The notes under the pieces: model-generated | What the model saw: only the letters and a program-made list of their open reading frames with translations | What the model was told of the DNA's origin: nothing | Databases searched by the model: none | Program-made: the position numbers and the translations under genes | In this document: positions 1 through 64,000 of the stretch, in pieces | How positions within the stretch are numbered: the first letter of the stretch is position 1 | How the letters are laid out: the number at the start of each line of letters is the position of its first letter | NCBI GenBank assembly: GCA_965367815.1 | Contig: CBDUKN010000003.1 | Coordinates: forward strand, 448 to 64,447 | DNA: 64,000 nucleotides | Direction: 5' to 3' | DNA from: an uncultured Thermoprotei archaeon | GTDB lineage: Archaea > Thermoproteota > Thermoprotei > Thermofilales > B15-G2

Positions 1-1481
1 CTCAGTTGATCGATATCTGTTTCATATGATTCTATGAAATCTACCCAAATCCCGGAGTCCCAGAGCATCTTATAGATACCTCGAATAGTGTAGGATAGGT
101 GTTTATCTAAATCCCGCTCGTAGAATCCTCTAGCCTGCATAAAATGCCACAGATCCTCGTTGATTAATATAGCTACCTCTGCTTGAGGAACCCTGCCTTC
201 GTTAAAGAGCTCTGAGTACTCATTTAGTGCTCTACTTAGTCGTCCAGCCTCTTCAGCTCTAGGTGTAGTGTCTCTTCGAAAGTCTAGCAATCCGAAACCA
301 TATGCTTCTGTCCAGAAGATCTCAGGTCTAATATTCCAGAAGAGTAGCTCTTGAATACCCGAGGAGAGAGCTGTTAATACCCAACGTCTTATGTCCTCAG
401 ATGTTGGAACTCTATCCCATCCCCCTTTAGGCCCTCCCTGGAACTCTGCTGCAGCAATCTTACGATCGGGACCTGCAGCGCATCTAATGTAGTCGTACCT
501 GAGTGCTATAGCTAGAACTTCTTCAAGAATACACTTTTCGCGAGAGACAGGTATACCGGGAGACGGGTATCCAGTATCCCACTCGTGGAAAGTACCTGTT
601 GGATAGCATGAACTTCCGTAGATATCTACTTCTTTTGCCCAACGCCAATCATAGCCTCTTCCTGGCTGAATTCCGCCAACGTGTGCTGATACTGGGCGTT
701 TTTTAGGATCATTAGCTTTGACTGTATTCACCTTCCAGCGAAGCTGACTAGGTATGTATACGTCGTACATAAAGTATCTCCAGTCGATGTATGATGGTAC
801 TCTTCGGTAGAGTCTAGGTGGCTCAACTTCACTCCAGTCACCGTAACCAGTACGCCATGCTCTATTAAGCTCTTCTAAGCTACCATACTTTTTACGTAGC
901 CATTCTCTGAAGCGAGCTATGGTGTACTTGCAATAGCAGAAGCCTAAAGTGGCTGAGGGTATTATCATCTCTCTATGTAAGGGCCAGATCCCAATCTCCT
1001 GATTGATATTCCACTCTATGATATTATCGTAGCGACTAAGTCTTTGTACAAGCTTACTCAGAAAGTTTATTGCTGCTTTACGTGCTCTTGGATGATCCCA
1101 GCAGGGTCCGGGTTTACCGTCATAAGGAAGCCTATATTGAGTTGGATCATAGTGTTTTTCTCCAGTACTATAGACCATACAGCAATCTGGATACTTTTTA
1201 TAGAGCCATGCTGGAGCTTGTTCTAAAGTTACTACAAAATATACATACAATCCCAGTCTTTCAGCTTCTTCTATAAGGAACTCTATTTTGTCTAGAGTTA
1301 TCTTACCTTCTACACTTTCATCTATACACCAGTGCTCCTGGAATCTAAGTGTATTAAGACCTAGATGCTTAATAGTTCTCATGTCGTGTAGAAGCTCGTC
1401 TATAGGTCTAGAAGGTTCAAAGTAAAACTGCGCTCCTACAGGAAACATACACTTAGTTTTACTCTTAGCATTAACTAACAT
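1..1481 (-). CDS. GH42-like beta-galactosidase-family glycoside hydrolase, N-terminal ~490 aa (3' end lies beyond window start)
   Basis: Absent from the ORF track because it runs off the edge. Hand translation of the minus strand from ATG at 1481 (alternative in-frame ATG at 1448) gives MLVNAKSKTKCMFPVGAQFYFEPSRPIDELLHDMRTIKHLGLNTLRFQEHW...LYVYFVVTLEQAPAWLYKKYPD...IIEWNINQEIG. The frame stays open to nt 1. Layout is a GH42-type TIM barrel. Confidence 0.7.
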   Translation of the reverse strand, partial: MLVNAKSKTKCMFPVGAQFYFEPSRPIDELLHDMRTIKHLGLNTLRFQEHWCIDESVEGKITLDKIEFLIEEAERLGLYVYFVVTLEQAPAWLYKKYPDCCMVYSTGEKHYDPTQYRLPYDGKPGPCWDHPRARKAAINFLSKLVQRLSRYDNIIEWNINQEIGIWPLHREMIIPSATLGFCYCKYTIARFREWLRKKYGSLEELNRAWRTGYGDWSEVEPPRLYRRVPSYIDWRYFMYDVYIPSQLRWKVNTVKANDPKKRPVSAHVGGIQPGRGYDWRWAKEVDIYGSSCYPTGTFHEWDTGYPSPGIPVSREKCILEEVLAIALRYDYIRCAAGPDRKIAAAEFQGGPKGGWDRVPTSEDIRRWVLTALSSGIQELLFWNIRPEIFWTEAYGFGLLDFRRDTTPRAEEAGRLSRALNEYSELFNEGRVPQAEVAILINEDLWHFMQARGFYERDLDKHLSYTIRGIYKMLWDSGIWVDFIESYETDIDQL

Positions 1482-1822
1482 CTAGTACTACCGGTAGAAT
1501 TAACTCGACTACTTAAAAATATCTTCGTTATTCCATCCATTTGAACAAACCTTATTAGGTAATCTCCATGAATACTATAGCTACAGAATTGTTAAAGAGT
1601 GGTTATTCATCAAACACTAGAGACTCCTAAACAATTATCAAACTAACTCTTGATTACAGTTATGGGCTAAGTATTGTTAATAAACCTTCCTCTTAACCAT
1701 AGTGTTTTTAACCATACTACTTTTATCCGCTTTAACCTCTACGCAGTCATAGGAGATGAATCCCACCTCCAGTGATAGTCCTAGTTATCTTTCTAATGAG
1801 ATAAATCACTTTTATTGGACTT

Positions 1823-1972
1823 TTGCTAGTAACTATTATACCGAAAGATCTTCGAGAAGCACTAGGGGTTAAGGAAGTATATCTGCTGATAACTGAAGAG
1901 CCTAAAGAAAGGATTTTCCTTAAGAAAATAAATATATTAAACCTGGAGAGCTGTGAGAATGGAAGTCTATAA
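1823..1972 (+). CDS. Possible small AbrB/SpoVT-fold (antitoxin-like) ORF or remnant, TTG start
   Basis: Not in the track (no ATG). The frame opens after TAA at 1802-1804 and reads LLLVTIIPKDLREALGVKEVYLLITEEPKERIFLKKI. This resembles the vtIPKeiRexLGi swapped-hairpin consensus, but the N-terminal strand is missing. It overlaps the next ORF by 20 nt. Confidence 0.3.
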   Translation: MLVTIIPKDLREALGVKEVYLLITEEPKERIFLKKINILNLESCENGSL

Positions 1973-2234
1973 CAAAGTTATGATAGAGCTAGAAGGACTG
2001 AAAAAGGATTGTGTTAGTCCCAAATACCTCATCCCTGACTACTCAAATTTTCCCACCTATCTAGAAGATAGAGTTCATTACAAGAATTCGTCGAGAAAGA
2101 CTATTGACTTCAAGTACTGTCAGAAGAATATAGTAAAGTTGTTAGAGGGAGTTAGAAAGGAGAGAGCTAGTAAAATTAATTTCATCTCAGGCAGTAGGAC
2201 CTGGATATTATACTTAACATTCTTCTCTTCTTAA
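1953..2234 (+). CDS. Hypothetical 93-aa ORF (GTG start), coding status doubtful
   Basis: ORF track only. No recognisable motif. It lies in a ~900-bp gene-poor stretch. Confidence 0.25.
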   Translation: MRMEVYNKVMIELEGLKKDCVSPKYLIPDYSNFPTYLEDRVHYKNSSRKTIDFKYCQKNIVKLLEGVRKERASKINFISGSRTWILYLTFFSS

Positions 2235-2399
2235 TCGACTGATAAGCATCGAAAGGTGAGCAAGACTACTCAGTAGTAGAGAAGAGGTAGTAATTAATAA
2301 CTTAAATAAACCGTAATAGCTAAACAGCTTTTTCTATAAGTCTTAAGAATAGGTCGAACTGTTTTTTCTTAAAATTTAAAAATAATTTTATATTTTCAA

Positions 2400-4700
2400 T
2401 TATACTACTGGTATATGGAATACTTTTACATCGCATACTCCGAGTTCAATATCTAGTTCAGGTTTACTTCCGGTTATCTTGAATTTCCTCTCCTTAAGTA
2501 ACTCTGTTATTTCATATTCTTTATCTTTAAGTCCCATTCTATCTCTACTCATTTTTAGTGTTACTTTATGCTCTTTATCTCCTATCTCTATTAAGAAGAC
2601 TAAGTAACCATCCTCACTATATCTAGCGCCTACTAATACTTCCTCCTTTAGATTATCAGGTGTGATCTGTGCATAGGGTTCAAGGCCAGAGGCGCTTAGA
2701 GCACTCTTCAGTATGAGCTCTAAAGCTCTGTCTTCGAAGTCGGCTGCTAGATAAATGCAGAGTCCTTTACCATATTTATTCGCAATTATTACAGGTTTAC
2801 CATCACACTCAGCAATAACCTTGGCAGTATCCGCGATAACTGTTACATCTTGTGCTGGAAGGCACCAATAAGTACTACCCTTTATAAGATCGTAAAAGTT
2901 GCTACTCATCTTAGCGTATCTCGACTTTTCTGCAACCATGTTACGAATATAGTCTAATGCGAATGTTCGGTCTATAGTTAGTAGCATCTTGTTTGCTTGG
3001 AATGGTGTAAAGGTCTCGAGTAGCCAGTTTCCCGCCTTTACTCTCTCTTGGAGGTAGCCATGAACCCTATGTAGATGTACCAGAAGCTCCCTATCATTAT
3101 CTACAGTCGCTTTAACGCCTGTAATTTCTCTTAAAGGTTCACAAGGTGTTTCCGAATAAGGCTCGCCTGTTTCATCAAACTCTCCACAGAAGGGGTTCAT
3201 AAGGAGAACTCCTCCTCTCTCTACGTATCTTCTAAGACCCTCGGCCTCTGAACGTGAAATATATTTTATGTGAGGTGCTATTACAAGTTTATATTCATTG
3301 ATTCTTCCATCTAAGAGGTATTCTTCGTTGATTATTGCGGTCTCTGCACCGAATCCGTGTTTAAGTAGTAATGAAAGGAACTTCATAGTGGGAGGTATAG
3401 AGACTCCACTTTCGTGAAAACTATTCTCGTCTAAAATTAGGATACCGATGGAGGGCTTCAATGGTGGTGAACTACCGAGAATAGGGGAGAGTCTTCTAAA
3501 TATTTTATTTAATTCCATAACAGCTATAAATGATTCCTTGAACTGAGGCTTTTCTCTAGGATCATATTCATAGCTTTTACTAGTCACTAGTCCCCAGTAG
3601 TCTGACTTGAAGTCCCAGAAAGTCATTCCTGTTCCTCCCATTGCTTGAATAAACCATGCATTTCTAATACACCATCTATAGTCCTGGAAACCAGACATCT
3701 CATTTACCTGATGAGGCGGGCTTGAAGAACCTCTGGCAATAGCAATATAATATAAAGCTCTAGTGAAGGAAGCTTCGAAATCTTGAATTCCGGCATGAGC
3801 GTTTTTAGCCCTAGAACATACTTTATACCATCTCTGATAACCACTCCATCCGGGAAGATCCATATTCATTTCAAGTGAGATAGGTCTATAAGGATCGTAC
3901 TTATGTACTGTATTACAGAATTTCACTAGTGTATCTACTGCTATGTACTGCTTGAACCTATACCAGTCCCATCTCGCTACTTTCCATTTTTTTAAGCTTC
4001 TTCCCTTAAAGTCTTCAGGCTTAAGGCTTACCGGAGGATATACTTCTTCCCATGAACCATAAGTATTTGGATCATTGTTCCAGCGCTCACCGAGCTCCTC
4101 TAGGCTAAACTGTTCTTTAAGCCACTCTCTGAACCTGAATATTGTATAACTGTCATAGCTGGCGTCTTCTCTAGTGCCCATAATTTTCTTTTCCTTAAAA
4201 CTAGGTAGGAAAGGCCAGTTTTCACCGCATAACCAGTAGTCGCCAAGAACATCCTCATACTCCATACCAACTTCTATTAATCTCTTAATATACTCCTCCA
4301 TTTCTTTGAAATAGTTTTCATCAAAAGCATATCCACCTGCTACATCCATTGGAACTTTTCTACCAGTTTCGGTAATCCAGTACCAATTGTATTTTTCAAC
4401 CATCCACCTAGGCGGGTTGGGATAAAAATGAATAAAGACAGTTATGCCCATTTTTCTAGCTCTTCTAAGTAGTGTTCTTAAAGGTTCTAACCTCCACTCA
4501 TCTTCAGATGGATGTACTCTTTTCCAGGGAGCAAAGAAGTCAGCTGAAGTAAATCCGGCTTTAAGATAGAGATTCTTATCAGTGGTGACTAATTCTTCGG
4601 GAAGTGATATTATGTAGTCACCTCCATGGTAGGCTGAAGTCTTAATGAACGGTTTGTTCTTGTAATAGAAGCACCCATTCTTTACATAAAAGCTTTTCAT
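2400..4700 (-). CDS. Distant GH42-like multi-domain glycoside hydrolase (TIM barrel + GATase-like middle domain + beta C-domain)
   Basis: 766 aa with no signal peptide. Motifs seen: FFAPWKRVHPSEDEW, GITVFIHFYPNPPRWM and DYWLCGENWPF (candidate acid/base region). The middle segment GGVLLMNPFCGEFDETG resembles GH42 domain B. Confidence 0.55.
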   Translation of the reverse strand: MKSFYVKNGCFYYKNKPFIKTSAYHGGDYIISLPEELVTTDKNLYLKAGFTSADFFAPWKRVHPSEDEWRLEPLRTLLRRARKMGITVFIHFYPNPPRWMVEKYNWYWITETGRKVPMDVAGGYAFDENYFKEMEEYIKRLIEVGMEYEDVLGDYWLCGENWPFLPSFKEKKIMGTREDASYDSYTIFRFREWLKEQFSLEELGERWNNDPNTYGSWEEVYPPVSLKPEDFKGRSLKKWKVARWDWYRFKQYIAVDTLVKFCNTVHKYDPYRPISLEMNMDLPGWSGYQRWYKVCSRAKNAHAGIQDFEASFTRALYYIAIARGSSSPPHQVNEMSGFQDYRWCIRNAWFIQAMGGTGMTFWDFKSDYWGLVTSKSYEYDPREKPQFKESFIAVMELNKIFRRLSPILGSSPPLKPSIGILILDENSFHESGVSIPPTMKFLSLLLKHGFGAETAIINEEYLLDGRINEYKLVIAPHIKYISRSEAEGLRRYVERGGVLLMNPFCGEFDETGEPYSETPCEPLREITGVKATVDNDRELLVHLHRVHGYLQERVKAGNWLLETFTPFQANKMLLTIDRTFALDYIRNMVAEKSRYAKMSSNFYDLIKGSTYWCLPAQDVTVIADTAKVIAECDGKPVIIANKYGKGLCIYLAADFEDRALELILKSALSASGLEPYAQITPDNLKEEVLVGARYSEDGYLVFLIEIGDKEHKVTLKMSRDRMGLKDKEYEITELLKERKFKITGSKPELDIELGVCDVKVFHIPVV

Positions 4701-4738
4701 AGGTCTCGACCACTGTTATCGGATTAAGAATTTTACGC

Positions 4739-4764
4739 TTTTAAGCTTTGCGAAAAGCTTTAAA
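4739..4764. promoter_or_regulatory. Palindromic hairpin (7-bp stem AAGCTTT/AAAGCTT, GCGA loop) between two co-directional genes
   Basis: Read directly: aagcttt(4743-4749) gcga aaagctt(4754-4760), with 3 further A:T pairs after one mismatch. Confidence 0.3.
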
Positions 4765-4862
4765 AATAAGCCCAAAGCCTAAGTCGGCAGTGATATCTCG
4801 GTTTTCATATATTTCCTAGCTCGATGTACCATTTAGCTTGGATTTATAGAGGCTCATTATTA

Positions 4863-6785
4863 TCATTTGAGAAGCTGAGAAAAATCCTTAAAAAAAGTGG
4901 AGCTATGCGTAATAGCATAGGTTATTTCTGTTGACTTAATTGAGTCTATGTATATTGGAAAGCACTCTATAGAGGGAAATGGGCACCAGTACTTCTCTTC
5001 ATCTACCCCAAGGGTAACCTCACCTCTACCGCTTAGTAGTTGGAATATCCAAGTTTCATTATTCTTCTTTATCAAAACTGTGTACTTATTTCTCTTGATG
5101 AATCTAGTATTTGGGTCTTTTACTATGGGCTCGACCACTTTTATTCCCTTAAGTTTGTGTTGTTCACATTTTAGCTTTAATCGCTTGACTAGTTTTCTGC
5201 CATAAAATTCATATATCAGAGTATAGTTAATTCCAGAATCTTCGAAGTTCCTTGACTTAAGATTTCCTCTACATGAAACTAATATCGTTGCCTCTCTGCC
5301 AGGATGAAGACTGAGTTTTCCATTAATTTCATATAAATTTGTGTAGTACTCTCCATCCTTATAGTAATCTATTCTAGGGGTTAAGGGTAGTAGATTTTTC
5401 TCCATAGGCATATGCATAATCTCATGAGGTTTATAGACTGTTTGACTAGAGGTTTGCATTAGACCATAGTTTTTCCACCATAGATTAGATATACATCCTC
5501 CTGTAGGTGAGGTGATGTATCTTCTATCTTTATATCCATAGTTATAAGAGTAGGCTGTTACAGTAGCCATATACTCGTCAGTTCTCACCAGTACTACGTT
5601 AATTGAGGAGAAGTACTTAAACCAGTTTTTTCTCTGAGATGGTATTGGGCTCTTTTTCTTCGGAGTAGTACCATATTCTATTGCGAAAGCTAAGTTCTCT
5701 GCTCGTGTAAAGGTGGGGTATATGCAGGGAGTAAATGAGGGATCGTGGATCCATGAGTGAGGACCATATCCTACTAGTCCTCCTTGAATCATTTTACGTA
5801 AGTATACTAAGTTGAGATGTGATGCGGTAGCGAATCTGGGATCTTCGTCGGCTAATAAATCAAAAGCCATTTGGCACCCATGTGCTGTCTTACTACCATA
5901 GGTCGTCCACTTATAGCTTCTACTACCCCATGAATCGTCGATAGAGCCGTCTGGATAGACGAAGAAAAGATGTGTTTTAAGTGCTTTCAATACTTTCCTC
6001 TTAACGAAATTATCTTTAGTGATGAGGCTGTAGAGCGCTAGGGTTCCTAAGGACATGTCTAGATTATATCCTAGATCGATTCCCGTTCTTCGGTTATTCT
6101 CAATAGCTCCCTCACCTACAATAAACCCCTCCTCATTAATCTTCTTCACAACTAGATGTGCTAGCTCCCTGGCTTTAATGAGGTACTCTGGTCTCTTTAA
6201 GACCTTGTAGGATAGAGCGAGTGAGGCAGAAGTAGTGGCTGAGTAATTAATATTAGCGAAGGTCTCGCTCATTACTGACATAAGCCAATCAGCAGCACGA
6301 GCTATCGCCTGTCTCCACAGCTTATAAGACTTTGTTGAAAGTTTATCCTTCAGAATAAGGTAGGCTGCCGAGAGGGAGAGCAGTTGAAACGTCGTCGTTC
6401 CTGTCCACTTTTCTGGAGTTTCGTACCAAAAGCCCTCTTCTTTCTGCTCTGAGACCAGCCAGTCTCCAAGTCTTATAGCAGCCACGAGGTATTTTTTCTC
6501 ACCACTATGCTTATGGGCTACAGCTAAGGGATATACTGCTTCACCAGCTCGTGTATGTATTGTATTACAGGCGATGCACTGTATAGCACCGAAATTCTCG
6601 TCTTGCTCATCAATAATCTGTAGTTTACATAGTGTATCACATAGTTGATACAGCATCTTAAGCTTACTTCGTAATGACATAAAATCACTCTCTTGAAATG
6701 AAATCTCAGTTAAACTTTTATACTTTAATTTCAGTGAAGCTAGTAATAAATCGTGTGAACGACTTAAGCTGTAAATCCTACTCAT
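4863..6785 (-). CDS. Hypothetical protein: helical (alpha/alpha)-toroid-like N-half with a QW-type motif and a beta-rich C-half; possible glycan-active enzyme
   Basis: 640-aa ORF. Contains SEQKEEGFWYE (QxxxGxW-like). Helix-pair-like periodicity in aa ~60-340, and a beta-rich tail. It is co-directional with the GH42-like gene. The function call is weak. Confidence 0.35.
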   Translation of the reverse strand: MSRIYSLSRSHDLLLASLKLKYKSLTEISFQESDFMSLRSKLKMLYQLCDTLCKLQIIDEQDENFGAIQCIACNTIHTRAGEAVYPLAVAHKHSGEKKYLVAAIRLGDWLVSEQKEEGFWYETPEKWTGTTTFQLLSLSAAYLILKDKLSTKSYKLWRQAIARAADWLMSVMSETFANINYSATTSASLALSYKVLKRPEYLIKARELAHLVVKKINEEGFIVGEGAIENNRRTGIDLGYNLDMSLGTLALYSLITKDNFVKRKVLKALKTHLFFVYPDGSIDDSWGSRSYKWTTYGSKTAHGCQMAFDLLADEDPRFATASHLNLVYLRKMIQGGLVGYGPHSWIHDPSFTPCIYPTFTRAENLAFAIEYGTTPKKKSPIPSQRKNWFKYFSSINVVLVRTDEYMATVTAYSYNYGYKDRRYITSPTGGCISNLWWKNYGLMQTSSQTVYKPHEIMHMPMEKNLLPLTPRIDYYKDGEYYTNLYEINGKLSLHPGREATILVSCRGNLKSRNFEDSGINYTLIYEFYGRKLVKRLKLKCEQHKLKGIKVVEPIVKDPNTRFIKRNKYTVLIKKNNETWIFQLLSGRGEVTLGVDEEKYWCPFPSIECFPIYIDSIKSTEITYAITHSSTFFKDFSQLLK

Positions 6786-6874
6786 TAGCTTAAGAAAATA
6801 GAATATTCTTAACTCGTAAGAATTATGGGGTAATTCTTATAGTACTTGTAAATACTGCATAGATAGGGGTCTAA

Positions 6875-7153
6875 ATGAGAGATGTAGAAGAGATACTAGT
6901 ATTATTATCTAAGCGATTAGGCATTTCAAAGGAGGAGGCTCGTAGACTTTTACACAAGTATATATGTAGAGGACAGTGTAACTGGTATAGGAAAGAGGCT
7001 AAGAACACAGGCTTCGCTGATATAATTATTACTGATGAACAAGCTAGAATAATGAAAGAGATTTTAGATAAGGCTATGAGTAATCTATCTCACGAGGATA
7101 GGTTTAAGAGAATCCACAAGTATATCTGTCCTGGAGAGCCATGTTCGGTGTAG
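6875..7153 (+). CDS. Small hypothetical protein with duplicated HKYICxGxxC motif (possible 4-Cys metal site)
   Basis: 92 aa. LLHKYICRGQC lies near the N-terminal third and RIHKYICPGEPC at the C-terminus. Confidence 0.5.
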   Translation: MRDVEEILVLLSKRLGISKEEARRLLHKYICRGQCNWYRKEAKNTGFADIIITDEQARIMKEILDKAMSNLSHEDRFKRIHKYICPGEPCSV

Positions 7154-7252
7154 TACATTAGATACTATCTATACTTAATGATGTTATTGAGAGAGACTAA
7201 ACTTTCATCAAGTGTGTTTTGAGAGAGCGTAAAATTGATGAGTAGTTTATTT

Positions 7253-8236
7253 TCAATAATAAAGTAGTATTCCTAGTACTCTTTCCTTGCGCGTTATAAG
7301 TGATTTATAGGCATCTGAAGCCTTTTCGATAGGGAGTCTAAGGCTTATATAGTCTTTAACTCTTAATCTCCCTTTAGCCATAAGCTTGAGTACAAGTTTC
7401 ATATCATCTTTTTCAGTCCAATAGTGTGGTAGAGACTCACACTTCGGTCTAACAATAGTATGAGCTCCTATGATAATCAGTCCCTTTCTATGGACGAGAG
7501 TATAGAAGTTCACAGTTGATACTCCTCTAGGGCTTCCTAAGATCACCACCCTTCCGAGGCTTCTAGCCATTTTTAAAGCCATTGGTATAGCGTTAGGATT
7601 TCCAGTAGCTTCTATGACTACATCAGCACCTCTCCCGTTAGTCAAGCGCCTTACCTCTTCGACAGCATTTACTTTAGAGGGGTTTATCGCATAATCTGCA
7701 CCATGTTTAACTGAGACTTTAAGTCTCCAGTCAATAAGATCAACTGCTATTACAGGAAATCCTCCACTAAGTCTAGCGAGTTGAAGAGCTAATTGACCTA
7801 TAAGACCCTGTCCTATTACGACGACAGAACTTCCCAGCTCTATGAATCCCTTCCTGACGCCTTGAAGAGATATAGATGCTAAATTAAAGAAAGCAGCTTC
7901 TTCAGCAGATAAGCCCTTAGGAACTCTAATCACTTGATTGCTTCGAGCTAGAACGTGACTACTATGTGGTGTTGGGGATACTACGAGATCTCCTCGTCTG
8001 AATCCTTCGACATCTTCTCCAAACTCCTCAATTACACCAACATTAGAGTATCCTGGATATTGAGGGAATTTTTGAGGGGTATTGGGTAGTGCTATTAAGA
8101 AAGCAGTCTCGGTCCCAGGACTTATAAGACTACAGATAGTTTTGATTAGTATTTGGCCTGAGCGAGGCTTAGGGACTTCGAACTCTTCGATATCTACAGT
8201 CCCCTTGTCCCTAAAGACTACTCTCCTACCTCTCAA
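7253..8236 (-). CDS. Medium-chain dehydrogenase/reductase (zinc-type alcohol/polyol dehydrogenase family)
   Basis: 327 aa. GroES-like N-domain (CSLISPGTE, GYSNVGVIEEFG) and Rossmann motif VVVIGQGLIGQLALQLA. Confidence 0.85.
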   Translation of the reverse strand: MRGRRVVFRDKGTVDIEEFEVPKPRSGQILIKTICSLISPGTETAFLIALPNTPQKFPQYPGYSNVGVIEEFGEDVEGFRRGDLVVSPTPHSSHVLARSNQVIRVPKGLSAEEAAFFNLASISLQGVRKGFIELGSSVVVIGQGLIGQLALQLARLSGGFPVIAVDLIDWRLKVSVKHGADYAINPSKVNAVEEVRRLTNGRGADVVIEATGNPNAIPMALKMARSLGRVVILGSPRGVSTVNFYTLVHRKGLIIIGAHTIVRPKCESLPHYWTEKDDMKLVLKLMAKGRLRVKDYISLRLPIEKASDAYKSLITRKERVLGILLYY

Positions 8237-8298
8237 ACAAACACCATTTTCATAAGTGCTGAAGTGTATTTAACGATTATTTAACTTCTTCGATAGTT

Positions 8299-8613
8299 CT
8301 AATCTACTTTAATGTACTTCTTGATGTGCCTCCAGTACCATTTTGCCTCCTTTTTACTAACAAGATGTATTTCAAATGGGTGAAATAAGGGAAGACATGC
8401 CTTTTCCTCAATAAGTGCTTTAAGTTCCCCCCTCTCTTTATTAGACTTGATGCGCTTACTGCATACTATTAAGATATCTACGTCACTTCCTCCCGTCCAT
8501 GTGCCCTCAGCGACACTACCGAAAACATAGATTTCACAGTCTCCTAAGACTTCCTTAGCTGTAGCAGCTATTTTCTCAACCCAATATTTCCAGTTTTCAA
8601 CAATTTTCTTCAT
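8299..8613 (-). CDS. Minimal nucleotidyltransferase (MNT, NTP_transf_2), antitoxin-type partner of the HEPN protein
   Basis: Contains the GSVAEGTWTGGSDVDILIV (GSx10-12D/ExD) motif. The likely start is MKKIVENW at 8613, 7 nt after the HEPN stop. The track ORF extends to 8649. Confidence 0.85.
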   Translation of the reverse strand: MKKIVENWKYWVEKIAATAKEVLGDCEIYVFGSVAEGTWTGGSDVDILIVCSKRIKSNKERGELKALIEEKACLPLFHPFEIHLVSKKEAKWYWRHIKKYIKVD

Positions 8614-8620
8614 TTTTAAG

Positions 8621-9013
8621 CTAAATACGTATATTTCTGACAAAATCAATCACCTTTTCAGCAAAATTTATGAGCTCCTCTGTTTCCTCCTTCTCATATC
8701 TCTTAAACAAGTATCTTGAGGCGAGATAAGCTTCCTCTAAGCGCACTAGAAGAGACCTATTGCTTTTAACAAACTCTTCCACTACAATGCCTTCTTTACA
8801 TAAGTCACATAGTATACCGAGCAGCCGCCTAATAACATGTGTTCTAGGCATTTCGCCTGTAACCTCTAATATCTTATACTTTATGAACAGCTGTACAGCT
8901 TGCTCAGCCATGAATGCAGCAATATCATAGTCACCTATTCTGAGGTGATACCTGGCTGAATTAAGCATTCTGAGAGCTCTACTTTTTATTAATTCTACTT
9001 CTTCTCTTCTCAT
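8621..9013 (-). CDS. HEPN domain protein (toxin-type partner of MNT)
   Basis: 130-aa helical protein with PRTHVIRRLL (the conserved tH..L of HEPN PF05168-like proteins). It lies immediately upstream of the MNT gene. Confidence 0.75.
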   Translation of the reverse strand: MRREEVELIKSRALRMLNSARYHLRIGDYDIAAFMAEQAVQLFIKYKILEVTGEMPRTHVIRRLLGILCDLCKEGIVVEEFVKSNRSLLVRLEEAYLASRYLFKRYEKEETEELINFAEKVIDFVRNIRI

Positions 9014-9060
9014 TTACAGATAAATAGTGCTGAAACCCTATATTACTTTATTGAAGTATA

Positions 9061-10059
9061 TCAGCTGTATAGCCAGCATGCTGTAAAGTGTTTTTCTTCG
9101 ATTTTTATTAAAGGCGGGTCTTCTCTTTTGCATCTTTCTTCTGCGTAAGGACATCTGGGATGGAACCTGCATCCAGAGGGAATATTAATGGGGTTTGGAG
9201 GCTCGCTTCTAATTTTTATTTTACTTCTGCTTCTATTGAGCTTAGGGTCTGGTAAGGGAACAGCTGAGAAGAGTGCTCTAGTATAGATATGTGCAGGGTT
9301 TAGTATTACTTTCTTAGCATCACCTACTTCCACTATTCTGCCTAAGTACATTACAGCTATTCTGTCAGCAATGTAATAGGCGGTAGCGAGATCGTGTGTT
9401 ATGAAGAGGAAAGTTAGCTTGAATTCCTCCTTGAGTATCTGAAGTAGTTTCAATATCTGGGCTCTAATAGATACATCTAGTGAGCTAGTAGGCTCGTCCG
9501 CTACAATAAATTCTGGTCTAAGCACAAGAGCTCTCGCTATAACTGCTCTCTGTCTCTGTCCTCCACTGAGCTCGTGCGGGTATCTGTCGTAAAAATACTC
9601 TGGTGGAACTAAGCCTACTTTACTCATTATTTTCAGAACTTCTTCTTTTCTCTCCTTCTTTGATAATTTATCGCCGAAGTGTATTAGGAGAGGGTCTTCT
9701 ATAGCCTCCCCTATTTTCATCTTAGGGTTAAGTGAGGCATAGGGATCTTGAAATATTATCTGAGCTTTACGTCTAAACCATTTTCTTAACTCACTTTCCT
9801 TGGTAAAAGTAATGTCGATTCCATCGAAAACTATTTTCCCACCTGTTGGTTTGAGTAATCTTACTACTAGTCGTCCTGTAGTAGTTTTACCGCACCCTGA
9901 TTCACCGACAAGAGCTAGTGTTTCGCCGCGCTTTATTTCAAAAGATACTCCATCTACTGCTTTCACGTATTCTTTTCTCTTGCCTAGAAGCCTGTCTAGG
10001 AAAGTCTGTTCTACAGGGAAATACTTCTTTAAGTTCTCTACACTTAAAATCACACTCAT
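9061..10059 (-). CDS. ABC transporter ATP-binding protein, OppF/DppF type
   Basis: Walker [10 protein letters not shown], signature LSGGQRQR, Walker [13 protein letters not shown], and the C-terminal Cys-rich oligopeptide-type extension ([14 protein letters not shown]). The start MSVILSV at 10059 overlaps the upstream stop (ATGA). Confidence 0.9.
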
Positions 10060-11009
10060 TTTACACACCTCCAGCAAGCCACATAGTGTCCTTCAGATAC
10101 CTCAACTAGAGGCGGGTTTTCTTTTCTGCATTTTTCTTCAGCAAAAGGACATCTCGGGTGAAACCTGCAGCCGGGCGGAGGATTAAGCATGTCTGGGGGG
10201 TTTCCTGGAATAGTGTATAAGTCGCTATTACTACCTATTTTCGGTATACTCTTAAGAAGGCCTTGAGTATAGGGGTGTAGTGTACTATAGTATATTTGCT
10301 CTACAGAGCCTATTTCCATTATTTTGCCGGCATACATTATTACTACTTTATCCGCTATATCTGCTACTACACTTAAGTCATGTGTAATAAAGAGAATAGA
10401 TGTTTTCTGTCTATTTCTTAACTCTTTAAGTAGATCTAGTATTTGGTCCTGCACTATTACGTCGAGCGCTGTAGTAGGCTCGTCTGCTATAAGCAACTTA
10501 GGTTTAAGCGCATAAGAAATAGCTATCATTACTCTCTGCCTCATACCTCCACTAAGCTGGTGAGGATAATCTAGAGCACGATTCTCTGGAATACCTACAG
10601 CAGTTAAAGCTTCTATAGCCCTACTTCGAGCGTCTTCTTTAGACAGACCGTAGTGCACTATGAGTGCTTCAGCTATGTGGTCAACTATTCTCATAGTCGG
10701 GTTGAGTGAAGTCATAGGATCTTGGAATATCATAGAGATTTCTTTTCCACGGACTTTAGTCATATCTTCTTCGCTCAGCTCAACTAAATTGCGTCCATCA
10801 AAGACTATTTTTCCGGAGACTATTCGGCCGTTAGGTGGAAGTATCTTTAGTATAGCTAAACCTAAAGTAGTTTTGCCGCTGCCTGATTCTCCTACAATGC
10901 CGACTACTTCTCCTTTATCTACTGTAAATGATATTCCGTCGAGAGCCTTAACTGAGCCGTTTACTGTAGCGAACTCTACTTTCAGATTCTCTACTTTAAG
11001 CAAAGTCAT
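10056..11009 (-). CDS. ABC transporter ATP-binding protein, OppD/DppD type
   Basis: Contains [29 protein letters not shown] and [18 protein letters not shown] overlap with the upstream permease at 11006-11009. Confidence 0.9.
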
Positions 11010-11905
11010 GGCCTCATCCCCTCCCGCCTAGGATTGAGGTACTCGACTAAAGCGTCTGAAATTAGCATGAAGGCTAGAGTTGCTATGAAAATCATTAGTC
11101 CAGGGAAGAAGCTTGTCCACCAGACTCCGTTGGGAATATCTTTCCATCCCTTCGAAATATCTACTCCCCAGTCAGGATAGAAGGGCGGAAGACCTATACC
11201 AAGGAAGCTTAATCCAGCCGCAGTCAATATAGCGTCGGCGAAGTTCATGCATATTATTGGTATAGCTGGAGTAACAGCGTTCGGCGCAATATACTTGAGA
11301 ATTACTCTGAGAGGTGGAGCACCTATAGCTCTAGCTGCCTCTACATATAGGTTTTCTTTAACAGAGAGAGTAGTAGCGCGTATTACTCTAAAGTAGCTCG
11401 GAATATAGACAACTGATATCGCTATAGCCGTGTTCAATATAATGCTGGATACTGAAGCAGACCCTCCGGGGTTCAATGCCACGGCGATAGCTAAAGCCAT
11501 GACTAGGCTCGGAAACGCGTAAAGTGCATCCATAATTAGCGTAGCTACTCTATCGAAAACTCCTCCTAAGTAGCCTGATATAAGGCCTAGAGGAATACCT
11601 ATAGCGAACGCGAAAGCTGCTGAAATAACTGCCACCATTAAGGCGCTCCTAGTGCCGTAGATAACTCTGCTAAAAACATCTCTACCCATGTTATCTGTTC
11701 CAAACAAGTGCTCTAGGCAAGGAGGAGTATATGGGTCTCCAGTATACATTTTGATTGGATCGTATGGAGCGATATATGGCGCGAGCACAGCCATTAAAGC
11801 GAGAGCTGCTGCCAGCACTAGGCCTACTTTAAGCATTTTTTCCTCGAGCGAGTGTGTTTTTCCAAGAGCCTTTAGAATATTTTTAAAGAAGACTAAAGAC
11901 TCCAT
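11006..11905 (-). CDS. ABC transporter permease, OppC/DppC type
   Basis: 299 aa, multi-TM, with an EAA-loop-like YVEAARAIGAPPLRVILKYIAPN. Confidence 0.85.
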   Translation of the reverse strand: MESLVFFKNILKALGKTHSLEEKMLKVGLVLAAALALMAVLAPYIAPYDPIKMYTGDPYTPPCLEHLFGTDNMGRDVFSRVIYGTRSALMVAVISAAFAFAIGIPLGLISGYLGGVFDRVATLIMDALYAFPSLVMALAIAVALNPGGSASVSSIILNTAIAISVVYIPSYFRVIRATTLSVKENLYVEAARAIGAPPLRVILKYIAPNAVTPAIPIICMNFADAILTAAGLSFLGIGLPPFYPDWGVDISKGWKDIPNGVWWTSFFPGLMIFIATLAFMLISDALVEYLNPRREGMRP

Positions 11906-11917
11906 GCAACCACCCCT

Positions 11918-12931
11918 CTAGTACCTTATTCTCGGGTCTAGGAACGCGTAAACTATGTCTACAATAAAGCTGATTACAGCAACCATAACGGCATAGAGAG
12001 TAATAGCGGCCTGCACTACAGTATAGTCTCTTGACAAAACAGCGTCCTTTAGGTATGTTCCTAGGCCAGGGTAGTCGAAAGTCGTTTCAGTTAGTATAGC
12101 TCCTCCAAGCAGGAGAGCTAACTGTAATCCTATAATAGTAATTATAGGTATAAGGGCGTTCCTGAAGACATATCTGTCGTGAATTATTTTCTCTGGGAGA
12201 CCGCGTGCTCTAGCGGCAGTTACGTAGTCTAGGCGCATTACCTCGACTAAGGCGTTTCGAGAAACCTTACCTATAATACCTGAAATCACTATACCCAGTG
12301 TAACTGCAGGCAGAATCAGATGTCTAATGCACTCAGCGAATCCCATGAAGTCCCCGTTGAGCAAACAGTCTAGTGTAGTGAAGCCTGTTATAGGTCGAAC
12401 ACTGTACTTAACCATAGGTGGAGGCCCTCCGGTTATTGGAAGAATTCCTAGCCAAATACCGAAAATTACTTGGAAAATTATGCCGAGCCAGAAAACGGGA
12501 ATACTGTAAGTAGCTACAGTAAAAAGTCTGGCTAAGTGGGCTAAAGGCCTACCCTCGTACTTGGCGCTAACATCGCCTATGAATAATCCTAGTGGAATAG
12601 CTACAATAATGCTTGCTACAGCTAGCTCTATGCTAGCCTTAAACCTGTCTATTAGCTCGTCTGCAAAAGGCCGCCTTGTGATGAGGCTTTTTCCGAAATC
12701 TCCGTGAAGGAGGTTCCATAAGTACTCGAAATACTGCACTATAACTGGTTTATCTAAGCCCAACTCATGGCGTATTTTCTCAACATACTCGGGAGGCAAC
12801 TTAGGGCCTACAGCTACCCTAACAGGGTCTCCGGGCAGGATCCTCAAAATAAAGAACACTAGAGTAAGTAAAATAATAACCATAAAGGGGGTTAGAAAAA
12901 GACGAGTTAAAACAAACTTTTTAAGGCTCAT
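11918..12931 (-). CDS. ABC transporter permease, OppB/DppB type
   Basis: 337 aa, multi-TM, with YVTAARARGLPEKIIHDRYVFRNALIP (EAA loop). Confidence 0.85.
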   Translation of the reverse strand: MSLKKFVLTRLFLTPFMVIILLTLVFFILRILPGDPVRVAVGPKLPPEYVEKIRHELGLDKPVIVQYFEYLWNLLHGDFGKSLITRRPFADELIDRFKASIELAVASIIVAIPLGLFIGDVSAKYEGRPLAHLARLFTVATYSIPVFWLGIIFQVIFGIWLGILPITGGPPPMVKYSVRPITGFTTLDCLLNGDFMGFAECIRHLILPAVTLGIVISGIIGKVSRNALVEVMRLDYVTAARARGLPEKIIHDRYVFRNALIPIITIIGLQLALLLGGAILTETTFDYPGLGTYLKDAVLSRDYTVVQAAITLYAVMVAVISFIVDIVYAFLDPRIRY

Positions 12932-12945
12932 GTTTCTCTGGCCCC

Positions 12946-14514
12946 TTAGCTCTTGTCAAGAGGCCAGAACCACAGTATCATAGAGGGCTCTAGGCTAACT
13001 CCCTTAATGTTGTTCCTGTACGCGATGTTCTGATTCTGGCTCCACAGCGGTATGTAAGGTACGTCTTTAGCTAAGTATTCTTGTACAATACTGTAGTAGT
13101 AGGCGCGCTCTTCTAAGTCGGCTATTTGCCTCGCTTTAACAAGCGCTTTGTCTACTTCCGGGTTAGAGTACCAGCAGGAGAATACTGGTCCGCTTGTCTT
13201 ACTGTAGAGGAACGGGTAGAGGTAGTTGTCGGGGTCGACGTAGTCAGGATACCAGCCTAGCAGGAAGCACTCCATTTCGTAGCTCTCTAGCTTGTTTATG
13301 AATTCACTCCAAGTGAGGCCTCTGAGATCTACTTTAATTAAACCTGTTTCCTCTAATGCTTCTTTAATGCACTGAGCTACATCAGCCTCTTTAGGTCCAT
13401 AGTGGTCAGTAGTGTACCATAGAGTGAACTTTAGAGGCTTGTCTTCACTGTAGCCAGCATCTCTCAGTAGCTTTACTGCTTCAGCTAGAGCCTTGCTTCT
13501 TTCAAGATCATATTTCTCGAATACAGGCTTATAGCACCATTCGAAATTTGGGTTCACTAAGCTGTAGATCTTGCTTGTAGCTCCCTTAAACACCCCCTTA
13601 ACTATAGCGTCGCGGTCAATAGCATAGGCTATTGCTTTTCTTACTTTAACGTCCTTGAATATAGTGAAGTTTCCTAAATTGAATACAAGATACCTTATCT
13701 GCAGCGAGGGCTTTTCTTCAACAATAATACCGGACTTTCCTTTGAGCGCCTGAAGGTCTTCAACGCTCAGGTGTCTGAACGCAATATCTACTTCACCTTT
13801 CTCTAAAGCAAGTCTCAGTGTAGTAGAGTCCTTAAATATCTTTATAATAATTCTCTTGACTTTAGGCATTCTCGACTTGTCCCAGTAGTCTTCAAACCTC
13901 TCCAGTATAACGTACTGATCTTTCTTAAAGTCAACTACTTTGAACGGACCTGTTCCAACAGGCTTTATATCAAATGTATCGTTACCGAGTTTCTTTACGG
14001 CTTCAGGAGATACTGGAGCGAATACAGTAAATGTGAATACAGAAAGTATAGGTGCGAAAGGCTCCTTTAGCTTAAACTCTACAGTATACTTGTCTACTAC
14101 TTTAACGTTCTCAATGAACTCTGATATAAGCCAAGACGGGTCTCCTCCAAGCTGAAGTGCACGCTCAATACTGTATTTAACAACATAGGCTGTCAGCTCA
14201 GTTCCGTCGTGAAACTTAACACCTTTCCTTAAATAGAACACTATTGTTGTACCATTGTCTTTAAACTCCCATTTTTCAGCTAAACCAGGCTCTACTTGCA
14301 GTGTGCCCGGCTTAAGACTCACTAGAGTATCAAAGACATTGTATATGACTTCACAGCTCATGAACTCATATGCTTTAGCAGGATCTAAGTGAACTGGAGG
14401 GTCTGTAGTGCCTATAACTATTACCTTTTCTTTCTTCTGTAACAGAAATGTTGCCGCTACAGCAGCTATTATTACTGCCATTAATATTACTGCAATTAAT
14501 ATTTTCTTGGACAT
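12946..14514 (-). CDS. Family-5 (Opp/Dpp-class) extracellular solute-binding protein, N-terminal TM anchor
   Basis: Contains LAEKWEFKDNGTTIVFYLRKGVKFHDGTELTA, the classical SBP_bac_5 signature region. The likely start MSKKILIAVIL at 14514 is preceded by GGTGAGAGGT. The track ORF extends to 14550. Confidence 0.85.
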   Translation of the reverse strand: MSKKILIAVILMAVIIAAVAATFLLQKKEKVIVIGTTDPPVHLDPAKAYEFMSCEVIYNVFDTLVSLKPGTLQVEPGLAEKWEFKDNGTTIVFYLRKGVKFHDGTELTAYVVKYSIERALQLGGDPSWLISEFIENVKVVDKYTVEFKLKEPFAPILSVFTFTVFAPVSPEAVKKLGNDTFDIKPVGTGPFKVVDFKKDQYVILERFEDYWDKSRMPKVKRIIIKIFKDSTTLRLALEKGEVDIAFRHLSVEDLQALKGKSGIIVEEKPSLQIRYLVFNLGNFTIFKDVKVRKAIAYAIDRDAIVKGVFKGATSKIYSLVNPNFEWCYKPVFEKYDLERSKALAEAVKLLRDAGYSEDKPLKFTLWYTTDHYGPKEADVAQCIKEALEETGLIKVDLRGLTWSEFINKLESYEMECFLLGWYPDYVDPDNYLYPFLYSKTSGPVFSCWYSNPEVDKALVKARQIADLEERAYYYSIVQEYLAKDVPYIPLWSQNQNIAYRNNIKGVSLEPSMILWFWPLDKS

Positions 14515-14817
14515 ACCTCTCACCTTCTTTTTATTGCCGTAAAGAAACAAAAGGATGTATATATAGGTTTCGTTTTAAGTAAATTCATAAAAAATCTATG
14601 AATAACTATTGGTAATAACGATCTGCAGTTTATTCAAAATAGTACTACCTTCGAATGACCATTAAATATGCATAGTGAGCATACAAATAGACGGTTTGTA
14701 ACACTTTCCCATGAGAAAAAATAGGCAAAATGACGACATCAGATTAGTTAAAATAATTCAATAAAATAAGTTTTACAGTAGTAAGAGTGTTTAATAGCCG
14801 AGCTGAAAGATATCTCT

Positions 14818-15762
14818 GTGAGAAGCTCTACTCTACTAAAACTGGAGTTCAGGAGAGGAAAACTAATAGAACTAATGGGAATTCCGCTAGAAGAAAGGAG
14901 TCTTGAAGCCAAAGTACTTGAAGAAAAGAAGGTAAGTAATTTAACTTTTAAGAAAATACTTTACAATAGTCTAGAAGATGAAGTAAAAGCATATGTTATT
15001 GTACCCAAAGACTATTCTGGAGCCGGAGTAGTGTGTCTACATCAGCATGGAGGCCTCTTCAAGATAGGTAAGAATCAAGTAGTCGGAATAGAAGGTCCTG
15101 AAGACCAGAAATATGGACTAGAGCTCGCGGAAAGAGGCTACGTTGTCATAGCGCCTGACGCCAAGTATTTTGGCGAAAGACTCGAGAAGAATATCACTGG
15201 CTGGAGAGGAAGAACAGAAGGCGAAGAAAGCGAGAGATTCGGTGCTATGAAAGAGTTTCTCTACGGGAGAACACTTCAGGGAATAATGGTATGGGATGCT
15301 ATGAGGGCAGTAGACTACCTCATAGAGTACGAAAATGTAGATGAGAAGAGAATAGGCGCTATAGGTCACTCTATGGGCGGACAGTGGACTCTCTACTTAG
15401 CGGCAGTAGATACACGTATAGCGGCAGCAGTATCTAGCTGCGGTTTCGCTAGTCATAGATCGCTCTTGGAACATAAAATAATCCACAATTTTGCTGCCTA
15501 CATACCAGGAATTCTTAAGTACATGGATGTGCCCGATGTACTTTGCCTAGTTGCCCCAAGAGCCTTCATGATTATAGCTGGTAAAAAGGATCCGATTTTC
15601 CCGTTGGAGGGAGTAGTTGAAGTCTACAAGAAAGCGAGAAAAATTTACGGTGAAATGAATGCAGAACACAAGCTGAAACTATCTGTATTCAATACAGGCC
15701 ACGAGTTCAACAAAGATATGAGAAATAGAGCTTATATGTGGCTAGATAAATGGCTCAAATAG
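14818..15762 (+). CDS. Alpha/beta hydrolase (dienelactone hydrolase / acetyl-esterase-like)
   Basis: Nucleophile elbow IGHSMGG. HQHGG resembles an oxyanion region. C-terminal GHEF may hold the catalytic His. GTG start, with an alternative ATG at 14878. Confidence 0.7.
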   Translation: MRSSTLLKLEFRRGKLIELMGIPLEERSLEAKVLEEKKVSNLTFKKILYNSLEDEVKAYVIVPKDYSGAGVVCLHQHGGLFKIGKNQVVGIEGPEDQKYGLELAERGYVVIAPDAKYFGERLEKNITGWRGRTEGEESERFGAMKEFLYGRTLQGIMVWDAMRAVDYLIEYENVDEKRIGAIGHSMGGQWTLYLAAVDTRIAAAVSSCGFASHRSLLEHKIIHNFAAYIPGILKYMDVPDVLCLVAPRAFMIIAGKKDPIFPLEGVVEVYKKARKIYGEMNAEHKLKLSVFNTGHEFNKDMRNRAYMWLDKWLK

Positions 15763-15878
15763 ATTTCTGATAAGGAAGTAGACATTAAGTTAAAATACTC
15801 AGAGTTTTATTCAAACATTGTTTTAATGAGCTTGCATTAAGTCAATTACTCTAATGTTTCGACAGCAAGGTGCCATAA

Positions 15879-17108
15879 ATGAATGCTGCGCTGAAGACTT
15901 ATGTCAATATACTTAAAGGTAATGTGGGAGTAATGGTTTTGTCGTGGATACTATTTGGTATAGGCTCAGGGCTAGTTTACCCGTATTTCTCGCTCTATGT
16001 AAAGTTCCTTGGAGGCACGAACTTCGACATAGGCTTAGTGAGCTCTATAGGATCTCTCGCGGGGCTTCTTGTAATGATTCCGGGAGGGTACTTAACTGAC
16101 GTCTACGGTAGACGCCGCGTAATAATATGGGGTACGTGGATGGTAGTTATGCTCAATTTCTTCTATGCTATAGTCCCTGATTGGCGTTTCCTTTTGCTAG
16201 TCTATATGCTGGACTCTATTCTACATTTCTATACTCCGGCCTTAATGACCATTATAGCCGATTCCCTTCCCGGACACCTGAGAGCGGGAGGACTAGCTTT
16301 AACTGAAGTTTTAACAGAGTTACCCTGGTTTGTTGTTCCGCCCATAGGCGGAGTACTAGTAGATAGGTATGGTGTACTAGGTTTAAGGATAGGTTACTTG
16401 GTTGCAGGAATATACGGTGTACTTGCAGCTATTCTGAGAACGAAGCTCCTTAAGGAGACTCTAAGAGAGACTAAGAAAGAGCAAAAGTTATCTGAAGTAC
16501 TTGCTGTATCCTTTAGAGAGACTTTTAGTGCTGTTAAAAAGGTTCCTAAGCAGATAGCTTTAATTTTAATTGAAAGCGTATTAGTTTCCTCGCCTTCGAT
16601 AGTGGTATTCCATGTCTATGGAGTAGTTTATGCTAAAGAGTACCTGGGAATCTCGATGGAAGAGTGGGGACTTTACAGCTCGTTTTCCTCTATGGCATCT
16701 ACTGTAGCTGGAGTGCTTCTCGCCAAAGTTCTTGATAGAGCTGAGAGAAGATTCTTTATAGCAGCAGGGGCATGCTTAGCTGCTGTCAGTTACTTCGGCT
16801 TATGCTATGCTTTCTCAGCTATTGTAGTATGCTTTTCTCTTATAGTATTCAGAGTAGCTGGCACAATGTACACTTCTTCGTGGAGCGCTTATCTGATAGA
16901 CTTAGTTAAAGAGGAGCTAAGAGGACGAATATACGCTTTAGCTCAAATAACTAGTTCTTTAGGCTATACTTGGGCTAGTATTGTGCTGGGATACTTATAT
17001 TCATTAAATCCCAGAGATTCACTTACTTTATCAGCTATGCTAGCTGTAGTCGATGCAGTCATTTTATTTATAGTGATGAAGCCTGTAGTCAAGAAGTCGA
17101 ATAACTAA
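15879..17108 (+). CDS. MFS transporter
   Basis: 409 aa, ~12 TM segments, with MFS motif A GGYLTDVYGRRRVI. Confidence 0.85.
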   Translation: MNAALKTYVNILKGNVGVMVLSWILFGIGSGLVYPYFSLYVKFLGGTNFDIGLVSSIGSLAGLLVMIPGGYLTDVYGRRRVIIWGTWMVVMLNFFYAIVPDWRFLLLVYMLDSILHFYTPALMTIIADSLPGHLRAGGLALTEVLTELPWFVVPPIGGVLVDRYGVLGLRIGYLVAGIYGVLAAILRTKLLKETLRETKKEQKLSEVLAVSFRETFSAVKKVPKQIALILIESVLVSSPSIVVFHVYGVVYAKEYLGISMEEWGLYSSFSSMASTVAGVLLAKVLDRAERRFFIAAGACLAAVSYFGLCYAFSAIVVCFSLIVFRVAGTMYTSSWSAYLIDLVKEELRGRIYALAQITSSLGYTWASIVLGYLYSLNPRDSLTLSAMLAVVDAVILFIVMKPVVKKSNN

Positions 17109-17137
17109 TAAGAGTGTAATTATAATGATGTATAGTT

Positions 17138-17986
17138 ATGATGGCTTTAGTAGTAGGTTTGCTTGAAAGAGATTCTGGTAAAACAAGTATCACCGTATCT
17201 ATGTTAAATACAGCTAGGGAACTTGGCTTTAATGCAGTTGGATTTAAGCCAGTAGGTGGGCATGACGCTTGGAGCCAGTACGATACCCTAGCTAGAAGTC
17301 TTTCTTTGAGAATGCTTGTAGGCGAAGATGCTTTTAAGCTCTGGGTAGCCTCAAGCAGAGCAGAGAGTATAGATTTGCTGTCACCTCTCGATATACTGTT
17401 AGCTCCACCCGACCCAGCTAAAGTTTCACTAGAAGACTACACTGGGCTAGAGAAAACAGCTGTTTTGGCTAGACTGACTACGCTGGATAATGATAAAGTT
17501 TCTTCAATCCACTTTGTAGTTCGAGAAAACTTAATGCATATTGCTCCTACCTTAAGGAAAAAGCTTCTAAAGCTTGCTCACTTAACTAAAGCAGTAAATA
17601 TTAGTGGCATTAGGCTAGTAGACATGGTATCGAACTCTGCTAAGTACATCGACAAGGTCTTAAAGTACCTTTTAGACAAATACGAGCTAGTTGTAGTAGA
17701 GTCTTTTAATAATGCTGCTTTCCCTACACCGCTTAGCCTTACGGCAGACTGGGTAGTATTAGTAGCGCCTACGAGAGTATTCATTTACCGAGGAAAAGAC
17801 TATGCAGAGACCGTTAAAAACATAGCAGCTATTAGAGGAGTAAATATTACTGTTCCTGAAGTAGTAAAATACATTAAGCCTGAGAAAGTGCTCGAAATAT
17901 ATCCTCGAACGAGGAGTGAACTAGGCTGTGTCAGGAAAGATTCTATTGAAATACTCGAGTATATTACTGAAAAAACGTTTAATTGA
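17138..17986 (+). CDS. BioD/dethiobiotin-synthetase-like P-loop NTPase-fold protein, function unknown
   Basis: The N-terminus VVGLLERDSGKTSITVSMLNTARELGFNAVGFKPVGG parallels the BioD-type GTdTxVGKT...G..v..fKPv.sG pattern. Confidence 0.4.
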   Translation: MMALVVGLLERDSGKTSITVSMLNTARELGFNAVGFKPVGGHDAWSQYDTLARSLSLRMLVGEDAFKLWVASSRAESIDLLSPLDILLAPPDPAKVSLEDYTGLEKTAVLARLTTLDNDKVSSIHFVVRENLMHIAPTLRKKLLKLAHLTKAVNISGIRLVDMVSNSAKYIDKVLKYLLDKYELVVVESFNNAAFPTPLSLTADWVVLVAPTRVFIYRGKDYAETVKNIAAIRGVNITVPEVVKYIKPEKVLEIYPRTRSELGCVRKDSIEILEYITEKTFN

Positions 17987-18005
17987 AGAAAAGGCTTAGC
18001 GAACA

Positions 18006-18905
18006 CTACTTAATGAATATTGGATTAGTCCAAGCGGTACTTCCTTCAGAATCTTTACACTCTATTCTTATATAGATTTCATCACCTTTAATTCTATACT
18101 CTGCTCTAGTGAGATTGTTTTTCTGCGAAAAGTACACGCGGCCTCGAGCATGGTCTGCTATAAACGCTACTACTTTCACAGGGGAACACTCAACTACTAT
18201 TTTATCGTTCTTAATTTCTAGATTCTTTATCACGGGCCCTGTGCTCGAGTAAAATAATCCTTTCTTAATAGACTCTGCAATAGCTTCTCTTGAGAGTTCT
18301 TTTGCTTTAACCATTATCCATGCTTTACATGCGTCTACAGGCTTATATTGGCTAAAAGACCAATGAGCGTCATCTACAGCGAAACCATATACTCTTCGAC
18401 CAGCAGTTAAAAGCATATCCCAGTGAACAACACTATATCCTCTCAGTACATCTACTTCACAGGTAGTATTGAAGACTTCTATTCCCAAGTACTTCTCGAG
18501 TTTTAGTAAGTCATTGAGTGTGAGAGAAGACCAGTATGGGTGAGCTACAATAGGTATTCCACTTAACTCTATTATCTTGTCTATTGCTTCTTGTGCATTC
18601 TCAGCCTTAATTTCTTCTTCTATGTCGACGCCGACTATATGGTACTTACTTCCAAGAACACCTTTATCGACATCGACTTCTATACCAGGTATCACTAAGA
18701 AGTCTTCTGTAGAGAGCTCTTTGACATCAGCCACCTTATTGTGATCCGTTATTGCCAGGAAAGAGTACCCGCTATTACGGTAGAGATACGCCAACTGCTT
18801 TGGAGTAAGCAGTCCGTCAGAGTAAGTGCTATGTGTGTGGAGATTTCCCTTAAACCATTGTCCTTTTTCGCTAAAGGGATTGCTATAGATTATTTCACAT
18901 GGCAC
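18006..18905 (-). CDS. PHP-domain metal-dependent phosphoesterase
   Basis: Contains GNLHTHSTYSDG and AITDHN, the canonical PHP motifs I and II. 299 aa. Confidence 0.8.
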   Translation of the reverse strand: MPCEIIYSNPFSEKGQWFKGNLHTHSTYSDGLLTPKQLAYLYRNSGYSFLAITDHNKVADVKELSTEDFLVIPGIEVDVDKGVLGSKYHIVGVDIEEEIKAENAQEAIDKIIELSGIPIVAHPYWSSLTLNDLLKLEKYLGIEVFNTTCEVDVLRGYSVVHWDMLLTAGRRVYGFAVDDAHWSFSQYKPVDACKAWIMVKAKELSREAIAESIKKGLFYSSTGPVIKNLEIKNDKIVVECSPVKVVAFIADHARGRVYFSQKNNLTRAEYRIKGDEIYIRIECKDSEGSTAWTNPIFIK

Positions 18906-18970
18906 AGTAGCTTATGTTTATCTTCACTATAAATTACTTAGCGTATGTCTCAAAATCTTAAGCTCATGTA

Positions 18971-19366
18971 CTATAGCTGTGTAATGACTCTTAGCCCATA
19001 TTTCTCCATTTGCTGGAAGTGTCTTAAGTCCTTTGCTAAAAGAGGCGCTTTAAGTAATATGGCTGTTGCAGCAATCACTATATCTGTTTGAGGGACTTTT
19101 TCTCCTTTCTTCGATAAATCTACATCTATTTCCATAGCCTTAAGAAGTAATTCTTGTGTTGGATAGACTACTTGAAACAATTTCTCTACAACATTTTTCT
19201 CTTTAAAGTAATCCTTACCTAAGTAGCAGTAACCGTAAAGATACTCGTAGAGTGTGACATAAGATATATATACGTCATATTGAGCAATCTTAAGAAGTAA
19301 AGTCTTGTTATTTCTTTCTAAAATATCTATGACTACGCTTGTATCTACTACGATCTTCTTAGCCAT
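18971..19366 (-). CDS. vapC: PIN-domain ribonuclease toxin VapC
   Basis: IVVDTSVVIDILE (Asp1), YVTLYEY (Glu) and PQTDIVIAATA (Asp). Overlaps the upstream antitoxin gene by 19 nt. Confidence 0.85.
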   Translation of the reverse strand: MAKKIVVDTSVVIDILERNNKTLLLKIAQYDVYISYVTLYEYLYGYCYLGKDYFKEKNVVEKLFQVVYPTQELLLKAMEIDVDLSKKGEKVPQTDIVIAATAILLKAPLLAKDLRHFQQMEKYGLRVITQL

Positions 19367-19599
19367 ACTCCTTCCTCTCTGAGCTTAGCTCTAATAAGCT
19401 CTAGTGTCTTACGCTCTTCGTCTGTAAGCTTTTTTTGACTAATGTACTCTAGCACTTTAATAACTAAAGCCTGCTTAGAGAGCTCAATTAATTTTCTTAT
19501 AGTTTCATCTATTGTACGAGAATTTGTACGTTTCTTAAAGTCTAAAATAGCCATATAAGTTTCTTCTGAGACTGCAATAGTTTTCATTTTTCTAGCCAT
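19348..19599 (-). CDS. vapB: VapB-type antitoxin (ribbon-helix-helix-like)
   Basis: 83 aa. TIAVSEETYMAILDFKK looks like a beta-strand plus helix start. Position and overlap with the PIN gene support the call. Confidence 0.7.
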   Translation of the reverse strand: MARKMKTIAVSEETYMAILDFKKRTNSRTIDETIRKLIELSKQALVIKVLEYISQKKLTDEERKTLELIRAKLREEGVWLRRS

Positions 19600-19740
19600 G
19601 TAATATTATAACAATGTAACAATATATTAGTGTTGCTCATACATACATAATTATGAATGTACTTAGCTTTTCATGAGATATTTTCAGCATTATCAGCAAT
19701 TTTTTCTAAAACAGAAAAATAGGTTTAGCTTTAATATAAA

Positions 19741-20742
19741 TTGTCTAATAGCTTCTATTTTCGGCGTCGAGTAAACGTATTTAATACTTTATTCAGGTTA
19801 ACTAGAACTGTGAAGATATATAGTTTAAGTGAAAAAGAGCTTGAGTACGAGGAGCTCCGCCTTTTCCTTAACGGAGCTCTTGAAAGAGATTTCATTACGC
19901 GACACATGTTTGAAAGAGTAATTTCAAGAGATCCTAATTTCAGTAAAGACTTAGTCTACCTGGCTTATGAAGGCGAAGAGCTCGTAGGAGTACTCATTGG
20001 AGTCTATAGAGTAAAATCTCCTCCACAGTATGTTGAAAGACAGAAGCACGTAGCATGGATCAAGGCACTAGCAGTCCCTCAGGAATACAGAGGCAAGAAA
20101 ATATTCGACGAGCTCCTTGAAGTCTACTTAAATAGAGTAGCTGAAGACGGGAAGACTGAAGTAAGGTTCTCTGATTTCGCTAGCTGGTACTTTTACCCCG
20201 GCCTAGATATTCACTATGAGTACTACTTATCAAAGTTCCTTGAAAAAGGCTTCACTAAAGCAGCTGAAGTAGTAGACTATGAAGTAGACTTAATGTATCT
20301 CCGTTATCCCGAGAGAGTTCATAGAAGAGAGGAGAAAGCGGTCAAAGAAGGAATAGTTTTCCATGAAGTAGAGGCAAGTGAAGAGAATAAAGTAGTGTCA
20401 TGGGTTACTGAAAAGTTCTCGGCCTGCTGGGGTATTGAAGCATCAATGGCTATACATGAACCAGAAGGAGGCGTCTGGATAGCCGAAAAAGACGGCGAAA
20501 TACTAGGCTTCTCTGTTTACGGTGGACTAGAGCCCAACTGGTTTGGACCAATCGGCGTAGACCCTAAAGCTAGAGGAAAGGGCTTAGGCACTATACTTCT
20601 CTACAAGTGCCTTGAGTCGCTGAGACTAAGAGGCTACAGGTACATTATTATCCCTTGGACAACCCACCTCTTTTTCTACACTCAGCTAGAAGGAGTCAAA
20701 GGCGTTAGACACTACTGGATACTGAAGAAAGAGCTCAAATAG
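19741..20742 (+). CDS. GNAT-family N-acetyltransferase (apparently two GNAT-like halves)
   Basis: ALAVPQEYRGKKIFDELL and IGVDPKARGKGLGTILLYKCLESL are Q/RxxGxG/A acetyl-CoA motifs. The start is uncertain: TTG at 19741 in the track, in-frame GTG at 19810. Confidence 0.75.
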   Translation: MSNSFYFRRRVNVFNTLFRLTRTVKIYSLSEKELEYEELRLFLNGALERDFITRHMFERVISRDPNFSKDLVYLAYEGEELVGVLIGVYRVKSPPQYVERQKHVAWIKALAVPQEYRGKKIFDELLEVYLNRVAEDGKTEVRFSDFASWYFYPGLDIHYEYYLSKFLEKGFTKAAEVVDYEVDLMYLRYPERVHRREEKAVKEGIVFHEVEASEENKVVSWVTEKFSACWGIEASMAIHEPEGGVWIAEKDGEILGFSVYGGLEPNWFGPIGVDPKARGKGLGTILLYKCLESLRLRGYRYIIIPWTTHLFFYTQLEGVKGVRHYWILKKELK

Positions 20743-21628
20743 CGTAGTCTATGAAACTATAGTCACTTAAAGACTTCAGTACGTCTATCGGATAGTACTT
20801 AAGCTCGAAAACCTTTTTCAACTTATTTAAATTCTCTACAACATATAGTGGCTTAGCATCTTCTATAGAAAACTCCATTATTTTATCAGGCTCTACGGGT
20901 ACAGATACTAAAGCAGTCTTATAGTGGAGCGAAAACGGCGCTCTAGCAACACCATTTCTCTTCATAGAAGACCAGTCGAGCAACACTTGGTCTTTCCTCA
21001 AGTCCTTGTGAGCCACCTGACTAGTCACAATAGGCTTCCACTCAGGCACAATTTTCCTAGCGACTCTAACTGCTTCAGGAGTATTCTCAAGTTCTTCTTC
21101 AATAAGCTGAGCAAGCCTAACAATAAACTTCCTAGCTTCAGCAAAATAGTCCCTGCTAATAAGAGGTATTTCCTCTACTTCAGGGTTCTTTCTTAAGCCG
21201 AACCATATATGAAAACCTCTCGACCCACTAAACTTAACGCAGGGCTCAATCTTAAGTTTCCTCAAAACTTTCACAGTAGCATAGGCAACATACTTCACTA
21301 AGTCGAGCCAGTACTCACTAGCCTTAATTTTATCACCTACATCCATGTCAATAACAAGCCTATCCGGTGTATTTTCGTCTAACGGGTGAACACAAGGAAT
21401 AAAGTCAACGAAACCTCGGTCAACTAAGCTCAGAAGTTTGCTCAAACTATCGACTGTAACTGGTATTCTCTTAGCTCTATTTTCCCACCTAACAAAAAAC
21501 ACTTTATCGCTCCTAACAACATATGCTGCGACAGCTCTATTCTTAAGAAACTCTAACATGACTTCGCCTACACTACTATAGTAAGCCTTAATAGCCTTCA
21601 GTACATTACTAGCGCTACTAGAAGACAT
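20735..21628 (-). CDS. Archaeo-eukaryotic primase (AEP) superfamily primase-polymerase, LigD-Pol-domain-like
   Basis: DRLVIDMDVG (DxD), FSGSRGFHIWFGL (SxH motif) and LLDWSSMKRNGVARAPFSLHYKTALVSVPV, which fits the LigD-Pol pattern D...N..g.t..aPYS.r......VS.P. Confidence 0.75.
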   Translation of the reverse strand: MSSSSASNVLKAIKAYYSSVGEVMLEFLKNRAVAAYVVRSDKVFFVRWENRAKRIPVTVDSLSKLLSLVDRGFVDFIPCVHPLDENTPDRLVIDMDVGDKIKASEYWLDLVKYVAYATVKVLRKLKIEPCVKFSGSRGFHIWFGLRKNPEVEEIPLISRDYFAEARKFIVRLAQLIEEELENTPEAVRVARKIVPEWKPIVTSQVAHKDLRKDQVLLDWSSMKRNGVARAPFSLHYKTALVSVPVEPDKIMEFSIEDAKPLYVVENLNKLKKVFELKYYPIDVLKSLSDYSFIDYAI

Positions 21629-21704
21629 AAAGCCACCAAGAAATATTCTCAGTCAAAAATAAATCCTAGATTCATCGAAGAGAAAAATATTACCGGAAAA
21701 TAGT

Positions 21705-22799
21705 TCACTTACACGATAGCTGCTTCAGCCCCCACTCCATTAAATTCATGCTCTCGACTTCAATACCCCTATACTTTTTCTCGAGAGCTATATCGAGTAT
21801 ATCTGCTAGCATTTTAGCTTCTTTAATTAAACTAGAATCAACTCCGAGTTTCTCAGCAATCTTACAGCCTTCTCGAAGAGCAAGTGTTGCAGCCCACAAG
21901 TATTCGTCACGGAAACCATATTTCGGCTGTTCTCCGGGAACATCTATTCGATAATAGATAGGCACTTTATTCTTAAAGTACTCATGAAGTCCCTCATATC
22001 CCAGCTTTTCAAGTATAAATGCAAACTTCTTAAACTTACCTAAAGCCTCTTTAAGCATTTCTTCATACCTTTTTATAACAACTTTTTTCACTTCCTCTGG
22101 CGTCAAATTATCTATTTCCTTTAAAGAATTTTTCATTTCTGGAAAAATTCCGAAAATGGATGGAAGACCAGGAGTCCAAGAAGCTTGCATCAATTTTTCA
22201 AATGCTTTAAGTTCAGGTAACATTAAATTCAGTTCTCTTAAAGTCTTCTCTCCAAATGCTTTCACTATTTTCTCTTTTCTTTTATCTAAATCTACTTCAT
22301 AGGCTTCTAAAAATTCTAAAAACCTTTTAACTAAAGTATCTAAACATAAGTCTGCTGCGTATCCACGATATCTAGCTACTGGTCTCCCATTGATTTTATC
22401 ACATATCAGTGGAACACCATATATAGCACCCTTAACTTTCTCGGATTCTTTAGTTTCTAAAAGATCATGTAATTCTTTTCTAGTGAAACTTATATGTAAT
22501 AGGTCGAGAGCCCCGCCAATTCCACAGTCGGTGAAAACGTATGGCTTAATATTTCCTATGCCCTCTACCCGAAGAATATGTTTCTCTACTAGCTCTGAGA
22601 GAATGCTTCTTACAATACTTCTAGGCAATCCGAGGTTTTTAGAAATAGCTAGTTCTGTACAGTTACTTAAATCAATACTATTGGCTATTAGGTACTTAAT
22701 TATTACTTCGGTTAATTTTCTTTTAGCTTCTTTAACAGATTCTAGTGCTTTGATATATTCTTGAGCTATTTGCCTATATTCTTTAAGTTTATTGTTCAT
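21705..22799 (-). CDS. Hypothetical protein with N-terminal winged-helix DNA-binding domain
   Basis: CTELAISKNLGLPRSIVRSILSELVEKHILRV is a wHTH-like segment. The remaining ~270 aa are unassigned. The likely start is MNNKLKEY at 22799. The track ORF extends to 22841. Confidence 0.5.
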   Translation of the reverse strand: MNNKLKEYRQIAQEYIKALESVKEAKRKLTEVIIKYLIANSIDLSNCTELAISKNLGLPRSIVRSILSELVEKHILRVEGIGNIKPYVFTDCGIGGALDLLHISFTRKELHDLLETKESEKVKGAIYGVPLICDKINGRPVARYRGYAADLCLDTLVKRFLEFLEAYEVDLDKRKEKIVKAFGEKTLRELNLMLPELKAFEKLMQASWTPGLPSIFGIFPEMKNSLKEIDNLTPEEVKKVVIKRYEEMLKEALGKFKKFAFILEKLGYEGLHEYFKNKVPIYYRIDVPGEQPKYGFRDEYLWAATLALREGCKIAEKLGVDSSLIKEAKMLADILDIALEKKYRGIEVESMNLMEWGLKQLSCK

Positions 22800-22845
22800 G
22801 GAGACACCGATATATATTGTACAGAGCTGATTTTTATACATTTTG

Positions 22846-22877
22846 GTATATAATACACTATTGTATAATATACACTA
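22846..22877. promoter_or_regulatory. Two 15-nt direct repeats in a divergent promoter region
   Basis: gtatataatacacta (22846-22860) and gtataatatacacta (22863-22877), between the wHTH gene and the ferredoxin gene. Confidence 0.25.
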
Positions 22878-22943
22878 GTGTAGAATATGAAAAGTTGTAT
22901 GATTTCAAATAAATTTAACAGCATGTCGTGCTAGTAAGTAAAC

Positions 22944-23180
22944 GTGAGTTTGAAAGTCAAGGTAGATAAAACGCTGTGCTTGGGCTGTGGTGCCTGCTGG
23001 ATCGATTGTCCTTTTGTCTTTGAATTAGATAAGAAAACTGCTAAAGCAAAAATAGTTAAAGAATACTGTATTAAAGATACCGATAAAGTTTCTATAGGCC
23101 AAATACCTATAGAAAAAGAAGAGCATTTAAAGAAAGTGCTAGAGCTTTGTCCTTCAAGTGCAATAATTTTAGAACAATAA
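22944..23180 (+). CDS. Small single-cluster [4Fe-4S]/[3Fe-4S] ferredoxin
   Basis: 78 aa, GTG start. CLGCGACWIDCP plus a distal CPSSAI. Confidence 0.75.
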   Translation: MSLKVKVDKTLCLGCGACWIDCPFVFELDKKTAKAKIVKEYCIKDTDKVSIGQIPIEKEEHLKKVLELCPSSAIILEQ

Positions 23181-23359
23181 GCTACGGCACTTATCGCAGT
23201 AATTTCAGCGCAAAGGCTCTAAGAGAATAGCTACTGCTTTATTTTTGATAACTCCTTTAATGTTATACTATATGACTTTATACTAACTTGACGGCATTTA
23301 TTTCTATACAGAAAAGTATAATTTATATTTTATTAAAAATAAAGAATCGGGGGATATTC

Positions 23360-26300
23360 TTGAGAAAGGATAGAATTGTTAAATTCATCGCGCTTATCCT
23401 ACTTTTGCAGCTGAGTCTATTAGCAAGTGTCATAAAAACTGTAGACATACCTAATACGCTTCCCCAAACGGCTATAGTTAGCTTCGAATTCCTGCAAATG
23501 AAAAAAGTAAATAGCAAATATTATGTTCCCAAAGTTCCTGGAACCAAATATTTTCTCAAGCCAGGTGCGCCGCTAATACCCTACAAGTACCTCGTATATA
23601 AGGTACCCGTCTACTATAAGCTAGTTGATTATAAAGTAACAGTTACTAAAGTAGCTCTTAAAGGATACTATAGAATACTTCCTACACCTCAGCCCCAGAA
23701 ACTCGGCCCAAATGATAGAAAACAACTCTATAAAGAAGACCCGTCGATATACGAAAGCGATAAGCCTTATCCACGTCAAGTAGTTGAACTAGAAGTTAAG
23801 CGAGGAATAGACCCCATTTCACTTGAAGACGTGAACTACATATTCATTAGAGTTTTCGCAGCAGAATATTATCCCGTAAAAGGCTTAGTCTACTTCGTAA
23901 AACAGGTTAAAATAGAGTTTTCTTGGACTTATGCTCCACAAACCCAAGTAGCTACATCGGCTTTAAGTACGCTTGACGCGATTATAATAACTTCAAGTGA
24001 CCTTGAGCCAGCTGCTGTTACTTTAGCTCAGTGGAAAAACTCTACCGGTATACTCACTAGAGTCTATACAGTTGAGTGGATAAGTACAGCTTTTACAGGC
24101 AAAGACTTACCAGAAAAAATAAGAAACTTTATTAACTACACTAAAAACACTTACGGCATAACATACGTAATTATTCTCGGAGACGATCAAATAGTCCCTG
24201 CGAGACGCGCATATATTCCTGAAGGAGACCCAGATAACCCTAATGATTTAATCGAAACAGATCTCTATTACGCAGATCTACAGGGCACATGGGATACTAA
24301 CAATAACGGCTATTATGGTGAAGTATCAGACAATATTGATGGAGTACCAGACGTTATCGTAGGAAGACTGCCTGCTAAAACCCTAGATGAAGCATATACG
24401 CTTGTATACAAGATAATGAACTACACTATAAACTACTCTTGGTTCCGAAGAGTGCTTTTCTTAGGTACAATTACCTTTGAAGATAAGTTGCATCCTGAGG
24501 GAGAAATTCTAAACGATTATATTGAATATAATAATTTACTTGATTTTGCTTGGACTAAGCTATATGAAGGTTTAGGCAACTTGACACGCAATAACGTTAT
24601 CAATGAAATAAATAAAGGCTATGGTATAATTAATTTCGCTGGACATGGAAACGTAAACTTATGGTACTTTGGCTCAGGAGGAGTCTTCTGGGATACAGAC
24701 GTAGATCTTCTCTCAAATGACAATAAGCTTCCTATAGTAGCGACTATGGCCTGCTTGACAGGAGACTTCGCTGATACCGATGTATGTATAGGAGAGAAGT
24801 TCTTGCTTAAGTCGGATGGAGGAGCAATAGCCTACTTGGGCGCAGCCGATATCGCTTGGGGGTACGTGGGAGACTATATTACATGGGGTCTAGCAGGCGA
24901 AATAGACTGGAGATTTGTAGCAGCATTCAAAGAACTCGAAGACGCTGGCACTACACCTACTCCAGGACTAATGCATGTTAAAGCGATTACAGACTACTTA
25001 GCTGCACACGGCAGAGACTGGGGGTTAGACTGGTACACTGTAGTAGAGTATGGTACACTATTAGGCGATCCTTCTATTCAGCTTACAGGAACAGGGACTC
25101 CACCATCACCTAATGCTCCACCAAAACTCTACGGATACGTAATAAATGATAATGGAGATTTGGTAACAAACGTAACAGTGCGACTGTTTCTTGAGGACGG
25201 AACTCTTTTTGAAGAATACTTTTCAAGTGACGGATACTATGAGTTCTCAGACATTCTTCCTGATACATATGAAATCATAGTTTATAAAGATGGTGTTGAT
25301 AGAGCGTTAAGGGCACTTTATTATCCTAGAGTAAATCTTGAGATTAACCTGTCATATGTAATAGTTCCACCAAATACTATTTTGTTAGTTGTAGATGACG
25401 ATGAATATAACTACGTTAACTATGGTGTAGCTCCTGAAGAATTTATTACGGCTATACAGGACTTAGGATATAATCTCTATGAATTTAGAGAAAGTGAAAA
25501 AGGAAACCCCACTCTTAGTCTTCTTTTAAGCAATAACGTTTCACTAGTAATATGGCATGTAGGCACATACTATTCTTATGCAGTAGATGCAATTGACGCA
25601 GAAAATTTAATCGAATTTATTAAAAATGGAGGGCGTCTTTTGCTCGAAGGAGAAGACATAGCCTATGATCATATAAACGACCAATTTATGTCTGATGTAG
25701 CTCACGCAGAATACCTTATAGACTTTGTTAATTCGCAGACAATAGTTGCTCTTAAGCCTTTGCACCCTGTTTTTAATGGCACGGAAGAAATATTATTTAA
25801 TGAAACACCGCCAACTCCTGATGGTGTAAATGCGACTAGCGGAGGAGTGCTTATAGCAAAGTACGCTGGAACAGACTACGGTTGCATAGTTGTTTACGAT
25901 GGAGTAGCACTGGGAGAAAATAACGGCGCTAGAGTAGTATACTTCTCGTTCCCAGTGCATTATCTCAATGCAGGCCAGAGAACTCAGCTAATAAGAAATG
26001 CTGTCAAATGGCTTTTAACATCGTATGTGTACAGCTCGTCGACAGATGCCAATCAGTACTATCCAGGCTCCTACGTTAAAATAACCTTCACTATAAGAAA
26101 CGGCTCAGATCCTCTACTAAATATACCAGTTTACGCAAAAATCTTCTTCCCCAATGGGTCTTTAGCAGGAGAACTAAACTTAGTCGACGATGGCACTAAC
26201 GGCGACGAAGTACCCTCGGACGGAATATACACTGGTAAATTCTACGTAGAAAAAGAGTATCCTCCAGGAACGTATACAGCGTACATTGAGGCAAATATAC

Positions 26301-26893
26301 CCAACTACGGTATTGTAAAAGACCAAGTAAGCTTTAATGTAGTCGGAGAAGTGACAGTAAGCGCAACACTTATTGATGCATATGTCGAAAACGCCAAAGT
26401 TATAATCAAAGTATCTATTGCGTGTCAGGGAGGAATAGTGGAAGGAGCCGAGTACTCAATAAACTCTAGTCCGCCTACAGCAATACCCTCGCCTGAAGAC
26501 GGAGCCTATGATGAGCCAAAAGAAATAGTCGTAGTAACTATTGACGGCGCACAGCTCTCGGACGGCTACTACACAGTAAGCATTAGAGGATGGAGCGGAC
26601 AAGTATACAGCCAGTGGCTAAACATTTCACTCAGAGTAAGAACACTTGGCCCAAGATATCACATAATTGCTCTGACACTAAAACCTGTAGGAACATATAA
26701 AGCATCAGATTTAGCTAAAGCAATAGGTTCAGCACTAACAGGAGTATGGAAATGGGACGACGAAGAACAAAAATTCATCGTATATATTCCAGGCGTAAGT
26801 GGTTCAGAGAAAGACTTTGAGATAGTTATGGGAGTAGGCTATTTCATATACTTAAAGAGTGAAGCTAAATGGATCGAGGTGGGTTATCCATGA
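23360..26893 (+). CDS. Large secreted multi-domain protein with peptidase C25 (gingipain-type, clan CD) domain, CarboxypepD_reg-like domain, flavodoxin/GATase-like domain and Ig-like repeats
   Basis: GIINFAGHGN (His codon 24644-24646) and PIVATMACLTGDF (Cys codon 24752-24754) are 36 aa apart, which parallels the gingipain ..YTGHG.. / ..ACVNGDF.. dyad. VGRLPAKT and YGYVINDNGDLVTNVTVRLF also seen. Hydrophobic leader KFIALILLLQLSLLASV follows the TTG at 23360, which is preceded by GGGGGA. The track start is 23288. Confidence 0.8.
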   Translation: MRKDRIVKFIALILLLQLSLLASVIKTVDIPNTLPQTAIVSFEFLQMKKVNSKYYVPKVPGTKYFLKPGAPLIPYKYLVYKVPVYYKLVDYKVTVTKVALKGYYRILPTPQPQKLGPNDRKQLYKEDPSIYESDKPYPRQVVELEVKRGIDPISLEDVNYIFIRVFAAEYYPVKGLVYFVKQVKIEFSWTYAPQTQVATSALSTLDAIIITSSDLEPAAVTLAQWKNSTGILTRVYTVEWISTAFTGKDLPEKIRNFINYTKNTYGITYVIILGDDQIVPARRAYIPEGDPDNPNDLIETDLYYADLQGTWDTNNNGYYGEVSDNIDGVPDVIVGRLPAKTLDEAYTLVYKIMNYTINYSWFRRVLFLGTITFEDKLHPEGEILNDYIEYNNLLDFAWTKLYEGLGNLTRNNVINEINKGYGIINFAGHGNVNLWYFGSGGVFWDTDVDLLSNDNKLPIVATMACLTGDFADTDVCIGEKFLLKSDGGAIAYLGAADIAWGYVGDYITWGLAGEIDWRFVAAFKELEDAGTTPTPGLMHVKAITDYLAAHGRDWGLDWYTVVEYGTLLGDPSIQLTGTGTPPSPNAPPKLYGYVINDNGDLVTNVTVRLFLEDGTLFEEYFSSDGYYEFSDILPDTYEIIVYKDGVDRALRALYYPRVNLEINLSYVIVPPNTILLVVDDDEYNYVNYGVAPEEFITAIQDLGYNLYEFRESEKGNPTLSLLLSNNVSLVIWHVGTYYSYAVDAIDAENLIEFIKNGGRLLLEGEDIAYDHINDQFMSDVAHAEYLIDFVNSQTIVALKPLHPVFNGTEEILFNETPPTPDGVNATSGGVLIAKYAGTDYGCIVVYDGVALGENNGARVVYFSFPVHYLNAGQRTQLIRNAVKWLLTSYVYSSSTDANQYYPGSYVKITFTIRNGSDPLLNIPVYAKIFFPNGSLAGELNLVDDGTNGDEVPSDGIYTGKFYVEKEYPPGTYTAYIEANIPNYGIVKDQVSFNVVGEVTVSATLIDAYVENAKVIIKVSIACQGGIVEGAEYSINSSPPTAIPSPEDGAYDEPKEIVVVTIDGAQLSDGYYTVSIRGWSGQVYSQWLNISLRVRTLGPRYHIIALTLKPVGTYKASDLAKAIGSALTGVWKWDDEEQKFIVYIPGVSGSEKDFEIVMGVGYFIYLKSEAKWIEVGYP

Positions 26894-28194
26894 AGTCGAA
26901 AATACTCATATTAGCACTACTAATACCATTAATACTCCTTCCACTTAAGGTACTTGCTCAGATTCCTGCAACGATATATGGTTACGTCTACATGCCCGAT
27001 GGATCTCCAGCAGCCGGAGCTACTGTTACTGTGTCAGGGTCTGGAGTCTCTGCGTCTACGACTACTAATAGCCAAGGATATTATGAAATAACATTTAGTG
27101 TATCGAGTGTCCCAGTAACAGTAACAGTTAAAGCAACTAAAGACGGATATAGTGGCTCAGTTACACGGAGTGTAGAAGGTGCAGTCAGAATAGATATTAC
27201 TCTTAAGGCACCACCTCCTCCTCCGTCTACTAAGAAGGCTACTAGCCTTAAGATACAGGTAAACGGCACAGTTTTTGCTGTAAACAGTACTGTTGAAGTG
27301 AAAGGTAAGCTCTCTCCAGCAATGAGTGTTGATGTAGAAATAACCATTAGGAATCCTCTTGGAGAAACTAGCAGAGTGACTGTTAAAACTGCTTCAGATG
27401 GCTCATTTACATACACATTTAAAGTAGATATTGCTGGCAAGTGGAGTGTCTACGCCTACTTCAAGGGTACTGGAGACTATGCTTCAAGTAAAAGTAACAC
27501 TATAACATTTTACGTAAAGTACAGTGTATCTATCACTGCTTGGGCTAAAGCGGGTGAAAAAGCAGTTACAGTCTACGGTAAAATAAATCCGCCTTCAGCT
27601 GACGTAACAGTGCTAGTCTACATGAGTATTGACGGAGGAAAAACATGGTTCTATGTAGCCAACACGACTACTAGTGAAGACGGTTCATTTGAAGTAGAAG
27701 TAAAGATCAGAGTTTACGGCAATATATTATTCAAAGTAGTGGTTCCAGAAACAGAGACAACAATTAAAGCTGAAGTAACTTCACCTTTAGCCGCGCAACT
27801 AAAGTCTCCTCGCGAAAAAGAACTAGAGCAGCAGGTAACACAGTTGCAGGAAGAGAAGAAAGCTCTTGAAGAAAAGTTGTCTAATGCCACTACTAGAATA
27901 GAGGCTCTTGAAAACGAACTTGAGTCAGTTAAAACACAGCTTTCTCAAGCATTGTCTGAAAACGAGAAACTCAAAGCAGAGCTAAATGAAACGACAACGC
28001 AGCTTGAAAAACTTTCAGTTAAATTCAGTAAACTTAAAGAGGAGTCAGAAAAACTAAAACTACTGCTATATACTGCTGTACCACTTTCACTGGCAGCCGG
28101 TCTAACTATAGGGTATTTCATTGGAAGAAGAAAAGCTAAAGGAAAAGAAACTAAAAAAGAGGAAAAGCAAGTTAGTAGTACCAAGTCAGAGTAA
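26890..28194 (+). CDS. Type-I membrane stalk protein: signal peptide, CarboxypepD_reg-like + Ig-like beta domains, ~85-aa coiled coil, C-terminal TM anchor (SlaB/tetrabrachion-like architecture)
   Basis: MKSKILILALLIPLILLPLKVLAQ leader. Pro5 linker at 27211-27225. Heptad-rich LEQQVTQLQEEKKALEEKLSNATTRIEALENELESVKTQLSQALSENEKLKAELNETTTQLEKL at ~27811-28060. TM segment LLLYTAVPLSLAAGLTIGYFIG followed by RRKAKGK. The ATG at 26890 overlaps the upstream TGA (ATGA). Confidence 0.7.
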   Translation: MKSKILILALLIPLILLPLKVLAQIPATIYGYVYMPDGSPAAGATVTVSGSGVSASTTTNSQGYYEITFSVSSVPVTVTVKATKDGYSGSVTRSVEGAVRIDITLKAPPPPPSTKKATSLKIQVNGTVFAVNSTVEVKGKLSPAMSVDVEITIRNPLGETSRVTVKTASDGSFTYTFKVDIAGKWSVYAYFKGTGDYASSKSNTITFYVKYSVSITAWAKAGEKAVTVYGKINPPSADVTVLVYMSIDGGKTWFYVANTTTSEDGSFEVEVKIRVYGNILFKVVVPETETTIKAEVTSPLAAQLKSPREKELEQQVTQLQEEKKALEEKLSNATTRIEALENELESVKTQLSQALSENEKLKAELNETTTQLEKLSVKFSKLKEESEKLKLLLYTAVPLSLAAGLTIGYFIGRRKAKGKETKKEEKQVSSTKSE

Positions 28195-29092
28195 AAGTGT
28201 GTTCCGGTAGAAAGTTTTTAGTTTTATATGCTCTGCAGTAGTCTTTAAGAAAACATTTTTCACATAAAGGTTTTTCTCTAAGACATATTGTTCGCCCAAA
28301 CCTCCACAGAAAATCATCCAGCAGGAAGGGATCTTTACCCGAGATCTCGGAGACAACCTTCCATGCCTCTCTAACTTTCACTCTGATTGCTGTATCGGTT
28401 TCAGAGTTTACTTCGATTTCCTTTAGTATGAAGCTGTAGTCCGTTAAGCTGACAATTCCTAGCCTCAAGGCAATACGAGTAAGATGATTGTCTACAGGTA
28501 CTTGGAAGTTCTGCGGGTCAGTGAACTTAATTAAGCCGCGGCCTTCCAAGAACTTCGCTAAGAGAAAAATCTTCTTCTCTACAGGGTCTTCATACGCTCT
28601 AAATACTTTAAGCCTTTCCTTGAATTCAGTAATGCTAGTTACATTAAAGAGCCCTGTGAAGTCACCGTAAATATCTAAAACTTTTTTCCCTAAGTCTCTT
28701 AAGAGAAGTACTCTTACTCCAGCATCCCACAGCGATACATCCCCGTAAGTAAAGACCCTATTGAACTCCTTTAAACTCAGTTTAGACAAGTTTTCTGCAG
28801 AAAAGTAATCGGGGTTACGTAAGAATTCTCTTGAACCCAGGTGGTGCAGTAAATCAGAGCCCTTGTATACAACACCGTTAATCGATGCTCTATATTCAGA
28901 AATAGGAGTCGAAGTCCTGTGGTCTAATGCAACTATTGCCGTAAAGTACCCTAATACCAGTTCACGAGGCTCGTTTGATGGAGGAAAATATTCTCCATTA
29001 AAGTAGTTTTCTCTCTTTATCTTAGCTTCTTTAAATTTCTCAGCTACTAACGCGCAGGCCTTATAGTCAATAAATATTTGATTTAAATCCAC
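28172..29092 (-). CDS. HhH-GPD-superfamily N-glycosylase-like protein with endonuclease III-type 4Fe-4S cluster loop
   Basis: VPVDNHLTRIALRLGIV matches vDtHv.Rv..RLG. The C-terminal FGRTICLREKPLCEKCFLKDYC has C-x6-C-x2-C-x5-C spacing. Confidence 0.5.
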   Translation of the reverse strand: MDLNQIFIDYKACALVAEKFKEAKIKRENYFNGEYFPPSNEPRELVLGYFTAIVALDHRTSTPISEYRASINGVVYKGSDLLHHLGSREFLRNPDYFSAENLSKLSLKEFNRVFTYGDVSLWDAGVRVLLLRDLGKKVLDIYGDFTGLFNVTSITEFKERLKVFRAYEDPVEKKIFLLAKFLEGRGLIKFTDPQNFQVPVDNHLTRIALRLGIVSLTDYSFILKEIEVNSETDTAIRVKVREAWKVVSEISGKDPFLLDDFLWRFGRTICLREKPLCEKCFLKDYCRAYKTKNFLPEHTFTLTWYY

Positions 29093-29236
29093 GTAGAGAA
29101 AAAGCGTTTAAAGATATTAGTCTTCCGCCAGCTTTCGCGATTCAAACATAGAAGCGAATTTAGATTGTATAAGCAGATGTACGCTTGCTGAATAGCTGAC
29201 GGCTTTGAAGAATACTGCATTAAAGAGAATAGACCT

Positions 29237-31027
29237 TTAGTCGAGTATTGAGCTTAATTTACCTGCTATTTCATCGATACTTCTAATTAAAACGAATTTG
29301 CCGCCACCTAGTCTAGCTAATGCTTCCCCGAACCCTATCCATTTTGATGGTACTGCTACGACATGTAGTGTTTTATAGAGTTTAGCTGCCTTGAGAGGAT
29401 TGTCGCCTGCAGTCCACTCGGCGTCTGTTATTAGAATTGCTTTAGGCTCGTAGCCTCTAGCAGTTAGTAAAGTATAGGCTTCTGTAAGTGCTTTATGTAT
29501 GTCCGTATAGCCGCAAGCTGTCAGCGATAAGATAGAGTCTACTAGAGTTTCTGCGGGTACTTTTTCATCAAAGTTTTTCAAAAGATCTACTTTCGTATTG
29601 AATGCTAGTACTGAGAAATCATCTACTTCACGTTCAGCGTAGACAAGTGAAGCGGCTATTAGTGCTGCTAAAAAGAGCCTGAGACCGCTCATTGAGAAGC
29701 TTCTGTCAATTATTAATGCATACGCTCTCCTACGTCTTTTCTTGGAAAAGAAAACAAAAGTATCGTAGTCTACTCCAGGTTTCTCAAGTATTTTCTCAAT
29801 AGTACTTTCTACGTCTAAGTCGCTGAAGTCACTCCAGCTACTTGTTTTAGTAAATCCTCTTCTGCCCGAAGTATATTGCTCAGCAAAGCGGACTATAAGA
29901 TACGTACCTATTTTCCTAGCTATTTCTCTGGTATCGTATGGTAAGAAAAAATATACTTTAGCTAAAGTATCCAGCCCCCTTAAACCAAGAAGTTCTAAAT
30001 CCTCTATTAATTTCTTATCGGAGGAAAGTATTAGCGCAGTTCTCCTTGGAGCTACTTGAGCTGTATCAGCTATTTTCTCTAAATCACTTATATCTACTTG
30101 ATGCTTCTTTTCTTCTTTATTACTTTTCTCACTAGTTTTACTTAAAGGAAAAGGAAGCGTCTTTTTAGTCCCTAATACCTTCCAGAATATTTCCTCTATT
30201 ACTTCATCCGGCGTTCTACTAGTGTCTTTAAGCCATATTTTCGTAGTGAAAGCCATTTTAGCGGCCAATAAAAGGTCATCTATACTCAGTTTTCCTTTAA
30301 TTTTCTCAATATTCTCGGCTATTAGAACCATGTCTATTGCTCCTCTAACAGAAGAACCCATTTTGACTGCTCGGTGTCTGCGGCTTTCCCTAGCTATATC
30401 TACCGCGAGTTCTATTAGGAGAAGATTTCTGCTACCTGTTCTCACCTTAACTATTTCTATTTCCTCTTCACGGCTCTGGTAATCCATTTTAATTCTAATG
30501 AATCTATCGAGAAGAGCTCTGCTGACTTTCCTCGTGCCGACATCGTCGTAAGGGTTCATGGCACATATTATTCTGAAGCTAGGCTTTGCTTTAATGATTC
30601 CTAGCCTCGGCACAGCTATTTCGTGGTCCTCGGCTGCTCTAATCAGAGTATTTGCTGCGTCCTCAGACATTCTATTGAATTCCTCTATGTACAGTATTCC
30701 GCCTTCAATCATAGCTTTGACTAAAGGTCCTGGCTCAAAGTACTCTGGCTTAAAGCCGTCGGTCATTACTCTAGCAGGATTAAATACTCCTACGAGCTTC
30801 TGGGGAGTCAGATCGCTTGACCCCTCGACTATGTAGAAGGAGACGCCTGAGTTTTCTGCTATTGCTTTAAGTATTGTAGACTTAGATGTGCCTGGAGGTC
30901 CTTCTAGAAGAACATTTCGGCCGGCAGCTAAAGCCGATATAATAGCTACTACTTCGGTTCTACGCCCCACTATTTTGCTGCAAACTTTTTCTAGCAGACT
31001 TCTGTTAGCATAAGGATTTACGTCCAC
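29237..31027 (-). CDS. MoxR/ChlI-class AAA+ ATPase fused to a C-terminal von Willebrand factor A (vWA) domain
   Basis: Walker A LLEGPPGTSKST and Walker B GILYIEEFNRM. C-terminal MIDAS motif ALIIDRSFSMSG (DxSxS). 596 aa. Confidence 0.8.
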   Translation of the reverse strand: MDVNPYANRSLLEKVCSKIVGRRTEVVAIISALAAGRNVLLEGPPGTSKSTILKAIAENSGVSFYIVEGSSDLTPQKLVGVFNPARVMTDGFKPEYFEPGPLVKAMIEGGILYIEEFNRMSEDAANTLIRAAEDHEIAVPRLGIIKAKPSFRIICAMNPYDDVGTRKVSRALLDRFIRIKMDYQSREEEIEIVKVRTGSRNLLLIELAVDIARESRRHRAVKMGSSVRGAIDMVLIAENIEKIKGKLSIDDLLLAAKMAFTTKIWLKDTSRTPDEVIEEIFWKVLGTKKTLPFPLSKTSEKSNKEEKKHQVDISDLEKIADTAQVAPRRTALILSSDKKLIEDLELLGLRGLDTLAKVYFFLPYDTREIARKIGTYLIVRFAEQYTSGRRGFTKTSSWSDFSDLDVESTIEKILEKPGVDYDTFVFFSKKRRRRAYALIIDRSFSMSGLRLFLAALIAASLVYAEREVDDFSVLAFNTKVDLLKNFDEKVPAETLVDSILSLTACGYTDIHKALTEAYTLLTARGYEPKAILITDAEWTAGDNPLKAAKLYKTLHVVAVPSKWIGFGEALARLGGGKFVLIRSIDEIAGKLSSILD

Positions 31028-31106
31028 TGTAATAGTTCTTCATTAACGAAACTTAAGTATTGCTTAAAACCTGTATTTACTAAACGCGTCAGCTGAAGTA
31101 AACTAC

Positions 31107-31709
31107 CTACTTTATGTCTATGTCTTTGGGGTTCGGCAAGATCATGAGTATTTCTTCGGGATCGCCTACCGCTATGTATTTTCCCTCTAAGTAGAGTTTA
31201 GCGACGATAGCGCATGTTATGGCGTCTAGTTCATGTGTAGATAATTTGTGTTCAATATCTCCTTTCAAATTAAATATTTCGGCTAGTTTTCTTCTGAGTT
31301 CTTCTCTGTTTTTCTTGGAGCGCGGCAGCTTAAGGAGGTCTTGGGCCGCGCCCGGGTAAGTTTCTATTACTGTGAACCCTAGTTCAGTGAGCTTTTTCCT
31401 AAGCTTTATTCCGCGGAGAGTAAGCTGTCTCATTCCCCCGAAATTGAGTGGGAAAAATCGAATACCCATTTTTCTCAAGGCTTTATCACATTCTCGGATA
31501 CAGTTTTTAGAGTCTAGTGTTTTTCCTTTAGGCAGTGATAGTGGTGCATCTATTGCTACTACGGCGGGTTTTTCTCTCAGTATTTCTGAAACTATTTCAT
31601 TATCAGTATACACTAGTTTGGTTTTTACTGTACTGTCTACTATGAAGCATATTCCTGTAGGTCTTGTCTCTACTCCAGCTAAGTCTATGCCAGCAACTAC
31701 TGCGGCCAC
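31107..31709 (-). CDS. DUF429-like predicted RNase H-fold nuclease
   Basis: VAGIDLAGVETRPTGICF and VVAIDAPLSLPKG match the DUF429/COG2410 pattern. Confidence 0.65.
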   Translation of the reverse strand: MAAVVAGIDLAGVETRPTGICFIVDSTVKTKLVYTDNEIVSEILREKPAVVAIDAPLSLPKGKTLDSKNCIRECDKALRKMGIRFFPLNFGGMRQLTLRGIKLRKKLTELGFTVIETYPGAAQDLLKLPRSKKNREELRRKLAEIFNLKGDIEHKLSTHELDAITCAIVAKLYLEGKYIAVGDPEEILMILPNPKDIDIK

Positions 31710-31720
31710 TAGTATATTTG

Positions 31721-32419
31721 CTAGCTGATGCGGGATATTAGTTTCGGCAGGTACTTTATTGAAGGTATTGCGTAGGCTTTTGCTCCTAGAGAAACTATGT
31801 CTTTGACGTTGGGCAATATTAGCGCAGCATAGAATCCTGAAAGAATAGCCCCGGCAAAGTCTTCGTATAGTCCGTCTCCTACGTGTATTGCTTCTTCAGC
31901 CGATACACTGAATCTCTTTAAGATTAGCTCAAAAAACTCTTTCTGAGGTTTTTGGTAGCCTACTTCGTCTGCGTAGAACTGGGCTTCAATATAGCTAGCT
32001 AGCTCTGTTCTCTCTAAAAGTAGTCTTGTGTAGCTGCCGGGCCAGAAGAGAACGTTTCCCAGCACAGCTTTCTTTAAGCCTACTTTACTTAATTCTTTGA
32101 GAGCCTCGTATGCTCCCTCAGCAACTAGTTTTTCTGTATTTACTGTTAAAACAGCTTTAGCTACAGCTCTCTGAAAAATGTCAGCTGAAGTACCTAAGTA
32201 ATCTGCTGCTAGTTTCTGTGTTTTCTGAACAATGTCTTCTTTAAGAACTCCTTTGCGTCTAAGGTTTTTTGCCTCGATATGTGCTGTAGAGAGTTTTTTG
32301 TAGAGTTCTTCTGGAGAGCTTCCAGTAAACTCTGCTACTTGCTTAGCTATTTCTTTTAGGAATATGTCTAAGTTTAGTAGAGTATTCCAGACATCTAGCG
32401 AAACTACTTTTATCTTCAT
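31721..32419 (-). CDS. HAD-superfamily hydrolase (subfamily IA-like)
   Basis: VVSLDVWNTLL (motif I variant), LGNVLFWPG, and HVGDGLYEDFAGA (motif IV). Confidence 0.8.
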   Translation of the reverse strand: MKIKVVSLDVWNTLLNLDIFLKEIAKQVAEFTGSSPEELYKKLSTAHIEAKNLRRKGVLKEDIVQKTQKLAADYLGTSADIFQRAVAKAVLTVNTEKLVAEGAYEALKELSKVGLKKAVLGNVLFWPGSYTRLLLERTELASYIEAQFYADEVGYQKPQKEFFELILKRFSVSAEEAIHVGDGLYEDFAGAILSGFYAALILPNVKDIVSLGAKAYAIPSIKYLPKLISRIS

Positions 32420-32512
32420 TCTTTCACCAGAACTAGTTTAAAAGCGGTCGAAGAGATATAAAGCTCGCGGACACAAAGTGAAATATACTTTTCTATTAAA
32501 TTTAATGAGAGC

Positions 32513-33553
32513 GTGGCTAAGAAGCTGGGTTTCGCTGTTATAGGCTGTAGAGAAGTATCACAGATAGCTTGGCTACCTTTACTTAAAACATGTACTCAAG
32601 CAGAGTTGATAGGCGTATTTGATACTAGTAGAGAGCTCGCTAAATCTACTGCCGAAGAATACTCAACTAACTTCTATTCTGAGCTCAGCGAGCTTTTGAA
32701 AGACCCTAAAGTAGACGCTGTTGTAGTTGCTTCACCTCTAGAAGTACGCAAAGAACACGCTATAATGGCTCTCGAGGAAGAGAAAAATGTTGTAGTGGAA
32801 GTACCTGTTGCAGCAACTTACAGCGAGGCATTAGAGATAGCTAGAGTTGCTGAAAAAAGGGGTAGGAAACTAATGTCGGCTTATATGCTCCGATACGACA
32901 CTGGATGCAGATATGTTAAGAGAATACTTGAAGGCCAGAAAATAACTCTCTTTAAGCAATTTTATGTCGCAGGGTCCTCTGGCTTAAAGCTCTGTAGAGA
33001 GAGTTTATCTGGAAGACTTTTTGCAGAAGAATTTAAGGTTCCTGTCGAGCTAGAGGAGGAGGCAGAGCAATTCTATGAGCGCTTGCTGGGCGCGTGGAGC
33101 CACTACATTAACCTAATGAGATGGTATGCAGGCGAGCCGAGTGGAGTAAAGTATGTTGAAGTATGGAATAGGGGGAATTCTTTCATGGTGTCTTTTGAGT
33201 ACAGTAGCTTTAAGCATATAGCGGTATACAGTCGTGTAGAGGGACGCAATTTTTCGGCTGGAGCTACAATATATACTGATGACTACTGGATATCAGTAAA
33301 TACTCCTCCTCTTTTGGAGAAAGCAACGTACTCTACAGTCGAGATATATGATTCAAAGAAAGAGGTGACTTGGAGGCCCAGACTACCTCGAGAATGGTGC
33401 TACGAGAGAGGTCTTCTGCACTTTATTGAAATGACTCAAGAAGACAGAGATTATGAGACAGGTGCGAATGATACTCTTCAAGATATTTACTGGATAGAAA
33501 GAGTTTTTGAAAGATATCTCAAAGTATCACTTAAGTCCCAAAATATAATTTAA
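32513..33553 (+). CDS. Gfo/Idh/MocA-family NAD(P)-dependent oxidoreductase (divergent)
   Basis: GTG start. N-terminal Rossmann LGFAVIGCREVSQIAWLP. The conserved E-K-P position reads EVPVA. Confidence 0.7.
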   Translation: MAKKLGFAVIGCREVSQIAWLPLLKTCTQAELIGVFDTSRELAKSTAEEYSTNFYSELSELLKDPKVDAVVVASPLEVRKEHAIMALEEEKNVVVEVPVAATYSEALEIARVAEKRGRKLMSAYMLRYDTGCRYVKRILEGQKITLFKQFYVAGSSGLKLCRESLSGRLFAEEFKVPVELEEEAEQFYERLLGAWSHYINLMRWYAGEPSGVKYVEVWNRGNSFMVSFEYSSFKHIAVYSRVEGRNFSAGATIYTDDYWISVNTPPLLEKATYSTVEIYDSKKEVTWRPRLPREWCYERGLLHFIEMTQEDRDYETGANDTLQDIYWIERVFERYLKVSLKSQNII

Positions 33554-33625
33554 TAAATTTAGGAAATAGAATAATTCTCCGATAAGCCTTATTTTCTCAA
33601 ATTTATCTAGCATTAAGGGAACTCT

Positions 33626-34687
33626 ATGTTCTTTTCGTTAATTAAAATGGCTAAAAAATGGCTTGCAACAGTTTTATTGTCGCTAGTTATCTTCATATTT
33701 GCTCTTTACACCAATAACTTTATTCTCTACGCAGTATCCTATGCAATACTGGCTTTTGCTCAACTAGCTTTGCCTTCAGACATAGAAATAGCTAAAAAGT
33801 TTTCTTCAACTGCTATTGGAAAGCTTATTTCACTTAAATACAATTTAATAGATTTAACTAAAGTTTTAATATTTTTAATGGCTGTAATAGCATTTATAAC
33901 GCACAGAGATTTCACTACACTATTCTACTTAATATACTTCGCTACAATGCTCTCGCTAGTATTTCTTAAAGTACCCTTCAAGAGACTGATTTTAGCTGCA
34001 GCTTTATTCTCAGCAGGAATTATAGGAAATTACTCAATTGCAGTTAGCGAGAAGCCTTTAACGTTAAAGGCACTTATGCTCCTTTTAGTAAACTCTTTTA
34101 CAGTTCCATCGGTGCTGTACTTGATTAAAGCATATAGAGAAGCTAGAGGAAAAACATTTTTGCTAACAGGTCAAATAGTGGCAATAGGACTTATTCTTAT
34201 AGGACTGTTTCCTATAATGGGAGCTATTGCTTTTCCAGCGGAAATTTACTGGAAAATAGTTTCTGTGCTCAGTGGTCTTATTGTAGTGTCGTCACTGCGC
34301 TACTTATTGATGACACTTGCAGGCAGACTGTGGACTACGCAAATATACTACGGGGATATGCTCTGCGAGGTGGCTGATATTTTGTCTAGAATTCTTCAGC
34401 GAGAAAACATAGTATACAGTGTTAAAGAACCTAAGTCTGTTCTTGCTACTTTAGGAATATCTTCTCCTCAATACGAGTTCATTATAACGTCTCCGTTTAG
34501 AGCTAAAATAGTTTTAAGGAAGTGGATTCATAGAGCAAGAGTACGCAGCATACCTATGAAGGTGGGTGAGCCAGGACTAGTTATTAGCATTATGCCTGGC
34601 CCAAAGAAAGCTGATCCTCGGTTTAAGAAAATAGTAGCAGAGTTCATAGAGCGCTTAAATATATCTTCGCTTGACTGGAAGACATAA
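33626..34687 (+). CDS. Polytopic membrane protein with C-terminal soluble domain, function unknown
   Basis: 353 aa with ~8 hydrophobic segments, then a ~110-aa charged tail. Confidence 0.6.
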   Translation: MFFSLIKMAKKWLATVLLSLVIFIFALYTNNFILYAVSYAILAFAQLALPSDIEIAKKFSSTAIGKLISLKYNLIDLTKVLIFLMAVIAFITHRDFTTLFYLIYFATMLSLVFLKVPFKRLILAAALFSAGIIGNYSIAVSEKPLTLKALMLLLVNSFTVPSVLYLIKAYREARGKTFLLTGQIVAIGLILIGLFPIMGAIAFPAEIYWKIVSVLSGLIVVSSLRYLLMTLAGRLWTTQIYYGDMLCEVADILSRILQRENIVYSVKEPKSVLATLGISSPQYEFIITSPFRAKIVLRKWIHRARVRSIPMKVGEPGLVISIMPGPKKADPRFKKIVAEFIERLNISSLDWKT

Positions 34688-34700
34688 GTAGGTTTTAGGT

Positions 34701-36050
34701 GTGGTTAGTAGCGTGTACTTGAGAATAATCTCCGTAATTGCCGTTGTTTCTTTAGTTCTGTCTATAGCTGCTTCCCCCTATGTTCTCTTATTTAATATAA
34801 GGGGCCACGCCTGCTACTCTATAGTAGCTGGCAAGAAAATAGCTGTCTGTGGATGGATAGAGTCTAGCGAAAAACCCGTCGGTTTTGTTGCTTTAGTTGG
34901 AGAAAAAGTAGAGTGGTTTACTTTAGTCGAAGAAGTATATGAGCTGAGGAAAATTGCTGTTTTAGGAGAAAAACTTGTTGTCTGCGGTTCATGGTTTATA
35001 GGTTCTTTTGATCTGTGGAATGGAGATCTTGAGTGGGGCTACTCTAGTGGTACGTGGCTAAATGACCTGCTAATTCTTCCTAATATGAATATTTTTGTCT
35101 GCGGCGTAGGCTACGTTGCTTTACTTAGTTCTTCAGGCAAGATTTTGCTAGAGAGAGTATTTAACGTAGTAAGACCTGACGGTACTTCAGCTAAGCCTTT
35201 CTTTTTTGCCGCTACTCTAGTTGGAGATAAAGTTGTTCTTGCTGGAGCAGTATTTAATGTGCTTTCGCGTAGCAGTGGGCTAGACTGCCTAGTAGTATGC
35301 ATTAGTTTAAAGGACCTGAAGGTTCTTTGGGCAAAGTGTTTCGGCGGAAAAAGCCACGATAGGCTCTATGGCGTCTGCTGTAAAGACAAGTTGATCTACG
35401 TTACTGGTCATACTTTGAGTCATTTTTCTTTAAGACAGGAAGCTGTAGTAGCCTGCTTTTCTACAGACGGCGAAATGAAGTGGTGTAGAGTACTTTTCAG
35501 CAAAGCTTGGTGCTACGGAGTTAGCGTTTTTTCAGCGCAGGCAGTCTATGTAGTAGGTTTATCTGAGAGCTATGGTGTGAAGAAAACAGTTTTCGTAGCC
35601 GAGCTGGCTGAAGGAAACGGCGATCTTCTAGAACTATTTGAAGTAAAGTTGGGTAAGTACACTACGCTTACACTGGGGTCTCATATAGAAGGACTTTCTA
35701 AAGGAATTCTAGTTTCATGTAGTAATGGGTCTCCGCTAGTAGTTTACTGGCCACTGGGCTTTGAGGGTAGCTTTAAGCTAGACAATAGTTCTAAGCTAGT
35801 AGTAGAAAGAGGAAAATTTAACAGTTCTCCATGGAACGCCGCCATAAAGGAAGTCAAGATATCCGTATCGGTGGGAAGAATGCTTTTCAAGGAAAACTTC
35901 CAAGTAAAGAAAATCAACGTAGAAATTGTACAGAGAGGCGAGCTACCTGTTCTTGAAGAAAAATACCTTGACTTGAGACTTATTCTACTGACTTTAGTCT
36001 GCGCGGTTGCAGTGCTGCTACTTTTATTCAAGAGATTTAAGAGAAGTTAA
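34701..36050 (+). CDS. Cys-rich beta-propeller-like surface protein with N-terminal signal/anchor and C-terminal TM anchor
   Basis: GTG start. Recurrent blade-like motif: GKKIAVCGW, GEKLVVCGSW, NIFVCGVGY, GDKVVLAGAV, DKLIYVTGHT, QAVYVVGLS. C-terminal LILLTLVCAVAVLLLLFKRFKRS. Confidence 0.45.
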   Translation: MVSSVYLRIISVIAVVSLVLSIAASPYVLLFNIRGHACYSIVAGKKIAVCGWIESSEKPVGFVALVGEKVEWFTLVEEVYELRKIAVLGEKLVVCGSWFIGSFDLWNGDLEWGYSSGTWLNDLLILPNMNIFVCGVGYVALLSSSGKILLERVFNVVRPDGTSAKPFFFAATLVGDKVVLAGAVFNVLSRSSGLDCLVVCISLKDLKVLWAKCFGGKSHDRLYGVCCKDKLIYVTGHTLSHFSLRQEAVVACFSTDGEMKWCRVLFSKAWCYGVSVFSAQAVYVVGLSESYGVKKTVFVAELAEGNGDLLELFEVKLGKYTTLTLGSHIEGLSKGILVSCSNGSPLVVYWPLGFEGSFKLDNSSKLVVERGKFNSSPWNAAIKEVKISVSVGRMLFKENFQVKKINVEIVQRGELPVLEEKYLDLRLILLTLVCAVAVLLLLFKRFKRS

Positions 36051-37339
36051 ATTAAGTAGACTTCGGCCAACTTTACTTCATTCTTTTCTTTGGATCTAAG
36101 CTTGAATCTAATTAAGCGTCCACAGCACTCTACTTTGCTACGGACTACGCGACCACCCGGAATAGATATTCTGTCGACAGTTCTCCAGGAGCCGTTGAGC
36201 GACAGTGTTTCTACCTCGAGCTCTGCGTCGCCTACCAAGAGCAAGTAAAGTGTTGCTTGGCTATAGCCTAAAACAGGTATAGGATCTATTTCTAGTTCGC
36301 TTACAAAACTAATGTTTTCAGCAGGTATTCCTTTACTTGTAAGAGAATATGCTATGGGAGGAGTCTCTAGCTTCATAGAGGCAGGTATTTTCACGACAAG
36401 ACTTTCGCAGAATCCACCTAGACCACTCCAGTTGTTACATGCTAAGTAAATAGAGTCTCCGTAAACCTCTATGTCGTAAATACCATAAGGCAATTGAATT
36501 AAGCGCCCCAGCTGATAGTTATCCCATACCCATACTTCTCCTCTAGCCGGAGCACAGGTACCCGCACCATACACGATAAACAGCCTGTCTTCGAAAGTCT
36601 TCAGTCTTATAGCAACATTATGAGGTTGCCTAAACTGTCTTCGCTCAAAAATCTTATTTAGCTCACCGTCAAAGAAATAGACGTTTCCTCTCCCATCAGC
36701 TATGTAAGGATAGTCTAGTACTACTCTATCGCTAGGTGAATGCGATCTAAACCACTCTACATGACTGTAGACGCGGTACTCTCTCCATTTTTTGCCGTCT
36801 TCAGAGCAGTATACTCTACTGGGAGCCCTAATAGGCTCTCCTTCAAAAACATAGAACTCTGACTCGTATTCAATAAACTGATAAAGCGACTTATTTGAAG
36901 AAAATTCGAATACTCTTTTCCACTTCACGCCATCGCTAGTTCTCCAAATTTCATTTCGCCTGCCAGCATAGAGAAAGTCTTTGAATATACCCAGTGATTC
37001 TATGAGGCCTCCTCCACCTCCGCCGCCCGGAGAAAGCTCTAGTACTTTCTTGAACTCAGATCCATCGTACTCAAAGACAAACGTCTTGTCTCCCGAGGCA
37101 CTAGAAGCTCCGACATAAAGCTTGCCGTCGAAAAACTGGTAGGCCCAGAAGTTCATTACGCCAATAAGCCTTGCTTCCCATTCATAGCCGTCTACACTAG
37201 AATACACTCGAGCCTCATCTTCAATTCCTTTAAGCGAATTAATACATACAATAAGCTCGCCTCCATAAGCTATAAGCGAAGGTATTTCAGTAGGATACTT
37301 TGACCTATAAGAAAATACTACTTCAATATCTTCGCTCAT
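36047..37339 (-). CDS. BNR/Asp-box repeat beta-propeller protein, no signal peptide
   Basis: Asp-box-like SSVDGYEWEA, TSDGVKWKRV and SEDGKKWREY. Gly6 run. 430 aa. Confidence 0.5.
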   Translation of the reverse strand: MSEDIEVVFSYRSKYPTEIPSLIAYGGELIVCINSLKGIEDEARVYSSVDGYEWEARLIGVMNFWAYQFFDGKLYVGASSASGDKTFVFEYDGSEFKKVLELSPGGGGGGGLIESLGIFKDFLYAGRRNEIWRTSDGVKWKRVFEFSSNKSLYQFIEYESEFYVFEGEPIRAPSRVYCSEDGKKWREYRVYSHVEWFRSHSPSDRVVLDYPYIADGRGNVYFFDGELNKIFERRQFRQPHNVAIRLKTFEDRLFIVYGAGTCAPARGEVWVWDNYQLGRLIQLPYGIYDIEVYGDSIYLACNNWSGLGGFCESLVVKIPASMKLETPPIAYSLTSKGIPAENISFVSELEIDPIPVLGYSQATLYLLLVGDAELEVETLSLNGSWRTVDRISIPGGRVVRSKVECCGRLIRFKLRSKEKNEVKLAEVYLI

Positions 37340-37505
37340 GTATTTAATGCTTTAATGCAAAAATAAATTAGTTTTTGAGGAATTAGTCTTCGAGTTCTCT
37401 TTTAGCTTAAAAGTAAATATACTAAAGCAAGGAAAATAGTTTTATAAACAGTAAGTGAACCTATATACTAATATAGATAAGTATATTGGCATAAAGGTTG
37501 TGACT

Positions 37506-38168
37506 ATGTTTAAAAAGAAGCTAGATAGGTCTGAGAATAAGGTGCTCGAGCTTGTATTAAACCACGCCAGCTTATGTAAAAAATGTGTAAAAGCTTTATG
37601 TAATGCAATACATTCCTTAAAGGCTTGCAGTATAGATGAATTTAGACGCGAGGTAGCGGCAGTGCATAGAAGTGAAGAAGAAGCCGATGAAATTAGGAGA
37701 AAAATAATTGAAGAGCTAGCTAAAGGCATAGTACCTCCTCTCAGCAGAGAAGACTTCATTAGGCTTGTTGAGCGAATGGACATGATTGCTGACTGGAGTA
37801 GAGACGCGGCAAGGCTACTTGAAATAGAGTTTATAAGAGACGCATTCAGGAATGGAGAATTCTCTAAAATGTTATGTGAAATGGCTTCAAATATATATTA
37901 TTGTGTTGAGCTGACCGAAGAGGCTGTTAAAGAAGCTATGGAAGATTTTAATAAAAGTTTAAAGTTCTTAAATAAAATAGAAGAAATCGAAGAGCAAGTA
38001 GATTTACTCTACGTTAAAAGCTTATCTGTTTTATGCTCTATGAGAATGAACAAACCTGAATACAGTTTAATAGCGGAGAGACTTGTCGAGACTTTGGAGA
38101 ATATATGTGATGCGGCTGAAGACACTGGAGATGTACTCAAAGTAATAATAGTTAGAGCACTAAAGTAG
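37506..38168 (+). CDS. DUF47/PhoU-like (Pit accessory, TIGR00153-type) protein
   Basis: Helical ~220-aa protein with EEEADEIRRKI and DMIADWSRDAA repeats typical of the PhoU-like fold, adjacent to PiT. The likely start is MFKKKLD at 37506. The track start is 37455. Confidence 0.6.
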   Translation: MFKKKLDRSENKVLELVLNHASLCKKCVKALCNAIHSLKACSIDEFRREVAAVHRSEEEADEIRRKIIEELAKGIVPPLSREDFIRLVERMDMIADWSRDAARLLEIEFIRDAFRNGEFSKMLCEMASNIYYCVELTEEAVKEAMEDFNKSLKFLNKIEEIEEQVDLLYVKSLSVLCSMRMNKPEYSLIAERLVETLENICDAAEDTGDVLKVIIVRALK

Positions 38169-39125
38169 AAAACTGTAAATTAATGTAGCTAATCCTGCCG
38201 CTAAAAGCGCTGAGCAAGGAAATGTGAATCCCCATGTAGCTAGTATTTCTTTAAGTCCCTTGATATTAATCCACGATTTTCTAGCGACTCCTATTCCGAG
38301 TACAGCGCTTACAAGCACATGTGTACCTGATAGAGGTAAAGCGAGAAGAGTTCCAATACACAGTGTAATTGCAACTGATACCTGTGCACATAGAGCCGAG
38401 AAAGGATCTAGTTCGACTAACTGTACTCCAACAGACTTAATTACTCTTCTACCTAAAATAAGCAGTCCTAAAGCCATTCCAGCGCCGCAAATCACTCTAG
38501 TTAAAATAGGGTGTCCTGAAACATAGCTGAGAAAACCTGTAGCGTTTGCAATATCGTTTGCTCCCCTAAAGAACGCAGTATAAGCTGTCCATATTGCTAA
38601 AAGTACTGTAGAGTACTTAGATACTGTTAAAAGCTGTCTAAATCCCTTTACTTTTCTCAAATAAATTTTCCTAGCAACTTTGTATACAGCAATTGCCCCT
38701 AGGAGACCTACTAGAGGAGAAATAATCCAGCTCGCTATAACTCTACTCAGTGAAATCCATTTTACTCCACTTAAACCATACTTGTAGATCCCTAAGCCTA
38801 TAGCCGCGCCTACAGTGGAGTGCGTAGTCGAAATAGGCCACCCCCAGTAAGATGCTGCAATAAGCCAAGTGGCGACAGCTAAAAGAATAATAAATGCGTC
38901 AGCTACAGTAACCTGTCCTGCTATCAGTCCTTCGCCAATAGTTTTCTCAACCATGTGGCCCAGAAAGACAGCTCCTAGAAAATTTAAAATAGCTCCTAGT
39001 AGAGCAGCAGCCGCTACTGAGATATAGCCACTGCCCGCTAAAGTGGCCATAGTTTCGTCATTGGCTCCAATACTCCAAGCTATGTAGAAGGCTGCAAGAA
39101 AACTAGCTATAATTAGAGGGTCCAT
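38160..39125 (-). CDS. PiT-family inorganic phosphate transporter
   Basis: Duplicated PHO4 signatures GANDETMATLAGSG and GANDIANATGFL. Multi-TM. Confidence 0.85.
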   Translation of the reverse strand: MDPLIIASFLAAFYIAWSIGANDETMATLAGSGYISVAAAALLGAILNFLGAVFLGHMVEKTIGEGLIAGQVTVADAFIILLAVATWLIAASYWGWPISTTHSTVGAAIGLGIYKYGLSGVKWISLSRVIASWIISPLVGLLGAIAVYKVARKIYLRKVKGFRQLLTVSKYSTVLLAIWTAYTAFFRGANDIANATGFLSYVSGHPILTRVICGAGMALGLLILGRRVIKSVGVQLVELDPFSALCAQVSVAITLCIGTLLALPLSGTHVLVSAVLGIGVARKSWINIKGLKEILATWGFTFPCSALLAAGLATLIYSFLL

Positions 39126-39192
39126 TTAACCACCTTATATACTCTACTAGTGGGTCTAGAGAAATAAGTATTACGCTATAGGTTATATATTC

Positions 39193-39999
39193 TCAGTAAG
39201 CATAGACAAAAACTTGATCAGGGGCTTCAAGACACCCAAATACAGCAACAGTGTACCCATTTTCTTCAAGAATTCTAGAAATAGATGATACACTAGAATA
39301 ACTTGGATGAACTTCAATAACAATTCTCTTCACATACTTGGGCTTAAGTACACTTCTAGCACTTTCAATAACTTTTTCTTCAAATCCCTCAATATCGATT
39401 TTCATTAAGTCAACTATACCTACTTGGTGCACAAGATAATCTAACTTAATAGCCTTTACTTCAACTACTTTACTCAAATAATCCATTTCCTCAACATATT
39501 TTCTTAAGAGAGAAGAATTGGCTCCATATTCAGCAACATATATTCTTTCAATGCCACTCTTAGTAGATACACAAGCATTAATAGCTTCAATATTGCTCAA
39601 CTTGTTTAACAAAATATTAGCTTTCAAAAACTTATAGTTAAATGGAATAGGTTCAATAGCGTAAATTTTTCCTCTAAAGCCAGCTAACTTAGCGGCCTTA
39701 ATAGTGTATAAGCCTACAAAAGCCCCTATGTCTACTATAGTCCAGTTACCTTTAGGAGTAAATTCTCTCAACTGCTCATAGTCCCTGTAGTAGTATATAT
39801 GAAGTACATTAAGCCATATCCACGGAAAATATTTCAAAGGAAGAAATGCTTTAAGACCATAAGGCAGGGCAACGAGACTATAATAATTTCTGCTTAAGAG
39901 AGAGAAGAGAGACGAATATAGAAGCGTTGCTATCGAAAAAATATTTGCTCTAAGTGACACTGACTCTTTTAAGTAATTTACTATTTGACTTAAAGACAC
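39193..39999 (-). CDS. FkbM-family SAM-dependent methyltransferase
   Basis: IVDIGAFVGLYTIKAA (SAM motif I) and LMKIDIEGFEEKVI (FkbM hallmark). Confidence 0.75.
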   Translation of the reverse strand: MSLSQIVNYLKESVSLRANIFSIATLLYSSLFSLLSRNYYSLVALPYGLKAFLPLKYFPWIWLNVLHIYYYRDYEQLREFTPKGNWTIVDIGAFVGLYTIKAAKLAGFRGKIYAIEPIPFNYKFLKANILLNKLSNIEAINACVSTKSGIERIYVAEYGANSSLLRKYVEEMDYLSKVVEVKAIKLDYLVHQVGIVDLMKIDIEGFEEKVIESARSVLKPKYVKRIVIEVHPSYSSVSSISRILEENGYTVAVFGCLEAPDQVFVYAY

Positions 40000-40173
40000 A
40001 TTCTACTTAATTTATTCAAATTAAATACTATTTCTTTCAATAGTAATTTCCACAAATTTTCTTAAACTCGATTTATGTGAAAATATTTTGTTCGTAATGT
40101 AAGTTACTTAGCAGAGCATTACTGTTCACCAGCAACCTGAAGCGCTGTGTATTTTCAATTAAATACTATAACT

Positions 40174-40626
40174 TTAATATTTACTATTCTGTTCTCGAGG
40201 TACTGCTTCTATAACTATATTGACGTAAAGTGATTTTCTGAAAATTATATTCATGCAAATAATGTCTACAGTTATTTTTCTTATATCCCATCTGGTGTAA
40301 TTTAAAAAAGTATACTTAATAAAAACGAAGGTTTCTTCACTAGGGTCTAGTGTACTATTGAAAATAAGCTCTTTAACTAGTATCTCATTAGGCGGAGGAG
40401 GATCTAAGCTTATTCTGAGTATTTTTATGGGAAGAAAATAATCGTTTCTTATGTAAAGTAAAAGAGATGTACTAACGACTTTTTCGGGAAAAGCGTCTTT
40501 TGAAAGAATACATTTACTATAGACCAGTAAAGGCTTTACTTCTAAATGAGGTGTGAGTACTATAGCAGATACTGTAGCAAAAACAAGTAAAATTATCACA
40601 AAAATAACCCAGTACTTTTTCAACAT
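40174..40626 (-). CDS. Small N-terminally TM-anchored hypothetical protein
   Basis: 150 aa. YWVIFVIILLVFATVSAIVL anchor, beta-rich ectodomain, PPPP. Starts 29 nt downstream of the radical SAM gene. Confidence 0.5.
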   Translation of the reverse strand: MLKKYWVIFVIILLVFATVSAIVLTPHLEVKPLLVYSKCILSKDAFPEKVVSTSLLLYIRNDYFLPIKILRISLDPPPPNEILVKELIFNSTLDPSEETFVFIKYTFLNYTRWDIRKITVDIICMNIIFRKSLYVNIVIEAVPREQNSKY

Positions 40627-40655
40627 ATTCTGCTATAATATGGTATATGGGAAAT

Positions 40656-42149
40656 TTAAGGTTTTAGCTCTACCTTAAGCAATCTACCTCTATAGGTATT
40701 TTTTACTGGAGAAAGTGTGGTCTTAAAGTAATCAGCATTGTTTATGCATCCAGGGTCCGATCCAAGAATATTTCCTGTGTAGGCTAGTGCTCTCGCTCTA
40801 CAGCCTCCGCAGACATATTTGTAGGGGCAGTGTTTGCAGTTTTCTTCGAGTTTACTTCTATCTCTAAGAGCATTAAATACTGGCGCATTTTTCCAGAGAA
40901 CAGAGAACTTTTCTTCACTGAGATTTCCTACAACTACATTTGGTATGAAGACGCATGGCGTTAAGTCACCGTTGGGCTCTATTGCCGCATATATTCTGCC
41001 GGCCCCGCATCCTCCAATGTACTCTGCTAGAGCTGCTACAATAGGGTCTCCTCGTACATAGAAGTGTGTGGGTGCAACATCTTTTCCTCCGCTCATTTCA
41101 AGAGAAACTCGAGCGAACTGAGGTGCTGTACTGAATACTTGTACTTTTCTCCGCTGGTTTTCGAGATAGAGTTTGCGGAGCAGTTCTTCTCTTTCCTCTG
41201 GAGTCAGATCAAGTTCGACTAAGTCTTTTCCTCTGCCTACTGGAATGAAGTTGAAGAAAACTACTCTCTCTACTCCAAGTTCTTCCGCTAGATCAATTAT
41301 ATCAGATACTTCATCTAAATTCATTTTAGTTACAGTAGTAGCTATAGCTGTAGAGAAACCTAGTTCTACAGCATTTTTAACACCCTGCACAGTTTTCTTC
41401 CAAGCACCCTTTACTCCTCTAAAAGCATCGTGTTTATCTGGGTCAGCTGAATCGACGCTTATTTCAACGTATCTTAGTCCTAGTTTTCTGAGTTTTTCTG
41501 CATACTTCCGGTCAGCTAGCCTTATGCCGTTAGTAGCTAGCGCAGTATACATGCCTGCGTCTGCAGCCGCCTTGAGTACTATCGGGAAGTCAGGATGTAT
41601 TGTAGGTTCTCCCCCGGAGAAAGCTACTGCGGCTACACCAGCTTCATCAAGCTGTCTAATTACATAAAGTTTCTCGTTTAAAGTAAGCTCGTCTGGCGTA
41701 GGTCTATCTGCTTTCTGATAGCAGTGCTTGCACTTCAAGTTACACATGTTAGTAAAGTTCCAGACTACTAGGAAAGGTGCTGGCAGTTTCTGGGGCACAG
41801 TAATGCCGTAGAGTGCTAGGCCTTCAAGTACTAGTGCTAGGCCTCGTCTAATAGATGGATCTTTAAGAGCTTCATATACCTCTTCGCGGTTTCCATTGAA
41901 GTACTTTACAGCTAAATCAAATACTGTTTTAAGTAATTTAGAGTAAAATCTCGCGATAAAACATGATTCTGTGTCTTCCTCTACAATAAGTCTTAAAGCT
42001 TCATAGGCTATCTTCCTTCTTTCACCGTTAACCGATATCTCGCTCGAAAGTGGCTTAATGACATATCTGAAGAGAGGGAATTTTAGCAAGAATCTAGCTC
42101 CAGTGAGCAGAGAGGGGACTCCTCCTCGAACATTGTTATTTCCTGTCAT
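40656..42149 (-). CDS. Radical SAM enzyme with C-terminal SPASM-type auxiliary-cluster domain and ~125-aa N-terminal extension
   Basis: NMCNLKCKHCY (CxxxCxxC), FSGGEPT, and a C-terminal Cys cluster GGCGAGR...PCVF...CKHCPYKYVCGGCRARA. Confidence 0.85.
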   Translation of the reverse strand: MTGNNNVRGGVPSLLTGARFLLKFPLFRYVIKPLSSEISVNGERRKIAYEALRLIVEEDTESCFIARFYSKLLKTVFDLAVKYFNGNREEVYEALKDPSIRRGLALVLEGLALYGITVPQKLPAPFLVVWNFTNMCNLKCKHCYQKADRPTPDELTLNEKLYVIRQLDEAGVAAVAFSGGEPTIHPDFPIVLKAAADAGMYTALATNGIRLADRKYAEKLRKLGLRYVEISVDSADPDKHDAFRGVKGAWKKTVQGVKNAVELGFSTAIATTVTKMNLDEVSDIIDLAEELGVERVVFFNFIPVGRGKDLVELDLTPEEREELLRKLYLENQRRKVQVFSTAPQFARVSLEMSGGKDVAPTHFYVRGDPIVAALAEYIGGCGAGRIYAAIEPNGDLTPCVFIPNVVVGNLSEEKFSVLWKNAPVFNALRDRSKLEENCKHCPYKYVCGGCRARALAYTGNILGSDPGCINNADYFKTTLSPVKNTYRGRLLKVELKP

Positions 42150-42299
42150 TAGGGGTCAATAAAACTATTTGCTTAACGCAATATTAATTTTTCCTAATTT
42201 CTAAAAATATAAAAACAAGTGGGACTTCGCTGTAGAGCACTAAAGTCTACTTAATATATCGCTTATTTATCTAATAGAACTATATGGCTTAAATGTCAT

Positions 42300-43265
42300 T
42301 TAACTTAGCTTAAGTCTTTTTAAAAGCTCTACAAAAATTCCTGCAGCCATAGTTGTATAGAAAACTATGTCTATTAGAAAATATACTAGTGAGCGTAGTT
42401 TCTTAGTTTTCTTTAGGTAAAGTATAGAGAGAACAATATAGGCTACAGGAAGAAGTGCTGCAAAATACCAGCAACCCACTATTAGCGCTGCTAGAGCTAC
42501 AGCAAAGTAAGTATAGAGAATGGCTGCGCTGAGCGTGCCGTATAGTGCTAGAGGACAGTTTCTGTACTTAGAGTAAAATAAGTAATGTCCTCTCCCGTAA
42601 TTATACGCTCTTTTAAGAAGTTTTCTTAAACTCTTAGTGTGGTAGTGCTCTACTTTAATTGAGGGAGACACTCTAATATCGTAGTTTTGGAGACACAGTC
42701 TCCAGAGGAGTTCTGTTTCCTCGTATCCTCCTCTAAATTCCTCGTCGAAGAGAAAGCCTTCATCGAAGACCTTTCTTCTGAAGGCAAGGTTATTGCTATT
42801 AGGTACTCTTACCTTATGGAAATTTTCTCTAGTTATCTTTACTTCACTGCTGTAAATAGGCATCATAGGCCATAGAGCCTCATTGTAGTACTCTGCTACA
42901 ATACTTCCCTTAAGTTCTCTAGCAGTGTATACTGAGCCTCCTACAGCTATAGTGTTCCTATGTTTTTCAAAAAACTCTGCTATATTCTTAAGCCAGTCAT
43001 GAGAGACACGGCAGTCTCCATCAGTAAACGCTATAATATCTCCTTTAGATAATTTAACTCCAATATTTCGAGCAAGATTAGCGCCTCGGGGAGGAACTCT
43101 AACTACTTTAACGAAAGGATATTCTGAAGCTATTTCAGGTGTCTTGTCTTCTGAGCTGTCTACTACTATTACTTCGAAGTCTCTGTACTCCTGCTGTTTA
43201 AGTGACTCAAGTAGCATTCTTATAGTAGACTCGCTATTTCGCGTAGGCACTACAACAGATATCAT
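42300..43265 (-). CDS. Family 2 glycosyltransferase with C-terminal TM segments
   Basis: ISVVVPTRNSESTI, FEVIVVDSSEDKT and AFTDGDC (DxD). Hydrophobic tail. Confidence 0.85.
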   Translation of the reverse strand: MISVVVPTRNSESTIRMLLESLKQQEYRDFEVIVVDSSEDKTPEIASEYPFVKVVRVPPRGANLARNIGVKLSKGDIIAFTDGDCRVSHDWLKNIAEFFEKHRNTIAVGGSVYTARELKGSIVAEYYNEALWPMMPIYSSEVKITRENFHKVRVPNSNNLAFRRKVFDEGFLFDEEFRGGYEETELLWRLCLQNYDIRVSPSIKVEHYHTKSLRKLLKRAYNYGRGHYLFYSKYRNCPLALYGTLSAAILYTYFAVALAALIVGCWYFAALLPVAYIVLSILYLKKTKKLRSLVYFLIDIVFYTTMAAGIFVELLKRLKLS

Positions 43266-43533
43266 TTAAAGCACCTAGTTCTAGATACAAAGGAATATAT
43301 TTTAGTAAATGCTTTCTGCCATATGATAGTAGATAGTTATTCCACATGAAATAGATCTCGGGATAGAAGGCTATCATAAAATAATTACCGATAAAGGGGT
43401 TTCCTACGTTAATATTGATGATAGAGTAGATATTGTTGCTAAAAACATCCTGATGGAAGAGTGAGTGTTTCTACAGACAGAGGTAAAATAATTAAACAAA
43501 TAATAGAAAAGACAGAGGTAATAGATATTCACG

Positions 43534-46500
43534 TTAAGTAAGCATAGTGTACTTAACTTTAGATAAAGCTCTGTAAGCTCTAGCATCGCTTAAAGTTTTC
43601 GCTATTACTAGAAAAACATGGTATATGCGTGTTTCTCCGGGCTCGATATATTTCAGAGGAAACATTATTGCGTCGAGTGTACATGTTTTAGCGAAACCTA
43701 TTGATGCGGCTAGAGCAATATCATTGCGCTGAGGCTTAATTAGAGCTAAAGCACCTTTACTGCTGTACACTACGGCGTAGTCGCTTAGAGTCGTCGGCCA
43801 GGAAGACTCGTATTCGTATACTTCTTTAACGTATTCTTCTCCATCATAGGGTATGAGTGCTCCTTTAGCGTTTTCTCCTCCAGGCTTAGGGAAAATTGAC
43901 AGAAATAGTTCTGGCTTAATATACCGCCTAGTACTATTTACTACATTTGTTATGGAGAGAATTATGTTGCTGTAAGGCTTAGTTAAGTAGTATTGCTCCA
44001 GTATTACTCCTTTGAGGCGTCTATTTTTCTCGTAGCTGACTTTAGTCCATACCTTTACTCCTCTCCACGAGCCTACTGTTGCTTCTTCTACAGCCCACTT
44101 TTCTCTAAATAAGTTGTCGCGGCCCCACCTGTCTTTTAGTCTTATACCGCCGTACCACGGGTTAATCCAATCGAGTGGCTTTGGCTTGGGATAAGACGAC
44201 ATTAAGTGAGATACTTCTGTTTTCTTATCTACTAGCTTGTAGAGTGTTCCCGCGAAATCTCCGTCTATTTTCATTACTAGTAGCCCATTGTCTACAGTAG
44301 CCTTATTTCCTTGAATAGTAACTGCTACTTCTCCTTCACGCCCAACAACCACTACTGGTATTTCTTTCTTGAAGAGGCCGTAATTCGAGTAGAGCAGGCA
44401 GCTAATAGTGTAGCAGCAGGGCGTGAGTTCAGGTACTTCGATTTTAATTTTCTTTCGGTATTCTTTTTCGTGGAGTTCTCCGAGCTCGATTTTAGCTGGC
44501 TCTACTTTTACTTTAGGCGATGTAAGCTCAATTCTGCCTTTAAGCTTCTTTTCTCTATGCTTCACTAAAGACAGCTCTATTTCAGTTGACCTGGTTTCAA
44601 GTAGTACTGGCTCGGGCAAAGAACGTATTTCTACGACATCTACTTTGCTGTAAGCCACTTCTGTTTCAGGAGCTTTTTTCTCGAAGATTCTCTTGTAGTA
44701 GTTTCGTATATCTTTCCAGGAGCCTTTACCGACGTAAATGTATACTGGAGGTAGTTCTACACGAGAATACGGTTTGAGCTTAACTACATAGATTAGTCTG
44801 GGTAAACTTCCCCAAGAGAAGTCTACTTCATCTAAGTTTTCTCTACTCCAAATAGCTCCTACTACTTCTCCTCCCCTATACACGTAGCAAGACCAGTTTT
44901 CAGAAAACTCGTCGGGCTTTGTCGGTAGGTCTCTTTTTCTTCCAGGAAATTCTCCCGGAATAACTGTCGCCTCTAAAATATTTTCTTTCAAAGGCACTAC
45001 TAGTTTACGTGCCTGCCAACTCGAAGAATGCATAGGTATTCTAAGTTTAACTGTTTTTTCTACATTAGAATTGTTTACAAGTAAGTAAGATATTTTAATT
45101 AATGGAGAAGAGCCTTTCACTTCAATTATCTTAAAGAATTCTAGGCCTGGTACTTTTCTTAATCGAGCTTTTCCTACGATTTTTACTGAGCCGTTTTCTT
45201 CAATTAAGTCTACGTCAAAGAGTGTGCGCCCGAGTTCACTTGGCCAGAAGGGAGGCCCTATGCTTTCTCCACTAGTAAAACATACTCCTTCTCTGTCAAT
45301 TTTACGTATGACACTAAAGCTTAGTCCTTTTAAACGTACATGTAGAAGGTAGTCTCCCCAGTCTACTACAGCTCTTTTTTCTTTTCGGTCGATATAGCCT
45401 ACTGCCTCACCCGGCTTAGCTATCGTTATGTATATTGTCTTAGGAGGAGACTTAATGCCCTCTACTTCATACGATAGAAACAGCGCAGTTTTCTTTAATG
45501 AAGGATCTGTTAACTTTACTTTAAGTGGAAGCGCTATTTCTTCCTCTGCACTGGCTTCAAATAAGTATTCTCGAGGACTGACTTCTACTCCTTTATCGGC
45601 TACTACTGTTACTCTACCTTTTACTTTTTTCTTAAAATTATTGGCTAGGTTTACTGGTATAGTTCCTGTAGATAAAGGAGGATAGGAGGGGTGTTCAAGT
45701 ATCTTGATTGCTAGTGGAGGCTTTTCATCAAAACCGGTAAAAAGATTGAATGGTAAACCGTTTAACACTGCTGTTGTCTTGAGTTTTAGTGGAGGTTCGT
45801 CGAAAGATTTTTCTTCGGCTTCTATGTCTACTAAGGCTTCGGCTTCAACTACTTTTTCTTCACCGGGTTTGACAGTGATGCTTGAGGGAGGTTTCTTTAA
45901 AACCTTGACTCCTTTCTCTGCTTCAGGTAGAAGTACTACATTGAAGGGTTTACTTGATCTATTAACTATTCTGTAGAGTACTCTAAATGGAGCTCCTTTA
46001 ACTACTCTGTCTTCTTCAGTAAGGCACTCTATTAGACCTTCATTCCACTCTAGTCCGCAAAGACCCCAGCCGTATCTGTCTATTATTGCCTTAAGGAAGT
46101 CTCCGTTTATTCTCCACTCATAAACATATACGCTCCTATTCTGGTACTCGTATTCATCTTCTTCAGCTTTTAAGTCTCTTTTAAAGCTATATAATGCATT
46201 AGAATGCTTTGCGAAGAATTCTTTGGCTATAGGAGTCTTTAACACTTGTGGAAGATAATTCTGCATATAGACGCTGGTCTCAGGTACCCAGAACCAGCCT
46301 AGCTTTTTGTAAAGTCTTATTGCTTTCTCGTTTCCTGCCCAAGTATGTAGATCGACTCTATCGACTCCAAGAGATATTGAGCGCTTAATAGCTTCTTTAA
46401 GTAACTTTGTGCCTATACCTCTACCACGGTACTTTGGGTGAACATTTACTAGCGCCACATAAGTAGCGTCTTCGCCTATCCAGTGTTTAGTCAGCTCTAA

Positions 46501-46707
46501 GTAGCCTACAATCTTTTTATCACACTCAGCTACTAGTACAGCTAAAGCATCTGAAGACTTTATTTTATCTAAAACAGTTTCAGCTGTATAAGGTACTCCT
46601 CCAGTTAATCCCCCAGGCCAGCCTTCTTCGCTCTCGTTAAATAACTGGGCTAAACCGGGAGCATCTTTTTCAACAAAATCTCTAACAATAACTGTTTCAT
46701 CGGACAT
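43534..46707 (-). CDS. 1057-aa fusion: N-terminal GNAT acetyltransferase domain + ~900 aa of unassigned beta-rich domains
   Basis: VNVHPKYRGRGIGTKLLKEAIKRS (acetyl-CoA motif A) lies within aa ~1-160. No signal peptide or TM. The rest has no motif I recognise. Confidence 0.7.
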   Translation of the reverse strand: MSDETVIVRDFVEKDAPGLAQLFNESEEGWPGGLTGGVPYTAETVLDKIKSSDALAVLVAECDKKIVGYLELTKHWIGEDATYVALVNVHPKYRGRGIGTKLLKEAIKRSISLGVDRVDLHTWAGNEKAIRLYKKLGWFWVPETSVYMQNYLPQVLKTPIAKEFFAKHSNALYSFKRDLKAEEDEYEYQNRSVYVYEWRINGDFLKAIIDRYGWGLCGLEWNEGLIECLTEEDRVVKGAPFRVLYRIVNRSSKPFNVVLLPEAEKGVKVLKKPPSSITVKPGEEKVVEAEALVDIEAEEKSFDEPPLKLKTTAVLNGLPFNLFTGFDEKPPLAIKILEHPSYPPLSTGTIPVNLANNFKKKVKGRVTVVADKGVEVSPREYLFEASAEEEIALPLKVKLTDPSLKKTALFLSYEVEGIKSPPKTIYITIAKPGEAVGYIDRKEKRAVVDWGDYLLHVRLKGLSFSVIRKIDREGVCFTSGESIGPPFWPSELGRTLFDVDLIEENGSVKIVGKARLRKVPGLEFFKIIEVKGSSPLIKISYLLVNNSNVEKTVKLRIPMHSSSWQARKLVVPLKENILEATVIPGEFPGRKRDLPTKPDEFSENWSCYVYRGGEVVGAIWSRENLDEVDFSWGSLPRLIYVVKLKPYSRVELPPVYIYVGKGSWKDIRNYYKRIFEKKAPETEVAYSKVDVVEIRSLPEPVLLETRSTEIELSLVKHREKKLKGRIELTSPKVKVEPAKIELGELHEKEYRKKIKIEVPELTPCCYTISCLLYSNYGLFKKEIPVVVVGREGEVAVTIQGNKATVDNGLLVMKIDGDFAGTLYKLVDKKTEVSHLMSSYPKPKPLDWINPWYGGIRLKDRWGRDNLFREKWAVEEATVGSWRGVKVWTKVSYEKNRRLKGVILEQYYLTKPYSNIILSITNVVNSTRRYIKPELFLSIFPKPGGENAKGALIPYDGEEYVKEVYEYESSWPTTLSDYAVVYSSKGALALIKPQRNDIALAASIGFAKTCTLDAIMFPLKYIEPGETRIYHVFLVIAKTLSDARAYRALSKVKYTMLT

Positions 46708-46834
46708 GGTTGATGAAATAAGGGGCTAAGGAAATTTAACTCTATTCTCCGTAGGAAAGTGTAGGGGATTTACTTAAGTTAAGATATTTTTGTACGACAT
46801 AAGGTGTTTTATACTCTGAGTTCAATATGTCTAT

Positions 46835-47881
46835 GTGGCGGAAGTACGTATAGGTGTGATCGGATGCGGTACAATGGGTAAAATACACGTAAACGCGTTT
46901 AAGAAAGTTGGAGCAAAAGTAGTAGCTGTATGTGATATCGATGAGAATGAAATTAAGTACGCTAAAGAAGTCTTGAAAATAGAGAGTGTCTACACTGATT
47001 ATCGAGACCTAATTGCAAGAAAAGATATAGACGGAGTAGTAGTTGTTACACCCAATTATCTCCACTATCAGATGACCATAGATGCCCTTAAAGAAGGAAA
47101 ACATGTTTTATGCGAAAAGCCGCCAGCTATATTGGCTAAACAAGTTAAAGAAATGTTTGAAGCCAGCAGAAAGTACGGTAAGAAACTTCTAATAGGATTG
47201 ACGTGGAGATTTAGAAAACTAAGTGGTATTCTCCGAAACTATGTTCTTGAGGGGAAAATAGGCGAGCCTTATCTTATTAAAGCCTATATGCTTAGGAGAG
47301 CAGGAATTCCTGGCTATGGAAGCTGGTTTACTATTAAAGAGCAGGCTGGAGCAGGGCCTCTATACGATATAGGCGTACATATGCTTGACTTGTCTCTCTG
47401 GATTTCAAATAACTTTGAGGCAGAAGAAGTTTTTGCGTCGACTTACGCTAAACTAGGCCCCAGAGGGCTGGGTAAAGGGTCTTGGGGCAAGCCTGTACCC
47501 GGTGGACCATTTACTGTCGAGGACTGGGCTATAGCTTTCATTAAAATGAAGAACGGCGCTACAACTATACTTGAGGCAGGGTGGGCTGGACACATTAGTC
47601 GAGACGACTACAATGTAGTGATTATGGGAGATAAAGGTGGAATAAACTATAGAGAGGCTTCAATTTACAGCGAGGAGAATGGTGTGCTAGTAGACACTAA
47701 ACTTGAAATAGGAGAAGAAAAGCCTGTAGAAAATGAGGCAAGGCACTTTGTCAACATTATTCTCGGGAAAGAAGAGCCTTTAACTAAGCCCGAGGAAATG
47801 ATTATGCTTCAGGCAATACTAGAAGCTGCACTGAAGTCGGCTGAAGAAAAGAGACTTGTGAAAATATCAGAGGTACTGTAG
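46835..47881 (+). CDS. Gfo/Idh/MocA-family oxidoreductase
   Basis: GTG start. IGVIGCGTMGKIHVNAF Rossmann motif and HVLCEKP (EKP motif). Confidence 0.85.
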   Translation: MAEVRIGVIGCGTMGKIHVNAFKKVGAKVVAVCDIDENEIKYAKEVLKIESVYTDYRDLIARKDIDGVVVVTPNYLHYQMTIDALKEGKHVLCEKPPAILAKQVKEMFEASRKYGKKLLIGLTWRFRKLSGILRNYVLEGKIGEPYLIKAYMLRRAGIPGYGSWFTIKEQAGAGPLYDIGVHMLDLSLWISNNFEAEEVFASTYAKLGPRGLGKGSWGKPVPGGPFTVEDWAIAFIKMKNGATTILEAGWAGHISRDDYNVVIMGDKGGINYREASIYSEENGVLVDTKLEIGEEKPVENEARHFVNIILGKEEPLTKPEEMIMLQAILEAALKSAEEKRLVKISEVL

Positions 47882-47885
47882 TTAA

Positions 47886-48296
47886 TTAAACTAGTTCATC
47901 TAAGAATAGTATTTCTACATCAAAAGGCTCTTTTTCCATTTCTCTTAAGAGTTCTTCCTCTTTGTGGGCAAAAAGTGCTGGTGATGATAAGTACTTAGCT
48001 AAACTTAGAGTAAAGCAGTCTGATAGAGCTATTGCTCTACTACACTTGTATAGAGCCGCTGTTTCAATTAAAGGAGATATTTCGAATATCTCAATGTATC
48101 CTGACCTTTTAAGCGCATTAATTTTTGTTAAAGCATTGTTAAAACCTATTTTTCTACAGAGAATATATAGTGCCTCTGTTATATCTAACTCTGTTGTGAA
48201 AGCGAAAAGTTCGCCTGATTTAAGTTTCTCTTTAACAATTTTACCTCTCTTAGTAGCTGATAAAAGTTCTACTATGACACTGGCATCAAAGACCAT
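47886..48296 (-). CDS. vapC: PIN-domain toxin VapC
   Basis: MVFDASVIVELL (Asp), TTELDITEA (Glu) and ALSDCFTL (Asp). The start at 48296 overlaps the vapB stop by 11 nt. The track ORF runs to 48416. Confidence 0.75.
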   Translation of the reverse strand: MVFDASVIVELLSATKRGKIVKEKLKSGELFAFTTELDITEALYILCRKIGFNNALTKINALKRSGYIEIFEISPLIETAALYKCSRAIALSDCFTLSLAKYLSSPALFAHKEEELLREMEKEPFDVEILFLDELV

Positions 48297-48534
48297 ATTT
48301 CCTGCTAATTCTTTCTTCATCTTTTCGCCTCTCTTCATACAATTCTTCGACAAGGTTTTCGCTGATAATCGGGGAGCATGCCATCTCAAGTAGTTCGGGT
48401 CTCTTAGTTCTATCAAATAAAAGGAATCTTATGGCTTCATCCATACTTACTCTTCGACCTAGTTTCATTTCTAGCTTTGCAATAAACTTGATTAGCTCTC
48501 TCTTCGTACTTTCAGAGACTCTTATAACTGCCAC
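48286..48534 (-). CDS. vapB: VapB-type antitoxin (RHH-like), paralogue of 19348-19599
   Basis: GTG start. VIRVSESTKRELIKFI...DEAIRFLL parallels TIAVSEETYMAI...DETIRKLI of the other antitoxin. Confidence 0.65.
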   Translation of the reverse strand: MAVIRVSESTKRELIKFIAKLEMKLGRRVSMDEAIRFLLFDRTKRPELLEMACSPIISENLVEELYEERRKDEERISRKYGL

Positions 48535-48565
48535 ATGTATACAATGTATATAAAGTATATATTGA

Positions 48566-49345
48566 TTACTTGGATAAGAGTATGTAGTCTTTGCACCATT
48601 TCCCGAAGTTCCATCTGCCGCCTCCCAGCATAATACACTTCTTTACTTTCTCGTACTCTACTACTTTAAGTGATGCTACGCAGTCTACTCCATGGTCAAA
48701 AAATATCTTTGGGAAAATGCCTGCAGTTGGCCCAACTACCATTTTGAATCTAGCTTTCTTCGACAGTGCCAGCACATAGTCTATTGTATCGTTTACTAAC
48801 GTAGCTCCAGTTACTATAACGACGTCGGCTTTCCCTAGTAGCCTTGGGGCAGCAGTATCTGAGTAAATGTTTTCTCCTACGCGCATTCTAGGATTTCTTT
48901 CAAGAACATACAGCTCTCTACAAGTACCTTTTAGTTTTTTCACTATAGGTCTCATGTTGCCGATAACAACGACTGTATCTTCGGGCTTTACGAGGTCTGA
49001 AAGCGTATCTATTAAGTTTACTGAAACTAATTTAAATCCATTAATATGGTTTAATTTCCATAAAAGGTATTGAGAAACCGCGTTAATATATGCGACTGCA
49101 GCTGTTTTCCACAGAGTATTAACTGATGAAACATAGTCCAATATATTGTCGGGAGAAGGAGGCTCTGGGAGAGGTTCTGTGCAGTCTAGGTCTTCTAAAG
49201 GCAGGTAGGCTACACCGGCTTCAAGTCCTTCAGGTCCTTTAATTGAAATGTAGCAGTATTTTACGCCAACGACGGAGTCTATGGTCTCTATTTTTAGGCT
49301 TCGAGCGGCTTTCTCTATTAATGAGGCAGCTTCGTCTACGAGCAT
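48566..49345 (-). CDS. DUF4213/DUF364-type Rossmann-like protein (putative heavy-metal chelation family)
   Basis: VVVIGNMRPIV...LYVLERNP...ADVVIVTGATLVNDTIDYVL...VVGPTAGIFP matches the DUF364 pattern. Confidence 0.7.
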   Translation of the reverse strand: MLVDEAASLIEKAARSLKIETIDSVVGVKYCYISIKGPEGLEAGVAYLPLEDLDCTEPLPEPPSPDNILDYVSSVNTLWKTAAVAYINAVSQYLLWKLNHINGFKLVSVNLIDTLSDLVKPEDTVVVIGNMRPIVKKLKGTCRELYVLERNPRMRVGENIYSDTAAPRLLGKADVVIVTGATLVNDTIDYVLALSKKARFKMVVGPTAGIFPKIFFDHGVDCVASLKVVEYEKVKKCIMLGGGRWNFGKWCKDYILLSK

Positions 49346-49358
49346 TGTCAGTAGAACA

Positions 49359-49382
49359 GGGTACTAGAATATTTGAGTACCC
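49359..49382. promoter_or_regulatory. Perfect 7-bp inverted repeat GGGTACT-N10-AGTACCC in a divergent promoter region (candidate operator)
   Basis: gggtact at 49359-49365 and agtaccc at 49376-49382. It lies between the DUF364 gene start (49345) and the wHTH regulator start (49438). Confidence 0.35.
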
Positions 49383-49437
49383 TACCTTACTTATGGAGCT
49401 GAGCTTATATATTAATCTGGTATATTTGTAAACCGGT

Positions 49438-49848
49438 ATGAGTTTAAGAGAAGAAGAATTTATTGTTCTTTACGCTATTTTTGAGTCTCCTAGTATTAGT
49501 GTTAATCAGCTTTACCGTAAGCTAAGGGGCAGAATATCGAAAGTTAAGATGATTGAGATTTTAAAGAAGCTTACTGATGAAGGCTTAGTTAAGAAAGTAA
49601 AGGATCCTAGGCATAAGCAGAGAGTAATGCTTTTTCTTAAAGACGATGTGCAGAAGCTAGCTAAAAGTATTGTCGACAGAGCTTGTGAAACAGCTAAAAA
49701 CAGTATTGTCGATAAAGCTGATTGTCTTCTGAGGAAATATCTCGAGGTCGCGTCTAAAATAAAGGATCCTATTATTCGAGATTTCCTTAAGAAGCTTGTA
49801 CTAGCTGAAATAGCTGAGTTCTTGAACTTGAGTAATGGTTTGAGGTGA
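49438..49848 (+). CDS. MarR/PadR-like winged-helix transcriptional regulator
   Basis: SVNQLYRKLRGRISKVKMIEILKKLTDEGLVKKVKDPRHKQRV (HTH plus wing). Its stop overlaps the next gene's GTG (GTGA at 49845-49848). Confidence 0.6.
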   Translation: MSLREEEFIVLYAIFESPSISVNQLYRKLRGRISKVKMIEILKKLTDEGLVKKVKDPRHKQRVMLFLKDDVQKLAKSIVDRACETAKNSIVDKADCLLRKYLEVASKIKDPIIRDFLKKLVLAEIAEFLNLSNGLR

Positions 49849-50957
49849 AGGCCTTGAGGATCTTAATGGTTTCGGAGTGGTCTCCAAATAGCTTTGGCGG
49901 AGTCTCTTCCCAAGTAGCTTTGCTCGCAAAGTGGCTTGAGAAAAGAGGGCATAGTGTTATAGTGATGCATAAAGAGGGGGAAAGTGGGTACAATACAGTT
50001 AGAGTGAAAAGTATTGTTCCGTTCGAGCACTATGTTGTGCCTCCTTGTTTCTGGGAAGTAAAGAAGACTATAAGCAGAATAGAGCCCGACATAGTTCACG
50101 TACATCATTCTTTCACGCCGCTGTCAGTGCTAGCTGTTAGAGCATGTGCTAAACTAGGGCTACCCTGCGTTCTCACAAACCATTCTCTTCCTCCTGCAGG
50201 AGATGTAGACTGCTGGCTGAAAATATCCTATATTGCTCCATATAGGTGGCTTTTGAGGCCAACAATAGTTACTGCTGTGAGTGTAGCTGCTGCGAATTTT
50301 ATTCAGGAGTTTCTTGGACTAAAAACTGAAGTAAAGGTTATACCAAATGCTGTAGACACTGAGAGATTTAAGCCAGGGCTAGCTGAGAGAAGAGACTGTA
50401 TACTCTATGTGGGGCGCCTTGTTCGTAGAAAAGGAGTACACGTGCTAATAGAGGCTTTTAAGATTCTTCAGCGAAGAGGCTTTGACGTTAAGCTAGTTAT
50501 AGGAGGTAAAGGCTACATGGAGCCTCTCCTTAAATTCATGGCTTCAGACACAGACAATATTGTTTTCTTGGGAGCTGTAAGCGAAGAAGTTAAGCCAGCT
50601 TTATTCGCTGGAGCAAAAGTATTTGTCTTACCGAGTTTAGCGGGAGAAAGCTTTGGCGTAGTCCTGTTGGAGGCCTTGTCTTCAGGCACACCTGTTGTGG
50701 CTACGAGAGTCGGAGGAATACCTGAAATAGTAGCCGACGGCGAAGAAGGATTTATTATCAAGCCAGGTAACCCCGAAGAGCTTGCTGAAGCAGTAGCAAT
50801 TCTGCTAAAATCTCCTGACGTATGGCTGAAAATGTCGCTAAAAGCTAGGAGAAAGGCTGTAGAAAAGTACTCTATAGACAAGATAGGCAGGCTCTATGAG
50901 GAGACGTACTTTGAGGCACTAGAGCTTGTTCAAAAAGTAAGAATTCTTGTAGAATAA
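49845..50957 (+). CDS. GT4-family (GT-B) glycosyltransferase
   Basis: ILMVSEWSPNSFGGVSSQV N-terminus. GESFGVVLLEALSSGTPVVATRVGGIPEIV (EX7E region). Confidence 0.85.
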   Translation: MKALRILMVSEWSPNSFGGVSSQVALLAKWLEKRGHSVIVMHKEGESGYNTVRVKSIVPFEHYVVPPCFWEVKKTISRIEPDIVHVHHSFTPLSVLAVRACAKLGLPCVLTNHSLPPAGDVDCWLKISYIAPYRWLLRPTIVTAVSVAAANFIQEFLGLKTEVKVIPNAVDTERFKPGLAERRDCILYVGRLVRRKGVHVLIEAFKILQRRGFDVKLVIGGKGYMEPLLKFMASDTDNIVFLGAVSEEVKPALFAGAKVFVLPSLAGESFGVVLLEALSSGTPVVATRVGGIPEIVADGEEGFIIKPGNPEELAEAVAILLKSPDVWLKMSLKARRKAVEKYSIDKIGRLYEETYFEALELVQKVRILVE

Positions 50958-51373
50958 TGATAAGCATAGAAGACTTCATATACACAGCGATACTACTTGG
51001 ATTAAATTTCCTAGCGTTTATACTCGGCTCACTTAAAAGAAAGAAAAAGATAGAGTACAGCCCACTTCTTATTATAAAAAAGCCTAAGCACATTTTCTTA
51101 AATAATCTCATAGCATACATACCTCTCGTAGTCCCCATTATTGGAGTATTCTACTTACTTTACATCTTCTACAATAGTGGCAGAACACTAGGCGCCAGAA
51201 TATTGCTCAAAACATATGTTCTACTTGAACTAATTTCAGCTAGCCTGCTAGCATACAGTAGCTTTCTTCTACTAGCCTACAGAATACTTGACTTAACAGC
51301 GTTTCTTACAATGGCACTAGTTCTATTAGCCTTAGCAGCATATATAGAAAGTAGAGAATTCAGCGGGGCTTGA
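50957..51373 (+). CDS. Small polytopic membrane protein
   Basis: 138 aa with 4 hydrophobic segments. The start overlaps the GT4 stop (TAATG). Confidence 0.5.
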   Translation: MISIEDFIYTAILLGLNFLAFILGSLKRKKKIEYSPLLIIKKPKHIFLNNLIAYIPLVVPIIGVFYLLYIFYNSGRTLGARILLKTYVLLELISASLLAYSSFLLLAYRILDLTAFLTMALVLLALAAYIESREFSGA

Positions 51374-51422
51374 GCGGTCCTTCGACCCCCTTTCGGGGGG
51401 GCATCCCCGCTCAGCATCCCCC
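51365..51422. other. GC-rich extended hairpin with UUCG-capped apex at the 3' end of the wHTH-GT4-membrane operon (3' structure or small RNA)
   Basis: Read directly. TGAGCGG (51371-77) pairs with CCGCTCA (51407-13). CCCCCU (51386-91) pairs with GGGGGG (51396-401) around UUCG (51392-95). GGGG (51365-68) pairs with CCCC (51418-21). About 72% G+C by hand count, against AT-rich flanks. Confidence 0.5.
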
Positions 51423-51441
51423 ATTTAACATCTTGTTAAAC

Positions 51442-52005
51442 ATGCATTTAAAGTTTTTTATTGAAAATGTGTTTGTGAAGCTTATAGTATTCATTGATGA
51501 AAGTGGGCTACCTATTTACTGCAAGTACTTTAGTCAAGGAGCTATAGCAAAAGTAGTGCCTAAACATACATCATACTACAGTGTGGGAGCTAAAGAGATA
51601 CAGAGTATAAAAAGGCAGACTGGCTTAACGAGAGAAGTAAAGTATAGGAGGCTAGTAAGTAAAATAGGTTTGAGCGGTGTATCATCTATTATTTCTATGT
51701 TGAAAAATCAGGGATACTACCTATTCTTTAAAAGGATTCACATCAAAGAGCCTAGTAAAGCTAGATTTGAGTGCATTGAAAAGCCTTTAAAGGAAATTAC
51801 AAGTCAATTATTGTGCAGTAATGTAGTAATAATTATTGATGAATGTCCGCTTAAGTTGAAAGAAGTTAGAAAAGCTGCACGTCAATTACTTAGATCAAAG
51901 TATATTCAAGTATATTTTAAAGATAGTAGAAAGGTCTCAGGACTTCAGCTAGCGGATATCGTCGTGGGATACTTCAGTGAAGTTTATAAAACTCCAAAAG
52001 AGTAA
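51442..52005 (+). CDS. DUF3800-family protein
   Basis: LIVFIDESG (DES motif) and GLQLADIVVG (QxxD motif). The start is taken at MHLKFF (51442). The track's N-terminal extension from 51370 simply translates the GC hairpin. Confidence 0.65.
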   Translation: MHLKFFIENVFVKLIVFIDESGLPIYCKYFSQGAIAKVVPKHTSYYSVGAKEIQSIKRQTGLTREVKYRRLVSKIGLSGVSSIISMLKNQGYYLFFKRIHIKEPSKARFECIEKPLKEITSQLLCSNVVIIIDECPLKLKEVRKAARQLLRSKYIQVYFKDSRKVSGLQLADIVVGYFSEVYKTPKE

Positions 52006-52274
52006 GGTCCATAGATTCCTGCTCTCAAGGCTCTTTCTGCTTCACTTCTATCCATGAATATTTCGGCTACTCTTAGCACGTTTTCAAGTGAAGGGTTTCT
52101 ACGAGCCTTAGAGACTATTTTCTTGTACTCGGGGTGCTTGTAGACGAGCATACGTGCTATTTCTTCGAAGAGTCTGCGGCCGTCAGAGTTAAGCATGTTG
52201 TTTTTATCAAAGTAGAGGTAGTACCCGGAGAGAAGCTTGATCATCAGGAAGCGGAGGTCTTTTCCAAAAGACAC
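51984..52274 (-). CDS. Hypothetical 96-aa protein
   Basis: ORF track only. Its 3' end overlaps the convergent DUF3800 gene by 22 nt. Confidence 0.4.
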   Translation of the reverse strand: MSFGKDLRFLMIKLLSGYYLYFDKNNMLNSDGRRLFEEIARMLVYKHPEYKKIVSKARRNPSLENVLRVAEIFMDRSEAERALRAGIYGPYSFGVL

Positions 52275-52379
52275 GTGAATTCAATGAATTTTCTAAATAA
52301 ATAATTATCGTTGAGGAGAACAGGGTAGAAATAGTTAAGTAAATTTAATTACTTTTCCAAGCTAATATACTCGGAGTAT

Positions 52380-53780
52380 ATGTCTGAAAAAGAGCCTATT
52401 ATTGATATCCTGAACAGAGTACTTGAGGATACGAGTTCTCTTGGCTATGAGTACGCCGATATGCGCTACGAGCTCCGAGAAGGCTTTAGTGTAACTGTGA
52501 GGAAAGGTGCTGTAGAGGCTTCTCAAGCTTCTATAAGCAGAGGAGTAGGCATAAGAGTGTTGGCTGACGGCGCGTGGGGTTTTGCTTCATCAGAATCTTT
52601 CACTTACACTGACTTGAAGAAAGCTCTTGAGAAAGCATTTAAGCTAGCTAAGACATCGGCTAAAGCACGTAAAAAGAACGTCGAGTTAGCTGAAGTAAAA
52701 GTATATAAGGATTACGTTAAGGCAGTAGTCAAAGAAAATCCTGCTAAAGTACCAGTCGAAGATAAAGTCAAGCTTGCTCTTGAAGCAGACAAGGTCATTA
52801 CGGGCTACGGCGACGTAGTGAAAGATACATCAGTCTACTATACTGACTACAGTTTCAGGAAAGTATTTGTTAGCAGTGAGGGAGCAGAAATAGTAATCGA
52901 CGGCATTAGAACATATTTCAGAATCTATGTGACTGCTGGAGAGGCAGGAGTACTTTCACCGGCGTACGAGACAATGGGCGGTGTAAAAGGCTTTGAAATT
53001 TTCCGCGGAGAAGAACCTATTGAACTAGCTAAAACAGCTGCTGAGAGAGCAATAAGGCTCCTTAAAGCAGGCTTACCTAAAGGAGGTCTCTCAACAGTAG
53101 TGTTAGATAACAAGCTCTTAGCGCTAATAGTTCACGAAGCATTCGGCCACTGTGCTGAAGCAGATTTAGTTATTACAGGAGACGTGCTGACAGGTAAAGT
53201 TGGACAGAAAATAGTTTCGAAGCTAGTAACTATAGTAGATGACCCTGAGCCACCTTACGCTAACGGCTGGACACCCTATGACGACGAAGGAGTAAGAGCA
53301 CGGAAAGTAACTATTGTTGAGGAAGGAGTACTCAAAGAGTACATGCAGAGCCGCGAAACAGCGGCAGTCTTAGGCATGGAGCCTACAGGCAACGCTAGAG
53401 CCCAAAACTACAACTTTGCTCCACTAGTCCGTATGCGGAACACCTATATGCTTCCCGGAGACTGGGATCCAGACGAAATAATAAAGGAAACAAAGGAAGG
53501 CTTCTACCTTAAAGGAGCAATGGGTGGTCAAGCAGACACTAATGGAGACTTTATGTTCGTGGTGCAAGAAGCTTGGGGAATAGAAAACGGTGAGCTGAAA
53601 GAGGCCTATAGAGGCGTAACAGTGTCAGGAAATGCTATAGAAGTGCTTAAAAGCGTAGACGCTGTGGGCAAAGACTTAATCATAGGTTTTCCTGGAACAT
53701 GCGGCAAAGGGCAAATGGCTCCAGTAGACGGAGGAGGTCCACACATAAGATGTAAACTTATTGTAGGTGGTAAAAAATGA
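52380..53780 (+). CDS. tldD: TldD metalloprotease (peptidase U62)
   Basis: HEAFGHCAEAD (HExxxH), GNARAQNY and GTCGKGQ. 466 aa. Overlaps pmbA by 4 nt. Confidence 0.9.
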   Translation: MSEKEPIIDILNRVLEDTSSLGYEYADMRYELREGFSVTVRKGAVEASQASISRGVGIRVLADGAWGFASSESFTYTDLKKALEKAFKLAKTSAKARKKNVELAEVKVYKDYVKAVVKENPAKVPVEDKVKLALEADKVITGYGDVVKDTSVYYTDYSFRKVFVSSEGAEIVIDGIRTYFRIYVTAGEAGVLSPAYETMGGVKGFEIFRGEEPIELAKTAAERAIRLLKAGLPKGGLSTVVLDNKLLALIVHEAFGHCAEADLVITGDVLTGKVGQKIVSKLVTIVDDPEPPYANGWTPYDDEGVRARKVTIVEEGVLKEYMQSRETAAVLGMEPTGNARAQNYNFAPLVRMRNTYMLPGDWDPDEIIKETKEGFYLKGAMGGQADTNGDFMFVVQEAWGIENGELKEAYRGVTVSGNAIEVLKSVDAVGKDLIIGFPGTCGKGQMAPVDGGGPHIRCKLIVGGKK

Positions 53781-55087
53781 GTGTAGTCGAGTTTGCTTTA
53801 AAATATGCTCTAGAGCTAGGTGCAACAGAAGTACATGTAGTTTTAGCTAAAGGTAGAGGCTATAGAGTTGAAGTAACTTCAGATGCGATATCTAATGTAG
53901 CTTACAATGAAGGAGTGAGACTCTCCATAACAGCTATAGTCGGAAAGAAGCTAGGATACTCTTCGACAAATAGTCTAGATGAAAAAGAAGTAAGAAAGTG
54001 TGTAGAAAGAGCAGTTAGCTTAGCCAAAGCCATTACGGAAAATCCTCACTGGAAGCACTTACCCGAACCCCGCAAGTATCCTGAAATAAAAGATGTGTAT
54101 GATACAAAAGTGGCTGAGCTAGAGCCTGAAGAAGCAGTAGAGTTCATGAAAATATGCCTAGACGCAGTCAAAGAAGAAGGTCGAAACGTTGTAGTAATGC
54201 AGGGAGAACTTAGCACAGGAGAATCTGAAGTAATTATAGCTAACAGTAGAGGATTATGGGGCGAAGATAAGGGAACAAGTGTTTCCGCTTACTTAGTTAC
54301 AGTAGCTAAAGAGGCTGGCACAGTAGGAAGTTTTGCTACAGAAGATGCTGTATCGAGAAAACTTGACATAGATTTCGCGGAGTTAGGGAAAGCGGCGGCC
54401 AAAAAGGCATTAGAGTCTCTCCACTTAAAGCCTATAGAGAGTTTTAAAGGTTCTCTTATACTTGACTACGAAGTAGCAGCTTTTCTAGTACTAAATCTCG
54501 CTAGAGCATACTCAGGCGACAATGTCTGGAGAGGAAGTAGTCCTCTTAAAGATAAGCTGGGTCAGCAAATAGCTTCAGCCAACTTGACTATAGTAGATGA
54601 CGGAGTAATGCCCGGCGGAATATCTACATCTAAATTTGATGCAGAAGGCTCTCCGCGACAGAGAACAGTAGTTTTAGAGAAAGGAGTGCTGAAAACATTT
54701 CTCAACAACACGTTTACGGCCGAAATACTAGGTATGAAGCCTACAGGAAATGCCGCTTCTCTTTTAGCTGTGCTACCGTCAAACACAATAATAGAGCCAG
54801 GAGACATTACAATAGAGGAAATAATAAATGAAACAAATAAGGGGCTTTTCATAAGTAGGTTTTCAGGAAAAATGAGCTCAGTAGACGGAGTAGTATCAGG
54901 TACAGCTAAGCAAGCCTTCTTAGTAGAAAATGGTGAGAAAAAATATCCTGTCAGGGAGTGCATGATTGTGGGGAATCTCTATGATTTCATAAAGAATATA
55001 AGTGCACTAAGTAAAGAAAGAAAATTCAAGTGGTCAGTATTAACACCAGTAATTAAGATAGAAGGAGTAAACATAGTCGGCAAGTAA
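53777..55087 (+). CDS. pmbA: PmbA/TldE, partner subunit of TldD
   Basis: 436-aa U62-family paralogue lacking HExxxH. Contains PTGNAAS. Translationally coupled to tldD. Confidence 0.85.
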   Translation: MSVVEFALKYALELGATEVHVVLAKGRGYRVEVTSDAISNVAYNEGVRLSITAIVGKKLGYSSTNSLDEKEVRKCVERAVSLAKAITENPHWKHLPEPRKYPEIKDVYDTKVAELEPEEAVEFMKICLDAVKEEGRNVVVMQGELSTGESEVIIANSRGLWGEDKGTSVSAYLVTVAKEAGTVGSFATEDAVSRKLDIDFAELGKAAAKKALESLHLKPIESFKGSLILDYEVAAFLVLNLARAYSGDNVWRGSSPLKDKLGQQIASANLTIVDDGVMPGGISTSKFDAEGSPRQRTVVLEKGVLKTFLNNTFTAEILGMKPTGNAASLLAVLPSNTIIEPGDITIEEIINETNKGLFISRFSGKMSSVDGVVSGTAKQAFLVENGEKKYPVRECMIVGNLYDFIKNISALSKERKFKWSVLTPVIKIEGVNIVGK

Positions 55088-55147
55088 ATCAGCCAACCCC
55101 CTCGCCATCACAGATCATTAGCTCCCAGCGGTCTCATCACCGCTTAC
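55084..55147 (-). ncRNA. C/D-box sRNA (2'-O-methylation guide)
   Basis: The minus strand reads GTAAgcg-GTGATGA(C, 55140-55134)-GACCGCTGGGAG(12 nt)-CTAA(D', 55121-55118)-TGATCT-GTGATGG(C', 55111-55105)-CGAGGGGGTTGG(12 nt)-CTGA(D, 55092-55089)-tTTAC. Both guides are 12 nt. There is a 4-bp terminal stem and an AAAAATATA box ~25 nt upstream. Confidence 0.65.
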
Positions 55148-55231
55148 CTTAAAGTTTGCTACCCCTATATTTTTATTGTACTCTTTTTAAGTAATTTACT
55201 TATATTAGGCGAATTTTCTTATTTTCACGAA

Positions 55232-55774
55232 ATGATACTAAGTGACAGGGAGCTACTCGAGCTCATAGAGAAAGGAGATCTTGTGATAAAGCCTTTTAGC
55301 AGAAAATACTTAGACGATGTGAGCTACGAAGTACATTTATCGAACGAGTTTATCGTAATGGACTATATTAACACACCTGTTATAGACGTCGGTAAGCTAG
55401 ATGAACTCAAATACGAGAGAGTTAAGTCATCTGAAATAGTTGTACAACCTCATCACTTCGTCTTAGGTAGAACACTCGAGTGGATCGAGTTACCGAGCAA
55501 CGTTACAGGATTTGTCAGCGGAAAATCCTCACTGGCCCGCCTCGGACTACAAGTCCACGCCGCAGCACTAATACATCCCGGTAGTAGAGGATATATTGTT
55601 CTGGAAATATTTAATCACAACAATGTGCCTATAGTGCTGAGAGAAAAAATGGCTATAGCTCAAGTAGTATTTATTAAAAACTATAGTCCCGAAAAAGATT
55701 ATGGTAGACGTAAAGGTATGTACTTTAATCAGAAGGAAATAACTCTTCCGCGAAAAATACCCTTTTACGAGTGA
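55232..55774 (+). CDS. dcd: dCTP deaminase (dUTPase-superfamily)
   Basis: MILSDRELLELIEKGDLVIKPF N-terminus, GKSSLARLGLQVH and GYIVLEIFN. Confidence 0.9.
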   Translation: MILSDRELLELIEKGDLVIKPFSRKYLDDVSYEVHLSNEFIVMDYINTPVIDVGKLDELKYERVKSSEIVVQPHHFVLGRTLEWIELPSNVTGFVSGKSSLARLGLQVHAAALIHPGSRGYIVLEIFNHNNVPIVLREKMAIAQVVFIKNYSPEKDYGRRKGMYFNQKEITLPRKIPFYE

Positions 55775-56300
55775 ATTGCTTCATTCAAGTCGATACCCCA
55801 GGTATTTTTCGCAAGCTCAAAACTTTTTTCTATGCTAACATATTCAAAGAAATTAGGTACCTTTTCCTTAAGTACTTTAATTGTCTCCTTTAAACTCACT
55901 GAAGAACTAATACTTGCGTGAATTAAAATACACCTTTTATCTACAGTAGCTCTACATTCTACTTCTCTAGTAAAGGTGTATCTAGATAAATTCAAAAACA
56001 CTTTATTGTAGAAATTCCCCGCAGCCTCAAATACTCCTAGCGTATATCGCCTACATAAACTAATTCTGCCTACGCCACTATTTTCAACAATTACTATATT
56101 GTAACGAAGACATTTTTCAATAGCTTCTGCTTCTAAAAGTACTTGAATAGCCTTACCAAAACCAATTTTCTTATCTAGCTCGGTGAAAACTTCGAGTACT
56201 GTTTCTGTGAAGAAAAGTCCTTTACTTGAAGCCTTCCAATAAGTTCCTCAAGCTCAGACTCCAAAATCTCCTTTAGTTTTCGGCAAAGCTTTTCTTTCAT
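55765..56300 (-). pseudogene. Frameshift-disrupted gene (ATG at 56300; frame change needed between 56247 and 56175); product unknown
   Basis: Frame 1 reads MKEKLCRKLKEILESELEELIGRLQVKD... and stops at 56177-56175. The -1 frame is open from 56247 and reads ...GLFFTETVLEVFTELDKKIGFGKAIQVLLEAEAIEKCLRYNIVIVENSGVGRISLCRRY..., continuing into the 78-aa track ORF (55765-56001). That frame has no start codon before the GTG at 56001. Confidence 0.45.
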
Positions 56301-56385
56301 AGCTATCTTCTCCAGCTTATATTACTACTTTTTTGTCTAATAGAAGCTGAGTTAAGTCAACATATAGAAGAATTCTTAAGAAGCA

Positions 56386-56484
56386 GGGGAGGGAGTGAGC
56401 GGCCACCAGACCCCCCTCACAACTCAGGGGAGACTCAATCAAGGGGGAGCTGAGGGGACTCGACGCCTGCCTCACTCCCTCCCC
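56386..56484 (+). ncRNA. GC-rich ~100-nt extended hairpin: candidate structured small RNA (class unknown) or MITE-like element
   Basis: Perfect 14-bp terminal inverted repeat GGGGAGGGAGTGAG (56386-99) / CTCACTCCCTCCCC (56471-84). Inner 7-bp helix CCCCTCA (56413-19) / TGAGGGG (56451-57). About 68% G+C by hand count. ATATAGA lies ~20 nt upstream and two T5 tracts lie at 56508-12 and 56516-20, which favours the plus strand. Confidence 0.35.
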
Positions 56485-56786
56485 TCGTATTTCACTTTTA
56501 ACCAAAGTTTTTAAGTTTTTCGTTATAAAAGGGTTAGTAAGCTACTTCCGATCTTTTAGAGATACACTCTGATATTGAACTAGTTTCTTCAGATACGGTA
56601 GTTTCTAGTGCTCAGTTAATTTCTCTGCTATGTTTCAGTACCTTTATTGTAGTAGATTTAGTAACATATCTCTTAAGTGATTGTCGGTGATATCTTTAGA
56701 GGCACTAAAGTTTATTTAAATTATCTGCTAAATTACTTTGAAGTAGTAGATTTAGGTGAGTTCTGCTATTTATATAAGGTGAGAAA

Positions 56787-57770
56787 GTGTTGCCAGGAGG
56801 TCACTTAGCTGCAGTGCTCATAGGCTGCAACATTGTTTCAGTGCTAGTGATTGCTGTAGCCTATCTGCTAGCTAAAAGACTCAATGCAGCCAAGGTATTC
56901 AAGTATGCTTCAGTAATAGAAGCAATTATTTTAGCTGCAGTAGTGGGTTTATCTTATATGGCATTGCTGTCTCTCGTTCTTGGATTTAATGTAGTTGTTT
57001 TAATATCAGTTTTATCATTTATTATTTTGCAATATACAGTATACCCTAAATTTATTTTAAAAGGATTAAAACTAAGTAAATTGACCTTAAATGACAAGGT
57101 TCTTAGCAACATTAAGCCCGCCTACATTTACTTAGCAGACTTAGGAGTATTTAACGCTTTTAGCATTGATAATCATTTTAGTAAAATTATTATATTTGAT
57201 AGAAAGTTTCATGAAGTATTATCAGAAGATGAATTTAAGGCTGTAGTTCTTCATGAATATTTACACCTAAAGAGCTACGATATACTCTACTTGCTTTCTC
57301 TTGCATTGACTCCTCTCATTATTTTCTCGATAGGAGTGTATTTTCTCATTAAAGGCTGTAGTTTTATTAAAGCTAGAAAACTTATCGAAAAAGCTGAAGG
57401 CTTTCTTCCAGCTTTAGTCTTAACAATACTTGGGCTACTTTTCTTGGCTATAGTAGTTCCAATTTATTTGCCTGCTTTTTCTTTTATGAGAATGAGAGAG
57501 CATGTAGCCGACTTATATTCAGTTAGAGTACTTAAAAACAGTAGTGTTAAAAGGTCTCTTAGCAGAGCAGGATGTTGCGATGATGCTGAGTCTTTCGCTA
57601 AAAGTCCTTTTGCTGTTCTTCGATCTATTATATTCTTTTCTTCTCCTATTTTCTCTAATAGAAAATTATTTGATAGAATTATAGAGCTTTTACTGGGATC
57701 TACACTATTTAATAAATTAAGGAAAAGTATTGTTGAAGAGATTTCGGCAGAGAATAGTTTCTGGGCTTAG
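56787..57770 (+). CDS. Membrane-embedded HExxH zinc metalloprotease (M48/M56-like)
   Basis: GTG start, multi-TM, with VVLHEYLHLKSYD (HExxH) between TM segments. Confidence 0.6.
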   Translation: MLPGGHLAAVLIGCNIVSVLVIAVAYLLAKRLNAAKVFKYASVIEAIILAAVVGLSYMALLSLVLGFNVVVLISVLSFIILQYTVYPKFILKGLKLSKLTLNDKVLSNIKPAYIYLADLGVFNAFSIDNHFSKIIIFDRKFHEVLSEDEFKAVVLHEYLHLKSYDILYLLSLALTPLIIFSIGVYFLIKGCSFIKARKLIEKAEGFLPALVLTILGLLFLAIVVPIYLPAFSFMRMREHVADLYSVRVLKNSSVKRSLSRAGCCDDAESFAKSPFAVLRSIIFFSSPIFSNRKLFDRIIELLLGSTLFNKLRKSIVEEISAENSFWA

Positions 57771-57815
57771 CAGTTACTTATATATAGAAGACTGATTCGA
57801 AGAGATACAGCAAGC

Positions 57816-59561
57816 ATGAACGAGGAGGGGGAGTCGAGTAGTCCGCTGAAAATAATTAAGACTAATCAGAGTATAAGGGTTCTCCTTGTAAGAGCAATAC
57901 TCGTGGCTACAGCTGGTGGCGTAACTGGTGGACTCGGCATAATATACTTTAAGCATGTGCTAGGAGCCTCAGCTATAATCTTAGGTTTCCTTACATCGCT
58001 TAGCTCGCTTACTGTACTTATATCAATGCTTTTCAGCGGATGGTTTAGCGATAACTACGGCAGGAAAAAAGCATTCGTTATAGGCACTCTCTTAGCATCA
58101 ATACCTTCTTTCCTCTTTTTCCTCGCAAACAGCTGGGTTGTGCTTATACCTGGATTTATTATAAGTGCTCTAGGCAGCTCGTTTATTGCACCTTCATATC
58201 AGTACATTATCAGAGTTTCTACTAAGAGGCAAAACAGGAGCACTAGTATTGCTTTGATTAATACAGCATCAAACATTATGTCTATGATCGTGCCTCCTCT
58301 AGCGGCTTTCCTAATAATGTATTTCGGAGGAATCTATTTAGTCAAGTACTCGTTTTTCATAAGCTTTCTTCTTATATTTACTGCTGCAATTTACTTAGCT
58401 AAAAAGCTCCAAGTTCCGGAGTACACTGACAAGAAGAAGACGAGGCTTAAATTTAGGTTTCTCGAGCCTTTCAGAGATCTCGTTAAAGTCTATAAGATAA
58501 GCCGTGAAAGAAAGCTACACTACTGGCTTGTTTTCGTGTCACTAGGTCCCTTCGTGAACACTATTGTTAGCCCGTTTTGGTCGCTTTATGCTTATGAGGT
58601 TTGTGGTACTCCTGGAGAGCTGATAGGTTTTCTGCCTACAGCTCAGTCTCTAACATATATTCTTCTACTGATACCCGTATCTAAGCTCTCAGATAAAATT
58701 GGGAGGAAGAAAGTTTACTTGACCTTAAGGCCTTTTCTGTGGTTGTCTTTCTTAACTCTAGTCCTGGCGGGCACTTTTAAGTCGGAGTACTCTTACTTAG
58801 CTCCACTGCTTTCTTGGGCTTTCTACGGAATATTTGCTACAGGCTCACCTTCAATGGCTGCTTCACTTATAGAGTCTTTTCCGAAAGAATATGTTTCTAG
58901 GTGGACTTCACTCAGAAATATTCTATACTACACTGTAGCTATTTTCGCGGGATATCTGGGTGGAGTGCTGTGGAGTATTGATCCTAGACTGCCTTTTATG
59001 GTGGCTTTCGTAGTTGATGCTACTAGAACACTCCTGCTGTTTAAAGTCCCTGAGACTCACATAAGTGTTCCCGAGGAAGAAGTCTCTGCTAGGCCTCCGC
59101 GCCACATAGTAATATACGAGCTTCCTGGAGCAGGACTAGGTACTGTAGCTAAGCTTCTCAGAAACAGACTTGGCTTGCAAATAGTCGATGTGGTTTCAGA
59201 GAAAGACTTAGAGAGAAAAGTGAAGGCTCCCTCGGTTATCGAAGGCGAAGCTGGACTTAAGTTAGCTAAAGAGAGAAACGACGCGCTCGTAGTGCTTCTT
59301 GTGGCTCCGCGCTACGAAAGAGCGCTCAAAATAATGAGGGAGAAGAAAGAGCCTCTTTTCGTAGCCTATAAGGAGCTCGAAGACGAAGACAAGAAAGTAT
59401 CGAAAATGATTAAGAAGTACTTTAATGCCGACTTAGAGAAGCTACCTCCGTTCGACATAGCTATCAATACTCAGAGAATACCTCCTGACGTGGCTGAGAA
59501 GATAATAGAGTTGGCGTATGTTGAAGCCAGGAAGAAGAAAGAGAAGGAGGTTTCTACTTAA
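57816..59561 (+). CDS. MFS transporter fused to a C-terminal cytidylate-kinase-like (Cytidylate_kin2-type) domain with degenerate P-loop
   Basis: MFS motif A is seen twice (FSGWFSDNYGRKKAF, LSDKIGRKKVYL). The C-terminal ~165 aa read IVIYELPGAGLGTVAKLLRNRLGL...LLVAPRYERALKIMREK...FDIAINTQRIPPDVAEKIIE, which parallels archaeal CMP-kinase-like proteins but has GAGLGT in place of GSGKT. Confidence 0.75.
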   Translation: MNEEGESSSPLKIIKTNQSIRVLLVRAILVATAGGVTGGLGIIYFKHVLGASAIILGFLTSLSSLTVLISMLFSGWFSDNYGRKKAFVIGTLLASIPSFLFFLANSWVVLIPGFIISALGSSFIAPSYQYIIRVSTKRQNRSTSIALINTASNIMSMIVPPLAAFLIMYFGGIYLVKYSFFISFLLIFTAAIYLAKKLQVPEYTDKKKTRLKFRFLEPFRDLVKVYKISRERKLHYWLVFVSLGPFVNTIVSPFWSLYAYEVCGTPGELIGFLPTAQSLTYILLLIPVSKLSDKIGRKKVYLTLRPFLWLSFLTLVLAGTFKSEYSYLAPLLSWAFYGIFATGSPSMAASLIESFPKEYVSRWTSLRNILYYTVAIFAGYLGGVLWSIDPRLPFMVAFVVDATRTLLLFKVPETHISVPEEEVSARPPRHIVIYELPGAGLGTVAKLLRNRLGLQIVDVVSEKDLERKVKAPSVIEGEAGLKLAKERNDALVVLLVAPRYERALKIMREKKEPLFVAYKELEDEDKKVSKMIKKYFNADLEKLPPFDIAINTQRIPPDVAEKIIELAYVEARKKKEKEVST

Positions 59562-59598
59562 ATGTATATATTCTGTGCGCCGATAATTATTCGGGAGT

Positions 59599-60846
59599 AT
59601 GCCCGAGAAACTAGGCGTAGGTTTAATAGGAGCAGGCTTTTCGGCTAGATTTCATGTAAAATCGTGGGTCGGAGTCCGGAACGCCGATATTGTCGCAATT
59701 TTCAGCCGAACAGAAAAAAGAGCCAAAGAACTAGCGGCTCTAGCAGAGCAGTTCGGCGTAGGTAAACCCAAAGTCTACACAAATATACATGACTTGCTCA
59801 GCGACCCTAATGTCAATGCTATATGGATACTTACACCAAACAACACTAGAGTAGAAATAGTCAAAGCAATAGCAGAGGAAGCCGAGCAAGGCAAAGGAAA
59901 TCTCATTGGAGTAGCCTGTGAGAAGCCTTTAGCCAGAACAGTTGCCGAAGCAAAGGAAATGATAAGGCTTATTGAAAAAGCAGGGCTTCTCCACGGCTAC
60001 TTAGAAAACCAAGTATTCTCTCCAGCAGTCGTCAGAGGAAGAGAAATACTGTGGAAGTACGGAGCAAAGTACGCCGGCAGACCCTACTTAGCTAGAGCAG
60101 CTGAAGAACACGGTGGACCACATGCCTCCTGGTTCTGGAACCCAACTATCTCGGGAGGAGGAGTACTCCTCGATATGATGTGCCACAGCTTCGAAGCTGC
60201 CAGATATATGCTATTAGATCCAAGCAAACCTAAAGACAGCCTCAAGCCTAAGAAAGTGTCTGCTGAAATAGCTTCACTTAAGTGGACTAGACCAGAGTAC
60301 ATTGAGCAACTCAAGAAAACTTACGGAGTAGACTACAGTAAAGTCCCTGCAGAAGACTACGCTACAGCAGTAGTAGTATATGAAGACGATGAAGGAAACA
60401 TAGTTCTCTCAGAAACCCACACTTCTTGGAGCTTCATTGGAGCAGGACTGAGACTGACATTCGAAGTCCTTGGTCCAGAATACAGCCTATGGATAAATAC
60501 TCTCCAGCCAGAACTCTTCGTATTCTTCAGCAGAAATGTCAAGATACCGCCTTCAGAAGAATTTGTTGAAAAACAGAACGCTGACCAAGGCTTAATGCCC
60601 ACTATACCCGACGAGGCAGTAACATACGGCTACCAAGGAGAAAACAGGTACATGGTAGAGTGTTTCCTCAAGAGAGAACAGCCTGCCGAGAACTGGTACG
60701 ACGGACTACTAATAGTCCAGCTAATGATGGCTGCCTACAAGTCAGCTGAAGAAGGCAAGAAAATAGACTTCAAGCCAGAAGAACTAGAAACATATGTACC
60801 CAAAGTAGCTAAAGGAGAGTGGAACCCGAGATCAATACTAGAGTAA
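59599..60846 (+). CDS. Gfo/Idh/MocA-family oxidoreductase
   Basis: LGVGLIGAGFSARFHVKSW Rossmann motif and ACEKPLA (EKP motif). 415 aa. Confidence 0.85.
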   Translation: MPEKLGVGLIGAGFSARFHVKSWVGVRNADIVAIFSRTEKRAKELAALAEQFGVGKPKVYTNIHDLLSDPNVNAIWILTPNNTRVEIVKAIAEEAEQGKGNLIGVACEKPLARTVAEAKEMIRLIEKAGLLHGYLENQVFSPAVVRGREILWKYGAKYAGRPYLARAAEEHGGPHASWFWNPTISGGGVLLDMMCHSFEAARYMLLDPSKPKDSLKPKKVSAEIASLKWTRPEYIEQLKKTYGVDYSKVPAEDYATAVVVYEDDEGNIVLSETHTSWSFIGAGLRLTFEVLGPEYSLWINTLQPELFVFFSRNVKIPPSEEFVEKQNADQGLMPTIPDEAVTYGYQGENRYMVECFLKREQPAENWYDGLLIVQLMMAAYKSAEEGKKIDFKPEELETYVPKVAKGEWNPRSILE

Positions 60847-60984
60847 TTCAATTTAACTTTATTTACTTATTTTTCACCTAAATATTATAGTAAGTAATCT
60901 AAGTATTTTGCAGAAAACAGTAATAGCCATAATTACAGCTAGCTTAATTTTGTCGATAAAGACATTTAATAGAGAAAGAAATAT

Positions 60985-61021
60985 ACTTCAGAGGGGCGAA
61001 GTTACTTCACAGGGGTGAAGT
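60985..61021. promoter_or_regulatory. Two tandem 18-nt inverted-repeat units (ACTTC-N8-GAAGT) abutting the start codon of the ATPase gene
   Basis: acttcagaggggcgaagt (60985-61002) and acttcacaggggtgaagt (61004-61021). Each loop carries an AGGGG, SD-like sequence. The GTG start is at 61023. Confidence 0.35.
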
Positions 61022-61022
61022 A

Positions 61023-62132
61023 GTGTTATTTGATGAATTCGTTAAAGAGAATATTAAGGATTTTTATGATAGAAGAAGAGAAATGGAGTTACTGAAAAAT
61101 GGTATTTTTGAATGTAGAAGAATAATCTTAATCTTAGGAATCAGGAGGATAGGAAAATCCAGTCTCATAAAAGTTACATTAAATCATAATAAAATACCAT
61201 ATATTTATATAGACGTTAGAAGCATTTACCGACAATATAACTACATATCGTCTTATGCCATACACTATGCACTAGAGTCAGCACTAAACAGGCTCTCTAA
61301 GTCAAGTTTCTGGTCTAAATTACTAGACTATCTCAAGAACATCAGAGGAGTATCAGTCATGGGTGTAGAAGTAAGGTTCAGCGAGAGTCCTCAGAAAATA
61401 ATGATGATTATGTCTCAACTCTTTAATGTACTAAATGACTGGGCTTCAGATAATAGATCTAAAATTGCCTTAGTTTTCGATGAAGCCCAGTACTTGAGGT
61501 ACTCTAAAATAAACTTCAGGTCTATAATAGCCTATATTTATGACAATTTGCCCTACATAACTGTAATTCTATCGGGAAGTGAAGTAGGTTTACTCCATGA
61601 TTTTCTTAAAGTAAATGATCCTAGATCAGAGCTCTATGGAAGATATATGTATGAAATAGTTTTAAAGAGATTTAATAGAGAGCAAAGCATAGATTTTCTC
61701 TACAAAGGTTTCCAAGAATATGGAATAGAGCCTCCTGTCGATATTATCGAAGAAGCAGCGAATGCTTTCGGCGGGATAGTAGGCTGGCTAGTATATTTCG
61801 GAAGACTTTCTGTAGACAGAGGTTTGAGCAGAGAAGCTATAATAGAGACTTTTATTAGGGGATCAAAATTAGTCAAAGAAGAGCTCTTTAAGCTATACGA
61901 AAGAAGTCCTAGATACCGTTACGTACTTGAAGCAATTGCTCAAGGAAATACCACTTGGAGTAGCATTAAGAAGTACATTACCGCTAGAGAACTAAAGCCA
62001 ATATATGACTCAGCTCTCTACGAGATTCTTTTGACTCTAGAAAAAATGGGTATTGTAGAGAAAATACTAGAAAAAGGTGAAATCAAGTACAGAATAGTAG
62101 ACCCTGTACTACAGTATGCTGTAACACATTAG
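61023..62132 (+). CDS. Archaeal ATPase family protein (Arch_ATPase AAA+ domain + C-terminal DUF234 winged-helix)
   Basis: FYDRRREMELL, Walker A LGIRRIGKSSLIK, Walker B ALVFDEAQYL, and C-terminal YRYVLEAIAQGNTTWSSIKKY (a DUF234-like wHTH). Confidence 0.8.
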   Translation: MLFDEFVKENIKDFYDRRREMELLKNGIFECRRIILILGIRRIGKSSLIKVTLNHNKIPYIYIDVRSIYRQYNYISSYAIHYALESALNRLSKSSFWSKLLDYLKNIRGVSVMGVEVRFSESPQKIMMIMSQLFNVLNDWASDNRSKIALVFDEAQYLRYSKINFRSIIAYIYDNLPYITVILSGSEVGLLHDFLKVNDPRSELYGRYMYEIVLKRFNREQSIDFLYKGFQEYGIEPPVDIIEEAANAFGGIVGWLVYFGRLSVDRGLSREAIIETFIRGSKLVKEELFKLYERSPRYRYVLEAIAQGNTTWSSIKKYITARELKPIYDSALYEILLTLEKMGIVEKILEKGEIKYRIVDPVLQYAVTH

Positions 62133-63310
62133 TCACGAACAAAGTATAGTAAAAACATAGCAGTAAAAATAAGTATGGCTGAAGCAATGTAAGGAGCACT
62201 CGCCGATACTCTGTAGGCAAGCACACCAGCTATAGCAGGCGAACAAATAGCTAAAAGTCTTCTTACAGCAGCTATGCTTCCAAGAAGTGTTCCTCGAAGG
62301 TGTTCAGGTATTCTTGAGAAAAGCATGTCCATGTAGAGGGGATCCATTATAGCGTAGCCTGCTGAAGCAGCTACAGCAGAAACAATAGCTAGTTCAAATC
62401 TATAGGAGAACGCTAACAGGAGCTGAGAAAACATTTGGAGAATAAGACCAGCAGCAACAGCTATTTTAGCTCTTCTTTTACTTATCTTTAAAACAGGTAG
62501 CGAAAAAAAGACTACAGTAAGACCTGCTGCAGCCTCATATAGAGATATCTCAAATAACCCTCCACCAAAATTCTCGATAAATAAGTTAACTAAAGCCAGG
62601 GCAGGTGCAATAGAGTAGGCTAAACCAAGTAAAATTATAATCAGGGCAACAGGATAAAATTCTCTGGGAATACTCTTGTCTACTTTCTCCTCCTTTTTCG
62701 ACTCCTTTTCGCTTTTACCAATTGGTTCAGAGACCTTTGGAAGCCAGTAGAGAGGCAGAAAAACAAACAAATATGATATTAGTGCAAAGACTAGCACAGA
62801 GCAAACTAGGTCTTCGGTACTACAGAAAACTACTCCCAGTAAATAGCCTATAATAGGATAAGTTATTGCTTGAAAAAGGAGAGGTAAAACATTATGGTAA
62901 ACATACAACTTATCTCTAATGTCTTCTGGATAGACAAGGTACTCGTAAACTGGGTAAACAGAATACATGCTAGAAGACAGTTCCTCAATAATAGCTCCCA
63001 ATAGAAGAAGGAAAATTTCCTGCTTTAAGAAAGCAATGTAGTAGAGCAAGTAGGCTGAGCCATCGACAATACTTACTAAAGCCATAATAGCATTAGGAGT
63101 GTGTTTATCGAGAAAACGTCCCACGGCAATACTAAGTCCAGCGCTTACAGCAGAGCCTACCGTGAAAATAAATCCTGCTTCTTCTACAGTAAGGCCTTTA
63201 ATTAGCATTAAGTAGGGCACAATATACCATACGAAGAGAGTAGGCGTAACTAGACAGTGGTAGAAAATATAGCGTTTGGCGGCTGTTGGGGCTCTGCGCC
63301 AAATTTCCAT
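62129..63310 (-). CDS. MFS-type transporter (divergent)
   Basis: 393 aa with ~11-12 TM segments, a GRFLDK motif-A-like loop and a central charged loop. Confidence 0.6.
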   Translation of the reverse strand: MEIWRRAPTAAKRYIFYHCLVTPTLFVWYIVPYLMLIKGLTVEEAGFIFTVGSAVSAGLSIAVGRFLDKHTPNAIMALVSIVDGSAYLLYYIAFLKQEIFLLLLGAIIEELSSSMYSVYPVYEYLVYPEDIRDKLYVYHNVLPLLFQAITYPIIGYLLGVVFCSTEDLVCSVLVFALISYLFVFLPLYWLPKVSEPIGKSEKESKKEEKVDKSIPREFYPVALIIILLGLAYSIAPALALVNLFIENFGGGLFEISLYEAAAGLTVVFFSLPVLKISKRRAKIAVAAGLILQMFSQLLLAFSYRFELAIVSAVAASAGYAIMDPLYMDMLFSRIPEHLRGTLLGSIAAVRRLLAICSPAIAGVLAYRVSASAPYIASAILIFTAMFLLYFVRD

Positions 63311-63418
63311 TTTACAGCCCCTTTAGCAACTTAAGGAATCTCCTTATAAGAATTAGTACTTACTAGTACTTCGAACACTTAGAGAAAACATAAGCCTCTA
63401 TAGTGTTGTAGATTTCCT

Positions 63419-63796
63419 GTGAAGAAAATAGAGCTAATAGTTGCTCTCGCTTATACATTAGCCTTAGCATACTTTTCGCTAGTACCAGTACCTAAAGAAG
63501 TATCAAGTACAGTTAAAGTAAGCGATATTATCCAGCACTTCGCAGCGTACTTCACATTAACTTTTCTCTGGTATATTTTCTGGAGAAAAGTAAAATATTC
63601 ATCTATTCTGTCGCTTGTAGTAGGCGCTCTAACAGAGTTAGCTCAGTCGGCAGTGCCGTATAGAGTATTTAGTTTAGCAGACTTAGCTGCAAATACTGCT
63701 GGTGTAGTAGTGTCTACTTTACTAATTGTGGGAATAAAACACTGTTTGAATACGTTTAAGAATAGAGTGTCAGAAACTGTGTTTAAGTTGAAGTAA
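63419..63796 (+). CDS. VanZ-like small membrane protein
   Basis: GTG start. 125 aa with 4 TM segments. DIIQHFAAYFTLTFLW and ADLAANTAGVV resemble VanZ-family motifs. Confidence 0.55.
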   Translation: MKKIELIVALAYTLALAYFSLVPVPKEVSSTVKVSDIIQHFAAYFTLTFLWYIFWRKVKYSSILSLVVGALTELAQSAVPYRVFSLADLAANTAGVVVSTLLIVGIKHCLNTFKNRVSETVFKLK

Positions 63797-63859
63797 GCTT
63801 TTGGTCTGAAATTACGTCGATTTGATAGCTTTTTATAGTATTTATGTTATGTTCTAACT

Positions 63860-64000
63860 GTGTCTAAAGAATGGGGCCCTCTTTTTAGAGCAGAAGATTA
63901 GGTTAAGTATGCGGCCGAAAGAGAAAAAATAAGTGAGGTTTTTCTGGGAGAGACTCTTGTTGTAACACCTATAGGTAGTATTTACAGTAGTCTAGCAGAG
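63860..64000 (+). CDS. Partial ORF at window edge, start unresolved (in-frame TAG at 63899-63901)
   Basis: Hand translation: GTG(63860)-SKEWGPLFRAED-TAG-VKYAAEREKISEVFLGETLVVTPIGSIYSSLAE, open to nt 64000. There is no ATG/GTG/TTG between the TAG and the window end. Confidence 0.25.

Follow-up and report, generated by a model that had tools for sequence, protein, structure and literature searches.

The overlapping genes at positions 23360 to 28194 of the window (the whole 64-kb stretch of DNA analysed here, from an uncultured archaeon of hot sediment) join an apparent secreted protease to an apparent membrane stalk, and the question they raise is whether such a pair forms the cell envelope itself, as canopy and stalks of an S-layer, or holds an enzyme at the cell surface. 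The original prediction had allowed for both; the comparative data favour the docked protease, the canopy lattice being the less fitting alternative. Its attribution of the locus to Desulfurococcales finds no support, as identical proteins are filed as 'MAG: Thermoprotei archaeon' and those relatives that have names are MAGs of Thermofilaceae, Infirmifilum and Thermofilum. In sediment archaea, C25 genes are considered to code for extracellular peptidases (PMC6461988). The protease gene, A, comprises the following features.

23360..26893, + strand: gene A, precursor (1177 aa) of a secreted gingipain-type (C25) cysteine peptidase (ORF, Pfam PF01364, AlphaFold model, Foldseek)
23360..23440, + strand: N-terminal basic and hydrophobic segment of A, MRKDRIVKFIALILLLQLSLLASVI (sequence inspection; model)
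23468..23944, + strand: gingipain-type prodomain, aa ~37-195 (Foldseek; weak Pfam Propeptide_C25)
23981..25084, + strand: C25 catalytic domain, aa 208-575 (Pfam, profile alignment, Foldseek)
25121..25324, + strand: CarboxypepD_reg-like beta-sandwich, aa ~588-655, preceded by a Pro-rich linker (Pfam, model)
25355..26029, + strand: alpha/beta middle domain, aa 666-890 (model secondary structure, alignment, weak Pfam)
26030..26629, + strand: two Ig-like beta-sandwich domains, aa 891-1090 (model, alignment, tblastn)
26630..26890, + strand: C-terminal domain (CTD), aa 1091-1177 (conservation, locus survey)

Gene A starts with a TTG codon at 23360, preceded by GGGGGA, and the same start is picked by gene callers (P0001, 100% identity and coverage). 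In the AlphaFold model of the product (pLDDT 93, pTM 0.73) the N-terminus forms a helix (aa 2-23), with a linker of low confidence behind it; judged from its sequence, this segment is probably a Sec signal peptide, or possibly a signal anchor. N-x-S/T sequons are ~2.7 times enriched in both A and B, the product of the second gene, which points to an extracellular location of the two proteins.

The segment after the linker resembles the prodomains of the gingipains. Foldseek aligns it with that of RgpB (4ief_C; target-normalised TM 0.59, rmsd 4.3, 167 columns) and with that of Kgp (5mun; target-normalised TM about 0.6), and the Pfam model Propeptide_C25, weak on A itself (E=0.0056), scores above threshold in homologues. 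The catalytic domain that follows matches Peptidase_C25 (PF01364) with E=2.5e-60 and 205 bits, the profile cut-off being 23 bits, over profile positions 2-374 of 374. The gingipain-like His/Cys dyad that had been read from the letters of the sequence is borne out in full: the motifs FAGHGN (from aa 426) and MACLTGDF (from aa 463) contribute His429 (nt 24644-24646) and Cys465 (nt 24752-24754), 36 aa apart, which the profile alignment places on H211 and C244 of RgpB, and neither residue changes in any of 10 orthologues, the most distant of which is 43% identical, or of 70 archaeal C25 homologues. Furthermore, an invariant glutamate, Glu382 (24503-24505), aligns with the S1 residue Asp163 of RgpB. 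With Foldseek, the A model matches the catalytic domains of RgpB (E=7e-22, target-normalised TM 0.64) and Kgp (E=1e-18). Thus, by sequence and model, A is a complete gingipain-type C25 zymogen with intact catalytic residues, for which cysteine endopeptidase activity is predicted.

Two further domains separate the catalytic part from the C-terminal region. A CarboxypepD_reg-like domain had been foreseen, and the model does have the strands of a beta-sandwich (aa 589-655), but the Pfam match (aa 590-648; E=1.8e-5, 25 bits) lies below cut-off. The proposed flavodoxin/GATase-like domain is indeed alpha/beta in the model and carries many invariant His/Asp/Glu residues in the alignment; in Pfam it has weak hits only, to DUF4350 and GLMA_2nd, and a sequence search of the PDB found no relative. 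It probably has a class-I-glutamine-amidotransferase-like fold. The Ig-like domains follow, with an NCBIfam choice-of-anchor X match at aa 939-973, and the last of them (aa ~990-1090) accompanies the CTD in other proteins, as seen by alignment and tblastn. The CTD itself, expected to be a beta domain of ~90 aa, proved to be distinct and highly conserved (~87 aa), but mixed alpha/beta in the model and not purely beta; no Pfam or NCBIfam model was found for it, and it is among the best-conserved parts of A in the orthologue alignment.

The second gene, B, begins within the stop codon region of A.

26890..26893, + strand: ATGA overlap of the A stop (TGA) and the B start (ATG) (sequence)
26890..28194, + strand: gene B, membrane-anchored stalk protein of 434 aa with SlaB-like architecture (ORF, Pfam, model, Foldseek)
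26890..26961, + strand: signal peptide of B, aa 1-24, ending in KVLA before Q (sequence inspection)
26962..27210, + strand: tip domain, aa 25-107, CarboxypepD_reg-like beta-sandwich (Pfam PF13620, E=9e-12)
27211..27237, + strand: Pro-rich hinge, PPPPP at aa 108-112 (sequence)
27238..27801, + strand: two Ig-like (filamin / Big_3_5-like) beta-sandwich domains, aa ~117-304 (model)
27814..28065, + strand: coiled-coil stalk, aa 309-392, 12 uninterrupted heptads, about 12 nm (heptad/periodicity analysis, model)
28066..28191, + strand: C-terminal TM helix (aa 393-412) and basic cytoplasmic tail (aa 413-434, RRKAKGK...) (sequence, orthologues)

The N-terminus of B, MKSKILILALLIPLILLPLKVLA followed by Q, resembles a signal peptide with a cleavage position conserved in 19 orthologues, and the tip domain starts directly after that site. 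The tip domain, nearly invariant in the B family, carries the motif YGYVYMPDGSPAAGA; the length of the proline-rich hinge differs among family members. The tip domain is 27% identical to the CarboxypepD_reg-like domain of A. In the model, three beta-sandwich domains (aa 25-100, 119-211 and 214-304) are followed by a single helix of 105 residues (aa 307-411); Pfam matches to Big_3_5 and Filamin are weak, and filamin repeats were matched in a PDB profile search. The helix contains the coiled coil, with 79% hydrophobic residues at heptad a/d positions (12% elsewhere) and a 3.5-residue periodicity equalled in 1/1000 shuffles. All 19 B orthologues retain both the TM helix and a tail rich in K/R. 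The plan drawn for B beforehand, namely leader, beta-sandwiches, Pro5, coiled coil, TM helix and basic tail, is therefore found with each element where it had been placed, the coiled coil as 12 clean heptads. Among the 50 Foldseek matches listed for B, SlaB (8qox_B; E=8.5e-8, 470 columns) is ninth, and is the only one of the top-ranked hits whose alignment spans the whole of both chains. The B profile also finds 8qox_B (E=2e-6), with the coiled coil and TM helix as the scoring stretches and a non-significant i-Evalue of 200 for the beta-domain stretch.

The predicted ATGA overlap is present, with GAGGTG positioned 8-15 nt ahead of the B start codon. Across the ~27 distinct homologous loci, the spacing between the two genes never leaves the range of -4 to +10 nt, and the anticipated co-occurrence and coupling of the pair extend to every related locus. 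In about 30 loci from Thermoproteota and Korarchaeia, a protein ending in the last Ig-like domain and the CTD is encoded upstream and a tip-bearing anchor downstream. Starting from the B profile, a CTD-ending gene was found directly upstream of B in 18/18 archaeal genome loci; starting from a CTD pattern, B was directly downstream in 13/15 metagenome loci. In every B-containing locus whose upstream gene is covered, it is the CTD that ends the upstream protein. The pair is also present in three loci (L001, L003 and L044) with unrelated genes on either side.

Around these two constant elements the remainder varies. The upstream heads comprise three C25 architectures, S8 subtilases and one Ig-only protein, the S8 heads being restricted to the Korarchaeia versions (Methanodesulfokora), where S8-CTD and B pairs occur without a neighbouring C25 gene. 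The spacer of the anchor is either a coiled coil or Ig-only, with the tip domain always kept; the C-terminal TM helix is kept in all anchors but one, the partner in locus L019. In L019, L020 and L021 the tip is the only segment of B that tblastn still recognises, and in the deepest comparisons CTD and tip are the only alignable segments left. Interchangeable heads and spacers with a constant CTD and tip are more readily understood if the exoenzyme is docked than if it builds the canopy of a lattice.

We therefore favour, with a probability of about 0.55, the reading of A and B as a two-gene surface-protease module in which the protease is held on a membrane stalk through docking of the CTD on the tip. 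According to this proposal, A would leave the cell as a latent zymogen of the gingipain type (clan CD, family C25), and removal of the N-terminal prodomain would render the Cys465/His429 dyad active and, at the same time, free A from any N-terminal membrane tether. Translational coupling would keep the synthesis of B matched to that of A; B would be inserted in the membrane by its C-terminal TM helix and reach out roughly 25 nm by means of the 12-heptad coiled coil, the two Ig-like domains and the proline hinge, up to the distal tip. The mature protease would be kept at the surface by non-covalent binding of its last Ig-like domain and ~85-aa CTD to the tip of B. The physical docking of A on B is inferred because CTD and tip co-occur and are coupled, and the CTD is accordingly proposed as the docking element and the tip as its receptor. 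The activation of A by prodomain removal, the oligomeric state of the B stalk and the physiological role of the module are likewise what we infer; the likely role of A would be the conversion of extracellular protein to peptides for uptake, an alternative one the processing of surface proteins. An Opp/Dpp peptide importer is encoded 9 kb from the pair in the window; in other genomes the peptide transporter is not linked to it.

Whether CTD and tip reach beyond this pair is a broader matter. The CTD is borne by diverse secreted enzymes, and its superfamily counts 2181 representative clusters at E<=1e-3, often with two tandem copies, against 25 matches recovered for B relatives in a less sensitive, word-indexed search. 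With a superfamily so much larger than the recovered B relatives, the CTD must in most proteins bind something else than B or serve another purpose. No CTD-tip fusion was found among 334 retrieved proteins. Both points speak against the docked reading, as do the CTD-bearing PcRGLX-like proteins that have no B beside them, the L019 partner with no TM helix and the unlinked transporter of other genomes. By analogy, CTD and tip may together make up a general system for displaying exoenzymes in archaea, of the dockerin/cohesin kind, a tentative idea that is less likely than not. If it were true, a single stalk anchored in the membrane would display CTD-tagged enzymes of exchangeable type (C25, S8 and PcRGLX-like), polysaccharide-lyase-like proteins of the PcRGLX type would be display cargo encoded elsewhere in the genome, and the CTD superfamily (>2000 clusters) would be a previously unrecognised archaeal surface-anchoring domain.

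Three other readings have to be weighed against the docked protease. That A and B are the S-layer itself, with A forming an enzymatically active outer lattice and B its stalks as in SlaA/SlaB, is suggested by the order of large protein then stalk and by their co-translation, which resemble slaA-slaB (PMC5744192), by the SlaB-like architecture of B, by the richness of both proteins in sequons and by the 64-kb window, in which no other S-layer candidate was found. It is nevertheless improbable: A is a complete gingipain zymogen with its prodomain, SlaA is absent from the 50 Foldseek matches listed for A, and B resembles SlaB in architecture, its significant similarity in sequence being that of the coiled coil. 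The replacement of C25 by S8 or other heads while CTD and tip persist would be unexpected for a lattice subunit. Moreover, a PySLP-like single-chain S-layer protein has been proposed in a preprint for Thermofilales including Infirmifilum, and an Infirmifilum genome also carries the A-B pair.

A rather unlikely, but still sizeable, share of probability goes to A being a soluble secreted protease that B does not hold, its CTD serving in secretion, folding or glycan/S-layer binding and possibly being removed after export, with B as an independent adhesin or spacer, or as a substrate or regulator of A sharing the operon. Indeed, the C-terminal domains of secreted proteases such as gingipains and subtilases are often processed, the CTD is widespread, often in tandem, on secreted proteins with no adjacent B, and orphan CTD cargo exists in the PcRGLX-like proteins, which also lack an adjacent B. 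Such independence agrees poorly with the fact that B was never seen without a CTD-ending gene directly upstream (in all 18 genome loci and in the metagenome loci), with a coupling of -4 to +10 nt kept over phylum-level distances and different heads, and with tip and CTD being the best-conserved segments. The partial similarity of A to PorU (NCBIfam T9SS_sortase, E=1.3e-27; Foldseek 6za2, E=1.3e-8), the conserved ~85-aa C-terminal domain on diverse secreted enzymes and the almost invariant B tip directly after the signal-peptide cleavage site would also accommodate a PorU-like sortase, which would cut the CTD off its cargo and join the cargo covalently to an acceptor, e.g. the mature N-terminus of B, in analogy to T9SS sorting. 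We consider this very improbable, given that A scores 95.9 bits with NF033707 (cut-off 420) and 47.7 bits with NF052324 (cut-off 450), that its gingipain matches are much stronger than those to PorU, that S8-CTD and B pairs do without a C25 gene nearby, and that A itself bears both a CTD and a gingipain-type prodomain; to our knowledge, there is no T9SS in archaea.

Set against known systems, A is closest to the gingipains RgpB and Kgp of Porphyromonas gingivalis (MEROPS C25, clan CD), its best sequence and fold matches. In A as in gingipains, an N-terminal prodomain precedes the caspase-like catalytic domain and an Ig-like domain comes after it; the His/Cys dyads align residue for residue, and A keeps the acidic S1 residue of RgpB as a glutamate. 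A differs from them in being archaeal, in ending with another C-terminal domain than that of the T9SS, in carrying CarboxypepD_reg, GATase1-like and Ig domains in addition, and in being paired with a membrane stalk, whereas gingipains are attached through anionic LPS. With PorU, the C25-family sortase of the T9SS, A has in common the C25 catalytic fold and the layout of a large multidomain surface protein retaining its own C-terminal domain, but it falls far below the family threshold, has a gingipain-type prodomain and stands in no T9SS context.

B, in turn, shares with SlaB of Sulfolobales (PDB 8QOX; also Nitrosopumilus) the signal peptide, three beta-sandwich domains, the coiled coil and the C-terminal TM helix, and is similarly encoded directly downstream of a large partner in one operon (PMC5744192). 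That partner is, however, a protease zymogen where SlaB has the lattice protein SlaA, the stretches of B that score significantly against the SlaB sequence are those of its coiled coil and TM region, and members of the B family in other lineages have no coiled coil at all. Cohesin-dockerin pairs of cellulosomes offer a functional analogy only, in that a small C-terminal module on C25, S8 and PcRGLX-like proteins would meet a dedicated cell-anchored receptor; there is no sequence relationship, each anchor has one receptor domain, and the CTD-tip interaction is putative.

The subtilisin STABLE, bound to the tetrabrachion stalk of Staphylothermus marinus, is the known stalk-bound archaeal protease (PMC5744192), and the likeness, a protease carried at the surface of an archaeon by a coiled-coil stalk with a membrane anchor, would apply to A and B as far as their sequences allow. 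Tetrabrachion is a right-handed tetramer built on undecads, 70 nm long and with arms that form the lattice, whereas the stalk of B is short, its 84 aa forming a heptad coil of the left-handed type, and lacks an arm domain; STABLE sits mid-stalk, whereas A would bind the distal tip. STABLE is an S8 protease, and the protease in the window is of the C25 family, with subtilisin-family enzymes found in the Methanodesulfokora versions of the module. Enzyme and anchor, finally, form a dedicated bicistronic pair in A and B, which would thus extend the known case of a stalk-bound archaeal protease and not represent a new kind of cell wall.

Proteins A and B, both annotated as hypothetical in the uncultured 'Thermoprotei archaeon' MAG lineage to which the organism belongs (an origin in the Desulfurococcales, assumed in the original prediction, is not supported), are encoded by two co-directional ORFs, recognized by ORF analysis of the window and set between genes of the opposite strand:

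21705-22841, - strand: gene upstream of the pair, diverging from it
23360-26893, + strand: ORF A, from TTG at 23360 (preceded by GGGGGA) to TGA at 26891-26893, 1177 aa
26890-28194, + strand: ORF B, from ATG at 26890, inside ATGA (GAGGTG 8-15 nt upstream of the ATG), 434 aa
28172-29092, - strand: gene downstream of the pair, converging on it

Since the upstream gene diverges and the downstream gene converges, A and B form a self-contained bicistronic unit, the start of ORF A being the same in public gene calls. What had been read directly from the DNA, namely the C25 dyad, the ATGA overlap and a heptad stalk with a transmembrane (TM) segment, is all present. Immediately upstream of the operon, and divergent from it, a LigD-type primase-polymerase gene (297 aa) and an adjoining 378-aa ORF without a Pfam match are found at 20735-22841 (- strand).

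The predicted C25 identity of A holds, both by a Pfam Peptidase_C25 match over the whole profile (aa 208-575; E=2.5e-60, 205 bits versus a cut-off of 23) and by the catalytic dyad, as FAGH429G and C465LTGDF align onto H211 and C244 of RgpB in a profile of ten orthologues. H429 and C465 are invariant in the ten full-length orthologues, with identity down to 43%, and equally in 70 aligned C25 proteins from archaea. The AlphaFold model of A is confident (pLDDT 93, pTM 0.73) and matches the RgpB and Kgp catalytic domains (Foldseek E about 1e-21, target-normalised TM 0.64), while the N-terminal ~160 residues give separate Foldseek matches to the RgpB and Kgp prodomains. In the profile alignment, the invariant Glu382 of A falls at the position of Asp163, the S1 residue of RgpB, which hints that A may prefer basic residues. 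The catalytic domain is followed, in this order, by:

a Pro-rich linker and a CarboxypepD_reg-like sandwich
25355-26029, + strand: alpha/beta domain (aa 666-890)
two Ig-like domains
26630-26890, + strand: conserved C-terminal domain (CTD) of ~85 aa, in which W1135, F1156, G1161 and G1163-Y-F are invariant

For the alpha/beta domain, Pfam and NCBIfam at lax thresholds gave weak DUF4350/GLMA_2nd similarity only, and a search against PDB sequences returned no significant relative. The domain is unusually rich in invariant His, Asp and Glu residues (e.g. D679, D681, W732-H733, E763, H771, D774, H802 and H867), which could mark it as carrying a metal site, or else a second active site, instead of being a passive spacer.

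Protein B is modelled (pLDDT 83) as three beta-sandwich domains and one helix (aa 307-411), within which residues 309-392 form 12 uninterrupted heptads, with 79% hydrophobic residues at a/d positions versus 12% elsewhere and a 3.5-residue periodicity that only one in 1000 shuffled sequences reached. Behind the heptads come a TM segment and a K/R-rich tail, and this pattern is kept in all 19 B orthologues, the sequence of the coiled coil itself being poorly conserved; the coiled-coil stalk proposed originally thus stands. Among the top-ranked Foldseek matches listed for B, SlaB (8qox_B), the stalk of the Sulfolobales S-layer, is the only one whose alignment spans both chains whole (E=8.5e-8, 470 columns, rank 9 among the 50 matches listed). 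Because the sequence match of the B profile to SlaB (E=2e-6) owes its score to the coiled coil and TM region alone, homology to SlaB was dropped as an established relation, and B is described as SlaB-like in architecture, not as a demonstrated homologue. N-glycosylation sequons are enriched ~2.7-fold in A and B relative to the other ORFs of the window, in apparent agreement with an extracellular location.

The pairing of the two genes extends well beyond this genome. Adjacent orthologues of A and B occur, among unrelated flanking genes, in an uncultured Thermofilaceae MAG and in Infirmifilum sp. SLHALR2, and a scan of a genome collection with the B profile retrieved 18 archaeal loci (Thermoprotei and Thermoproteota MAGs, Brockarchaeota, Nitrososphaerota-labelled MAGs and Methanodesulfokora), each of which has, directly before B, a gene whose product terminates in a CTD homologue, even where no other part of A is recognizable. 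Conversely, a metagenome scan for a CTD motif built from eight close sequences gave 15 loci, 13 of them with B immediately downstream, and in a Thermofilum MAG the gene of a C25-CTD protein overlaps by 4 nt the next gene, which encodes a 612-aa protein carrying the N-terminal CarboxypepD_reg-like domain of B (the tip). Adjacency and coupling are therefore kept in relatives, as had been anticipated, with -4 to +10 nt between the upstream stop and the start of B in all ~27 distinct loci and exactly -4 in about 15.

What varies is the remainder of both partners. Among the upstream heads, the C25 peptidases show at least three architectures, beta-helix/NosD regions being present in some; two Methanodesulfokora loci have S8 subtilases instead, and one upstream protein is Ig-rich, without a recognizable enzyme domain. 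On the anchor side, some loci (L012 and L014) have Ig domains only, without a coiled coil, between tip and TM helix, one (L021) has a helical region and another (L019) no visible TM helix. The tip, with its motif YGYVYMPDGSPAAGA, is kept in all anchors, and the conserved cargo module consists of the last Ig-like domain and the CTD, together about 180 aa. In Candidatus Methanodesulfokora washburnensis, the two S8 subtilases ending in the CTD (L012 4734-7004, 756 aa; L019 2005-6915, 1636 aa) each have their own tip-domain protein downstream, so that at least two of these modules can coexist in a genome. Directly downstream of the C25/anchor pair of L021, positions 8750-12013 encode a subtilase of 1087 aa in which acidic repeats of the DxDGDGxxDED type extend over a long stretch; with a C-terminal TM helix and an RRRR tail of its own, it is a self-anchored alternative to the two-gene arrangement.

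The CTD defines a large family for which neither Pfam nor NCBIfam, lax thresholds included, holds a model, and which gave nothing significant against PDB sequences (phage protein 2ao9 at E=0.05). An exhaustive search of 1.84 billion representative proteins with the CTD profile found 2181 matches at E<=1e-3 and 626 at E<=1e-10, whereas a word-indexed homologue search returned three short fragments only. Among the retrieved matches the domain usually lies at the extreme C-terminus, 57 proteins having one copy and 111 having two in tandem, behind very diverse domains of secreted archaeal proteins (S8, C25, C11, DUF3344, beta-helix/NosD, laminin-G, amidase_3 and GHL10). Fusions of A to B, or of CTD to tip, were absent from the 334 retrieved proteins; P0157 matches generic CarboxypepD_reg only.

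While B was never seen without a CTD-bearing partner, single-copy CTDs are also borne by PcRGLX-like (polysaccharide-lyase-like) proteins without an adjoining B gene, and the CTD is thus more general than B. These proteins, of 1031-1043 aa and with the Ig+CTD module (L032 639-3770; L039, L041 and L042, with P0160 and P0315), could be the cargo of a stalk whose gene lies elsewhere; P0160 and P0315 belong to assembly GCA_964522715.1, and an A/B pair is found in a different one, GCA_964501905.1. At L039 and L041 the PcRGLX-like genes adjoin nucleotidyl-transferase and GH20/NAGidase genes. A further locus (L043 2030-7040) encodes a protein made mostly of CTD-like repeats (P0154, four matched stretches), flanked by a Peptidase_C11 (clostripain-family) gene on one side and an unannotated gene for 429 aa on the other, and may represent a different CTD-based arrangement.

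In the best-supported reading, A would be secreted as a gingipain-type zymogen and, once activated, kept at the surface by binding of its C-terminal module to the tip of the membrane-anchored stalk B, for which a length of about 25 nm would be expected. As the prodomain is N-terminal, activation would free any N-terminal tether, and keeping mature A on the cell would then need a C-terminal docking element. An interaction between CTD and tip is the simplest reading of their co-occurrence, though unproven given the breadth of the CTD family; that A and B, despite their constant pairing, do not associate physically appears rather unlikely.

Of the two forms of the original prediction, a stalk-docked protease or an S-layer canopy on its stalk, the former is retained. 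The SlaB-like architecture of B recalls the SlaA/SlaB pair, but protease classes are swapped on a constant CTD/tip pair, which is natural for an enzyme-display module and hard to reconcile with a canopy lattice. Furthermore, a preprint proposes a PySLP-like, single-chain S-layer protein with homologues in Thermofilales, including Infirmifilum uzonense (10.64898/2026.08.21.746120), and an Infirmifilum genome also carries A/B. This approaches the case, named originally as refuting, of another S-layer gene found elsewhere, though the PySLP homologue is predicted bioinformatically, and for a congener rather than for the organism of the window. The canopy reading is very improbable. That A is a PorU-like sortase is hardly credible: PorU does appear among the Foldseek matches of A, but much more weakly than the gingipains, and scores against the NCBIfam PorU models are far under their cut-offs.

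With regard to function, the C25 genes of sediment archaea are usually taken to encode extracellular peptidases (PMC6461988), and a complete Opp/Dpp-type oligopeptide ABC transporter operon lies 9-14 kb upstream of the protease gene:

9061-14550, - strand: SBP_bac_5 protein, two permeases (one with OppC_N) and two ATPases with oligo_HPY

A nutritional role of A would fit both this nearby importer and the C25 literature; the linkage of the transporter to A/B is not conserved at the Thermofilaceae MAG and Infirmifilum sp. SLHALR2 loci compared. Elsewhere in the window are a GH42-like beta-galactosidase (766 aa) adjoining a 640-aa ORF without a Pfam match (2400-6785, -), a 596-aa fusion of a MoxR/AAA_5 ATPase to a C-terminal VWA domain (29237-31027, -), a 1057-aa ORF in which Pfam recognizes nothing but a GNAT acetyltransferase domain at the N-terminus (aa ~6-138), leaving ~900 residues unannotated (43534-46707, -), and a TldD/PmbA metallopeptidase tandem (466 and 436 aa) whose genes overlap by 4 nt (52380-55087, +). 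Scans of positions 1-64000 for tRNA genes and, at gathering threshold, for Rfam families gave none of either.

To our knowledge, how secreted hydrolases stay at the surface of archaea without a cell wall is largely unknown. The A/B-type locus, in which a dedicated membrane stalk with a conserved tip is always paired with an enzyme bearing a conserved C-terminal module, suggests that among uncultured peptide-degrading Thermoproteota and Korarchaeia there is a recurrent solution that takes up little genetic space. The locus also brings to light an unannotated C-terminal domain family and gives context to many archaeal 'gingipain' genes used in inferences on sediment carbon cycling. If docking is true, it would explain, in a way open to testing, how proteolysis in hot sediments is attached to the cell, and would provide a function for a large unannotated domain family and a thermostable two-part display scaffold. 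In the literature searched, a C25/SlaB-like pair is not described. The known precedent for a protease held on an archaeal stalk is STABLE, a subtilisin that Staphylothermus marinus carries on its tetrabrachion stalk and, according to a 2017 review (PMC5744192), the only enzymatic S-layer(-associated) component reported, and it is this idea that the conserved bicistronic protease-plus-anchor module extends to the C25 peptidases.
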